64,000 bases of DNA from Eledone cirrhosa. Taxonomy: Eukaryota. The notes below the pieces were generated by a model. That model did no database searches. It was not told the origin of the DNA and saw only the letters and a program-made list of their open reading frames with translations. How positions within the stretch are numbered: the stretch's first letter is position 1; the number at the start of each line of letters is the position of its first letter. The translations under genes were made by a program, and so were the position numbers. This document shows positions 1 through 64,000 of the stretch, piece by piece. The stretch spans positions 193,936,001-194,000,000 of the forward strand of contig OZ024740.1 in NCBI GenBank assembly GCA_964016885.1, in the 5' to 3' direction.

Positions 1-774
1 CCAAACTCACACATACACACACATACATATATATCTCTCTCTCTATATATATATATACATATGTGTACATGTACACACACATAAACGTACTCACCAGTAA
101 TCCCTTAGCCTGTTTTAGGTGCAGGTACACACACACACACACACACACACACACTGGCTCATATACATTCAAACAAATACGCGCCCAAATACCTCCGTGC
201 CCACGTACATCTACAAAGATACATACACGCACACACATATCTCTGTCAGTATTCAAATGTGATATACTCACAGTCATATAAAACTGCACAATGGGTCATA
301 CAGGGTCATCCATGAAAGGATGCATCCTGTTATAGATGCACGAGTAAAACAATGTAAGCAAATACATACATCCATACACATACATGCAAGCGTACACACA
401 CATATATAAATAAATAAATAAATAAGTAAATAGAAAATAAAAATATAAATAAAAGTATATATATACACACACATACACATACACACACGCATTCATATAC
501 GTATACACATATATATATATATACACACACACATTCACATACACACACGCATGCATATACGTATACACATATATATATATATATACACACACACATACAC
601 ACCCACATATATATGTACATACACACACATACATACACATCAATAAAAAAAAAATACAATATACTAAAATATACATCTAACGTCATACATTAAAATATGT
701 ATCTCGTACTAAACATGCACAGATATAAACATTATAATCATATACATACATCCATACACATTCACGTAACACAT

Positions 775-843
<69 letters not shown>
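775..843. repeat. (TA)n microsatellite, representative of dozens of (TA)n/(CA)n/(GA)n/(TACA)n tracts in 1-45 kb
   Basis: Direct dinucleotide run; such tracts produce the [12 protein letters not shown] ORFs in the track. Confidence 0.98.
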
Positions 844-847
<4 letters not shown>

Positions 848-885
848 AATAAAAGTCAAATGATTAAAATTTAGCTTCGTTTATT

Positions 886-940
886 ACTGCTATATATATT
901 TCAGTGACAGCCATCTTTGGCTGTGACCTCTTCAGGCAGT
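886..940 (-). ncRNA. Type I hammerhead ribozyme (PLE pseudo-LTR type)
   Basis: Minus strand: ACTGC CTGAAGA GGT-cacagccaaagatggctgtc-ACT GAAA tatata TA GCAGT. Stem I ACTGC/GCAGT, palindromic stem III, AUA site. Confidence 0.85.
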
Positions 941-1561
941 TTGAATTAGTATGGTATAGACAAGTACATATGTTGTTTAGGTGTATGATATTGTCAATAC
1001 TCTGATATGCCCAGTTCCTTGTTGGGTTGTTAATTCACTGGGGAACTGGAGTCATATGAATTCAAACAAACGAATTTTAGTGTCACAGGTCCCCTTCTCC
1101 TCTCATTGGTCAGTTATTAGTGTTGTCATTGTTGGAGTTAGCTTAAAAATTGATAAAATGGTAGAAGGGACAAGGTGTTGAAGGAACAAAATATCAAAAA
1201 ATGTGTCAAACTTCCCATTGTTCAGTTCTGAGAGCATTCCTCAGTCAGAAGTCTATAGAATTCTTTCTGGGGTGAGGCTCCCTGTAGTGTTTATGCCTGC
1301 TATTGTTCAGTACATTTGACCTCCACCATTATTTTGGTACTGTTGTTGTTGTAGTGGTCAGCTTATATCTTGCTGCTGCTAACAATTTAGAAGTATTCAG
1401 TTTGTGTTTTCTCTTCATCCCACCCGCCACCACCGTAGTGGTGGTGGCGGGGGGGGGGGGGGGGTTATTTCATGTATATGAAGAAATATAAGGCAATAAA
1501 TGAAGAAAACAGTGCTCCAGCCTGCATACTGAGGTGTTGGTACACAACCAACATAAACTCA

Positions 1562-1669
<108 letters not shown>

Positions 1670-1671
1670 TT

Positions 1672-1760
<89 letters not shown>

Positions 1761-1812
1761 GACGTAAAATAAGAAAATATTTTAAAAAAATTTTTTACTT
1801 ACTTAAATTTTC

Positions 1813-1894
1813 ACTCCAACTAATTAGTTTCTGCAATGGGATAAAGACAGTTACGTAATCCAACTGTCGAGAATTCATTGCGTCATCAGGGAGT
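1813..1894 (-). ncRNA. Type I hammerhead ribozyme with extended stem II
   Basis: ACTCC CTGATGA c GCAATG...CATTGC a GAAA ctaattag TT GGAGT. Confidence 0.85.
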
Positions 1895-2369
1895 CTATTC
1901 TCAGTTAAGTCTCCAGGCAATGCGCGGACACTGGCGGCTCATATAAAAATAATAATAATTCGGTAGATCGAACAGCTTGCGAGGACTGGATTCTATGTAC
2001 CGAAATTCTCACTGCTTCAAGTCAAATGGCCGATTCTAAAGAATCAATCACGTGACACAGAGGCTAGTTAGAAGGAATGGGATGGTAAGATGACTGACGC
2101 CTACTAACACCCCCAAAAAAATTTTTTTAGAAGTGGTTTTGACAAGTTTGCTCGACAAATCAGTGATTTGGAGATAAATATAGATAATTTAATATATCAA
2201 CTAACATAAGCGCACAGATGCACGCCCATGCCAGCAAATACACAGGTTATGTCATAGTACCTAGGTGGTTCAATGCAGGAGAATGCAGAACAATAATATA
2301 AAGGACGTAAAATAAGAAAATATTTTTTTTTAAAAATTTTAAAAAATTTTTTTACTTACTTAAATTTTC

Positions 2370-2451
2370 ACTCCAACTAATTAGTTTCTGCAATGGGATA
2401 AAGACAGTTACGTAATCCAACTGTCGAGAATTCATTGCGTCATCAGGGAGT
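2370..2451 (-). ncRNA. Type I hammerhead ribozyme (second copy of 1813-1894)
   Basis: Same sequence as 1813-1894. Confidence 0.85.
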
Positions 2452-2670
2452 CTATTCTCAGTTAAGTCTCCAGGCAATGCGCGGACACTGGCGGCTCATA
2501 TAAAAATAATAATAATTCGGTAGATCGAACAGCTTGCGAGGACTGGATTCTATGTACCGAATTGTTCTGCATTCTCCTGCATTGAACCACCTAGGTACTA
2601 TGACATAACCTGTGTATTTGCTGGCATGGGCGTGCATCTGTGCGCTTATGTTAGTTGATATATTAAATTA

Positions 2671-2714
<44 letters not shown>

Positions 2715-3218
2715 CGCTTACACATATAAAAACAATAAAATAAATATACAATATATTAAAATATGCATATAACGTCACATAGAGATATATAAAAGAGAGG
2801 AGAAAGGAGAAGGTATGTGTATGCGTGCAATATAGTACATATGAGGAGTATAAGATGCACACTTAGGTCTGTACGGAACAAATAAAGATGTGTTCCAAAA
2901 TTGAACACATGGAGAGTATGTATTCACGATTGAAAAGGTACGCATGCATGGGGGCGCGTAGCCCGGTCATACTGGGGTCTGTCACTGTGGTTGAGGTGTG
3001 TTGTCCTATAGGTGCAAGGTACGTGACTGAACGACCGTGGAATCCGGGTTAACCTGTCTCGGCTCAGGCGATGTTCCTGCCTTGGGTGACGTGCGGAGTC
3101 GGGTATGCATCGATTATATTTGGTTTACCCCACTGCGCATATAATGTCATCAGGGTATGGTGTCTGATCCCTTTAACCTGTTTCGTCGCTCTGGTCGGCA
3201 CGTGCTCCGCCGCATGTC

Positions 3219-3655
3219 CTAGCCTGGGCTTCCCGGAGGATTCCATGCGGAGAGTGTGCACCTTCTCTGGTGTCTGCAGGTCATGATCATTTCCGATTTC
3301 AGATTGACCGTGTCATCCTTCAGTCTTACTATTTCCATGGCCTCGTATAGGCATAGGCTACATTTTCTACTTACAGCCGAGTATGCATTCGCGTGCCGAA
3401 CGATACTCCAGTCAAGGGCGTCTTTCAGGTCCCACACCAGGTCCGCTAGCCTAGTGGAGTGCCTTTTGATTCGGTCCTTGAAGGAGTCCGTATGGTTATA
3501 CATCCGCGATTTAAAGGTCGTGGATGTTGCGCCGATGTAGGTGCGTTTTACATTGTGGTGCTAACCACACATTTGTTTACAAGGCCCTTCGTCAGGCATT
3601 TTCCCTGTAGGGAGCACTGGGTTCCCGCTCTGCAGTTACAAGTTCTGTTGTTATT
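3219..3655 (-). pseudogene. 5'-truncated PLE GIY-YIG endonuclease C-terminus (Cys-rich type, possibly Hydra-like clade)
   Basis: Minus-strand translation NRTCNCRAGTQCSLQGKCL, then after a frameshift TYIGATSTTFKSRMYNH...LVWDLK...WSIV...KCSLCLYE...NLKSEM..CRH; truncated by (TA)n at ~3659. Confidence 0.75.
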
Positions 3656-3657
3656 AG

Positions 3658-3739
<82 letters not shown>

Positions 3740-4663
3740 GTGTCCTGCAGCATAATTTATATGATTTATATTAGAATGAATAGCTCATACGACTGGCTTA
3801 ATGAATAGCTTGTACAAAAACAACTATATTAGATTTTGTTATTGCTATTGATTCCGTGTACCGAAATTAGTATAATTTTCGAAACGGGAGACATATTTTC
3901 GCACAGAAAATCAATGACGTTAACTATATGTTCACAATATATTCTATATGGTTAGGCGATTTACACATATAATTAATATCAACATTTTTTCCCTTTTTCT
4001 TAAATATCTGTGAATTCAAATTTACAAATGATGTACTTGTAAAACTCTGAAAAATATTGTTTTTTTGTTTTATATAAGAACGCTGTTGGTTGGAGAAATG
4101 GAGAATCTTGCTAATTATTAAAGTTATCCTGCCAAGACACCTCATCATTTAAATGTAGTGGAGCAGATAAAATATTGATACACACAAGTGCTGATTCTGA
4201 TATTTCTTCATCACATTTTCAACAGACAGTAAAATGATGTGATTAGGAAACAAATCAATGCATTTGAACGTAAGAAAATTGGCACGTCAAGTATTTTTAT
4301 ATCCATTTGTTGACAGAAACAAATACACATTTATCGCGGCAGTAATAACATAACAACAGACAGGCTTCCATCGAGTGGAAAACAACGATTAGCTTTCAAT
4401 GTCTGTTTGAAGCCAATTCAAATCCAAGTCTGGTTCTGCTTTTCGGTATGATATACGAATGTTTCTTGGAATGTAAATGTGAGGGTGTTTAGAAAATTTA
4501 GGATCCTATTATTTGACCCGATTCCAATTATATATCAACACACGCAGATATTAAAATCCCAAGCGGATGTAAAGCAGGGATACAGTTAATGACCGGATAC
4601 CTTTAACGGCTTTAGTAATTTGTGTCACAATTACACTGATCTTGATTTTAATTAATTTTATAG

Positions 4664-4713
4664 CTTCTTCTTCTTCTTCTTCTTCTTCTTCTTCTTCTTC
4701 TTCTTCTTCTTCT
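4664..4713. repeat. (TTC)n microsatellite
   Basis: Direct trinucleotide run. Confidence 0.95.
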
Positions 4714-5611
4714 TGCATCAAGTCTGTAATATCGGAGCTGTAATCTCTCGATTCGCGGAAGTAATGGCTTTACCATCTATAACCTACCCCAAACATACCT
4801 TGTACAAAGATATTTACAAGCAATAGTACCTATATTATGTTCTGGAACATTGAGTAGCTTATAGGCTAAATCTCCTTTTAGCTACGCTGATTTAGGAAAG
4901 TATTTATTCAAACTGCACATCTGCAGGATAAATGAATCTACCTGGAACTAAGCTTCAATATGTAAGATAAACTGTTTGGCTATCACAACATATCTGACGT
5001 ATTACCTAGTAGCGTTGCTACATTTTCTCTTTAAGTAATACATATGAATGCAAAGCCATAAGCAAAACCAAGAAAACCGAGTTTTTAGGTGACATCTCAT
5101 GTATTTTCTTGAATAGGGAGAGTTAAAATATTTGTGATAGTTATAAACAGAATGCCCACACCTACACTCTCAAGAGATATAAAAAGCAATCAGAAAAAAA
5201 TATAACAAGATAAAAAAAATTAAGTGACAATGATACAAAACGGAAAATGATAAATGTCATGATAGTATAATATAATAACAAGCGACATTTATACATATAT
5301 AGATTTCCTTTTAAAAACATTAGGAAATTATTCATAAATTCTTTATAGAATATTCACTTTATGATTATACAATTTACTTCTTCCAACACTTTTTAGATAT
5401 ATGAGTGAAAGAGTTTCAAATAATTTTCCTCATTCTTTGTTGAAAATATAAATAGCATTCTACCATTCCAAAGGATTTCAGCTATTAAAATATCAGCAGC
5501 AGAAACAAGAAACATTTTAAGAATTTAATCAAAGTCTGCTGGTATACATTTTCAGTGTTATTGTGTTATTCTAGGCATCTATGGTACACATTTCAATCAC
5601 ACGGACACACA

Positions 5612-5662
<51 letters not shown>

Positions 5663-6049
5663 ATGTATGTATATGTATGTATGTAAGTATGTGTGTACAG
5701 AGAGGGAGAGAGAGTAATATTTATATGTTCACACACACACGCACACACGCAGTCACACACATATATATATAATGGCGCAAGCTGACGATGCCAGAGACTA
5801 GCCATAACTCCAGGCAGATTAAACATGGTCTTCCGAGACTGAGCTGAGAATGATGATATATATAAAACTGAGTTATAGATTGCTTGAAGCATTCTGTAAT
5901 GTGAAGAAAATCGTGTTTTGCTTAAAAGGTACCATAATGTGAATTGAACGATAAATGTTAAATACATATATGATAACAATTAGGTTACAGCAGCATGTTT
6001 CTTTTTTTTTATGGCTCTGAGGCTACAATTGTTTGAAATTTGAGAGGGT

Positions 6050-7620
6050 CATTTATTTTCGCAAGGCTACGAGCAGCAAATGTGATTTAAGCTATTATTG
6101 TATCATTATCGTGACGCTACTCAAAACACCCTACAGTGGAACACAATTCAGGCCGCTTGTATTCTCGATCATATTATTCCGATCATTGCTCGACAACGTC
6201 GCGACTAAAGGCATATCTATTATGTTTAAGTTCGTCTGGCTGGAGTTGATCATAGTTTCTGACATGTTGTCTAGGAGGATCGGTGAGAAGAGCCAGGAAA
6301 TTTTTAGAGAGATCCTTCTATACTAGGGACAATAGGATTAATCTGGAGTTTATATCCGGTTTTGGGATGTGGTGGAAAGTTGGGAACATAATTTTTCTAG
6401 TGGGGATTTTGGTGTTTTGGTTGTTTAGAAGTTGTCGACGCCTGCTTATATCGACCCAATCGTTGTTAATGAGGTCCACAATCTGCGTTGACATGATAAC
6501 TTGGTACATAATGCATTGCCGTTGAGATGTTCAAACGCCAGGTGCTTGTAGTTCTTTCGAGTGACAAAGCAATATACTTTCCCTATGTCAGAAGGGGGGG
6601 GGGGGTATTAACGGTCTTTTGTTCTTAAGTTTTATCAAGTGAAATATTATTACTTTCGGAAGTAATCGAGATTGTATTTAGAAATTTGAGGGGGTGGGGT
6701 CGGAAGTTGTTTGTCGCAGTAGTAGTGGTGTTGCTGGTGTTGTTGAGAGCAGATAACGATTTCAGCTGATAGAATGCTTCGCAAAATTCGGTTTCGACAT
6801 CCTGTTGCAATTTGGTGTCGAATCACTGTTAAGATATCTTTTGGGCCTAGTCTGACGAGTTTAATTTACATACGGGAGAGAGATCCTACTATGTCTGTGA
6901 CGAGCGGTTGTTTTAGTGATGTGTGGTGTACTAGTGTTGGTCGGCATGCTGGTAGAAGCAGAGCTAGAATTGTCATGACTGCTTGAATAGATATACTGGG
7001 AAGAATTGTTGTTGACTAATATTTAAATCAGAGTCACATAAATGTTTGTTCCAGCAGTTTTTTCTCGTGATAGACATAATTGTGATAACATCAGTCTATA
7101 ACTGTTGTTGTTTCCTGAAGCAGAGAATTTGGAGGTAATTTCATTTGTGGTTGGAATTGGACTATTTTTACATGTATTGCCGGAGTAGATCAATCAGGTA
7201 TGGTAGGTGGATTCTGATGCAACTGTTGTGTAATTAATCTAAAGACATTTTAAAGCTTGATAGGGGAAATCATGTAGCTATGTGTAGATTTACAATTGAG
7301 ATGTTTATTGTGTGTTTCTTTCGGACAACGTTCAAGAAAGCTGATTTGGTAACCAACTTTCTTAGTACATCCTGCTGATAGTTAGAATAGTTCTTTAACG
7401 GCTGCAAACTTCGCTTCGCACAGGTGTATGAATGAGAGAAAGTTGCGTATATTCTAGGAAATAGGGATTTGTTTAAAAGCTACCAGAACGAGGATTAGGC
7501 GGTAAATGTTAAACATATGATAACAATGATGTTGGGGTGTTAACTTTCACATTTTTATAGGTCCTTATAATTCTGGATAAACTCTCTTCATCAAAAAATT
7601 AATAACAGATACTAGTTTGG
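6050..7620 (-). pseudogene. Heavily degraded PLE reverse transcriptase N-terminal region
   Basis: Fragments SDIGKVYCFVTRKNY (cf. ADKG..VV), FPTFHHIPKPDINSRLIL (cf. LYGLPKIHKPD.P.RPI) and FSRDVV (cf. SFDV) in the expected order; many stops; boundaries approximate. Confidence 0.45.
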
Positions 7621-7974
7621 AGTCGAGTATACTTTGCCGCTCCTGAGCAGCCAGTTTTGATGCTTTTAATTTTAAATGTTGTGTTCTTTTCAACGTTTGT
7701 AGTGAATCGATCGCTTGATATGTGATCTATGTTATGTTCTGTCTAAGCTTTTGTTGTTTCATTCTTAATGTAATAACAAGTTTTACTGTGCATACTTATG
7801 ATAGGCACAGACGTAAGGATCAAACCTATACAGAGATAGGTAATTGTTTAATGATTTATGTAATTAATTTGCAGCCCCATGCTTCCGAGTGCAATACTGG
7901 TATGCATCACATTGGGCAACTGCTTTCTAATGTAGCCTTGGCTTCAAGATTGTATCGCGAGTGTAGAAGATCAT

Positions 7975-8075
<101 letters not shown>

Positions 8076-8094
8076 GCACGTGTGTGTGTGTGCA

Positions 8095-8418
8095 CATTTC
8101 AATGACCGGGTTTAGTATGAATTCGGTGACATCATCAAGTATTCGAAATATAACAAAGGAATATAATAGACAAAATCCATGGGGATGAAAATCAGAGACA
8201 TGAGGGTGGCCGACAATTTAGCAGCTTCTACCCCGGTCTAAATGGTCGGCAACCCTCATGTCTCTGATTTTCATCCCCATGGATTTTGTCTATTATATTC
8301 CTTTGTTATATTTCGAATACTTGATGATGTCATCGAATTCATACTAAACCCGGTCATTGAAATGATCATAGTATAATAAACCTTTTAAGGAATTACACCA
8401 GTCCAGCCTCCTGTTATT
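8095..8418 (+). mobile_element. Foldback element (~125-bp arms) containing an HHR
   Basis: 8095-8221 is the reverse complement of 8239-8364. Right arm reads ATAC TTGATGA...GAAA tgatca TA GTAT then AATAAA (8317-8380). Flanked by (GT)n and (TA)n. Confidence 0.75.
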
Positions 8419-8433
8419 TTATAATATATATAT

Positions 8434-8499
<66 letters not shown>

Positions 8500-8644
8500 T
8501 TGTCTCTCTCTCTCTGTGCGTGGGTGTGTGTATGTGTATATATATATACATATATATATATATGTGTGTTTGATGGTAGCTAAGATGATTCCATAGGCGG
8601 TATGCCGGTTGAGCACTCTATGTTCTCACAGAGCAGAGTGTGAT

Positions 8645-8820
8645 ATAATATAAAACGAAAAATCAGTGATGCATCTGGAATCAGTTTATTGTGTGTTACA
8701 ATTGTTTCGCCGGCAGACAGATCCATAAAATGGTCGTGTCTCGAGCTGTCTGCCGGCGAAACTATTGTAACACACAATAAACTGAGTCCAGATGCATCAG
8801 TGATTCTTCGTTTTATATTA
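8645..8820 (+). mobile_element. Foldback element with a degenerate HHR
   Basis: Arms ~8645-8720 and ~8746-8820. GTGT CT--CGA gctg...cggc GAAA ctattg TA ACAC (8736-8773) has a 2-nt core deletion. Confidence 0.6.
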
Positions 8821-9156
8821 CATATATATATATATATATGAATCCTCTGTTAGATCATGGAATACCACGAGCATGTCTGTTACGTAAGTTGGATATTTGA
8901 TTTCGGATTCATAGAAACACTTTAAACGTATATAGTTTGATTTGTCCTGGTGTATCTTTTTAACCTGTTAGTTTTTTCGTTACTTTGGTATTGTGTGATA
9001 GGTTTTGCCTACCACAATGTTCAATCTGTCAAGCTATTTAAACGTATGTTATTACTCTAAGGACCTACCCTTATTGAGTGCTTTGCTAACTCATTCATAT
9101 TGTAGGTCGACTTTGCTTGCCCATAGCCAAAGCTACGATTTTACTAAGCTTCCACT

Positions 9157-9194
<38 letters not shown>

Positions 9195-9200
<6 letters not shown>

Positions 9201-9310
9201 TTGAAAAAAATGAAAACGAAATTTCATTTCTCACTCTTAGTATGGCACTTAGTTAAATGTAAGTATGTATGTATACTACATACATATATGTATACAGACG
9301 TACAGTAGCA

Positions 9311-9349
<39 letters not shown>

Positions 9350-10260
9350 GCATACAGGTACACATACATATATGCACGCATCAGTTTAGCCGACGTTTAT
9401 TATAACGCCGACCGCTTTGTTCGTTTGTTTGTCAACAAAGCGAACAGCCTGAATTTATGCCATACGGTGTTAAGGCAACCACGTCACCTTTTTGTTCAAC
9501 ACTGACACAGGAACGATGTACTAGTTTCAAGCTTGTTAGCTATCATCAGCATCGTTTACCCATCTGCCAGATAGTTGAACGTTCGAAAGTATATACTTTC
9601 CTTATGAAAATTAACGGCTGAGCAGCCTAATTTGCATATTGAGTGAGTTAAATCGGTCAGGCATACCGAAAACGATAAGTTGAAAAAAATGAAAACTAAA
9701 TTTCATTTCTCACTCTTAGTATGGCACTTACTTAAATGTAAGTATGTATGTATACGTACATACATATATGTATACAGACGTACAGTAGCATGCATATATA
9801 GATATATATATACACATATGCATACAGGTACACATACATATATGCACGCATCAGTTTAGCCGACGTTTATTATAACGCCGGCCGCTTTGTTCGTTTGTTT
9901 GTCAACAAAGCGAACAGCCTGAATTTATGCCATACGGTGTTAAGGCAACCACGTCACCTTTTTGTTCAACACTGACACAGGAACGATGTACTAGTTTCAA
10001 GCTTGTTAGCTATCATCAGCACCGTTTACCCATCTGCCAGATAGTTGAACGTTCGAAAGTATATACTTTCCTTATGAAAATTAACGGCTGAGCAGCCTAA
10101 TTTGCATATTGAGTGAGTTAAATCGGTCAGGCATACCGAAAACGATAAGTTGAAAAAAATGAAAACGAAATTTCATTTCTCACTCTTAGTATGGCACTTA
10201 CTTAAATGTAAGTATGTATGTATACATACATACATATATGTATACAGACGTACAGTAGCA

Positions 10261-10340
<80 letters not shown>

Positions 10341-10672
10341 CACATATTCATACAGGTACACATACATATATGCACGCATCAGTTTAGCCGACGTTTATTA
10401 TAACGCCGGCCGCTTTGTTCGTTTGTTTGTCAACAAAGCGAACAGCCTGAATTTTTGCCATACGGTGTTAAGGCAACCACGTCACCTTTTTGTTCAACAC
10501 TGACACAGGAACGATGTACTAGTTTCAAGCTTGTTAGCTATCATCAGCACCGTTTACACATCTGCCAGATAGTTGAACGTTCGAAAGTATATACTTTCCT
10601 TATGAAAATTAACGGCTGAGCAGCCTAATTTGCATATTGAGTGAGTTAAATCGGTCAGGCATACCGAAAACT
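9195..10672 (-). repeat. Retrozyme-like tandem array, 3 units of ~470-530 bp, one HHR per unit
   Basis: HHRs at 9512-9556, 9982-10026 and 10510-10554: AACG(A/G)TG CTGATGA tagc-taacaa-gctt GAAA ctag TA CATCGTT. Unit length varies only in the internal (TA)n. Confidence 0.85.
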
Positions 10673-12175
10673 TATATATATATATACATATAAATATAAT
10701 TCAGCGAGTATCGTATTTCGGCTGGTAGAAAAACCGAAACGAAACGCAAAATCGTAGAAATGCTGGCAAGAGCTCAATAGTTAAGAAAACTAGAACTAAA
10801 CAATATGTTAAAACGCCATACAAACTGAAAAAGTGGTTAATAAGGCATTAACCAGCTAAGCCAAAAAAATAAATCAAGCTAAACAGGTCAAACAAAATAA
10901 ATGATAAAAACCTGGACCCAAATGGAATAGATGGTGAAATCCAAATGCAGGGTTTCTATGACACCTAAATCAAAAATACTGTCTGCTTAAAACTATAAGC
11001 TCTCAGCATAAAGATCGAACAAGGAATATCACGTTATCAACAGGTAATTTTGCTCTGTAACCAACTTTGCCAGTGACGCAGAACTTTGTAAACGCACATC
11101 CGTAAGTCACAAGGGGAAATTCCCCATATTTTGGCAAATGAATTCAGTATGTGTATATCATACAAAAAATTGCATAGATAGCACAAATCGAATAAGCACT
11201 CAATCGGGTAGTTTTTAAAATAAACTTATGCAATTAATCTGTCAATGGAATTATTAACAGGTTAATTGTAAGACTCGGGAGATGGTGTGCCAATTATATA
11301 TTCAGACATTCTCTACTGATAGCTTGTTGGATTCCAGCATTTATCCTCTCTTTAACATGCGACACTTTAGATAGAGTATGTCATCTCTATGATCACGTGT
11401 ACTCCTTTGTTCTCTTAAGCGGTGCTTTGGCATTACTAAGTTGTGTGGCCGTTTTGGGGAAGAACTCTTTGGAATTCCTTCCTGCTGGTTTATTTGTCGT
11501 TACTCTCATTGAATCTGTTGTGTATCCGGGAGATCGTATTCCGTACACAGGCTATTTTGGTTCTGTAAGGAAGGGCTGAATCCTGGTGTACACATATGTT
11601 CCTGTAGTGATCCATCCTGTAAAATCTGTTGTATATAGATCCCTTCTCTGTGATATTTTGTGTAGGGTCGGGTACAGAGACAGACCCAGGGATATCGAGA
11701 TACTCAACGTCAACATTTATCTGTGCATTAAAGTCTTTGAAGACGCCGGGTTGTAGTTTCCTTGAATCATTGTGGAATATGAAACTTGGTTATGTCTTGG
11801 AAGCCGTTACAATACGAGTAGGGTGGTAATTATTAATCGAATGAAGAAGGAGGCATAGAAAAGTCTTCTCCGGAAAAGTCGCAAACCAACGATCTTAGTA
11901 ATCAGTATCAATCACCAATTATCGATTTTAGTAATAAGCAGCTGAAGACCAAGATTTTATTCCTAAATACAGATAGGTTTTTCTATATTTATCTCACACT
12001 GCACAACATTACTAGTTTTCTTGATATATTATAGATTTTATGTATCGTTAAACATAGTATATTTGATGCTGTGAACTAATGTTCATGGAGTTTTTTTATT
12101 GAGAAAAATAATCGATATGTATTTTATATGTATCGATTAAACCTAAATATATCGATTAAACCTAATATATATATG

Positions 12176-12214
<39 letters not shown>

Positions 12215-13429
12215 ATTCTTAAGAACAAATACAAAGAAAGGACAAGACAACGAATTTTTTTTTTAAACGAATATACAAACGAAGGGCACAGAACTCCATT
12301 GTAATCAGCCGTTGGGATGAACATGGGCCCCTTTTCGACCCCCTAACATCGGTATTGCTGGTTTATCCGGGGTGACAGCGTCTGACATAAGCCAAACGCT
12401 GTCCAAAGATGAAAGACAAAACAATAATTTATAGCCATTAAGCTACAAAATATATACAATATTATATATCGAAGGAAATAGTTAACGTTTTGATCTTTGT
12501 GGAAATATTGTTCAGAATATGTCTGAGTCAATATCCATGCATAAGGTTTTGAAAACGGTGGTCCTTTTCTATTGGTAAATATTTGGTTTCTTATGATTTA
12601 ATCTAATCTCATCATTGTCTTAGATGCCTTGTCCTATTGGGAATATTGACGTATTGCATACTATATTATTTTCTGTTAAACAGTTATAATCAGTAAATAA
12701 TTTATATAGTCCTGTCATATATTTTGAGCACGTTGGACATTGCATGACATCAAATATTTCTACCACTTGAATAATCCGTTTTCTACACAAAGAAACTCCG
12801 GTGAAAATGCAATTCTGTGAACATTTGGAATCTATCTTTATATATCTCCCCACTTAGATTAATCTAAAAGTTTAATATAACTATTAACACTGACTGCAGT
12901 ACGTATTGTTTTTAACTCTGTTATTTCTACATGCCAAATCATTAGAATTGAATAAGATACTGAAATTAATTCTGAATAATTTTCCAGAATATACGCTAAC
13001 CTCTTGATTTGAATCTTTACAAAATAATGAAATCTTATTCCAGTTGATGATTTTCTATATTCTATTACGTTGACACTGTTTGATTTTGTATTACTTTGTT
13101 TTACTACATTTCTCTTCATCCTTCATTCAGCAGATATTAAATTTTAATTATTTAAAATCTCAACGTATTACTCAAAATTTACGTAATCTACAGGATCTAC
13201 TGTTATATGTTAGAGATGTTTTATTTTTGCTAAAATCAAATTTAGCTTAAGCTTTTCTATTTTTCTTCTTTATTGTTAGTAGAAATAAATTCAAATGAGA
13301 ATATATCGTTATAATATACCGAGTTGAAGATTCATCAGATAAAATTAAATAGAACAGATATTAGATTATATATGAAAAAATGACATCTCCTTATAATATA
13401 TAACCAGCAATTTCTCTGTCTGTCTGTCC

Positions 13430-13680
13430 GACAGTGGAAACACGTGCGCGCGTGCGAATGTTTTTTGCGTACGCGTAGAGAGAGAGTGAGAGTGAAAGAA
13501 AGAGACAGACTACGAGAGGGGGATAGCGGGAGGGAGAGAGGGAGAGAGAGAGTGAATAGACGCTAAAACACGTGCGCACGTGCGAATGTATTTTGCGCAC
13601 GCGTAGAGAGAGAGTGAGAGTGAAAGAAAGAGACAGACTACAAGAGGGCGTTAGCGGGAGGGAGAGAGGGGGGAATTGAG
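13430..13680. repeat. ~130-bp imperfect direct duplication, GA-rich
   Basis: aaacacgtgcgc...gagagagagtgagagtgaaagaaagagacagactac occurs twice. Confidence 0.7.
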
Positions 13681-13697
13681 GAGTGCTACAGAAACAT

Positions 13698-13907
13698 ATA
13701 TATATTTCTGTGTGTGTGTAATATATATATATACACACACAGAAATATATATATATACACACAGAAATATATATACATTTTCTGTGTGTGTAATATATAT
13801 ATATATATACACACAGAAATATATATACATTTCTGTGTGTGTAATATACATATATATATACACACAGAAATATATATACATTTCTGTGTGTGTAATATAT
13901 ATATATA
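13698..13907. repeat. Minisatellite of alternating inverted units
   Basis: tttctgtgtgtgt and acacacagaaa alternate, separated by TA spacers. Confidence 0.75.
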
Positions 13908-13944
13908 CTAGCAGAAAACGACCCGGTGGGTGGTTTTCTGCTAG

Positions 13945-14904
13945 TCTATATATATAAACTGAGGTTGTCTGTCTGTATGTCTGTTTGTCTACTATAACCG
14001 TCGGCACACATCTCCTCCTAAACCGTACGTTCAAATGTTGGTGAAATTGCTACACTTATAGATGAAGGTCCGGCGGAGACATCTGTCGAAAGAATGTTCA
14101 AATCGACCCACGCCAAGTCCAAAAATCGAATTTGTAATGTATTGATTTTTCAGTTAAAATGTATAGAGATGAGAGACGAGTTATTTCCCTTTTATGGCGT
14201 CATTTGCTTATCTATTTATGTTACGTATAAACGACGCGGTGGAGCGAGAAGAACAATTTCATGCAAAGAGAAGACCAAGTTTATGGTGTAAATGGATTCG
14301 TTAGACTAATATTCTATTTAAAATAACCGAATGATTTCCAGCCCCGGAGTTTAAGAATGATGTAAATAAATTGTAAACGAAAATGACAGGTTATTAAAGT
14401 AGTTGTTTCTACTTTTGGCACAAGGCTAGCAAATTATCCAGTACATTACTGGTACTTTATTTTATCGACCCCGTAAGGATGAAAGGCAGAGTTAACCTCG
14501 ACGGGATTTTAAATTTGCCTTAACATAGTAAAAGTAAATAGTGAAGATTTAGGCCAGTACATACGCATGCGCCGACGAACATACACATACATATACATAC
14601 GCACACACAAATACATACACACACACGTAGCCCCGGAGTTTAAGAATGATGTAAATAAAATTGTAAATGAAAATGACAGGTTATTAAAATAGTTGTTTCT
14701 ACTTTTGGCACAAGGCCAGCAAATTATCCAGTACATTACTGGTACTTTATTTTATCGACCCCGTGAGGATGAAAGACAAAGTTAACCTCGACGGGATTTT
14801 AACTTTGCGCTAACATAGTAAAAGTAAATAGTGAAGATTTAGGCCAGTACATACATATGCGCCGACGAACATACACATATATATATATACATACGCACAC
14901 ACAA

Positions 14905-14942
<38 letters not shown>

Positions 14943-15386
14943 GCGCGTGTGTGTAAACCTTATGCATTTCTATAGTATTTTCACCAAACTAAAGACATAG
15001 GTTACTTATGTACTCCGGATGGTCATGGGAACTTTCATTTTTCCAGATATTGATTATAGGGCCCCCCGGCAGATAACCCCTTTAACCACTTTAACCACTT
15101 CTTTGGAGTCGACTGAAGCACTGCAGTGCAATGCAACAAAACGTCATAACTTCTGGAGTTTGCAACCGATTTTCACAAAACTTGACACATGGGCTACGTT
15201 TGTTCTACAGATGAATGTGAACTCTCAGAATTGACACATATTGAGTAGGGGACCCCTGGGGGCAGGAACCCTCTTTTGGAAAAAGCCGATGTAAAGTATA
15301 GTTTTCCAAGCAGCACTGAAGTATTGACATAAATGGTATACATAACTGGTATTTAATACCCGAGCAACGCCGGGTACCTCTGCTAG
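13945..15386 (+). mobile_element. Non-autonomous Helitron carrying duplicated SINE fragments
   Basis: 5' TCTATATATATAAA...(TGTC)n; 3' hairpin CCCG-agcaacgc-CGGG ~10 nt before terminal CTAG|T; preceded by another ...CTGCTAG end at 13908-13944. Confidence 0.65.
14341..14930. repeat. ~289-bp tandem duplication, each copy with a SINE core/tail fragment on the minus strand
   Basis: gccccggagtttaagaatgatg starts at 14341 and 14630; 14404-14508 and 14693-14800 match the SINE at 40694-40875. Confidence 0.8.
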
Positions 15387-16326
15387 TATACTATAGATAT
15401 TAGTTGTAGAATATAGTCACCGCCAACCAATGCGTAGGCCATTTTATATTCTTAATATTCTTTACCGTGTGGTTAGCGAGGCATATTTGAAGAAAAACTA
15501 TTTGAAGAAAAATTATTCTTATGAGAATTTACATTTATCCTAATGGTAACATGAAATTTATGTTACTGGTAACATTGCGTAACAAATGGTTATCAAAAAT
15601 TGCTATCATCCTATGAATTTGATGGCAACTAATGAAATAAGAATTCAGTAATTTGAAGGCTGCTTCAAGTAAGCAGCTACTAACCTTGCCCATTTCCTAA
15701 TTTATAACTAACCTCAAGTCGTATAAACATAAGAGTAAATTGCTGCTAAGATCACGACTAAATTTTATATTTTTCTTCTGCCAATTATGTGCTATTACGC
15801 ATATTTCCATATATATACATATATCATTCCAGCTTTTCTCCTCTTCTCTTCTTTCCCTCTCTACACTACCCATTTCTCATCTTATGCTTCAGATTCCCAT
15901 TCTTTCCTTCTCTCACTCTCTATCCGTTCTTCCGTTCAATATATGGTTATATTTTAACCCGAGTTTTGCTATGCACATAGCACTCGGCTTTTTACAGCTA
16001 CTCCTGTGTTGGGTTTGCTACAATTTTATTAAAAATCATGTATATATTTGTGGAGCGGGGATTACTCTCTGCCTGTCTGTGTGTCTGCCTGTGTTTCTAT
16101 ATGAAATAGCTCGTACACTTCCTGATGTAGAACGGTTTAATATACGTTTCCGATTTCGCGCAATTTACAAAGAGGTGAAATAATAGTGACAGTTGAAGGT
16201 AAATCAGAGGAAAGACTGGCGAATATAACATATCTCTAAAACTAACAATAAATAAAACAAAGAATACACACTGAAACACACACACACACACACACAAACA
16301 CTCACACATATATAGCTTCGTCCGCA

Positions 16327-16385
<59 letters not shown>

Positions 16386-16512
16386 TAAATCTACCAAAAT
16401 GTACGGTAGTGTCCAATCCGTATGAAGAACTCAATGTAATCCGAATATCATGAAAAGTGATGTATTCAAAAACATTTTTTTCGATGAAAAATACAGGAAA
16501 ACAGAGTCAAGA

Positions 16513-17391
16513 TAAATTAATAAAAATAATGAAGAAACAAAGAAACAGTTCCTTATATTAAAAAATTCATCATTTTACGATCGTTTCTAGGATATATATG
16601 TTAGTGTTGGTATGCATATCATATAGATCTATGTAAAATTTTTACAAACTATCAGAAGGAATATACATACCTAACTCATATATATGCTGTCTTCAGAAAT
16701 AATGATATTTGTTTATTGAAAAAAACCAACAAAGATTTAATACAATGGGTCTGTTTGGGAACAGGTTTTGAATTGACCAATAGAAAGATAGTGAAGGTCA
16801 AGATGATAAAATAGTAGTAATAGAGCCTTAATTTAGGGGTAGAGGGAGGTAGATTTCAGTTTTGGATGGAAAGAATATTATGAATGAAAGATTATTTTAG
16901 CGACCTATTATATTAAATCTTTGTTGGTTTTATTCAATGAACAAATATAATTATTTCTGAAGACAGCATATGACCTATTTCTGAAGACAGCATATGACCT
17001 ATTTTCATCCCTAAAATAATCTTTCATTCATAATATTCTTTCCATCCAAAACTGAAATCTACCTTCCTCTACCCCTAAATTAAGGCTCTATTACTACTAT
17101 TTTACCCTCTTGACCTTCACTATCTTTCTATTGGTCAATTCAAAACCTGCTCCCAAACAGACCTATTGTATTAAATCTTTGTTGGTTTTTTCAATAAACA
17201 AATATCATTATTTCTGAAGACAGCATATATATGTGTAGGTATGTATATTCCTTCTGATAGTTTGTAAAATGTTTACACAGATCTATATGATATGCATACC
17301 AACACTAACATATATATCCTAGAAACGATCGTAAAATGATGAATTTTTTAATATAAGGAACTGTTTCTTTGTTTATTAATTATTTTTATTA

Positions 17392-17397
<6 letters not shown>
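16513..17397. mobile_element. Large foldback (~390-bp arms) with an HHR in each arm
   Basis: ~16513-16905 is the reverse complement of ~17005-17397, with a rearranged centre. Plus HHR 17206-17341: CATTATTT CTGAAGA c ag-atatatatg...catatatat-ct a GAAA cgatcg TA AAATGATG. Minus copy at 16568-16704. Confidence 0.8.
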
Positions 17398-17447
<50 letters not shown>

Positions 17448-18309
17448 ATATATATATATATATAATAGCTTAGTACGCGGACGATTCATAGGGATTATAT
17501 AGATATATTTTTTTTAATATAGGCTTAGTTTATGAGCTCGATACAAAAATACATAATCATTAAACAACAATATTGTTTGAAATATGGTCTTTGAAGCCGA
17601 AAAGATTTGAATACTTTGTGGCTTAAGCGTCCCCTCCCAACTCGAGCCAGCAGAGCTGGCATGACAGTTTTCCCGTCTGTGGTGGTATGCCCCTCATCTG
17701 CTATGCTACTTGCTATGCTACCTTCTCTAGTGAAAACCTGGCACGCATGGCCAACATTTTAGGCTCTGCTACCTGCCAGGCCGAATAAGGCAAACTGTCC
17801 AATTATTGGCCACTCTCTGATAGCTTTGTGGTAGAGCCTGGAACTATAGAATATTCCCGCGTTCTTAGCTCCCGGATCATATCCCTGCTCACTGCTATTG
17901 GAACGGAGTTGGCTGCGCGCGTGGTGGAGTGGCTTTCCAGCGCGTCTCCTTTGGCGTCTTCCGGGGCATTGTATTCTCCATCCTGTTGGTCGGGACCAAT
18001 AGGAGGAGGGTAACTTATTTGCAGGTGGAAGATACTCGTTCGGACATCACACATTTACACACATAGCCACGTATAGAGTCAACCGTGTGAACAATATATT
18101 TTATATATAAAACTTCAGAAGAATGTATTTTATAGAGAATTAGTAGTTAATAAAGAAACCAGGTGTGTTTCTTATATATTTAAATATTCCTTTTATAAGT
18201 AAATTGTTTTCCTCTATTACAATACCTAGGCGTTTCTCGCAGTATAACGTAAAATTATATCAAATACATATATGCATACATACATACATATATACATATA
18301 TACATACAT

Positions 18310-18915
18310 GATGGCTGCCACCTCGTTATCGAGTATGGCCATTGCACGATATAACATTATTAGTAATTATGAATTAATGCTATCGTGCAATGTCTGTGCG
18401 TGAAGATCTTTTTTAAAGTGACGAAAGACTGTGCACTGAGCCATTCCCAGTCTATGAGCGACAGTAGCTATAACCCGAAAAGAAGAAAAGATGAACATCA
18501 TCGGTAGCTACTGAGCCGCAGGTGTTTTGTCGGATTTATCCCAGTTTCCTGAGTTGCGTTATCCTAGAAGAAAGCCCTAACAAAGGCTAGGGGTCCTTCA
18601 GCCCAGTGGTTTAACCGCGCGATCGTGTAGCCAGCCCAAGTATTTCTATGTCCCCGCGCATATACATACACATGTATACATGTATACATGTATATACAAA
18701 TATACATATATACACATGTATATACATATTTACACTTGTTTGGATGGCCGTTGACTGTGATGAGATTCTCCGCTCTTTGCCGGGTCTTTTATTTCATACC
18801 GCATGGTGTCCAAATATGACACACCTCACCAAGCTAGCTTGGTGGGGTTGCCGGTTTAGTCACCGACGACCCGACCATGAGACAGGTTGTACTGAGTTAC
18901 ATGTTACAAGTAACA
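18310..18915 (+). mobile_element. Unclassified dispersed ~600-bp repeat (family A), flanked by (TACA)n
   Basis: Colinear with 24458-25017 and, inverted and partial, with 34593-35260; begins ATGGCT...TCGTTATC.AGTATGGCCATTGCACGAT. Confidence 0.7.
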
Positions 18916-18948
18916 CTCGAGAGCGACCGACATATACATACATACATA

Positions 18949-19266
18949 TGTAAAACATTCCAAACATTTTGCATCTAATAACTGCATACAAAGGTTATAC
19001 ACATGCACACATACAACTCAAAACATACACATCCACACATACAATAACATCCATACCTACACATGCATACATGCAGACATGCACACATACAATACCATGC
19101 ATACATGCAGACATGCAGACATGCAGACATATCTACCTAGTTGATGTTGTGTAAATTCCAATGAGATAGCCTTGTGACTATGTTAGAAACCGACTCTCTC
19201 TTTCTATTGGAAAAAAAAATTGTGAAATTATAAAACCAGAAGAACATACATTCATACATACATACG
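18949..19266 (+). mobile_element. 5'-truncated 3' end (last codons + 3'UTR) of an R4/Dong-type LINE
   Basis: Matches 24191-24455 (C(K/Q)TF..FCI* then UTR); ends in CATA repeats. Confidence 0.75.
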
Positions 19267-19595
19267 TAAAGGATTGATTCATCCCAATTTTGAAAATTGC
19301 CATCATTTGAACCTATTCTCTTTAGCATATGCTACAGGGGGAAAATACCTTTTCAGCTAGGGCCAACCATGCTCATGTAACACAATTAAATTATATTTAG
19401 ATCAAGGGATTCTGGTGCTTGCAGTTTTTTTAAGTGAAGAAAGGCTTTGCTCTGGTCCAATCCCACCCTCTAAACGACATCATAAACCAACATCATTGGC
19501 TGCTATCGAGTCGCAGGTTTTACATCAGATTTCTGCTTCCCTTGAATGATGTCCTAACATACATACATACATACATACATACATACATACATACA

Positions 19596-19627
<32 letters not shown>

Positions 19628-19637
19628 ATACATATAA

Positions 19638-22600
19638 TAATGGCGACCGTTGTGGTCAGTGTCCGATAATCGGAAGTGTGTAATTACGGCTTACATGAAG
19701 GCAACATACCATATATTGGAAAAGGTTGAGCTACAATATGCGGTAAGATTACATATAATAATTCTACATAAGTGTATGAAATGTAAGTGTGTTGTAAAAC
19801 ACCTATTTATATGAACGATACATACACTTATGATATATGAACGATACACACACTTTAACATATAAATGCAACGTTGTTATATTACATTTATAAAGAAATA
19901 TACAAGTAACGTTTTCGATTCAGAAACAAAAACATAAGTGTTTGAACTGTGAATATGTTGTGAATAAGTTGTAGAACACCTATTTATATGAATGATACAT
20001 AAACTTTAACATATAAATACAGCGTTGTTATATTATATTACATTCATAAAGAAATATACTAAGTAACAGTTCTTTTTGTTCTCGATTCAAACGATTCAAG
20101 AACAACGTTTAAAACACGGTTGTAGAATTAAAAACTAACTGAAAAGAAATATTACCCAAGCTGTGAATAACTTTAAATTTGATTCTGACAGAACTTTGTC
20201 GAAACTTTTAAAGAAGATCATCGACTATTTTGAAAAATAAATACGAAATATTAGTGAATAGACGAACTCATCAAGGCAAAAAGTACAAGTCTCCTTTGAT
20301 CAAATCGCAACTACAGCCGTTGTATACAGTGGAGCTACGAGCTTAACAAAGTATTATATAAAGCATACAAACAATCTGAACCCCAAAAGTTCGGTTTTAT
20401 GCAAAGGCTAAAAACGTTATGGAACTCCAAACACCCAGAATTAGACTGTTCTCTAAAGCATTTAAATGAACAGGCAAAACGTATCATTAGATGTAAATTG
20501 ATACATCTAACGGAATTGAGTGATACTTCAAATACAGCCCTTGTAGAAAACCACCCCACCTCCACTGACAGACAAAGATAATGGCCAACTAAATCTAACA
20601 GTGAACAGCTCACCAACAATTTTGCTGAAATCCATCCCACTTCCACTGAAGAACAGCGAGAAAGGTCAGCTAACTCTAGTAGTAATTGTCACCACATCAA
20701 CAACGAGGCTGAAATTCATGACTCTACTGAACAAACAGAGCACCAAAAACTTTTGGACACCCTACAAGTGATATGGAACGATATGTTTCAAGAGATACAC
20801 AGCCTTAATGTGAGTGACAGACCATACAACACTAGAATCAGTAAAGAACCCACGAAATTGGAATTGGAAGCGGTGAACGAAATAGCTGGCAATTATGTGA
20901 AGGCTATACGATCTAAAGGTGTAGAAACGACATTTGAAACGCTTAATGTTTTGTTATATGTTTCAGCTGTCAAATTGCTATCATATAACACACATCTAAA
21001 ACCACGCAATCAAGATACAAACAGAAAGCCAGAACCAGCGTGGATGCGAAATTTAAAAACCAAAATGTTGTCCCTGAGACGAAGTATCTCACACATCGCA
21101 GTCGTTATGAAATGCAACATAGAGAGCAACTACACACGACACCAGGAAGACCTAAAGAAAAGGTTAGAGAGACGATTTGGAGATACAAAATTTAAAACTT
21201 TGAACTCCAAATTACACCAGTTGAAACAACAACTCACAGCTACAACAGAAAGACGAAAATATAAGTCAACAGCACATAAACGACAAGTGCTAAATAGATT
21301 GTTTGCCAGAGATCCTAAATCAGTTTATTGCAGCTTCGGTGGCAAAAGCTCAATCCCTGTAAACGACACCCCTTCAAAAGAACAGGTTGAGAGCTACTGG
21401 AGATCTGTATGGGAAACGGATGACGAATTCAACAGACAAGCTAATTGGCTAAAAGAACTGGAACAGGACTACTGCCAACATGTCCAGACAAAACAATATG
21501 ACATAGATGGGTCAATTCTGGAAACATCTCTACAGAAAATGTCGAATAGGAAATCGCCAGGCCCAGACCTCATTACAGGATACTGGTTGAAGAATTTCAC
21601 TTTCTATCGGCAAGATCTCATACGGCTGTTTACAGAAACCATTAAAGGCACACAAGAACTGACCAGATGGTTATCAACTGCTACTACTCTCCTCATTCCC
21701 CAAAATAGCCAAACCACCCTTGCTAAAAATTACCGCCCAATTGCCTGCCAAAACATCATGTATAAATTATATACTGGGTGCCTTAACCTGTTCTTACAGG
21801 ATCACTGTGCTACCAACAACATCATAACACCTGAGCAAGCTGGTGGAAAGAGGGAGGTGTGGGGTTGCATAGATCACCTACTAACTAACAAAATGATTCA
21901 GGAAAAAACAACAAAGAATCGCAGAAACATGACTGTGGTGTGGCTGGACTATCAAAAAGCATTTGATAGTGTACCTCATGGGTGGATTATTAAGGCTTTA
22001 CAGTTAGCTAAAGTCCCACAACCATTGGTAGCTGCTGTTGAACGCCTGACCAAGAACTGGTACACCAATTTGATCCTTGGAGGTGAGAAGGAGCAGGTTA
22101 AGACTGATAAGATACATTACCAGAAGGGCATCTTTCAGGGTGATAGCTTGTCAGTGCTACTCTTCGTTCTCTCACTGAATCCACTATCTTACCTACTCAG
22201 GAAACAAGGTGGACAAAGAAGTGGGCCCAGAAGTATCTCCCATCTTTTCTTTGTTGATGACCTGAAGTTGTATGGGCCAAATATCAATGACATCAAGAAA
22301 CAATTGGACCTCATTACACAATTTTCAACCGACATCAAAATGAAATTTGGTGAGTCCAAGTGTGCATATTTGGCAGTAAAACGTGGAAGAGCTGTGCCCT
22401 CCTCTAGAAATTTAGAGATGAACGGCCTGACAATACAACCTCTACAGTCAGGTGACAACTACAGATATCTTGGATAGGATGAGAATGTCAGATATGATGG
22501 ACCCATAAATAAGGAGAGAACCAGAACTGAATACCTCAGAAGAGTAAAGAAAATATGGTCATCAGAACTGTCAGCATACAACAAATACATTGCCCACAAT

Positions 22601-23877
22601 ACTTATGCTGTGCCAATTCTAACGCCAACATTTGGCCTTCTGAACTGGTTATTGCAAGAACTAAGTGAGATGGATGTTAGAACTCGAAAACATCTCAGTG
22701 TCACTGGGAACTTTAACATCAATTGTGATGTGGATAGGCTATACTTCTCACGCAAGGAAGGTGGCCGGGGTCTAAAATCAATATTAACAACATATGAGAT
22801 CCGGATATTAACACTGAAGCAACACCTTCAACAGAGGAAAAAGGTTAGCACCCATCTTGCCCAGGTTTATGAGCATGAAAAAAAATATCATTAGAATAGC
22901 GACTGATCTGGAGGAGAGATATGCAATAAAGCCTGATATAAATCTCTCACCCAGAGAAATCGGAAGATCCTATTCAATGTTCAAACAAGATTAAAAAATT
23001 GACCAATTTACAGAAAAAGTTGTGCATGGATACTTGAGGCGTAAAACAGACCATAGAGGGGATAAACCACTCAAAAAGCCTGGCATGGAGTTCCGACAAG
23101 TTTATGACATCACACCTTGAGGGATATCTCTATGCAATACAGGAACAAGAACTCCCTACCAAATATCTGCTGTACAAAAGAGGAGAGCCAGCAGCTGACA
23201 ATAAATGTAGGCTATGTAAAACAAAGATCGAGGATGTAAGCCTCATTGTTGCCAGCTGCGAAAGAATGTCATCTAGCTACTACCTCCCCATGAGACACGA
23301 TTGGATAGCTAGAACCTTCTGGAACGCACTTCGGGAAACAAAATTAACAACAAACGAGGAAGAATATATTGAGACAGATGGCACTAAGGAATACTGGTGG
23401 AACCTGAAACTAAAAACTGCCACCAAATTAAAGCGCAACCGGCCTGATATTGTTGTTTGGGACCACACATTGAAAACGTGTTCTGTTGTGGAGATCAGCT
23501 GCCCACTTGATGTAAACGTTGTCAGAAAAATACAAGAGAAGGAGGACATCAACGGACCATTGATGAGGAGTTTACAAATCCAGTATCCAAGATACACCTT
23601 TAGCTTCATACCCATCATTATTGGAGCTACGGGTTATATACCAACCCGCTTGGACCAAAATATGACTGAACTTGGATTTGCGGACAAAAAGCGCAGCTCC
23701 CTAATTCATAGTCTACAAATGACTGCGATAACTGGCACCTTCAAAATTTGCAAAACATTCTTGCGATTCAAAGCATGACAATTTCTTTTCTTGTACAACC
23801 TTGCCACCAGGAAGGTGGCCGGTCAAAAAAATATACTCGAAATTAAGAGAAAGAGATAACTTACATACATACATACC
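19638..23877 (+). mobile_element. Near full-length R4/Dong-clade non-LTR retrotransposon (RT + restriction-like endonuclease)
   Basis: Starts after the long (TACA)n at 19557-19625 (5' boundary inferred); single disrupted ORF; ~85-nt 3'UTR ending in TACATACATACATAC at 23862-23877. Confidence 0.85.
20325..23778 (+). pseudogene. Disrupted RT-RLE ORF of the R4/Dong element
   Basis: N-terminal WSYELNKVLYKAY..SEP..GFMQRL..LW; RT motifs KSPGPD, NYRPIAC, DYQKAFDSVPH, GIFQGDSLS, HLFFVDDLKLY, FGESKC, YRYLG; DRLY.SRKEGGRGL; zinc knuckle CRLC...C; RHD; RPDIVV...VVEISCP; PIIIGATG. Stops at ~20581 and 22477, frameshifts at ~22880-23100. Confidence 0.92.
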
Positions 23878-24455
23878 TAACAGACAAAATATAATGATAT
23901 GGGACAGGGAAAAGAAGGTATACAGAGTAGTGGAAGTTAGCTGCCGAGCAGATGCCAAAATTATATTAAAGATTAGCGAAAAGGAGAATATCTATGCAGA
24001 ACTAATGAGAAATCTGCAGATACTTCACCCTGACTATACGTTCAGATATATACTTGTGATTAATGGGGCACTGGGATGCGTTAGTAATTGCCTTACTACA
24101 AATCTTGAAAAGCTGGGCTTCACAGAAACAGAAAGACCACCACTAGTTAGGAAACTACAAGTACACTCCATTAATGAAACTGTAAAAATATGTCAAACAT
24201 TCAAAAAATTCTGCATCTAATAACTGTACAGACACAAAGCACACATGCACACATAAAGCTCAAAACATCCTCATCCACACATACAATAACATCCATACCT
24301 GCATACACATGCTTGCAGGCAGATATGCATACATGTCTAGTTGGTGTTGTTTAAATTCCAATGAGAGTCATGTGTCTATGTTAGAAAGCGATTCTCTCCC
24401 TATTGGTAACAATTCATAAAATTATAAAACCAGAAAAACATACACACATACACAC
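23878..24455 (+). mobile_element. 5'-truncated second R4/Dong-family copy (RLE C-terminus + 3'UTR), different subfamily
   Basis: NRQNIMIWD...VVEVSC...EKENIY..LMRNLQI..P.YTF..LVINGALG...KICQTF parallels the RLE at 23437-23778; starts right after the TACA tail of the preceding element. Confidence 0.85.
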
Positions 24456-24457
24456 AT

Positions 24458-25017
24458 AATGGCTACTCACTCGTTATCAAGTATGGCCATTGCACGATAT
24501 AACATAATTAATAATTATCAATTAATGCTATCGTGCAATACCTGTTTAAAGTGTGGAAAGACTGTGCACAGAGCAAAACCCTTTCTCTGAGCGACAGTAG
24601 CTATAACACGAAAAGAAGAAAAGATCAACATAATCGGTAACTACCGAGCCGCAGGTTTTATGTGGAGGTTATCCCAGTTTCCTGAGTTGCAATCTTCTAT
24701 ATGAAAGGCCTGACAAAGGTTACAGGTCCTTCACTTCCAGTTGTTTAACCGCGTGATCGGGCACACAGCCCGATTATTTCTATGTCTGTATGCATATACA
24801 TACAGATGCATACATGTATATACATATTTACACATTTTTGGATAGCCGTTGACTCTTATGAGTTCTTCCGTCCTTTTTTAGGTTTTGATTTTTGTCCTCC
24901 AAAGTGTCCAAAATCCCCCTGATCACCAAATAAACATGGTGGGGTTGCCGGTTTATTCACCGACGACCCGACCATGCGACATGTTGTACTGGGTAACTCT
25001 TGATTGTTACTGGTAAC
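24458..25017 (+). mobile_element. Dispersed repeat family A
   Basis: Colinear with 18310-18915; flanked by CATA/TACA repeats. Confidence 0.7.
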
Positions 25018-26097
25018 ATACATACATATATACGTGCATACATACATACATAAATACATATATACATAAATCATACATAAAGTTTTTGTTATATTGTCAA
25101 CTATTTTTCTCGTGCCTTGAGAATTAAATGTCAAAAATAAATTTTCAATAAATATACGTATGTCTCACTTTTGCAGTTCATATTTTCTTGTCCCACTTCG
25201 GCGTCCAGCCGGATCAATTGGTTCGGACAGGATAAGCTGAGAGGAGCGTTTGAGGGCTGTGTCCCAACGACCCTCTCATGAATAAGTTGGCGAAGAAGAT
25301 ATTTCCTTAGACACCGTTCATTGAAACATTATCTCCACTGTAATTTTAACAAAAGATATGAAATATTAATAGTTCAGATATCTTTATTATTCTTTAAAAT
25401 TGAAACAAGCGTCATTTCAAATATTACAGACTGTAATCGTTATAATAATGTCATAAAATACTACAATATTATGGCTGGATTGAAATATCTTTTAAAATGG
25501 GCGGAGAAGTTATTTCATTCTTTAATGATAGTTATTGTGTTATGCTAGACGTTTCATTTTCCCTATATCATTATAAAGTTCAACTTGTTATGATTCTCTA
25601 TATATTTTTGGCGCTTTTGCTTTGTGTAACTTTTTGTCAATATTGTTTGCAATAGAATTATTTGAAAAGTAGTTTAATTTGTTTGAAACGCTGATATTTG
25701 ATTTGATTGATATGGTGTTATCGAATACCACGTGTATATTCTATTGTTTTATGCTGATCCTCTAATTTATGTATTTAACAGAATAATTGAAATATCAATT
25801 TACTTTGTTTTAACCATTTATAACTTTCACTGAACAAGGTTACGCAAGAGCTACAGTTTGTAATTTCTAATATATGGTAAAATTATATGCTCAGAATTCG
25901 GCGTTGTGGAACGCTGACTCCAATGTCTGATAGCAAATAGAACTGCGTAAGATCTAGAATACACATATACATAAACGCACGCGCGCGTGCATATATATAT
26001 TTATATATATATATATATATATATATACACGAGCTGAAGATCCGCTAAGGTGAAACAATTGTTCTCGGTATGGCGAACTAACTGCTGTGTAACCTCT

Positions 26098-26152
<55 letters not shown>

Positions 26153-26189
26153 ATGTGTGTGTGTGGGGGGGGGGGGGCGTGTGTGTGTG

Positions 26190-27624
26190 TATAAACGGAA
26201 AATATGAAACAAAATTTAATTTCTCACTCTTAGTACGGTTGTTAACTTAAATATAAGTATTTATACGTTCATACATATATATATACAGACGTGCAGTAGT
26301 TTGTATATATATATATATATATATATACATACATGCATGCACATATATATATGTACGTATGGATTCACCGAACATTTATTATAATGCTCGGTGTGTTTGC
26401 AAACAAACAGCCCGAATTAAGCCGTACGGTGTCTAGCAACCATCGTTGCTCATTTGTTCAACACTGACAAAGGAACGCTGTACTAGTTTCAAGCTTATTA
26501 TCTATCGTCAGCAACGTATACCTTCCCTCCAGATGGTTGAACGTTTGAAATTATATACTTTCCACATGCATATTAATGGCTGAGCAGCCTAATTTGCATA
26601 TCCAGTGAGTTAATCTGCCGGGGTACTGAAAACGATAAACGGAAAAAATGAAACGTAATTTCATTTCTCACTCTTAGTACGGCTGTTACTTAAATATAAA
26701 TAAGTATACGTACATACATATATGTATACAGACGTACAGTAGTATGTATATATATATACATACATGCACACATATATATATGTACGTATGGATTAACCGA
26801 ACATTTATTATAATGCTTGGTGTGTTTGTAAACAAACAACCCGAATTAAGCCTTAAAGTATATAGCAACTATCGTTGATCAATTGTTCAACACGGACAAA
26901 GGAACACTGTACTAGTTTCAAGCTTATTAGCTATCGTCAGCAACGTATAGCCTCCTGCCAGATGGTTGAACGTCTGAAAGTATATACTTTCCTTATGCAT
27001 ATTAACGGCTGAGCAGCCTAATTTGCATATCGTGTTAGTTAATCGGCCGGGGTACCGAAAACGATAAACGGAAAGAATGAAACGTAATTTCATTTCTCAC
27101 TCTTAGTACGGCTGTTACTTAAATATAAGTATGTATACGTACATACATATATGTATACAGACGTACAGTAGTATGTATATATGTATACATATATGCACAC
27201 ATATATATATGTACGTATGGATTCACCGAACATTTAATATAATGCTCGGTGTGTTTGTAAACAAACATCCCGAATTATGCCGTGCAGTGTGTAGCAACCA
27301 TCGTTGCTCATTTGTTCAACACTAACAAAGGAACGCTGTACTAGTTTCAAGCTTATTAGCTATCGTCAGCAACGCATACCTTCCTGCCAGATGGTTGAAC
27401 GTCTGAAAGTATATACTTTCCTTATGGATATTAACGGCTGAGCAGCCTAATTTGCATATCGAGAGAGTTAATCGGCCGGGGTACCGAAAACGATAAACGG
27501 AAAAAATTAAAAGAAATTTCATTTCTCACTCTTAGTACGGCTGTTACTTAAATATAAGTACGTATATGTACATACATATATGTATACAGACGTACAGTGG
27601 TATGTATATATATGTACATACATG

Positions 27625-27659
<35 letters not shown>

Positions 27660-28592
27660 GTATGGATTCACCGAACATTTATTATAATGCTCGGTTTGTT
27701 TGTAAACAAACATCCCGAATTAAGCCGTACAGTGTCTAGCAACAATCGTTGCTCATTTGTTCAACACTAACAAAGGAACGCTGTACTAGTTTCAAGCTTA
27801 TTAGCTATCATCAACAACGTATACCTTCCCTTCAGATGGTTGAACGTCTGAAAGTATATACTTTCCTTATGCATATTAACGGCTGAGCAGCCTAATTTAC
27901 ATATCGTGTTAGTCAATCGACCGGGATACCGAAAACGATAAACGAAAAGAATGAAACAAAATTTCATTTCTCACTCTTAGTATGGCAGTTACTTAAATAG
28001 AAGTATGTATACGTACATACATATATGTATACAGACGTACAGTAGTATGTATATATATATATACTTACATGCACATATATATATATATGTACGTATGGAT
28101 TCACCTAACATTTATTATAATGCTCGGTGTGTTTGTAAACAAACATCCGGAATTAAGCAGTGCAGTGTCTAGCAACCATCGTTGCTCATTTGTTCTACAC
28201 TGACAAAGGAACGCTGTATAAGTTTCAAGCTTATTAGCTATCGTCAGCAAAGTATACCTTCCTACCAGATGGTTGAACGTTTGAAAGTATATACTTTCCT
28301 TATGCATATTAACGGCTGAGCAACCTAGTTTGTATATCGAGTGAGTTAAGCGGCCGGGGTACCGAAAACGATAAAAGGAAAAAATTTAACGAAATTTCAT
28401 TTCTCACTCTTAGTACGGCGGTTACTTAAATATAAGTATGTATACGTATATACATATATGTATACAGACGTACAGTAGTATGTATATATATATATATACA
28501 TACATGCACACATATATATATGTATGTATGGATTCACCGAACATTTATTATAACGCTCGGTGTGTTTGTAAACAAACATCCCGAATTAAGCC
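26190..28592 (-). repeat. Retrozyme-like tandem array, ~5.5 units of ~430-445 bp, one HHR per full unit
   Basis: HHRs at ~26475-26517, 26904-26946, 27333-27375, 27778-27820 and 28211-28253: ACGTTG CTGACGA tagc-taataa-gctt GAAA ctag TA CAGCGT. Same family as 9195-10672. Confidence 0.85.
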
Positions 28593-28856
28593 ATTAGAAA
28601 TGCGCAACCGGTAAAAATTTAAAACTAAAACTGAATACTAACCAATAGTTATTACTAATTTATACTTATTCCCAATTAAACTATTTTTCACTCAGAAAAA
28701 TTTGTCAGCATTTTCTTTTCCTTTTTACTCCTCTATTTCTTTTATATATATATATATATATATACATATGTATATATATATATATATAAATATTTATATA
28801 TATACATATACATATATATATGTATATATATATATATACATATAATTATATATATT

Positions 28857-28887
<31 letters not shown>

Positions 28888-29078
28888 CTATCTATTTATA
28901 AGACTGTTTATATTGTATTTTGTCTGAAGAAGGCATAACATATTTTTAATATGATATCCCTGAAATATATATAATTAAATAAATATGGTTTTATAAATAT
29001 AGTTTCCATTTATTTAATATCGTATATATATACATATATTTATTTATATATATACATATACATTTATATATTTATATT

Positions 29079-29119
<41 letters not shown>

Positions 29120-29340
29120 ATATATACATATATATATATTTATATATACATATATATATATACATATATATATTTATATATACATATATATATACATATA
29201 TATATTTATATAAACATATATATATATTTATATATACATATATATATATACATATATATATTTATATATGCATATATATATACATACATATATTTATATA
29301 TACATATATGTATATATACATATATATATATTTATATATA

Positions 29341-29412
<72 letters not shown>

Positions 29413-29471
29413 TGTATATATATATAGTGACGAAATATAAGTCAATTGTATGAACTCATAATCTTTTATTT

Positions 29472-29527
29472 ACTGTTATATATATTTCGATGATAGCCAT
29501 TGAATGGTTATGATCTCATCAGACAGT
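29472..29527 (-). ncRNA. Type I hammerhead ribozyme, same family as 886-940
   Basis: ACTGT CTGATGA GAT-cataaccattcaatggctatc-ATC GAAA tatata TA ACAGT. Confidence 0.85.
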
Positions 29528-29589
29528 TAGTCAGTTCTTAGATATGCCAGCTCTGTGTGTATAGTGTTGATGGTATCAGAGCCTTGGCA

Positions 29590-32500
29590 CATATGTACCG
29601 GCGGACAAGGGAGGCGCCGTAGTGGTGTAGCGCGCGGCCGAAGCCCTCAGGCAGCTCTGTAACCCCCTCTTTTACCGCCCTCTACCCTCCGATCCCACCC
29701 CCCTCTACCAACAACAAGTCTCCTCCACCATCAAATACCTTATCGCCTCATCCCTCCTCCCCCCACCGCTTCCAACCTCATCTTCCGCACCCCCGCACCC
29801 CCACCATCTACTTCCTCCCCAAACTCCACAAACCCGACAACCCCGGCAGCCCCATCGTCTCCGCTTTCAACTGCTCCACCGAACTCATCTCCGCCTTTCT
29901 CGACTCCCTCCTCGCCCCCCTTGTCACCACCCTCCCCTCCCACATCTCCGATACCAACCACGCCCTGCGCCTTTTCGACTCCTTCACCTACCCACCTGGC
30001 CCACAGCCCTTGCTCTTCACCCTAGACATCAAGTCCCTCTATAATGTCATCCCCCACGCCGACGGCCTTCGCGCCCTCAAACACTACCTCGACCTTCGCC
30101 CCTCCCCCATTCCCTCCACCCCCACCCTCCTTCGCCTCGCCGAGCTGGTCCTCACCCTGAATTGTTTCTCTTTCTCGGGTGAGTTTTACCAACAGGTCAC
30201 GGGGGTAGCCATGGGTACAAGAATGGGCCCGAACTATGCCAACCTTTTTGTTTGCCATGTTGAGGCCCAAATCTTTGCCCAGTACACCGGCCCCACGCCC
30301 GAACTGTACGGTCGTTACATTGACGACTGTATCGGAGCCACGACCCTCACCCGAGAACAGCTCGACTCCTTTCTCTCCTTCTTCTGCTCCTTCCACCCCT
30401 CCCTCCACTTCACCACCTCTATCTCCACCACCCACGTCCACTTCTTAGACATCTACGTCGCCTTCGACCCCTCCCACCACTCCCTCGTCACCTCCGCCTT
30501 CTTCAAACCCACCGACTCCCACTCTTACCTCGACTTCACCTCTTCCCACACCACCCACACTAAACACTCCATTCCATACTCCCAACTTCTCAGGATCCGC
30601 CGCCTCTGTAGCCGTGATGCTGACTTTGAGTCCTAGGCCCTTTCCCTAGTCAGCCATTTCATCCGCAGAGGTTACCCCACCCCCTTCTCTCGTCCACACC
30701 GCTCACACCCGCGCCCGTACTGTCCCCTGCTCCACCACCCTCACGCCACGCAACCGCATACCCACCCACCGTCTCCCCTTCCCCATCACCAACCACCCCT
30801 CCACCTTACCCCTCCACCGCACCATCCGCCGCCTCTTCCGACGCCTCCAGTCCGACCCCTCCACCTCCCACATATTCCCAACCCCACCACTCCCCTCCTT
30901 CAAACGCGCACGCAATCTCCGCACCCTCCTCGTCCACAGCTCCCTACCCCCAACCCACACTCTGTGTCCCCCCCCCGGTTCCTTTCCCTGTTCTAGGCCC
31001 CGCTGCAAAACCTGTCCCCACATCACCAACACCGCCACCTTCCAGGGTCCCAACGGCCACTCTCTCTCTGTCCGGCATGCATTCCACTGCACCTCTTCCA
31101 ACCTAGTCTACGACTTATGTCGGTCAGACGGGACGTCGCCTGGCGGACCGAGTCACGGAGCACCTCCGGGATATTCGTCTCGGGGGAAGTTCCCCCATCG
31201 CCCGCCACTTTGGTGGCCCTGGACATTCCGCACGCCATCTCACAGTCTGTGGCCTACTCCAGTGCCACGGACCACCCGCCAATCGCCTTACGGTCGAACA
31301 ACGAACTATCTTCATCTTACAGACCCACACTCCCCCGGCCGAACTCCCCACCCCTATTTCTTTAGCCTTCGACCGCCCCCTCCCCCCACACTTATCCCCC
31401 ACTAACACCACTAACACACCCCACCTTTTCACCGCCCACCCCACAACTAACAATACTAACACCTCCACTCCACCCCCAATCTGACAACCCTTCCCCAACT
31501 AACATACTAACATCCCTTCCCTCCCCTATTCTCCTCCTCCCCCTCCTTATCACACGCACACACCCACCGGCACATATATACACGCGCTCACACTAAACAC
31601 ACACCCTACTACCACCACTAACCCTCACCCCCACACCTCTCACCCCCACACCTCTATCCCACCACCCTGCAACTAACCTCACTAACAGCCCCTAACCCCA
31701 AGCACACGAACACACGCACCCACTTACACCACCCACCCCACACGCAACTAACATCACTAACACCCCCTAACCCCACGCACACGTACCCACACACCCTCGT
31801 ACACCACCAACTCTACACACCCTACCACCACTAACCCCCACTCACACCTGCATTCAACCCCTCCCCACCTCCCGTATACTAACACCCACTAACACCTCTT
31901 CATCAAACTACACACACACCAGTACACCACACTCCCTCCATAGAACCACACACATCCTTCTCTCCCCGCTCCACCCACACCCTCGCTCCACTCTCACTCA
32001 TCCCACTAACACCCCTACTAATACACACACACACACCCTCCTCACTCCAACTTTCACCCCTACCCATCCTCGCCCCTTTACCATTCCACCGACTGCTGCT
32101 ATGCCCTCTGACCACCTCCCAGCACAAACAGACCACAGCACTCCCACTGCTGACCACTTCCTGTTGCGCGCGCACCCCACATCTCTCTTCTTCAGACCAT
32201 CGCTTCATGGAATACCCACACGCAGAAATTGACCAATAACCAATCCACTAAACATCTTCGGAATTTACCAACTTTTCAACCATCCTCTTACGTAATCACC
32301 TATATAACTCACCCACACAAACACCCCCCAAAAAAATGTTCTACACACGCTACCTACACCCACAACACGCTTAAACCCCACACACACGTGCTTTCCACCA
32401 CATATTTACACCCTCAGCCACCTGATTCCTCTCACCCCACCCTTCTATCCACACACGCACAGACACTCCGACCCCCCCCCCCCCAAACACACCTCTTCCT

Positions 32501-32995
32501 AAACATGCAACCCCGTTCTTCCCCCAACCCTTACTTTCACATACACACACACACACACACGCACACCTACACACACACACCACCTTCAGCCCTCCCCGCT
32601 CGGACACCCCGTCTCCCTCTCCCCACTCCACCCGCCACCACCCCTACACACCCCACACCCTTCCACCACTTGTTTGCCCCACTTTTAATTTCAGTTTATT
32701 TTGATCATGCCTTTATTTTTAAATTTATCTCATTCCTTGTATTTTGATCATGCTTTATTTTTATTTTTATCTCTATTTGTTATTTTTTCATTCGCACCGT
32801 TTCCTTTCGCTATATGTCTCTCCACCACTCCCCTACACATCCTTTGAACTCTGTTCCCACACACTTCCCACCTGAGGAAGGGCTTATGCCAGAAACGTCG
32901 TCCCCCACCAACACCCCACTCTCCAGAGCGTGAAATTAATAAACATTCGTTGTATTGCCTCTCTGTTTTGTCCCTGTTCAAATTTTTCCATTATA
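29590..32995 (+). mobile_element. 5'-truncated Penelope-like element (Neptune-like) with long C/A-rich 3' region and HHR-bearing pseudo-LTR
   Basis: RT and GIY-YIG motifs to ~31370; HHR-like CTGAGGA a ggc-ttat-gcc a GAAA cg TC at 32872-32899; AATAAA at ~32938; ends in (TA)n. Confidence 0.85.
29600..31370 (+). pseudogene. Disrupted PLE reverse transcriptase + GIY-YIG endonuclease
   Basis: ADKGGAVVV; YFLPKLHKPDNPG.PIVS; LFTLDIKSLY; GVAMGTRMGPNYANLF; RYIDD; FLDI; FKPTDSHSYL; IPYSQLLRIRRLCS; RGYP; linker CSRPRCKTC; FHCTSSNLVY...YVGQTGRRLADRVTEHLRDIR...PIARHF. Confidence 0.92.
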
Positions 32996-33794
32996 TATAT
33001 ATATATATATGGTGGTGGTGGGTCTGGTCTAATGTGGTATTTCGGTGTTTAATATCAGCTTTGACCCGGGTGTCCTACGCTGTGTGTGTGTGCGTGTGTG
33101 TCCGTGTATACATTTATATGTGTATGGGTGTAGGTGGTTGTATGTGTCTGTATATATAAAAAAAAATATATATATATATATGTATACCGTCTCTGCATAT
33201 GCATGTGGTGTGTATACGTGCATATACGTGCTGAACATATTGATGTGTACAATCTTGTGATGTCCCAATGCGGTGACTTAATGGCTCTTGAAGCTATTTT
33301 TTATATATTTTCTGTCTTTTTATATATCTTTTGTATGCGCTACAACTGTGTCTGCTTGCTTTAACCCGCCTGCACCTCGCTTGCTAATGCACGTGAATTC
33401 TTCTACCTCCTTCGATGCACCTCTCTCTGACCATTGGACTCCTGCCCGGGTGTGAACCGGTTTGTGATTACCCCCCCATGACTTTCGAGTGAACTTTTGA
33501 GACTGCCCAACCTGGGACGCCTCCATTGCCTTGCAATGGTCAAGTGATACTGGTGACTGTGACACTTAGTGCCTTCGTGGGCCCCTGATATATTCAAGAG
33601 ATATATTCTAAAAAAATATATATCTTATCCCAATTTACTTTATTTCATTTTATTTTATTTTATTTCATTTCATGTTATCTAATTTTATTTATTTACTTAC
33701 TTGACTCCATTTATTTATTTATTTATTTATTTAAATTTTAATTTTAATTTTAAATTTAAAATTTAAATTTTAATTTTATTTATTTATTTAATTT

Positions 33795-33834
<40 letters not shown>

Positions 33835-34416
33835 TTACATTTAATTACATTTAATTATACATTTAATTATATATATTATTTTATTTTAATTTAGTCTATG
33901 TTATTTGATTTTAGTTTACCTTATTTTATCTTATTTTACGATTATATTATATTATGTTCTATGTATATAATTTTTAATTTTAATTTTATATTATTTTATC
34001 TCATTCCTTACCCTATATTTTATATGTAAGTTTGTTATGTATTTCTTTGTATTTCTTTATATTTTCTTATTTATATATATTATAAGTCTGTTTTTCACCT
34101 ATTTTTTACCTATTTTTTACCTACTCTTACCTAATCCCATCTATCTTATCTACTCTTGTCTGTTCTCTTATCCATGTGTCTACTCTTGTCTGTTCTCTTA
34201 TCCATGTGTATGCTTGTATGTAACTATATGTTGACAGCACCCCGCCACACTGTGACTGATAGCACCCCTTATTTTTATTTTTACTTTTACTTTTATTTTT
34301 ATTCTTATCTCTATTTTTAATGTTACTTCCTTAATATCCTTTATCGTCTATTATTACCTTTCATTCTTCAATGTCTTGGATTTGTTATTGCTTGTATGGT
34401 ATGTAATTAACCTTTA

Positions 34417-34462
34417 TGCTCTGATGAGTCCCACTTATAGTGCGGATGAAACAATGTTAGCA
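34417..34462 (+). ncRNA. Minimal type I hammerhead ribozyme at the end of an AT-rich PLE 3' region
   Basis: TGCT CTGATGA GTCC-cacttatagtgc-GGAT GAAA c-aat-g TT AGCA; followed ~40 nt later by (TA)n. Confidence 0.8.
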
Positions 34463-34497
34463 AGTAAAGATATGCATATGCGTTCTTTGTTATTTAT

Positions 34498-34573
<76 letters not shown>

Positions 34574-34592
34574 CGGGTCACTCTTGAGTGCT

Positions 34593-35260
34593 ACTGGTAA
34601 CATGTAACCCAGTACAACCCGCCGCGGGGTCGGTCGTCAGTGAGTAAACCGACAACCCCACAAAATTTACTTGTTGAGGAGAGGATTTTGGATATCTGCA
34701 GGACAAAAAACAAAACCTGATAAAGGGCGGAGGAACTCATAAAGATCAACGGCCATCCAAAAATGTGTAAATATGTATATACATGTATGCATCTGTATGT
34801 ATATGCGTGCAAACGTAGAAATAACCTGGCTGGGTGCCCGATCACGCGGTTAAACAATTGGAAGTGAAGGACCCGTAATCTTTGTCAGGCCTTTCATATA
34901 GGCGAAGGCATCTCAGGAAACTGGGATAACTCCGACATAAAACCTGCGGCTCGGTAGTTACCAATGATGTTGGTCTTTTCCTCTTTTCGTGTTATAGCCG
35001 CTGTCGCTCAGGGAATGTGTATATATGTATATGAATATGTATATATGTATACATATGAATATATATATGCGCAGGGACATAGAAGTAATCGGGCTGGATA
35101 CCCAATCGCGCGGTTAAACCACTGGGAGTGAAGGACCACTAGCCTTTGTCAGGGCATTCTTCTAGGAGAAGGCAAATCAGTAAACTGGCATAACTCTGAC
35201 ATAAAACCTGCAGCTCAGTAGTTACCGATGATGTTGATCTTCTTTTCGAGTTATAGCTAT
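34593..35260 (-). mobile_element. Dispersed repeat family A, two partial copies in tandem, inverted
   Basis: Reverse complement of parts of 24580-25017 and 18470-18660. Confidence 0.7.
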
Positions 35261-35261
35261 C

Positions 35262-35366
35262 AACATGTAAACAAAATAAAACAAACGGCACAGTATATGT
35301 GAGCAATATATTAGTATAACACATAAAATAGTAGGAAGAATGTCTTAACGTTTCGGACACTAGTCC

Positions 35367-35415
<49 letters not shown>

Positions 35416-35635
35416 AAGTGATGTCAACATGAATGGTCCTGTTATTTTTATCTAAAGACATTTTTTCCAATTCCATCCCGCCTGTCCCCTCAATCTATTT
35501 TATTTCTCATTCTTTCTTCTGATGAAGGAGTAGCGTCTGAAACGTTAATACCCTCTTCCTGCTATATCAAGCGTTAACGTAATATATTCCTACCATATAC
35601 TGTACCGATTGTGTTGTTATTTATGTTTACCTTTT
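35262..35635. mobile_element. Head-to-head PLE pseudo-LTR fragments around a (TA)n
   Basis: Plus HHR at 35515-35550 (TCTT CTGATGA agga...tct GAAA cg TT AATA); inverted copy 35262-35371 is cut inside the core; same family as 37660-37865. Confidence 0.7.
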
Positions 35636-35711
35636 ATATATATATATTATATATATATATATATGAAAGCACCGATTCTTTGCTTAAACTTTAATCTGTT
35701 ATTTTAATAAA

Positions 35712-35795
<84 letters not shown>

Positions 35796-36642
35796 CGTGT
35801 GTGTGCGTGTGCGTGTGTCTGTCTGTGTGCGCGTGACTATTATTCTCACTGTCATATATGCGAAATAAAATATGGGCGTCCAAATTAATATAAGAGTATC
35901 CATGAAGTCGACAATTAGCGCCAAATCACCTGAACGCCACCCAGACAAAGCACGAAATATATTTCCTTAAAACCAATCTCAAATTTCTTTCTTATTACTA
36001 GAACCAATCTATTTATAATACGTATTCGTCTTTTCTGACTAATTAGCTGTTCGAGAATCCCTCAAATGTAACATTGTAAAATGATATTCATGTTGTGCAA
36101 AACCAGGAACGTAACTGTAATAGTGAGTCTCAGATGCATAATATGAATTCGTCGACTGAACAATTAGATGCATAATGAATATGCTATGTACATCATAGCG
36201 AAGATAGAAAATCTAAGATAAAGTCAATATGATTACACATAATAAAACTCATTGCAATTGCTTTAACGCATTTTAAAGGTTTCTCTTATATATGTGCGTA
36301 TAGGTATCTATATGTGTGATATGTATGAGTGCCGAGGGCACTAACGATGAGTCCTCCACTTGATTCAATCAATGGAGCCTCCAACGTGTGAAATTAACAT
36401 GTAGGAGCTTATATTTAGGTCTAACAGAAACCTTTATTACCAATGACTATGGATAACACAGTGTGGTTTGATTGATTTTCAGTTGAGATTCTTTTTCTCT
36501 GATATTATGATATTGCTTTAGACGCAACTAAATCTACGGCTCATGGTGGTTTAATAAGAATTATCTATCCTTCTATCTATATACGTTTATCGTTTGGGGC
36601 TCCACCCTCGCTTCTCTCACTCTCTATCTCTCTCAATCTTTA

Positions 36643-36728
<86 letters not shown>

Positions 36729-36881
36729 GAGAGAGAGATAGATATATAGATATTATAGATATATATATATAGCAATAATAATAAATTTGAAGACAAAAAT
36801 CCAAAGAGGGCTCGATAACGTAAATATATATCAGATATATAAGAACCGTAGAGCAAATATTTATTAAAATAACAAATTAAA

Positions 36882-36930
36882 GTTTAAGCAACGAATCGCT
36901 GCTTTCGCCCTTAATGGGATCTTCTGAAAC
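36882..36930 (-). ncRNA. Hammerhead ribozyme with one core substitution (CAGAAGA)
   Basis: GTTT CAGAAGA t CCC-attaa-GGG c GAAA GCAGCGA-t-TCGTTGC TT AAAC. Confidence 0.6.
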
Positions 36931-36981
36931 TAAAAAGGTCAAGCTGTGAACGCAGAAGTAAATATTTCAAAAAACGTTGCA

Positions 36982-37632
36982 ACTGTACGGTGTAATTCGC
37001 GCTGTTCGTTTACAAACAAACCGAACATTATAATAAATGTCAGTAAACCCATACATACATGTATATTTGTGTGCAGGTATGTATATATATACATACTACT
37101 GTACGTCTGTATACATATATGTGTGTACGTGTACATACGTACTTACATTTAATTATGAGCCGTACTAAGTGTGAGAAATGACATTTCGTTTCATTCCATT
37201 TATCGTTTTCGGTGCGACCGGCCGACTAACTTACTCGAAATGCAAATTAGACTCCTCAGCCGTTAATATGCATAAGGAAAGTATATACTTTCAGACGTTC
37301 AATCATCTGGCAGGAAGGTGTACGATGCTGACGATAGCTAATAAGCTTGAAACTAGAACATCGTTCTTGTGTCAGTGTTGAACAAAAAGGCGACGATGGT
37401 TGCCTGAGCACTGTACGGCGTAATTCGGGCTGTTTGTTTACAAACAAACCGAACAATATCATAAATGTTCGGTAAACCCATACGTACATATATATATGTG
37501 TGCATGTATGTATATATATACATACTACTGTACGTCTGTATACATATATATATGTAGGTATACATACATACTTACATTTAAGTATCAGCCGTACTAAGAG
37601 TGAGAAATGAAATTTCGTTTCATTCCATTTAT
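36982..37632 (+). repeat. Third locus of the ~440-bp retrozyme-like family (~1.5 units, opposite orientation)
   Basis: Reverse complement of the 26.2-28.6 kb units; HHR at 37322-37364 has the cleavage triplet changed from GUA to GAA. Confidence 0.8.
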
Positions 37633-37659
37633 ATATATATATAATTTATATATGTAAAA

Positions 37660-37987
37660 TATGTACAGTATATCGAAGGTATATATTTGGTTAACACTTG
37701 ATATAGCAGGAAGGGTGTCTTAACGTTTCGGGCGCTAGTCCTTCATCAGAAGAAAGAATGAGAATTAAAAAAAATTAAGGGGACGGGGGCGGGGGGGGGG
37801 GGGGATTGGAAACATGTCTTTAGATAAAAATAATAGGTCCATTTATGTTGACATCTCTTGCAAAACTGTTGGTGTGTCGTTTTGTGTATGATTTATCTTT
37901 TAGAAAAGTGGATGATGGCGCGCGTCTACCTAAAATGAAAAAAAAAGTTTTATAAAAAGAGCTATACTTGAGCACGTGCGTACGCAG

Positions 37988-38034
<47 letters not shown>

Positions 38035-38530
38035 TGTGTGTGTGCGTGTGTGTGTGTTATTATAGGTCCGTACGAAGTTAAGAAGAGATATGTGTGTATA
38101 TGTGAGTAAAAGAGTGGTTGTGCATGTAAGTACGAAGCTATGACCAAAGAAAAAGCGATAGGAAACTAGGCGTGTGATAATGGACGGGGTATTAGAGAAA
38201 TTGGGGAGGTGAGTTAAGTCCAAGAGGGAAGTAGGACCGAAAACGGTGAATCAGACTTTGTTCATTCCTGGTGCGCGAGACCTGTGATCCATGATGTATA
38301 AGGATACCCAGGACTGAAACACGTAGGGAAGAATGACCAGGAGGACAGAAATGACGGGCGACAGGAGTATCCAAACCGAGTCGTATGTTCCTCAAGTGTT
38401 CGGGAAACCGGTCCGCCATACGGCGTCCCGTTTTTTCGATATATAAAACCCGCAAAGGGAACACCGGAGGGCATAACAACGTGGGTGGATGTGCAGGTAA
38501 AGGAATGGCGGATTGACCTCGATGTCACGT
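37660..38530 (-). mobile_element. 5'-truncated PLE: GIY-YIG C-terminus plus pseudo-LTR with HHR
   Basis: HSFTCTSTHVV...LYIEKTGRRMADRFPEHLRNIR...PVARHF...GH...EQSLI...PLGLN (38192-38510); HHR at 37718-37753: TCTT CTGATGA agg-actagcg-ccc GAAA cg TT AAGA. Confidence 0.85.
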
Positions 38531-38684
38531 GATTGATTCTTTTGAATTTGCCACCGACGCAGTAGGCAGTGATTTTCTCAATGGCTAGGAATTTAGTCCA
38601 CGCTTTGCTTTTTTCCATCCACTGAATTATTTTTGTATAAGTTCCCTGTGTCCACGTATTGCCTGGAAACTTAGCTGAGAATAG

Positions 38685-38767
38685 ACTTCCCTGATGACGA
38701 AAGGCTTCTCTGTACACTTCTTCGGAAAGTATGTTTATTCCCTTTCAGAAACTAATTAGTTGGGAGT
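38685..38767 (+). ncRNA. Type I hammerhead ribozyme, family of 1813-1894
   Basis: ACTTCC CTGATGA c GAAAGG...CCTTTC a GAAA ctaattag TT GGGAGT; flanks match 1755-1925 in reverse. Confidence 0.85.
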
Positions 38768-38815
38768 GAAATTTTAGTAAGTAAGATAATTTTATAATTT
38801 TCTTATTTTACGTCT

Positions 38816-38863
<48 letters not shown>

Positions 38864-39149
38864 AAAGATGCAGATTGAAATAAAGTCTATCGATCTCATT
38901 TTTAGTGATACAAGACAAAAATTGTATTTATCTATTTAATATACAAAATCTTACAATGTCATGCGAGGCCATTGTCATAATATAAACACAATTAAGCAGT
39001 ATCTAATAAAACCAAAATATACTGTTAAAGGGAAAAGAATAAAGAAAATGAAAAAGGGAAGACGAAAGAAGGATCATGTAATTAAAAAAACAGAAACATG
39101 GAAGGACAGTCATTACACGCCAGTCTGAGCGATTACTCACCAGCGTGCC

Positions 39150-39500
39150 ATGGTGAAAACAGCAAGGGCGTTACCGCAGAGACTCCTGCTGCAACACCCA
39201 CCACACTTCAAGGAGCTCCTTCCTCAAGCGTACCCCTGTCTTTCTGACTTTACGGTGTAAATCAGCATTGCGGGGACCAAGGACGCTAGAAATATCGACA
39301 GAGACCGGTGGAAATAGGAAGAGTTTGGTCAGGCATTTAATTGTCGTACTCTACTCAGCATTGTACATCGAATCCTGTGTTTGTGGCCAAATCGACATCT
39401 CTGGAGGCGAAGAAAGAGTGGCTGCACGTCATATCCTAAATTAGAGCTTTGCCGCATCAAATAGGAAGTGGGTTAATCCGTTTAATCGACGTTCTCCTCC
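39150..39500 (-). pseudogene. Degraded RLE C-terminus of a CRE-like non-LTR retrotransposon
   Basis: Across frameshifts: RRLNGLT (cf. KRPDGLT), GKALI*DMTC (cf. GK.L.WD.TC), FPPVSVDISSVLGP (cf. F.P.AVET.G..GP), CGNALAV (cf. RGNA..V). Confidence 0.55.
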
Positions 39501-40693
39501 CCTAATATTCCTGGCCTTAAGCCTAAAGTAGAATTAATTACATTTCCAGTCATCAACTAATTGTAGGATTAGGATATTCGAATGTTTCAAGTTCTTTCAT
39601 GAAGAAATTGTAAATCAAAATTGTGAAAATCCGTATTTCGTTTTATTTTCTACTGTGGAAAACATTACATTTTTAAGAAATTGATAAAATAAATAAGTTT
39701 ATGTAAGTTATGGCGTTATATGAAAATGCGTAAGAAATTATATGGCTAGAAAATAATAACAGAAATAAGCGTGTTTTAAAATGTTCAATTGTTGCTTTTT
39801 GTGGGTGTTTATAATATACATTCCGTGCAATATTTAATCTAAACTTCGTTTGGTAATAACAAGCTCCAAGTAAATGTATTGATGTTCTTATCAGAAATGT
39901 TTGATCACTTTCATGGTTAAATATTCGATTCTCAGAAACCTATAGCTTCTTGTTAGTTTGTTGATTAAAGTTAGCTGTTACTTCGATCTAGGTTCATTTT
40001 GATCCCCAGAAGAATGTGCTTCTAGGGAGTAAAATATGCATAAACCTACATCTACATCAAATTGACAAGTAAAATACAACTATAATATTGCGAAAAGCTA
40101 TAATAAAATAGAAGACGAATTACAAGTGTTCACCGAATTTCTGCTTACAGAAAACATTCAAGAGAAGGATTTCCACTTGATCGTTATATGTCAGGCTTAA
40201 TTAGAAAAGACAATACTTGCAGGCAACTTTGTGTATGCAAACGTATTGTCAAATTATAACAAGTTCTATATATCCCGTGTGAGGATTCGGGACGTAGATA
40301 TTTGTTATAGCAACTAAAACTTGTAAATGGAATGTTATGGACGAACAAACAAGGCTTAACTGCATATATGGGAACATAGAAGAAAAGAACGTCTTATGGT
40401 GTTTTACACGCGATTTTGCCATAATTGAAACAAAATATGATTGAGCACTGAAACGAATCTCTAGAGCAACAATATGTGAAGTCATCTTGACCAAATAGAT
40501 ATTGAGGAAACGATTTTTTACATACTGCATTGAGTAATACATATAACAATTATCACCGTAATTCTTTAGTTATGGATATTGAATGAACATTGCTATATTT
40601 TTATGCTTTATTTTTTGCTTTTAGAATGGTTTAGATTTTCCAGACAAATATTTCCATTTCTAAACTGATGAAATGAATAAATAAAATATAATT

Positions 40694-40875
40694 GTTTCTA
40701 CTTTAGGCACAAGGCCAGCAATTATCCAGTACATTACTGGTACTTATTTTATCGACCCCGTAAGGATGAAAGGCAAAGTTAACCTTGGCGGGATTTGAAC
40801 TCAGACCGTAAAGGGACGTAACTATGCTAGAAAGCATGGCGTCCAACCTTCTACCGATACTGCCAATTCACCGCC
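40694..40875 (-). mobile_element. tRNA-derived SINE with conserved Meta/CORE-type central domain (octopus-type)
   Basis: Head GGCGGTGAATTGGCAGTATCGG (A box), GAGTTCAAATCC (B box), then GCCTTTCATCCTTACGGGGTCGATAAAATAAGTACCAG. Confidence 0.8.
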
Positions 40876-41236
40876 TAAAATATAATGACATTATAAAATC
40901 ATTTCTAGAGTTGCTGAAATTATACGTGCTTTTTTATTTGTAGGGCGTATTGTAATGATTAATAATGGTAAACGTTATTACAATTACGAAATGAATAGAG
41001 TAACGACAATGTTATGTAACCGATGAACAATGTTTTCAATTGTGTGCAACAGCTTGATATATATTCTCACGACTAGAGGGGTTGTATTCCTAGTTCTAAT
41101 TTATATATAAAGGTGAAAAATACATAAACTCACTATATTTTGATTACTATATATATATATACGTTATTCCGGGTTGAATCGGAGGTAACCACCGTAGGTA
41201 AGGTACTCAATACATAGCAGAGTATAAAAGTTTTAA

Positions 41237-41355
41237 TATAGATGAGATTCTACAGGACTAGAACTGTTTCATTCTTTAGAAATCATCAGGAATCTCTGTA
41301 TAGCATTCCTGATGATTTCTAAAGAATGAAACAGTTCTAGTCCTGTGGAATCTCA

Positions 41356-41362
<7 letters not shown>
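41237..41362. mobile_element. Short foldback made of two inverted HHRs
   Basis: Minus 41244-41296: GAGATTC CTGATGA tttc-taaa-gaat GAAA CAG-ttctagtc-CTG TA GAATCTC (GUA). Plus 41305-41351 is the same but with GUG. Confidence 0.8.
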
Positions 41363-41396
<34 letters not shown>

Positions 41397-41403
<7 letters not shown>

Positions 41404-41644
41404 TGTAATAAACAACATAAGGCAATTATTCCATTTACCAGTGGTTTCTTAAAAGCAAAAGAGTTTGCTTTCAATCCTCAGAATGAAAAAATCCTGGTCT
41501 GTTTATTGAATTTGGATTTTAAAATCCAAATTCAATAAACAGACCAAGATTTTTTCATTGTGAGGATTGAAAGCAAAATCTTTTGCTTTTAAGAAACCAC
41601 TGGTAAATGGAATAATTGCCTTATGTTGTTTATTACATAACTAT
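41397..41644. mobile_element. Near-perfect ~250-bp palindrome (centre 41520/41521) with an HHR in each arm
   Basis: Minus 41430-41487: TTCATT CTGAGGA TTGAAAGCAAA-ctct-TTTGCTTTTAA GAAA ccactgg TA AATGGA. Plus 41554-41611 has GTGAGGA. Confidence 0.8.
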
Positions 41645-41708
41645 TAAGCTCTGTTACCTACATAGAGCACTCTTTTTTCCTGGACTTTTCCGACGGAATT
41701 ACTTCAAT

Positions 41709-41766
<58 letters not shown>

Positions 41767-44304
41767 CATATATATATATATAAGACCCCGGGAGCACAAT
41801 GCATTATTGATGACACATAGTAGTTTAAGGATTCATATAGTTAGAAAAGAGCCTTAGCGAGGTAGCCGCTGTGTAAGTGTTGCACCTGCTGGATTTTGCA
41901 GCCACATTCCGTCAAATGACTTTCTAGTATTTTAGGAATGGTTACTCTGCTTATTTGCGCTCTGTTCTCCTTACAAATAAAAACTTTTTACCGTGATCAA
42001 CGCTCGATTCATGTCAAACGAAAACAACTATATGTTGAAGAACAAAATCGATTTTATAATCAAAAGAGAATTATATATATCTCGTCACCAGACTGAAGAT
42101 TTGGTTGGTTTTAGAATATATATTATAGAGTTGCTGATATATAACTAATGTATTTCATGTATAGCAATGTGTTTTATTTGGATAACTACAAAACTTTGAA
42201 GCTACATGTTTTTTTATATATTTCATGTCCCACATTCTGCCTGAGATTTGATGCGTCCAATCCCCATACAACTCTATTCAAACGAAAATATGTTATTTTG
42301 TGATTGAACTTCTCCAGCAGGGATACAAAAATATATGCTGAATGATGATGATCAACTTAGAATTCACCTTCCTATTATATTATGATAACAGAATATTCAT
42401 GTCTGTTGAACATTAACATTGATGCAGTCTCATGTTATATATAAACAAATCTTGGCTAAATTACTTCCATAAAATTGGTAATATCCAGTTGAAGGCATGT
42501 TACGCTGGTATATACATTATCCTTATTTTATATTAAACATCCGTAATTGTTTTTCTCTATTTTCTCGTTCCATCTTCCATTGACACTATCGTTTTCTATT
42601 TCACTTACAAGTTTGGATTTTGTAAATATCTTACAGCTTTACACTCTTCCCCTCCCTCTCTATGTCTGCAGTGTCTACACTCATCCATATATTTCTGTAA
42701 TTTTCTGTATATCTGTCTCCCCTTTTCAGTATTTCCACTTCTAATGTTGGAATATTGAACTTCCTTTTGCTCCAACGTCAATTAATCACAGTTATCAGGA
42801 ACTTTCGATATTGACAAAATGTCCTAATACAATTGGCGCCAAACACCGTTCTATAACTAATCTTTGATACCATTTGCAAACACTCAAATTAATAGAATAT
42901 CAGTTTATAGGCTTTGTTTGTTAGCAATAGGTCTGTAATTCAGGGAAACGTCTAAGCAACGTTTTCACACGGCTAGCTTTTCTGGAAAGCCATATTTAGT
43001 TACAGAAATGTACGACATGGCATATACATATCAGGAAAATCTATTTCCCTTTACGTTGTCCAAATGTTTGCACAGACATCACTTGTATTATTTTTCTTAT
43101 GGTATTATTTATCTTTAACAGAACTAAATGTGTGAGTTCAATACTCACATTCTCATCATAGTATTTAATATATTGTCCCATGTTTACGTGTAAAATGTTT
43201 TCGTTGAAATTTCAATAAATTTCAGTTGTATATCAAATAACTTTCAAAGACAAAATACGAAAATTAAATAATTAAAATTCGGTTTGCATATTTATTTACA
43301 AGTTTAAGCCTCTATCGTTTCATGTACGTTACGCATTTTTGACTATTAAAAGTAAATGTTACATCTCCAAGTATTCTCAGTATACGTCAACTTGTGAATC
43401 TTACATGTTTTAGTCAGGCATAGCGTGTATAGGAGCAGATTACCCAAAGTCTTCTTCGTTCCTTTAAGACAGAAGTCGGGGGTTTCAAGGAGGTGTGCTT
43501 GCTATTTATTGATAGTAACATGACCTAACAGTGAATTCTTCATATGCATCGTTTTTATATAACAACTACATGACTTCTACATCAATCAATTGTTAAAAAT
43601 TCCTTAACATGCTTTCTCGAATAGTTTACAATAGTAAAGTTTTTATTTTTTTTATTTTTGACTATAGAGAATAATGTTAGATTTTATATGGAAATGAAAA
43701 CACACCACAAATAATATATGCCTTGTGAATTTTAAAATGATATCATGCTAGATAATGTTCCAAGGTGGGGGAGTAATAGCAAACAGAGAAAAGGATATAG
43801 TTCAACACACAAAATCAAAAGAGAAGTTTATGAGGGAATATAATAGAGGCATTAGATTAATATTTAAAACATGCGAACTTAACCTTAACTGACAAAAATA
43901 ATCTATGTGTACGAAGAATAAGTTAATATGGTAAATTTACAGAAAAGCACCAGCTTGGGTTCGGTGAGAAAATTTTATTTTATTTTTCTTAGGTTTGTTC
44001 GCATATTTTCAAGTAATCTGAATTCCAACTCCCGCGCAATCTTCTGTTACTCTCGAAAACAAACGGATGTAATCGAGTGCGAAAACATCGGAGTTTTGCA
44101 CGTTTGGAGTTTTCTTTGGTGGGAATTTATTTTCTGTTTGTGTGTATGTGTTTTCAAAGAATCTGAAATCCTACTGAATGCGAAGGTAATGATAAAATGG
44201 GACGTATAAGATCATGCACAATATATATTTATATTCGGTGATTACTCTAATTTAGTTGGGTGAACATTTATACATATACATACACACACACACCCACACA
44301 CACC

Positions 44305-44400
<96 letters not shown>

Positions 44401-44424
44401 CATATATATATATGAAATATATAT

Positions 44425-44900
44425 ATAAATAAACATTTAGAAAACCATAGGTATGAATAATACTGGCAGCGAACGCCACCAAGCGGTGTTCGTCAGAAGT
44501 AAAGGGGACAATCGTCGATGCATTTCGAACTCAACTGCGGCTCGTGAGTACGATCCCAACCGCTCTTGCAACTATCGGACTTTAAAAGCAAAAATATATA
44601 GCGTTTCGTCTGTATAAATGAGCCGATTAATCTCATTCTATTCTATTTGAAGTTGAACCAACTTATACAACTGCATATATAAATCAGATTAATCACCTCA
44701 TTTACACAGACGAAAAAAACTATATATTTTTGCCTGTTTTCAAAGTCCGGCAGTTGCCAGAGCGGGAGGGATCGTCCCGCCGAGAACCAGTTGAGTCCGA
44801 AATGCATCGACGATTGTCCACCTTGCTTCCGTCAGGCACCACTTGGTGGTGGTGGCTGCCAGTATTATTCATAGCTATGGCTTTCTAAATGTATATTTAT
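44425..44900. mobile_element. Foldback/MITE-like element with long imperfect terminal inverted repeats
   Basis: catttagaaaaccataggtatgaataatactggcagc (44434-) pairs with gctgccagtattattcatagctatggctttctaaatg (-44891); arms ~200 bp; no HHR seen; TA-rich flanks. Confidence 0.75.
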
Positions 44901-44977
44901 ATACATACCGTATTTCTTTAGAAATACGAAATACAAATACATATTTGTATACAGTTAAGTTCGAAGCTAAATTCTAA

Positions 44978-45004
<27 letters not shown>

Positions 45005-45010
<6 letters not shown>

Positions 45011-47707
45011 TTAGAAACACACAGATACATGCGGACACACACATATATACATGAATGCATCCGCACCCAACTGTGAGTTAAGGGTGCCAACTTCGCCGAT
45101 GTTGCTCAATGAATGACTGGGACAGACCAATTCAGTTGAACTAGACTGAACCAGTATCAGAGTTAAAAATACATTATGAAGAGAGAAGAAACATTTAGAT
45201 ATAATTAGTAATAAAATGTATCATACCTAAACTGCTCCTAAATTCCTCGACTACGTAGTTTCGTGGCATAAACAAAAACAATATATCATAAATACATAGA
45301 GTCCTTGCGAGGTCTGCCGACTTATCAACAGGATACCTCATTTTACTAGTCTCAAGAACGCGTCTACACGACGTGAGAAAGAATCCCAAAAGGCGGAGGG
45401 GGAGATAGTCACGCGATATAACGGTCGAGAAACAGAGCTAAGCCTCTTATAACCCCGAAGAAAATACCACGGAGGCGGAGGGGGTATTTATATCGAGGCC
45501 GTAGTAGAGGTGGTGAAGAAGGCGAGAAGTATGAGTAATGGAAGCTTTCCAGCTGTCCCCACACTTCAAAGATTGCTCGACCAGAGGGAGTTGTTAACAA
45601 TATATTTAGAAACACACAGATACATGCGGACACATACATATATACATGAATGCATCCGCACCCAACTGTGAGTTAAGGGTGCCAACTTCACCGATGTTGC
45701 TCAATGAATGACTGGAACAGACCAATTCAGTTGAACTAGACTGAACCAGTATCAGAGTTAAAAATACATTATGAAGAGAGAAGAAACATTTAGATATAAT
45801 TAGTAATAAAATGTATCATACCTAAACTGCTCCTAAATGCCTCGACTACGTAGTTTCGTGGCATAAACAAAAACAATATATCATAAAGACATAGAGTCCT
45901 TGCGAGGTCTGCCGACTTATCAAGAGGATACCTCATTTTACTAGTCTCAAGAACGCGTCTACACGACGTGAGAAAGAATCCCAAAAGGCGGAGGGGGAGA
46001 TAGTCACGCGATATAACGGTCGAGAAACAGAGCTAAGCCTCTTATAACCCCGAAGAAAATACCACGGAGGCGGAGGGGGTATTTATATCGAGGCCGTAGA
46101 AGAGGTGGTGAAGAAGGCGAGAAGTATGAGTAATGGAAGCTTTCCAGCTGTCCCCACACTTCAAAGATTGCTCGACCAGAGGGAGTTGTTAACAATATAT
46201 TTAGAAACACGCAGATACATGCGGACACATACATATATACATGAATGCATCCGCACCCAACTGTGAGTTAAGGGTGCCAACTTCACCGATGTTGCTCAAT
46301 GAATGACTGGGACAGACCAATTCAGTTGAACTAGACTGAACCAGTATCAGAGTTAAAAATACATTATGAAGAGAGAAGAAACATTTAGATATAATTAGTA
46401 ATAAAATGTATCATACCTAAACTGCTCCTAAATTCCTCGACTACGTAGTTTCGTGGCATGAACAAAAACAATATATCATAAAGACATAGAGTCCTTGCGA
46501 GGTCTGCCGATTTATCAAGAGGATACCTCATTTTACTAGTCTCAAGAACGCGTCTACACGACGTGAGAAAGAATCCCAAAAGGCGGAGGGGGAGATAGTC
46601 ACGCGATATAACGGTCGAGAAACAGAGCTAAGCCTCTTATAACCCCGAAGAAAATACCACGGAGGCGGAGGGGGTATTTATATCGAGGCCGTAGAAGAGG
46701 TGGTGAAGAAGGCGAGAAGTATGAGTAATGGAAGCTTTCCAGCTGTCCCCACACTTCAAAGATTGCTCGACCAGAGGGAGTTATTAACAATATATTTAGA
46801 AACACACAGATACATGCGGACACACACATATATACATGAATGCATCCGCACCCAACTGTGAGTTAAGGGTGCCAACTTCAGCGATGTTGCTCAATGAATG
46901 ACTGGGACAGACCAATTCAGTTGAACTAGACTGAACCAGTATCAGAGTTAAAAATACATTATGAAGAGAGAAGAAACATTTAGATATAATTAGTAATAAA
47001 ATGTATCATACCTAAACTGCTCCTAAATTCCTCGACTACGTAGTTTCGTGGCATAAACAAAAACAATATATCATAAAGACATGGAGTCCTTGCGAGGTCT
47101 GCCGACTTATCAAGAGGATACCTCATTTTACTAGTCTCAAGAACGCGTCTACACGACGTGAGAAAGAATCCCAAAAGGCGGAGGGGGAGATAGTCACGCG
47201 ATATAACGGTCGAGAAACAGAGCTAAGCCTCTCATAACCCCGAAGAAAATACCACGGAGGCGGAGGGGGTATTTATATCGAGGCCGTAGAAGAGGTGGTG
47301 AAGAAGGCGAGAAGTATGAGTAATGGAAGCTTTCCAGCTGTCCCCACACTTCAAAGATTGCTCGACCAGAGGGAGTTATTAACAATATATTTAGAAACAC
47401 ACAGATACATGCGGACACACACATATATACATGAATGCATCCGCACCCAACTGTGAGTTAAGGGTGCCAACTTCAGCGATGTTGCTCAATGAATGACTGG
47501 GACAGACCAATTCAGTTGAACTAGACTGAACCAGTATCAGAGTTAAAAATACATTATGAAGAGAGAAGAAAAATTTAGATATAATTAGTAATAAAATGTA
47601 TCATACCTAAACTGCTCCTAAATTCCTCGACTACGTAGTTTCGTGGCATAAACAAAAACAATATATCATAAAGACATAGAGACCTTGCGAGGTCTGCCGA
47701 CTTATCA
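45005..47707 (-). repeat. 595-bp tandem array, inverted block (~4.5 units)
   Basis: ORF track period is exactly 595 (45195, 45790, 46385, 46980); HHRs at 45244-45333, 45839-45928, 46434-46523, 47029-47118 and a truncated one at 47624-47707. Confidence 0.95.
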
Positions 47708-50700
47708 TACTTCTCGCCTTCTTCACCACCTCTTCTACGGCCTCGATATAAATACCCCCTCCGCCTCCGTGGTATTTTCTTCGGGGTTATAAGAGGCTTA
47801 GCTCTGTTTCTCGACCGTTATATCGCGTGACTATCTCCCCCTCCGCCTTTTGGGATTCTTTCTCACGTCGAGTAGACGCGTTCTTGAGACTAGTAAAATG
47901 AGGTATCCTCTTGATAAGTCGGCAGACCTCGCAAGGACTCTATGTCTTTATGATATATTGTTTTTGTTTATGCCACGAAACTACGTAGTCGAGGAATTTA
48001 GGAGCAGTTTAGGTATGATACATTTTATTACTAATTATATCTAAATGTTTCTTCTCTCTTCATAATGTATTTTTAACTCTGATACTGGTTCAGTCTAGTT
48101 CAACTGAATTGGTCTGTCCCAGTCATTCATTGAGCAACATCGGTGAAGTTGGCACCCTTAACTCACAGTTGGGTGCGGATGCATTCATGTATATATGTGT
48201 GTGTCCGCATGTATCTGTGTGTTTCTAAATATATTGTTAATAACTCCCTCTGGTTGAGCAATCTTTGAAGTGTGGGGACAGCTGGAAAGCTTCCATTACT
48301 CATACTTCTCGCCTTCTTCACCACCTCTTCTACGGCCTCGATATAAATACCCCCTCCGCCTCCGTGGTATTTTCTTCGGGGTTATAAGAGGCTTAGCTCT
48401 GTTTCTCGACCGTTATATCGCGTGACTATCTCCCCCTCCGCCTTTTGGGATTCTTTCTCACGTCGTGTAGACGCGTTCTTGAGACTAGTAAAATGAGGTA
48501 TCCTCTTGATAAGTCGGCTGACCTCGCAAGGACTCTATGTCTTTATGATATATTGTTTTTGTTTATGCCACGAAACTACGTCGTCGAGGAATTTAGGAGC
48601 AGTTTAGGTATGATACATTTTATTACTAATTATATCTAAATGTTTCTTCTCTCTTCATAATGTATTTTTAACTCTGATACTGGTTCAGTCTAGTTCAACT
48701 GAATTGGTCTGTCCCAGTCATTCATTGAGCAACATCGGTGAAGTTGGCACCCTTAACTCACAGTTGGGTGCGGATGCATTCATGTATATATGTGTGTGTC
48801 CGCATGTATCTGTGTGTTTCTAAATATATTGTTAATAACTCCCTCTGGTCGAGCAATCTTTGAAGTGTGGGGACAGCTGGAAAGCTTCCATTACTCATAC
48901 TTCTCGCCTTCTTCACCACCTCTTCTACGGCCTCGATATAAATACCCCCTCCGCCTCCGTGGTATTTTCTTCGGGGTTATAAGAGGCTTAGCTCTGTTTC
49001 TCGACCGTTATATCGCGTGATTATCTCTCCCTCCGCCTTTTGGGATTCTTTCTCACGTTGTGTAGACGCGTTCTTGAGACTAGTAAAATGAGGTATCCTC
49101 TTGATAAGTCGGCAGACCTCGCAAGGACTCTATGTCTTTATGATATATTGTTTTTGTTTATGCCACGAAACTACGTAGTCGAGGAATTTAGGAGCAGTTT
49201 AGGTATGATACATTTTATTACTAATTATATCTAAATGTTTCTTCTCTCTTCATAATGTATTTTTAACTCTGATACTGGTTCAGTCTAGTTCAACTGAATT
49301 GGTCTGTCCCAGTCATTCATTGAGCAACATCGGTGAAGTTGGCACCCTTAACTCACAGTTGGGTGCGGATGCATTCATGTATATATGTGTGTGTCCGCAT
49401 GTATCTGTGTGTTTCTAAATATATTGTTAATAACTCCCTCTGGTCGAGCAATCTTTGAAGTGTGGGGACAGCTGGAAAGCTTCCATTACTCATACTTCTC
49501 GCCTTCTTCACCACCTCTTCTACGGCCTCGATATAAATACCCCCTCCGCCTCCGTGGTATTTTCTTCGGGGTTATAAGAGGCTTAGCTCTGTTTCTCGAC
49601 CGTTATATCGCGTGACTATCTCCCCCTCCGCCTTTTGGGATTCTTTCTCACGTCGTGTAGACGCGTTCTTGAGACTAGTAAAATGAGGTATCCTCTTGAT
49701 AAGTCGGCAGACCTCGCAAGGACTCTATGTCTTTATGATATATTGTTTTTGTTTATGCCACGAAACTACGTAGTCGAGGAATTTAGGAGCAGTTTAGGTA
49801 TGATACATTTTATTACTAATTATATCTAAATGTTTCTTCTCTCTTCATAATGTATTTTTAACTCTGATACTGGTTCAGTCTAGTTCAACTGAATTGGTCT
49901 GTCCCAGTCATTCATTGAGCAACATCTTTGAAGTTGGCACCCTTAACTCACAGTTGGGTGCGGATGCATTCATGTATATATGTGTGTGTCCGCATGTATC
50001 TGTGTGTTTCTAAATATATTGTTAACAACTCCCTCTGGTCGAGCAATCTTTGAAGTGTGGGGACAGCTGGAAAGCTTCCATTACTCATACTTCTCGCCTT
50101 CTTCACCACCTCTTCTACGGCCTCGATATAAATACCCCCTCCGCCTCCGTGGTATTTTCTTCGGGGTTATAAGAGGCTTAGCTCTGTTTCTCGACCGTTA
50201 TATCGCGTGACTATCTCCCCCTCCGCCTTTTGGGATTCTTTCTCACGTCGTGTAGACGCGTTCTTGAGACTAGTAAAATGAGGTATCCTCTTGATAAGTC
50301 GGCAGACCTCGCAAGGACTCTATGTCTTTATGATATATTGTTTTTGTTTATGCCACGAAACTACGTAGTCGAGGAATTTAGGAGCAGTTTAGGTATGATA
50401 CATTTTATTACTAATTATATCTAAATGTTTCTTCTCTCTTCATAATGTATTTTTAACTCTGATACTGGTTCAGTCTAGTTCAACTGAATTGGTCTGTCCC
50501 AGTCATTCATTGAGCAACATCGGTGAAGTTGGCACCCTTAACTCACAGTTGGGTGCGGATGCATTCATGTATATATGTGTGTGTCCGCATGTATCTGTGT
50601 GTTTCTAAATATATTGTTAATAACTCCCTCTGGTCGAGCAATCTTTGAAGTGTGGGGACAGCTGGAAAGCTTCCATTACTCATACTTCTCGCCTTCTTCA

Positions 50701-53700
50701 CCACCTCTTCTACGGCCTCGATATAAATACCCCCTCCGCCTCCGTGGTATTTTCTTCGGGGTTATAAGAGGCTTAGCTCTGTTTCTCGACCGTTATATCG
50801 CGTGACTATCTCCCCCTCCGCCTTTTGGGATTCTTTCTCACGTCGTGTAGACGCGTTCTTGAGACTAGTAAAATGAGGTATCCTCTTGATAAGTCGGCTG
50901 ACCTCGCAAGGACTCTATGTCTTTATGATATATTGTTTTTGTTTATGCCACGAAACTACGTCGTCGAGGAATTTAGGAGCAGTTTAGGTATGATACATTT
51001 TATTACTAATTATATCTAAATGTTTCTTCTCTCTTCATAATGTATTTTTAACTCTGATACTGGTTCAGTCTAGTTCAACTGAATTGGTCTGTCCCAGTCA
51101 TTCATTGAGCAACATCGGTGAAGTTGGCACCCTTAACTCACAGTTGGGTGCGGATGCATTCATGTATATATGTGTGTGTCCGCATGTATCTGTGTGTTTC
51201 TAAATATATTGTTAATAACTCCCTCTGGTCGAGCAATCTTTGAAGTGTGGGGACAGCTGGAAAGCTTCCATTACTCATACTTCTCGCCTTCTTCACCACC
51301 TCTTCTACGGCCTCGATATAAATACCCCCTCCGCCTCCGTGGTATTTTCTTCGGGGTTATAAGAGGCTTAGCTCTGTTTCTCGACCGTTATATCGCGTGA
51401 TTATCTCTCCCTCCGCCTTTTGGGATTCTTTCTCACGTTGTGTAGACGCGTTCTTGAGACTAGTAAAATGAGGTATCCTCTTGATAAGTCGGCAGACCTC
51501 GCAAGGACTCTATGTCTTTATGATATATTGTTTTTGTTTATGCCACGAAACTACGTAGTCGAGGAATTTAGGAGCAGTTTAGGTATGATACATTTTATTA
51601 CTAATTATATCTAAATGTTTCTTCTCTCTTCATAATGTATTTTTAACTCTGATACTGGTTCAGTCTAGTTCAACTGAATTGGTCTGTCCCAGTCATTCAT
51701 TGAGCAACATCGGTGAAGTTGGCACCCTTAACTCACAGTTGGGTGCGGATGCATTCATGTATATATGTGTGTGTCCGCATGTATCTGTGTGTTTCTAAAT
51801 ATATTGTTAATAACTCCCTCTGGTCGAGCAATCTTTGAAGTGTGGGGACAGCTGGAAAGCTTCCATTACTCATACTTCTCGCCTTCTTCACCACCTCTTC
51901 TACGGCCTCGATATAAATACCCCCTCCGCCTCCGTGGTATTTTCTTCGGGGTTATAAGAGGCTTAGCTCTGTTTCTCGACCGTTATATCGCGTGACTATC
52001 TCCCCCTCCGCCTTTTGGGATTCTTTCTCACGTCGTGTAGACGCGTTCTTGAGACTAGTAAAATGAGGTATCCTCTTGATAAGTCGGCAGACCTCGCAAG
52101 GACTCTATGTCTTTATGATATATTGTTTTTGTTTATGCCACGAAACTACGTAGTCGAGGAATTTAGGAGCAGTTTAGGTATGATACATTTTATTACTAAT
52201 TATATCTAAATGTTTCTTCTCTCTTCATAATGTATTTTTAACTCTGATACTGGTTCAGTCTAGTTCAACTGAATTGGTCTGTCCCAGTCATTCATTGAGC
52301 AACATCTTTGAAGTTGGCACCCTTAACTCACAGTTGGGTGCGGATGCATTCATGTATATATGTGTGTGTCCGCATGTATCTGTGTGTTTCTAAATATATT
52401 GTTAACAACTCCCTCTGGTCGAGCAATCTTTGAAGTGTGGGGACAGCTGGAAAGCTTCCATTACTCATACTTCTCGCCTTCTTCACCACCTCTTCTACGG
52501 CCTCGATATAAATACCCCCTCCGCCTCCGTGGTATTTTCTTCGGGGTTATAAGAGGCTTAGCTCTGTTTCTCGACCGTTATATCGCGTGACTATCTCCCC
52601 CTCCGCCTTTTGGGATTCTTTCTCACGTCGTGTAGACGCGTTCTTGAGACTAGTAAAATGAGGTATCCTCTTGATAAGTCGGCAGACCTCGCAAGGACTC
52701 TATGTCTTTATGATATATTGTTTTTGTTTATGCCACGAAACTACGTAGTCGAGGAATTTAGGAGCAGTTTAGGTATGATACATTTTATTACTAATTATAT
52801 CTAAATGTTTCTTCTCTCTTCATAATGTATTTTTAACTCTGATACTGGTTCAGTCTAGTTCAACTGAATTGGTCTGTCCCAGTCATTCATTGAGCAACAT
52901 CGGTGAAGTTGGCACCCTTAACTCACAGTTGGGTGCGGATGCATTCATGTATATATGTGTGTGTCCGCATGTATCTGTGTGTTTCTAAATATATTGTTAA
53001 TAACTCCCTCTGGTCGAGCAATCTTTGAAGTGTGGGGACAGCTGGAAAGCTTCCATTACTCATACTTCTCGCCTTCTTCACCACCTCTTCTACGGCCTCG
53101 ATATAAATACCCCCTCCGCCTCCGTGGTATTTTCTTCGGGGTTATAAGAGGCTTAGCTCTGTTTCTCGACCGTTATATCGCGTGACTATCTCCCCCTCCG
53201 CCTTTTGGGATTCTTTCTCACGTCGTGTAGACGCGTTCTTGAGACTAGTAAAATGAGGTATCCTCTTGATAAGTCGGCAGACCTCGCAAGGACTCTATGT
53301 CTTTATGATATATTGTTTCTGTTTATGCCACGAAACTACGTAGTCGAGGAATTTAGGAGCAGTTTAGGTATGATACATTTTATTACTAATTATATCTAAA
53401 TGTTTCTTCTCTCTTCATAATGTATTTTTAACTCTGATACTGGTTCAGTCTAGTTCAACTGAATTGGTCTGTCCCAGTCATTCATTGAGCAACATCGGTC
53501 AAGTTGGTACCCTTAACTCACAGTTGGGTGCGGATGCATTCATGTATATATGTGTGTGCCCGCATGTATCTGTGTGTTTCTAAATATATTGTTAATAACT
53601 CCCTCTGGTCGAGCAATCTTTGAAGTGTGGGGACAGCTGGAAAGCTTCCATTACTCATACTTCTCGCCTTCTTCACCACCTCTTCTACGGCCTCGATATA

Positions 53701-56700
53701 AATACCCCCTCCGCCTCCGTGGTATTTTCTTCGGGGTTATAAGAGGCTTAGCTCTGTTTCTCGACCGTTATATCGCGTGACTATCTCCCCCTCCGCCTTT
53801 TGGGATTCTTTCTCACGTCGTGTAGACGCGTTCTTGAGACTAGTAAAATGAGGTATCCTCTTGATAAGTCGGCAGACCTCGCAAGGACTCTATGTCTTTA
53901 TGATATATTGTTTTTGTTTATGCCACGAAACTACGTCGTCGAGGAATTTAGGAGCAGTTTAGGTATGATACATTTTATTACTAATTATATCTAAATGTTT
54001 CTTCTCTCTTCATAATGTATTTTTAACTCTGATACTGGTTCAGTCTAGTTCAACTGAATTGGTCTGTCCCAGTCATTCATTGAGCAACATCGGTGAAGTT
54101 GGCACCCTTAACTCACAGTTGGGTGCGGATGCATTCATGTATATATGTGTGTGTCCGCATGTATCTGTGTGTTTCTAAATATATTGTTAATAACTCCCTC
54201 TGGTCGAGCAATCTTTGAAGTGTGGGGACAGCTGGAAAGCTTCCATTACTCATACTTCTCGCCTTCTTCACCACCTCTTCTACGGCCTCGATATAAATAC
54301 CCCCTCCGCCTCCGTGGTATTTTCTTCGGGGTTATAAGAGGCTTAGCTCTGTTTCTCGACCGTTATATCGCGTGATTATCTCCCCCTCCGCCTTTTGGGA
54401 TTCTTTCTCACGTTGTGTAGACGCGTTCTTGAGACTAGTAAAATGAGGTATCCTCTTGATAAGTCGGCAGACCTCGCAAGGACTCTATGTCTTTATGATA
54501 TATTGTTTTTGTTTATGCCACGAAACTACGTAGTCGAGGAATTTAGGAGCAGTTTAGGTATGATACATTTTATTACTAATTATATCTAAATGTTTCTTCT
54601 CTCTTCATAATGTATTTTTAACTCTGATACTGGTTCAGTCTAGTTCAACTGAATTGGTCTGTCCCAGTCATTCATTGAGCAACATCGGTGAAGTTGGCAC
54701 CCTTAACTCACAGTTGGGTGCGGATGCATTCATGTATATATGTGTGTGTCCGCATGTATCTGTGTGTTTCTAAATATATTGTTAATAACTCCCTCTGGTC
54801 GAGCAATCTTTGAAGTGTGGGGACAGCTGGAAAGCTTCCATTACTCATACTTCTCGCCTTCTTCACCACCTCTTCTACGGCCTCGATATAAATACCCCCT
54901 CCGCCTCCGTGGTATTTTCTTCGGGGTTATAAGAGGCTTAGCTCTGTTTCTCGACCGTTATATCGCGTGACTATCTCCCCCTCCGCCTTTTGGGATTCTT
55001 TCTCACGTCGTGTAGACGCGTTCTTGAGACTAGTAAAATGAGGTATCCTCTTGATAAGTCGGCAGACCTCGCAAGGACTCTATGTCTTTATGATATATTG
55101 TTTTTGTTTATGCCACGAAACTACGTAGTCGAGGAATTTAGGAGCAGTTTAGGTATGATACATTTTATTACTAATTATATCTAAATGTTTCTTCTCTCTT
55201 CATAATGTATTTTTAACTCTGATACTGGTTCAGTCTAGTTCAACTGAATTGGTCTGTCCCAGTCATTCATTGAGCAACATCTTTGAAGTTGGCACCCTTA
55301 ACTCACAGTTGGGTGCGGATGCATTCATGTATATATGTGTGTGTCCGCATGTATCTGTGTGTTTCTAAATATATTGTTAACAACTCCCTCTGGTCGAGCA
55401 ATCTTTGAAGTGTGGGGACAGCTGGAAAGCTTCCATTACTCATACTTCTCGCCTTCTTCACCACCTCTTCTACGGCCTCGATATAAATACCCCCTCCGCC
55501 TCCGTGGTATTTTCTTCGGGGTTATAAGAGGCTTAGCTCTGTTTCTCGACCGTTATATCGCGTGACTATCTCCCCCTCCGCCTTTTGGGATTCTTTCTCA
55601 CGTCGTGTAGACGCGTTCTTGAGACTAGTAAAATGAGGTATCCTCTTGATAAGTCGACAGACCTCGCAAGGACTCTATGTCTTTATGATATATTGTTTTT
55701 GTTTATGCCACGAAACTACGTAGTCGAGGAATTTAGGAGCAGTTTAGGTATGATACATTTTATTACTAATTATATCTAAATGTTTCTTCTCTCTTCATAA
55801 TGTATTTTTAACTCTGATACTGGTTCAGTCTAGTTCAACTGAATTGGTCTGTCCCAGTCATTCATTGAGCAACATCGGTGAAGTTGGCACCCTTAACTCA
55901 CAGTTGGGTGCGGATGCATTCATGTATATATGTGTGTGTCCGCATGTATCTGTGTGTTTCTAAATATATTGTTAATAACTCCCTCTGGTCGAGCAATCTT
56001 TGAAGTGTGGGGACAGCTGGAAAGCTTCCATTACTCATACTTCTCGCCTTCTTCACCACCTCTTCTACGGCCTCGATATAAATACCCCCTCCGCCTCCGT
56101 GGTATTTTCTTCGGAGTTATAAGAGGCTTAGCTCTGTTTCTCGACCGTTATATCGCGTGACTATCTCCCCCTCCGCCTTTTGGGATTCTTTCTCACGTCG
56201 TGTAGACGCGTTCTTGAGACTAGTAAAATGAGGTATCCTCTTGATAAGTCGGCAGACCTCGCAAGGACTCTATGTCTTTATGATATATTGTTTTTGTTTA
56301 TGCCACGAAACTACGTAGTCGAGGAATTTAGGAGCAGTTTAGGTATGATACATTTTATTACTAATTATATCTAAATGTTTCTTCTCTCTTCATAATGTAT
56401 TTTTAACTCTGATACTGGTTCAGTCTAGTTCAACTGAATTGGTCTGTCCCAGTCATTCATTGAGCAACATCTTTGAAGTTGGCACCCTTAACTCACAGTT
56501 GGGTGCGGATGCATTCATGTATATATGTGTGTGTCCGCATGTATCTGTGTGTTTCTAAATATATTGTTAATAACTCCCTCTGGTCGAGCAATCTTTGAAG
56601 TGTGGGGACAGCTGGAAAGCTTCCATTACTCATACTTCTCGCCTTCTTCACCACCTCTTCTACGGCCTCGATATAAATACCCCCTCCGCCTCCGTGGTAT

Positions 56701-59700
56701 TTTCTTCGGGGTTATAAGAGGCTTAGCTCTGTTTCTCGACCGTTATATCGCGTGACTATCTCCCCCTCCGCCTTTTGGGATTCTTTCTCACGTCGTGTAG
56801 ACGCGTTCTTGAGACTAGTAAAATGAGGTATCCTCTTGATAAGTCGGCAGACCTCGCAAGGACTCTATGTCTTTATGATATATTGTTTCTGTTTATGCCA
56901 CGAAACTACGTAGTCGAGGAATTTAGGAGCAGTTTAGGTATGATACATTTTATTACTAATTATATCTAAATGTTTCTTCTCTCTTCATAATGTATTTTTA
57001 ACTCTGATACTGGTTCAGTCTAGTTCAACTGAATTGGTCTGTCCCAGTCATTCATTGAGCAACATCGGTCAAGTTGGTACCCTTAACTCACAGTTGGGTG
57101 CGGATGCATTCATGTATATATGTGTGTGCCCGCATGTATCTGTGTGTTTCTAAATATATTGTTAATAACTCCCTCTGGTCGAGCAATCTTTGAAGTGTGG
57201 GGACAGCTGGAAAGCTTCCATTACTCATACTTCTCGCCTTCTTCACCACCTCTTCTACGGCCTCGATATAAATACCCCCTCCGCCTCCGTGGTATTTTCT
57301 TCGGGGTTATAAGAGGCTTAGCTCTGTTTCTCGACCGTTATATCGCGTGACTATCTCCCCCTCCGCCTTTTGGGATTCTTTCTCACGTCGTGTAGACGCG
57401 TTCTTGAGACTAGTAAAATGAGGTATCCTCTTGATAAGTCGGCAGACCTCGCAAGGACTCTATGTCTTTATGATATATTGTTTTTGTTTATGCCACGAAA
57501 CTACGTCGTCGAGGAATTTAGGAGCAGTTTAGGTATGATACATTTTATTACTAATTATATCTAAATGTTTCTTCTCTCTTCATAATGTATTTTTAACTCT
57601 GATACTGGTTCAGTCTAGTTCAACTGAATTGGTCTGTCCCAGTCATTCATTGAGCAACATCGGTGAAGTTGGCACCCTTAACTCACAGTTGGGTGCGGAT
57701 GCATTCATGTATATATGTGTGTGTCCGCATGTATCTGTGTGTTTCTAAATATATTGTTAATAACTCCCTCTGGTCGAGCAATCTTTGAAGTGTGGGGACA
57801 GCTGGAAAGCTTCCATTACTCATACTTCTCGCCTTCTTCACCACCTCTTCTACGGCCTCGATATAAATACCCCCTCCGCCTCCGTGGTATTTTCTTCGGG
57901 GTTATAAGAGGCTTAGCTCTGTTTCTCGACCGTTATATCGCGTGATTATCTCCCCCTCCGCCTTTTGGGATTCTTTCTCACGTTGTGTAGACGCGTTCTT
58001 GAGACTAGTAAAATGAGGTATCCTCTTGATAAGTCGGCAGACCTCGCAAGGACTCTATGTCTTTATGATATATTGTTTTTGTTTATGCCACGAAACTACG
58101 TAGTCGAGGAATTTAGGAGCAGTTTAGGTATGATACATTTTATTACTAATTATATCTAAATGTTTCTTCTCTCTTCATAATGTATTTTTAACTCTGATAC
58201 TGGTTCAGTCTAGTTCAACTGAATTGGTCTGTCCCAGTCATTCATTGAGCAACATCGGTGAAGTTGGCACCCTTAACTCACAGTTGGGTGCGGATGCATT
58301 CATGTATATATGTGTGTGTCCGCATGTATCTGTGTGTTTCTAAATATATTGTTAATAACTCCCTCTGGTCGAGCAATCTTTGAAGTGTGGGGACAGCTGG
58401 AAAGCTTCCATTACTCATACTTCTCGCCTTCTTCACCACCTCTTCTACGGCCTCGATATAAATACCCCCTCCGCCTCCGTGGTATTTTCTTCGGGGTTAT
58501 AAGAGGCTTAGCTCTGTTTCTCGACCGTTATATCGCGTGACTATCTCCCCCTCCGCCTTTTCGGATTCTTTCTCACGTCGTGTAGACGCGTTCTTGAGAC
58601 TAGTAAAATGAGGTATCCTCTTGATAAGTCGGCAGACCTCGCAAGGACTCTATGTCTTTATGATATATTGTTTTTGTTTATGCCACGAAACTACGTAGTC
58701 GAGGAATTTAGGAGCAGTTTAGGTATGATACATTTTATTACTAATTATATCTAAATGTTTCTTCTCTCTTCATAATGTATTTTTAACTCTGATACTGGTT
58801 CAGTCTAGTTCAACTGAATTGGTCTGTCCCAGTCATTCATTGAGCAACATCTTTGAAGTTGGCACCCTTAACTCACAGTTGGGTGCGGATGCATTCATGT
58901 ATATATGTGTGTGTCCGCATGTATCTGTGTGTTTCTAAATATATTGTTAACAACTCCCTCTGGTCGAGCAATCTTTGAAGTGTGGGGACAGCTGGAAAGC
59001 TTCCATTACTCATACTTCTCGCCTTCTTCACCACCTCTTCTACGGCCTCGATATAAATACCCCCTCCGCCTCCGTGGTATTTTCTTCGGGGTTATAAGAG
59101 GCTTAGCTCTGTTTCTCGACCGTTATATCGCGTGACTATCTCCCCCTCCGCCTTTTGGGATTCTTTCTCACGTCGTGTAGACGCGTTCTTGAGACTAGTA
59201 AAATGAGGTATCCTCTTGATAAGTCGACAGACCTCGCAAGGACTCTATGTCTTTATGATATATTGTTTTTGTTTATGCCACGAAACTACGTAGTCGAGGA
59301 ATTTAGGAGCAGTTTAGGTATGATACATTTTATTACTAATTATATCTAAATGTTTCTTCTCTCTTCATAATGTATTTTTAACTCTGATACTGGTTCAGTC
59401 TAGTTCAACTGAATTGGTCTGTCCCAGTCATTCATTGAGCAACATCGGTGAAGTTGGCACCCTTAACTCACAGTTGGGTGCGGATGCATTCATGTATATA
59501 TGTGTGTGTCCGCATGTATCTGTGTGTTTCTAAATATATTGTTAATAACTCCCTCTGGTCGAGCAATCTTTGAAGTGTGGGGACAGCTGGAAAGCTTCCA
59601 TTACTCATACTTCTCGCCTTCTTCACCACCTCTTCTACGGCCTCGATATAAATACCCCCTCCGCCTCCGTGGTATTTTCTTCGGAGTTATAAGAGGCTTA

Positions 59701-62700
59701 GCTCTGTTTCTCGACCGTTATATCGCGTGACTATCTCCCCCTCCGCCTTTTGGGATTCTTTCTCACGTCGTGTAGACGCGTTCTTGAGACTAGTAAAATG
59801 AGGTATCCTCTTGATAAGTCGGCAGACCTCGCAAGGACTCTATGTCTTTATGATATATTGTTTTTGTTTATGCCACGAAACTACGTAGTCGAGGAATTTA
59901 GGAGCAGTTTAGGTATGATACATTTTATTACTAATTATATCTAAATGTTTCTTCTCTCTTCATAATGTATTTTTAACTCTGATACTGGTTCAGTCTAGTT
60001 CAACTGAATTGGTCTGTCCCAGTCATTCATTGAGCAACATCTTTGAAGTTGGCACCCTTAACTCACAGTTGGGTGCGGATGCATTCATGTATATATGTGT
60101 GTGTCCGCATGTATCTGTGTGTTTCTAAATATATTGTTAATAACTCCCTCTGGTCGAGCAATCTTTGAAGTGTGGGGACAGCTGGAAAGCTTCCATTACT
60201 CATACTTCTCGCCTTCTTCACCACCTCTTCTACGGCCTCGATATAAATACCCCCTCCGCCTCCGTGGTATTTTCTTCGGGGTTATAAGAGGCTTAGCTCT
60301 GTTTCTCGACCGTTATATCGCGTGACTATCTCCCCCTCCGCCTTTTGGGATTCTTTCTCACGTCGTGTAGACGCGTTCTTGAGACTAGTAAAATGAGGTA
60401 TCCTCTTGATAAGTCGGCAGACCTCGCAAGGACTCTATGTCTTTATGATATATTGTTTCTGTTTATGCCACGAAACTACGTAGTCGAGGAATTTAGGAGC
60501 AGTTTAGGTATGATACATTTTATTACTAATTATATCTAAATGTTTCTTCTCTCTTCATAATGTATTTTTAACTCTGATACTGGTTCAGTCTAGTTCAACT
60601 GAATTGGTCTGTCCCAGTCATTCATTGAGCAACATCGGTGAAGTTGGTACCCTTAACTCACAGTTGGGTGCGGATGCATTCATGTATATATGTGTGTGCC
60701 CGCATGTATCTGTGTGTTTCTAAATATATTGTTAATAACTCCCTCTGGTCGAGCAATCTTTGAAGTGTGGGGACAGCTGGAAAGCTTCCATTACTCATAC
60801 TTCTCGCCTTCTTCACCACCTCTTCTACGGCCTCGATATAAATACCCCCTCCGCCTCCGTGGTATTTTCTTCGGGGTTATAAGAGGCTTAGCTCTGTTTC
60901 TCGACCGTTATATCGCGTGACTATCTCCCCCTCCGCCTTTTGGGATTCTTTCTCACGTCGTGTAGACGCGTTCTTGAGACTAGTAAAATGAGGTATCCTC
61001 TTGATAAGTCGGCAGACATCGAAAGGACTCTATGTCTTTATGATATATTGTTTTTGTTTATGCCACGAAACTACGTAGTCGAGGAATTTAGGAGCAGTTT
61101 AGGTATGATACATTTTATTACTAATTATATCTAAATGTTTCTTCTCTCTTCATAATGTATTTTTAACTCTGATACTGGTTCAGTCTAGTTCAACTGAATT
61201 GGTCTGTCCCAGTCATTCATTGAGCAACATCGGTGAAGTTGGCACCCTTAACTCACAGTTGGGTGCGGATGCATTCATGGATATATGTGTGTGTCCGCAT
61301 GTATCTGTGTGTTTCTAAATATATTGTTAATAACTCCCTCTGGTCGAGCAATCTTTGAAGTGTGGGGACAGCTGGAAAGCTTCCATTACTCATACTTCTC
61401 GCCTTCTTCACCACCTCTTCTACGGCCTCGATATAAATACCCCCTCCGCCTCCGTGGTATTTTCTTCGGGGTTATAAGAGGCTTAGCTCTGTTTCTCGAC
61501 CGTTATATCGCGTGACTATCTCCCCCTCCGCCTTTTGGGATTCTTTCTCACGTCGTGTAGACGCGTTCTTGTGACTAGTAAAATGAGGTATCCTCTTGAT
61601 AAGTCGGCAGACCTCGAAAGGACTCTATGTCTTTATGATATATTGTTTTTGTTTATGCCACGAAACTACGTAGTCGAGGAATTTAGGAGCAGTTTAGGTA
61701 TGATACATTTTATTACTAATTATATCTAAATGTTTCTTCTCTCTTCATAATGTATTTTTAACTCTGATACTGGTTCAGTCTAGTTCAACTGAATTGGTCT
61801 GTCCCAGTCATTCATTGAACTACATCTTTGAAGTTGGCACCCTTAACTCACAGTTGGGTGCGGATGCATTCATGTATATATGTGTGTGTCCGCATGTATC
61901 TGTGTGTTTCTAAATATATTGTTAATAACTCCCTCTGGTCGAGCAATCTTTGAAGTGTGGGGACAGCTGGAAAGCTTCCATTACTCATACTTCTCGCCTT
62001 CTTCACCACCTCTTCTACGGCCTCGATATAAATACCCCCTCCGCCTCCGTGGTATTTTCTTCGGGGTTATAAGAGGCTTAGCTCTGTTTCTCGACCGTTA
62101 TATCGCGTGACTATCTCCCCCTCCGCCTTTTGGGATTCTTTCTCACGTCGTGTAGACGCGTTCTTGTGACTAGTAAAATGAGGTATCCTCTTGATAAGTC
62201 GGCAGACCTCGAAAGGACTCTATGTCTTTATGATATATTGTTTCTGTTTATGCCACGAAACTACGTAGTCGAGGAATTTAGGAGCAGTTTAGGTATGATA
62301 CATTTTATTACTAATTATATCTAAATGTTTCTTCTCTCTTCATAATGTATTTTTAACTCTGATACTGGTTCAGTCTAGTTCAACTGAATTGGTCTGTCCC
62401 AGTCATTCATTGAGCAACATCGGTGAAGTTGGTACCCTTAACTCACAGTTGGGTGCGGATGCATTCATGTATATATGTGTGTGCCCGCATGTATCTGTGT
62501 GTTTCTAAATATATTGTTAATAACTCCCTCTGGTCGAGCAATCTTTGAAGTGTGGGGACAGCTGGAAAGCTTCCATTACTCATACTTCTCGCCTTCTTCA
62601 CCACCTCTTCTACGGCCTCGATATAAATACCCCCTCCGCCTCCGTGGTATTTTCTTCGGGGTTATAAGAGGCTTAGCTCTGTTTCTCGACCGTTATATCG

Positions 62701-64000
62701 CGTGACTATCTCCCCCTCCGCCTTTTGGGATTCTTTCTCACGTCGTGTAGACGCGTTCTTGAGACTAGTAAAATGAGGTATCCTCTTGATAAGTCGGCAG
62801 ACATCGAAAGGACTCTATGTCTTTATGATATATTGTTTTTGTTTATGCCACGAAACTACGTAGTCGAGGAATTTAGGAGCAGTTTAGGTATGATACATTT
62901 TATTACTAATTATATCTAAATGTTTCTTCTCTCTTCATAATGTATTTTTAACTCTGATACTGGTTCAGTCTAGTTCAACTGAATTGGTCTGTCCCAGTCA
63001 TTCATTGAGCAACATCGGTGAAGTTGGCACCCTTAACTCACAGTTGGGTGCGGATGCATTCATGGATATATGTGTGTGTCCGCATGTATCTGTGTGTTTC
63101 TAAATATATTGTTAATAACTCCCTCTGGTCGAGCAATCTTTGAAGTGTGGGGACAGCTGGAAAGCTTCCATTACTCATACTTCTCGCCTTCTTCACCACC
63201 TCTTCTACGGCCTCGATATAAATACCCCCTCCGCCTCCGTGGTATTTTCTTCGGGGTTATAAGAGGCTTAGCTCTGTTTCTCGACCGTTATATCGCGTGA
63301 CTATCTCCCCCTCCGCCTTTTGGGATTCTTTCTCACGTCGTGTAGACGCGTTCTTGTGACTAGTAAAATGAGGTATCCTCTTGATAAGTCGGCAGACCTC
63401 GAAAGGACTCTATGTCTTTATGATATATTGTTTTTGTTTATGCCACGAAACTACGTAGTCGAGGAATTTAGGAGCAGTTTAGGTATGATACATTTTATTA
63501 CTAATTATATCTAAATGTTTCTTCTCTCTTCATAATGTATTTTTAACTCTGATACTGGTTCAGTCTAGTTCAACTGAATTGGTCTGTCCCAGTCATTCAT
63601 TGAACTACATCTTTGAAGTTGGCACCCTTAACTCACAGTTGGGTGCGGATGCATTCATGTATATATGTGTGTGTCCGCATGTATCTGTGTGTTTCTAAAT
63701 ATATTGTTAATAACTCCCTCTGGTCGAGCAATCTTTGAAGTGTGGGGACAGCTGGAAAGCTTCCATTACTCATACTTCTCGCCTTCTTCACCACCTCTTC
63801 TACGGCCTCGATATAAATACCCCCTCCGCCTCCGTGGTATTTTCTTCGGGGTTATAAGAGGCTTAGCTCTGTTTCTCGACCGTTATATCGCGTGACTATC
63901 TCCCCCTCCGCCTTTTGGGATTCTTTCTCATGTCGTGTAGACGCGTTCTTGAGACTAGTAAAATGAGGTATCCTCTTGATAAGTCGGCAGACCTCGCAAG
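47705..64000 (+). repeat. 595-bp tandem array, forward block (~27.4 units, continues past the window), one HHR per unit
   Basis: Exact 595-bp period from 47850 to 63320 in the ORF track; units differ by a few substitutions and no net indel. Confidence 0.97.
47906..47995 (+). ncRNA. Type I hammerhead ribozyme, U3-A8 core variant (first forward copy; repeats every 595 bp to 63376-63465)
   Basis: TCCTC TTGATAA GT-c-GGCA...TGCC-AC GAAA CTACGTAG TC GAGGA. Stem I TCCTC/GAGGA, palindromic stem III, GUC with predicted cleavage after 47990. Confidence 0.8.

Follow-up and report, generated by a model that had tools for sequence, protein, structure and literature searches.

What kind of sequence is a tandem array of hammerhead ribozymes that fills the last 19 kb of a 64,000-nt stretch of the Eledone cirrhosa genome (hereafter the window): a satellite in its own right, or a copy of something that moves? 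The array is an overgrown single copy of a dispersed genome repeat. It belongs to a family of 595-bp hammerhead repeats that lie dispersed in (TA)n tracts and are likely a non-autonomous retrozyme copied into DNA by the enzyme of a Penelope-like element (PLE); this copy then likely grew in place to 34 units. It runs from 45004 to 1,325 bp past the window edge, for a total of 20.3 kb and 34 ribozymes (Table 1). A first-pass annotation, made from the letters of the window, had described near-identical 595-bp units over at least 19 kb, with 27 complete forward and 4 complete inverted hammerheads. The units are indeed exactly 595 bp and in register along the array, the 33 full units differ pairwise by a mean of 0.87%, and the same ribozyme counts were obtained in the window (first forward copy 47906-47995, last 63376-63465, with a 28th forward copy truncated by the window edge). 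The register thus stood but the implied uniformity did not, as 22 of the 31 window ribozymes (24 of 34 overall) show no departure from the consensus over the 44 positions of core and stems. No open frame of at least 100 aa was found in the array. A TATA-like box and C-rich boxes within the unit represent a possible internal promoter; the TATA-like box is altered in other subfamilies.

Table 1. Features of the array and of its repeat unit (window coordinates)
Feature	Position	Strand	Remarks
(TA)n target tract, left end	44978..45003	.	
Whole head-to-head insertion, 20.3 kb	45004..64000	.	runs on to window-equivalent 65325, terminates in (TA)n
Inverted arm, ~4.5 units, 4 ribozymes	45004..47707	-	outer end = unit position 245 (site B)
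TCA microhomology at arm-arm join	47705..47707	.	
Forward arm, ~29.6 units overall, 27 complete ribozymes in window	47705..64000	+	outer end = unit position 80 (site A)
First forward type I hammerhead	47906..47995	+	
Core U3-U4-G5-A6-U7-A8-A9 (TTGATAA)	47911..47917	+	U3-A8 replaces C3-G8
Loop II insert, 46 nt, hairpin-forming	47925..47970	+	subfamilies differ in its sequence
Palindromic stem III, 10 nt	47980..47989	+	predicted pairing between two ribozymes (-14.3 kcal/mol), not as hairpin
Predicted cleavage site, after GUC	47990..47991	+	47991 = unit position 1
Site A, conserved stretch	48041..48070	+	ends at unit position 80; fixed 3' end of insertions
Site B, conserved stretch	48190..48241	+	ends at unit positions 244-251; other fixed 3' end
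TATA-like box and C-rich box	48342..48360	+	second C-rich box at 48432-48442
Four-unit block duplication	47991..52750	+	units 1-4 recur as units 5-8
Six-unit block duplication	53346..60485	+	units 10-15 recur as units 16-21
Three-unit-period duplication	60486..64000	+	units 22-23 recur as 25-26; unit 27 partly matches 24

Comparison of related copies supports a hammerhead that is real and conserved, and each unit is predicted to encode a self-cutting RNA. The parts of the motif described earlier are all present, namely stem I (TCCTC/GAGGA), the TTGATAA core, a bulged stem II with the 46-nt insert, GAAA and a palindromic stem III, with GTC ending at 47990; G10.1-C11.1 is in place, the three helices lie in type I order and all core positions map. 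Standard models miss this ribozyme, as had been anticipated, because Rfam searches gave no hammerhead match: no family reached the gathering score in the window, and no hammerhead appeared at E<=10 on 47800-49200. Six weak Rfam microRNA matches (E<=10) were dismissed as chance. Between a young and an old subfamily, none of the 44 ribozyme sites differ, against 93 of 551 other sites (p=8e-4), a comparison in which the search motif partly ascertained the 5' half but not the 3' half (0/25). Of the conserved or covarying stems expected in related copies, conservation was found; the three stems are nearly invariant and hold no compensatory double changes, their sole variation being the replacement of U-A by U.G (A>G) on one side of stem I. 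Whole-unit folding gives z = -7.3, and the letters of the old subfamily break 17 pairs of the young-subfamily fold, against 31.5+/-3.4 expected (22 against 31.8+/-3.5 in the reverse direction). Energy minimisation does not favour the complete ribozyme fold: the motif alone scores z = -1.6, and within 215 nt of context the active fold is 4.7 kcal/mol less stable than the minimum. Among frog retrozyme dimers, 8 of 9 failed to cleave in vitro (10.64898/2026.07.22.740005).

The dispersed copies that had been suspected elsewhere in the genome were found: the 3' motif of the ribozyme has 7,914 exact genome matches, and its reversed control has none. The insertions are mostly dispersed and of 1-5 units, unlike a classical homogenised satellite confined to long arrays; among 37 scored candidates, the longest other single arms have 7-8 units. 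They are partial tandems with variable 5' ends and without LTR structure, TA-rich DNA adjoins 145 of 160 fixed ends, and any target-site duplication is unreadable within (TA)n. Non-coding tandem units, a type I hammerhead in each and dispersed mobile copies bear out the retrozyme-like identity first proposed. The exceptional size and unit length that had been claimed do not hold up, given that coral arrays reach 62 units (PMC7229834) and that arrays of 180-300 units and family lengths of 51-972 bp have been published (10.64898/2026.07.22.740005). With array size, unit length and core variant all on record, the repeat is therefore a non-LTR retrozyme and not a new class. Among six sequencing runs listed for the repeat none was of RNA, which has no bearing on expression. 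Contigs from four of them cover all 30 bins and carry related variants, circles being indistinguishable there from tandem DNA; a metagenome pattern scan gave 0 matches.

Within this family, the array was characterized as a single (TA)n insertion with nested block duplications, and the label of a recently homogenised satellite was abandoned. The longest block run is 6, compared with 1.9 in shuffles (reached in 0 of 5000), and the duplicated blocks differ from each other by single bases. Because the units differ in blocks, a pure one-step rolling-circle origin of the whole array was rejected. Two array variants were tested genome-wide: one has all 6 of its matches in this array, the other has 5 in the array and 3 in other subfamilies. 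Neither has been exported, and the idea of the array as master source of the family was rejected. Only 1 of 40 array alleles is A>G, and the mutation spectrum is DNA-like.

The insertions end in a regular way. Among 62 two-arm insertions, at loci picked by similarity or turn number and not randomly, 52 have one arm ending at site A and the other at site B, the arms of 2 end alike, and in 8 an end falls at some other position; five of five further complete loci are A+B, and the two ends of the present array obey the same rule. The arms usually join at a short microhomology. Equal arm lengths through simultaneous copying were considered and rejected, there being no correlation (rho=-0.04, n=52). 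The structure of these insertions, with an inverted 5'-truncated arm and a tail at one end, is of the Penelope type. In a literature search that took in few subscription journals, no paper was found on one-site-per-arm counts or on retrozyme editing footprints.

Penelope-like elements had been put forward as the likely mobilisers, and the proposal has gained from a young, intact family in the same genome (L210-L228), whose members differ pairwise by 0.4%, encode RT and GIY-YIG, and keep the frame open over all 603 codons present in 9 of 19 loci. This family has two ends separated by ~55 nt, and each of the 4 head-to-head copies examined carries one of either kind; both (TA)n targeting and head-to-head arms are common to the retrozyme family and the Penelope-like elements of this genome. 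Three other families look older: the C-rich Neptune-like family of the window (best copies ~95% identical in amino acids to the window copy, the longest frames of three loci read going out of frame), the L129 family (~98%) and a 34.4-kb repeat family (90-94%). No similarity beyond chance was seen between the unit and 77 Penelope-like loci plus the L219 3' region, in a partner search that took a small sample of 10,596 GIY-YIG candidates. Because no pLTR homology was found and few of these candidates were examined, we say that the family works like Penelope, not that it is derived from it. A faint likeness between site A and the short end of the young family was noticed post hoc and is not counted.

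What, then, served as the template? The mechanistic marks left in the dispersed copies are more interesting than the array itself. Over 42 loci, divergence is 0.33% within arms and 0.34% between arms, compared with 1.37% between loci. One haplotype, at locus L197, has 8 genome matches, all within that locus and on both arms, and fills all 8 turns; another locus, L239, has ~14 turns with 4 shared variants and just 3 single differences. Derived alleles present in all turns (n=34) comprise 14 A>G versus 3 T>C on the ribozyme strand (p=2e-4), whereas single-turn variants (n=137) comprise 11 and 20, respectively. A>G makes up 6 of the 8 changes specific to L197, and a 5' G precedes the edited-type A in none of the 14 all-turn A>G alleles; when outgroup-reversed sites are added, the bias falls to 16 versus 8 (p=0.004). 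The all-turn haplotypes and the strand-biased A>G, as read from genomic copies, point to rolling-circle copying of RNA that would have been edited. At L030, L241 and L242, unit-specific variants are common to both arms and in register, and at L240 variants alternate between turns; since a monomer circle cannot yield either pattern, these loci are counted against circle templates there, and they show mixed multimer templates at some loci. Of the 9 matches to the L200 haplotype, 5 are at other loci and it is thus not private, and at L011 and L201 variants are absent from one arm or turn.

These marks can be arranged into a cycle. A multimer locus would be transcribed on the ribozyme strand, and paired ribozymes would cut some of the RNA into monomers to be ligated into circles, other multimers staying uncut; the structured RNA would acquire A-to-I edits, the presumed cause of the strand-biased A>G. 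A GIY-YIG/RT protein may then cut both strands of (TA)n, whereupon the two DNA ends would each start copying one and the same template at a different fixed site (unit position 80 or 245), as the end rule suggests. The arms extend through as many as 8 turns, and their cDNAs are joined head-to-head, usually via the short microhomology seen in the insertions. At the present locus, unequal exchange or slippage would have duplicated the blocks of 3, 4 and 6 units. It is likely, judging from these patterns, that a Penelope-type enzyme made the copies from RNA that was circular and edited. The fullest version, in which the family is a fossil record of germline rolling-circle reverse transcription of A-to-I-edited circular ribozyme RNA by a Penelope-type dimer whose halves have to start at different sites of one RNA, is offered tentatively, with slightly less than an even chance of being right.

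Circles might be dispensed with if the same element and mobiliser used uncut linear multimers, the ribozyme being kept for protein binding or folding. The in-register variants on both arms of L030, L241 and L242 are what such templates would leave, the active ribozyme fold is not favoured, and the lizard enzyme does not need cleavage in vitro (PMC11167929). Yet uncut multimers could hardly give every one of the 8 turns in both arms of L197 a haplotype that is rich in A>G and unique in the genome, or keep the ~14 turns of L239 near-identical, unless the donors are missing from the assembly and were themselves once one-unit, and turn junctions (unit position 595/1) are without scars or indels in aligned loci; we regard this explanation as unlikely. 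Those clean junctions also bear on a mimic of the circle, in which reverse transcriptase, on reaching the 5' end of a cleaved linear monomer, jumps back to the 3' end of that molecule. Such jumping would account for uniform turns with no need of a ligase, and jumps between molecules could give partly shared variants, but it would be expected to leave indels at 595/1, and cross-molecule jumps in cells should often mix haplotypes, whereas most loci are uniform, which makes it distinctly improbable.

Mobility as DNA, by a Helitron-like rolling circle or extrachromosomal circles with the hammerhead as a passenger, seems to us scarcely tenable: DNA circles would also fit the tandem turns and uniform loci, and no partner was found by sequence, but the all-turn alleles carry strand-biased A>G, the ribozyme is conserved, and the family has in common with the local Penelope-like elements its (TA)n targeting, its head-to-head arms and ends that are fixed on the 3' side but variable on the 5' side. 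For the 20-kb array itself, direct insertions as long as 8.5 kb (L239) and the presence of T251C on both arms would agree with insertion at full length from the long transcript of another array, or inflation by misassembly. The chance of this is very small, however, in view of the DNA-like spectrum, the single-base differences between blocks, ends that both follow the family rule, and tested variants that are without a donor elsewhere (the second having its 3 matches in other subfamilies). Growth in place after insertion is the reading that we consider likely.

The family resembles the animal non-LTR retrozymes of coral, mussel and axolotl (PMC7229834; 10.64898/2026.07.22.740005) in its non-coding tandem units with a type I hammerhead in each, and in being low in G+C, highly structured and dispersed as monomers to multimers with Penelope-like elements alongside. 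Its 595-bp unit exceeds the typical 150-450 bp, yet falls within the 51-972 bp of the 2026 survey; it differs further in the U3-A8 core, the 46-nt loop II insert, the strict (TA)n target, the head-to-head arms with two fixed ends and the A>G footprint. Like the pLTRs and 'tail' of Penelope elements such as Poseidon of Anolis (PMC11167929; PMC3846280; PMC8557442), it carries its hammerhead upstream of 3' ends that are internal, uses two start sites and AT-rich targets, and has an inverted 5'-truncated arm with the tail at one end only. Unlike them, it has no open reading frame, its tail is 165 nt instead of 30-40 nt, and its arms pass through the cleavage site over many turns; the rule of one site per arm, as counted here, also contrasts with the lizard element in vitro, where uncut RNA was used and both strands used both sites, with no strand difference in start site (PMC11167929). 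The U3-A8 change is shared with the minimal hammerhead of Cercyon, a schistosome Penelope-like family (PMC4209133), whose motifs are mostly single and heterogeneous, whereas ours lie in tandem within a family that is young and non-coding, and have a full palindromic stem III. Satellite-like arrays and a weak palindromic helix III predicting dimeric cleavage also occur in newt satellite 2 and axolotl Rtz331 (PMC7229834), but not the variant core, the longer unit or an array traceable to one (TA)n insertion. In Chlamys, non-autonomous elements such as MRC1 (PMC8557442) likewise form multicopy head-to-tail insertions in microsatellite targets; as a rule, these have 3' sequence in common with an autonomous family, and they are mostly without hammerheads, while no sequence partner was found here.

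Rolling-circle copying of retrozyme circles by Penelope-like elements has been proposed, and stated to be unresolved (PMC7229834; 10.64898/2026.07.22.740005), and the later steps of Penelope insertion have been described as unvalidated (PMC11167929). Penelope-type pasting of circular edited RNA would make this long-assumed mechanism testable: a single genome brings together a defined RNA with its two start sites mapped, the DNA target, likewise defined, and a candidate enzyme that is young and intact, and the cycle can therefore be rebuilt in vitro. If true, copying of edited circles by a dimer would account for both the 'tail' and the inverted arms of Penelope, put a name to a candidate enzyme and reveal a satellite array born from one insertion; RNA editing would possibly be feeding heritable variation into a mobile element. 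Two sequence-only tests, for all-turn private alleles and for strand-biased A>G, may be applied to any retrozyme family. As for the Penelope-like elements of this genome, the named relatives of one of their proteins are mostly from bivalve molluscs, at <=62%.

The array at this locus consists of 595-bp units, as the first-pass annotation had described, arranged in two head-to-head arms. Inspection of the neighbouring DNA placed the end of the forward arm in (TA)n 1,325 bp beyond the window edge, and the locus is therefore 20.3 kb long. It carries 34 ribozymes, of which 31 are complete within the window (27 forward and 4 inverted, the numbers previously claimed) and 24 show no departure from the consensus across the 44 positions of core and stems; no open frame of 100 aa was found in the array. 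The proposed type I hammerhead with a variant core could be mapped onto the unit, and the Rfam models failed to detect it, as had been anticipated of standard searches. For its 10-nt palindrome, pairing with that of a second ribozyme is predicted (-14.3 kcal/mol) rather than a hairpin; this dimer design, like the U3-A8 core, is already described in PMC4209133.

Features of the array, its repeat unit and the surrounding window (unit position 1 is window position 47991)
Feature	Position	Strand	Basis
Inverted arm	45004-47707	-	BLAST of one unit, exact 595-bp steps
Forward arm	47705-64000 in window	+	BLAST of one unit, exact 595-bp steps
Stem I	unit 511-515/596-600	ribozyme strand	motif mapping
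Core U3 U4 G5 A6 U7 A8 A9	unit 516-522	ribozyme strand	motif mapping
G10.1-C11.1	unit 523/581	ribozyme strand	motif mapping
46-nt hairpin insert, then G12 A13 A14, 10-nt palindrome, C17	C17 at unit 595	ribozyme strand	motif mapping
MITE-like ~400-bp element, imperfect terminal inverted repeats, immediately left of array	44455-44870		
LINE-type reverse transcriptase and zf-RVT piece, broken across several frames	20582-24220		
Two tandem arrays, related units of 430-470 bp	9196-10289 and 26191-28592		
Broken Penelope-like element (RT, Cys linker), (TA)n on flanks	29600-33000		
Minimal hammerhead-like motif in this element	32872-32902		
Hammerhead-like motif, canonical C3-G8 core, near 3' end of a different repeat ending in (TA)n	34421-34460		

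Repeats of this kind, tandem units with a type I hammerhead, have been described as non-LTR retrozymes, and, judged on DNA, the 595-bp family appears to have every retrozyme property that can be tested at that level. The giant array is in itself ordinary, since up to 62-mers are described for coral in PMC7229834 and arrays of 180-300 units elsewhere in 10.64898/2026.07.22.740005. Among 37 scored candidates it is an outlier, the longest other arms having 7-8 units. The suggested search for dispersed copies returned 1,385 candidate places, with full units of 98-99% identity on many contigs among the 39 scored. An 18-nt ribozyme motif gave 7,914 exact matches (reversed control, 0), and the array's own subtype gave 303. 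Most loci listed hold 1-5 units, and neither the unit nor the ends differ in older subfamilies, which are ~78-94% identical. Whole insertions with their flanks are duplicated in tandem, with two copies at L191 and apparently three at G000:C1:338974550-338982382. Sequences closely related to the unit occur in each of runs X4, X5 and X6, labelled as three different organisms; one 620-base contig among them closes on itself with a period of 589 bases.

The ribozyme is conserved across subfamilies. Thirty loci were picked because their whole units resemble an old copy (one of the extracted segments proved to be young); the majority letter there and the consensus of the young copies disagree at 0 of 44 positions in the ribozyme versus 93 of 551 others (p=8e-4), a comparison in which only the ribozyme 3' half (0/25) is free of ascertainment, because the seed copy came from a 5'-half motif. 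The stems of related copies bear out the conservation looked for by the first-pass annotation; double covariation was not seen in them. In one contig from another run, all 12 substitutions listed across the ribozyme sit in the loop II insert. At L243, an A>G change within the stem III palindrome, present in all turns (a turn being one unit length within an insertion), retains pairing as G.U. The old-subfamily comparison also revealed conserved stretches around both fixed ends of the insertions. Strong folding is predicted for the entire unit (z=-7.3), and subfamily changes tend to avoid the paired positions of this predicted fold, breaking 17 pairs versus 31.5 expected (22 versus 31.8 in the reverse test), with four double compensations. 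The active fold is predicted to lie 4.7 kcal/mol above the minimum-energy fold, which counts against easy cleavage.

Among 98 insertion clusters, 36 were classed as having one arm and 62 as head-to-head. The latter end near unit positions 80 (site A) and 245 (site B) in 52 cases, at 80 twice over in one, at 245 twice over in one and elsewhere in eight, one duplicated locus having been entered twice. The window array also has one A and one B end, as do five of five further complete loci. TA-rich DNA adjoins 145/160 fixed ends, and 18 of 20 junctions show an overlap of 1-10 bases between the arms. With variable 5' ends, and with both fixed ends internal to the unit, the copying has to run through the predicted cleavage site; the template is therefore circular, a multimer left uncut, or a monomer that is entered again after a jump. 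Inverted Penelope copies are described as carrying a tail of 30-40 bp at one end (PMC3846280, PMC8557442), and a purified enzyme as cutting and extending both strands, starting at two internal sites (PMC11167929). The end rule of this family corresponds to that Penelope hallmark, with a tail of 165 nt.

In 42 loci, turns of the same arm diverge by 0.33% and those of opposite arms by 0.34%, compared with 1.37% from locus to locus. The 134 informative alleles that were each found in only one sampled locus occupy all turns in 31 cases, some in 4 and one in 99. All eight matches to the haplotype of L197 fall inside that locus (five in one arm, three in the other). L239 (G000:C1:193445663-193454133), 530 kb from the window and a second long locus of the array's subtype, is a nearly uniform 8.5-kb insertion of ~14 turns, with four variants in common and three single differences; of all loci it is the strongest candidate for having arisen directly by rolling-circle copying. 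Together, these two loci require a one-unit template at some step. The haplotype of L200 has 5 of 9 matches outside its locus, so that an allele private in the sample need not be unique in the genome. At L030, L241 and L242, unit-specific variants recur on both arms in register, and at L240 (453-4835) variants alternate from turn to turn with period 2, one with period 4, which suggests a multimeric template or later duplication. These loci make it likely that uncut or circular multimers act as templates as well. Some variants in L195, L199 and L241 are confined to two adjacent turns; a modified template base, conversion or local duplication are possible causes.

On the ribozyme strand, alleles present in every turn comprise 14 A>G versus 3 T>C among 34 (44 loci, p=2e-4, or p=0.007 when only structure-tolerant sites serve as the reference), after removal of 18 identical to the old-subfamily letter; restoring these in reverse gives 16 versus 8 (p=0.004). 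Single-turn variants (n=137) include 11 A>G and 20 T>C. Six of the eight L197-specific changes are A>G, as are four of eight new all-turn alleles in six later loci (two of the four being the old letter), none of these eight being T>C. The 14 sites have a 5' G in none, a 5' U or A in 12 and a 3' G in 6 (p values 0.02-0.07), in agreement with ADAR neighbour preferences. The simplest reading of these sequences would be a template of edited ribozyme-strand RNA, and we infer ADAR as the agent. The mechanistic marks of the family were not found in the literature searched, and they open the proposed cycle to direct testing.

Within the window array, the block of units 1-4 is repeated in units 5-8, that of 10-15 in 16-21 and that of 22-23 in 25-26, a block run length reached by 0/5000 shuffles. 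All six genome matches to one two-base variant fall in the array; a second variant has five matches there and three in other subfamilies. A>G changes account for just one of the array's 40 alleles, and one variant is common to both arms. Most likely, therefore, an ordinary short insertion aged and then grew within DNA to give the assembled array.

As for the enzyme, elements with RT and GIY-YIG within (TA)n are abundant in the genome. One Penelope-like family is very young: its 19 loci differ by 3.9 mismatches in 920 bases (28/171 pairs identical), and in nine of them the frame is open across all 603 codons covered. Its protein contains a Cys linker, a feature given for Neptune and Nematis elements in PMC8557442, and its two 3' ends, ~55 nt apart, are mixed in 4/4 head-to-head copies examined. 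The A>G bias is absent from it (8 versus 7 of 70). It has no significant sequence in common with the unit, so that only its age, its target and its behaviour make it a candidate; homology of the unit to a partner element was not found among the Penelope-like loci examined. The 3' region of one member (L219:1810-2410) contains inverted CCAAT boxes, a TATA-like box and a minimal hammerhead-like motif. The family of the broken Penelope-like element in the window has 22,752 candidate places, and the repeat with the canonical-core motif has 1,134, its best copies reaching 90-94%.

Follow-up and report, generated by a model that had tools for sequence, protein, structure and literature searches.

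The 64,000-nt stretch of Eledone cirrhosa DNA analysed here (the window) contains a tandem array in which each 595-bp unit carries the sequence TTGATAA. In RNA this reads UUGAUAA, positions 3-9 of a hammerhead core with U3-A8 in place of C3-G8, seen by descriptor match and family counts at 47911-47917 on the + strand. The question is whether such a core belongs to a ribozyme that works or to a relic that has been copied many times. We consider it likely that UUGAUAA is the U3-A8 core of a working, probably slow, dimer-dependent retrozyme ribozyme, present in some 6,000 copies and predicted to be mobilised by a Penelope-like RT. A sequence-only reading of the window had stated that both departures from consensus, at positions 3 and 8, are present in every unit read, and all 32 array cores do read TTGATAA, 28 on the + strand (from 47911 to 63976, with a period of 595) and four on the - strand (at 47113, 46518, 45923 and 45328). 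It had also taken the double change as a sign of selection and not of chance. The array itself proves little in this respect: the copies are near-clonal, variation among the 33 full array units being confined to 39 of 595 sites, so that two given sites have a probability of 0.87 of being invariant. Therefore, the presence of TTGATAA in every unit counts as one observation, not 32.

Our assignment of the motif to the hammerheads is based on our own descriptor, folding and conservation. Three helices surround the core on the + strand in the type I layout, with an open-ended stem I. The 5' strand of stem I (TCCTC, 47906-47910) pairs with its 3' strand (GAGGA, 47991-47995) with pair probabilities of 0.71-0.77. 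The 59-nt stem II (47918-47976), delimited by descriptor and folding, consists of G10.1-C11.1, a U-A pair, a bulged C, GGCA/UGCC and a variable hairpin insert of 46 nt (47925-47970), of which 13 sites differ between subfamilies. It is followed by G12, A13, A14 and A15.1 (GAAA, 47977-47980), which are invariant between subfamilies, and by stem III (47980-47989), a perfect palindrome, ACTACGTAGT, which predicts a dimeric ribozyme. According to hammerhead numbering, the cleavage site is predicted to lie after GUC17, between C17 at 47990 and the G at 47991. The motif combines a Watson-Crick pair between positions 3 and 8 with GAAA, U16.1 and C17, as a type I core does.

The constrained hammerhead fold (-23.3 kcal/mol) lies 1.1 kcal/mol above the MFE (-24.4 kcal/mol), and within a monomer, stem III and the base of stem II have pair probabilities of just 0.08-0.16. 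The stem III palindrome is weak as a hairpin; between two units it forms a 10-bp duplex of -12.9 kcal/mol, the layout predicted for animal hammerheads that act as dimers in the available part of PMC4209133. No tertiary contact between loop 1 and loop 2 was recognised by eye in the predicted fold, and mussel retrozyme motifs are likewise described as free of a loop-loop contact in the accessible text of PMC7229834. The Rfam hammerhead models gave no match at gathering score across the window, and at E<=10 on 47850-48060 they gave four weak matches, all unrelated. Since Rfam also missed the canonical-core motifs of the window, the absence of a match reflects the scope of the models and is weak evidence. 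We regard the motif at 47911-47917 as a type I hammerhead with a natural U3-A8 variant, that is, as a predicted ribozyme. Just 5' of the core lies GAGG-UAU-CCUC (47898-47910), which is invariant between subfamilies; its GAGG (47900-47903) is able to pair with the CCUC of stem I, with a pair probability of about 0.1, and the element is possibly a switch or a portion of a start signal. A 557-bp family described below shows a similar GAG/CTC arrangement.

One monomer, counted from cleavage site to cleavage site, comprises 595 nt (47991-48585, + strand), and its sense strand is predicted to be highly structured. The long arm of the array (47705-64000, + strand) measures 17,621 bp, or 29.6 units, extends 1,325 bp beyond the window and ends within (TA)n, 80 nt after a cleavage site. 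Head-to-head with it lies an inverted short arm of 2,704 bp, or 4.5 units (45004-47707, - strand), which ends 245 nt after a cleavage site, also within (TA)n, and whose 5' end is cut inside a core at the head-to-head junction. The (TA)n target repeat is seen in the sequence at the left end of the insertion (44978-45010). Variants of the long arm recur every 4, 6 and 3 units, a mark of tandem duplication, showing that the window array was later lengthened in this way. Array copies with decayed stems were observed at 48582, 50962, 53937 and 57507 and, on the - strand, at 46518 and 45328; an A-to-C change breaks the stem III palindrome in four units, one unit has G10.1A, and the closing pair of stem I is broken in another. 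Coding was rejected as an explanation of the core: the only frame through the ribozyme has 48 codons, is frameshifted in a 591-bp subfamily and is not maintained across subfamilies. To the left of the array, at 44460-44900, imperfect inverted repeats surround a segment of about 400 bp that looks MITE-like by eye.

More informative than the array are diverged relatives. Some fetched loci are just 76-90% identical to the window unit, and an old subfamily was recovered by using the non-ribozyme DNA of one divergent locus as query, whereby 30 loci were fetched. Its cores were extracted with flanks allowed 3 and 2 mismatches, and one of the 45 distinct cores belongs to a young copy. U3-A8 is found in 43 of the 45, comprising 41 TTGATAA and two with another change, and C3-A8 in the remaining two, one of which is the query's own locus. 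The majority sequences of the old (12 monomers) and young (51 monomers) subfamilies are 77.5% identical. They agree at all 13 core positions and differ at 1 of 30 positions in the stems, at 13 of 46 in the stem II insert and at 142 of 552 in the non-ribozyme part; thus 1 of 43 ribozyme positions differs as against 142 of 552 in the rest (Fisher p=7e-5). Positions 3 and 8 taken alone would both be unchanged with P=0.55, so the conservation signal belongs to the whole motif. The longest invariant ribozyme blocks, of 29 and 19+5 nt, stand on either side of the freely changing insert and span both catalytic halves, including GAAA, U16.1 and C17; the 29-nt block (47896-47924, + strand) is the longest run unchanged between the two majorities and includes GAGG at 47900-47903. 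A further invariant block of 22 nt lies outside the ribozyme (unit positions 395-416).

Folded as a circle, the monomer reaches -183.6 against -129.5 for its antisense strand, with a z of -6.7 against 30 shuffles. Of 191 monomer pairs, 162 are kept in the old subfamily, where the null gives 137.5+-4.4; for the antisense fold, used as a control, the excess is not significant (p=0.09). Compensatory double changes in the monomer (8, with 4.9 expected) do not reach significance by themselves (p=0.10). These comparisons give good evidence that transposing lineages have kept an RNA fold in which the U3-A8 hammerhead is intact, and the conservation of the motif between subfamilies points to purifying selection in the transposing lineage. 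The selection proposed by the sequence-only reading is thereby upheld, through conservation of the motif between subfamilies that have diverged by about 23% and not through its invariance in the array.

The 3.0-Gb genome was searched with a pattern that left positions 3 and 8 free. Among 6116 matches, 6091 are U3-A8 and none is C3-G8. Position 3 departs in 11 copies (5 C, 4 G, 2 A) and position 8 in 14 (8 G, 2 C, 4 T), all 25 being single changes; accordingly, the covariation of positions 3 and 8 that might have been expected among family members is not seen within the family. Genome-wide, no C3-G8 relative with the same stem III at a distance of 50-68 nt was found, nor one with the same flanks as the 595-bp family; distant relatives with other flanks may exist. 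That the ancestor was C3-G8 is deduced from the consensus of known hammerheads. The family has a non-coding tandem unit that contains a single type I hammerhead; its many dispersed copies range from monomers to arrays, and 73 loci were mapped. Two loci have broken cores in both of their tandem units, U3-G8 in one (L101) and U3-U8 in the other (L102); here a mutated template may have been copied, or a later duplication may have occurred. Public sequencing runs were also searched for the unit, and no RNA run was among those listed. Parts of the unit occur in 20 rows from 16 studies; the four runs examined contain 1-3 contig fragments each at a depth of 2-7, and three of them span 47911-47917 with no change there. 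For a repeat with 6,000 copies this depth is much too low and suggests trace or carried-over DNA, so we draw nothing from it about horizontal transfer.

The sequence-only reading had further seen a single-step U3-G8 state in other hammerheads of the window. Both motifs are real; they belong to unrelated families and are single C-to-T changes that resemble decay. The U3-G8 core at 27814 (- strand) is found in one of five units of a 429-bp family, the other four units of this array, near 26 kb, being CTGACGA. The TTGATGA at 8321-8327 is weakly hammerhead, with a 4-bp stem I, a 2-bp stem II and GAAA near 8358. A near-perfect inverted repeat of 268 bp (8096-8363) has TTGATGA in both arms and is probably a decayed two-armed insertion. 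Searches of window positions 1-44900 with the 595-bp unit (blastn, nhmmer) matched only microsatellite-like stretches.

The natural C3-G8 comparator for the 595-bp family is a retrozyme-like family of 557 bp, whose cores lie at 1889 and 2446 (- strand) and which has a relative at 38691 (+ strand). This 557-bp family has a C3-G8 core, the same architecture with the palindromic stem III ACTAATTAGT, two arms, (TA)n ends, and a long stem II in which compensatory changes distinguish the subfamilies. Its pattern has 12,636 genomic matches, overlapping ones included. There are 73 scattered U3-G8 copies (74 matches, one being an unrelated sequence), and U3-A8 was found in none of the 73 family matches. 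Six look-alike copies had hinted at U3-G8 as a transposing intermediate. This candidate was rejected, as their subfamily contains 95 C3-G8, four U3-G8 and one C3-A8 among 100 listed of 116; one of the U3-G8 copies adjoins a C3-G8 twin. In these alignments, U3-G8 looks like the usual C-to-T decay of inserted copies. The sequences of the 557-bp and 595-bp families only hint at homology, with a global alignment z of about 3 and no nhmmer match.

Further hammerhead-like motifs are scattered over the window. A 470-bp array (9196-10600, - strand) and the 429-bp array (26191-28592, - strand) have a compact type I hammerhead per unit, in which stem III reads ACTAGT and U10.1-U11.1 is mismatched, as in axolotl HHR_Amex2 (in the accessible text of PMC7229834), and their stem I covaries between the arrays. 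An inverted hammerhead-like pair at 41481 (-) and 41560 (+), one C3-G8 and one G3-G8, has an 11-12-bp stem II, and single C3-G8 hammerhead-like motifs occur at 935 (-), 34421 (+), 37749 (-) and 26034 (+). Moreover, a minimal hammerhead at 29522 (-) adjoins a frameshifted RT ORF at 29623-31484 (+; Pfam RVT_1, E 8e-5), in which a GIY-YIG-like stretch was seen by eye; the region 29522-31484 is a probable decayed Penelope-like element, and this RT-bearing element (29.5-31.4 kb) showed no homology to the 595-bp unit. An interrupted non-LTR retrotransposon-like ORF (RVT_1, E 2e-24) lies at 20582-23778 (+).

How the 595-bp family spreads can be read from the anatomy of its insertions. The 73 mapped loci have variable 5' ends, whereas their 3' ends are fixed at about +80 or about +245 nt past the cleavage site, into (TA)n; the old subfamily has the same two ends. 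Among 40 head-to-head pairs in these loci, 32 are +80/+245, one is +80/+80 and none is +245/+245, the rest being four with another end and three cut by the fetched edge; one locus carries its pair twice. In 26 loci, opposite arms differ by 0.74%, compared with 2.0% between loci, and have 13 private alleles in common and 42 not. Since opposite arms are closer to each other and share private alleles, both appear to derive from one template. In a second array, four variants are common to 13 of 13 full units of both arms. Three loci (L050, L076 and L080) have inversion junctions in or beside the stem III palindrome, which is a possible fold-back hotspot for such junctions.

At the cleavage site the 5' ends show no accumulation. 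The counts are 14 of 23 matches, representing 11 distinct junctions, and, for the control, 4-5 of 30 matches fetched from a total of 183; the test is a rough one, in which the site and control patterns match different subfamily sets. The RT thus appears to read past this site, as either a circular template or an uncleaved multimer would lead one to expect. This read-through and the structured sense strand are compatible, though no more than that, with linear and circular monomer RNAs. Hallmarks of Penelope insertions are an inverted copy with 5' truncation, (TA)n targets and a tail present at one end (in the accessible text of PMC8557442), and in Penelope the RT starts at two internal sites and both strands are extended (PMC11167929). 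In vitro, Penelope insertion did not need cleavage, cleavage itself needed the protein, and in Anolis no reads end at the cleavage site (PMC11167929). The 595-bp copies show 5' truncation, an inverted adjacent copy, a tail at one end and a microsatellite target, as Penelope-dependent elements do. Judged by these insertions, the 595-bp element is a non-LTR retrozyme with Penelope-type ends.

We propose that a tandem locus would be transcribed, and that two neighbouring units would pair through the palindromic stem III, be cut at GUC17 and release monomers, which would then circularise. A Penelope-like RT/endonuclease would nick (TA)n and start cDNA at +80 and +245 nt past the cleavage site, with one start site per DNA end, and would read through the junction; in the window, tandem duplication would then have lengthened the array. 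Selection would act only on copies that found new subfamilies, and inserted copies would decay neutrally. The U3-A8 swap would be a single event that predates the divergence of the subfamilies, with two transitions (C to U and G to A) as the simplest route. As to activity, we are fairly confident in expecting a slow, dimer- or protein-assisted predicted ribozyme. The swap does keep the pair, as the sequence-only reading had argued; the step from there to function is weaker, since a kept pair is not a kept rate. In pairwise mutagenesis of a type III hammerhead, only the G3-C8 swap restored activity and other doubles in the region had low activity (in the accessible part of PMC9901934), so cleavage by U3-A8 may be slow.

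The main rival, which we hold to be unlikely, is a conserved non-cleaving fold or binding site of hammerhead descent, for a Penelope protein or as promoter DNA, with the uncleaved multimer as template. The TGATAA within the core also matches the GATA-factor site, and the invariant 22-nt block at unit positions 395-416 lies outside the ribozyme. The dispensability of cleavage in vitro and the Anolis reads (PMC11167929) agree with such a fold, as do the lack of a 5'-end pile-up in E. cirrhosa, the poor activity of most 3/8 doubles in the accessible part of PMC9901934 and the broken-core alleles common to tandem units in L101 and L102. However, the invariant blocks of 29 and 19+5 nt cover both catalytic halves, and variants with a broken pair (<=8 of 6116) founded no subfamily.

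A neutral fossil, that is, an already dead hammerhead that took on two common transitions (C to T and G to A) and was later amplified with the repeat, its pairing being coincidental, would account for a pair of changes that are both transitions toward A/T and for the lack of 3/8 covariation within the family; as the swap is a single event, moreover, copy number carries no weight. A dead motif should nevertheless diverge like the rest of the unit, contrary to the 1 of 43 against 142 of 552 differences, and the chance that two core changes fall at 3 and 8 and pair is roughly 0.7%, assuming 11 positions and half transitions. We therefore hold the fossil to be very improbable. Hardly credible, in turn, is an ordinary satellite grown by DNA recombination only, without an RNA step. 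The repetition of long-arm variants every 4, 6 and 3 units speaks for recombination, but duplication accounts for the length of the window array and not for the family, which has short, 5'-truncated insertions with fixed 3' ends in (TA)n on many chromosomes and a structure conserved on one strand only. Finally, within the reading of a slow working ribozyme, U3-A8 might be a selected attenuator, a slow core adopted repeatedly by Penelope-dependent RNAs so that multimers and circles survive until reverse transcription, with cleavage activated by dimerisation or the Penelope protein; we put this forward as a speculative and rather doubtful extension.

The U3-A8 swap is already known. A natural U3-A8 covariation was reported in 2011 and described there as active in vitro per earlier work (Perreault et al., PMC3088659, in its accessible part), and in 2014 U3-A8 was reported in about 1,300 Schistosoma Penelope motifs (PMC4209133, likewise); hammerhead biochemistry is unchanged by our finding. 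The hammerheads of PMC3088659 share the covariation; as far as the accessible text goes, they are few examples and are not traced through the subfamilies of one mobile element. The Cercyon min-HHRs of Schistosoma mansoni, as given in the available part of PMC4209133, resemble the present motif in being type I, in U3-A8, in more than 1000 genomic copies, in a Penelope context and in predicted dimer action. They are, however, minimal, mostly single, heterogeneous and tied to a coding element, whereas the 595-nt unit is a non-coding tandem with a 10-nt palindromic stem III and a 59-nt stem II.

Tandem type I hammerhead repeats are known as non-LTR retrozymes (Cervera and de la Pena 2020, PMC7229834), and a retrozyme-Penelope link is argued in a 2026 preprint (Li, Clavereau and Pollet, 10.64898/2026.07.22.740005). 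Like the metazoan retrozymes described there, the 595-bp family is a non-coding tandem with one type I hammerhead per unit and GC below 45%, ranging from monomers to long arrays; Penelope dependence and a circular RNA intermediate are proposed for those retrozymes and predicted for this family. The 595-bp unit is about twice the typical 300 bp and inside the 51-972 bp range of the preprint, in whose accessible part eight of nine Xenopus retrozyme dimers showed no cleavage in vitro. With Penelope insertions (Craig et al. 2021, PMC8557442, accessible text; Frangieh et al. 2024, PMC11167929) the family shares 5' truncation, partial tandems, an inverted adjacent copy, a tail at one end, (TA)n targets and internal RT starts downstream of the hammerhead. 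Unlike Penelope elements in these two sources, the unit has no ORF, and its tail is about 165 nt as compared with 30-40.

What the new element adds is an evolutionary test beyond the cited literature, namely a U3-A8 core fixed through long and still recent transposition. Its fixation suggests that the weaker pair would suffice in vivo, despite poor activity in one deep-mutagenesis study (PMC9901934, accessible part). In addition, such a core is likely missed by canonical CUGANGA descriptors and by Rfam (some 6,000 motifs here), so that retrozyme counts are likely underestimates. The 595-bp family also offers suitable material for studying the role of ribozyme cleavage in the Penelope cycle. 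If the attenuator reading were true, a U3-A8 family conserved across 23% divergence and a matched C3-G8 family of more than 10,000 copies would form a natural paired experiment on why mobile elements retain a ribozyme that is not needed for insertion.
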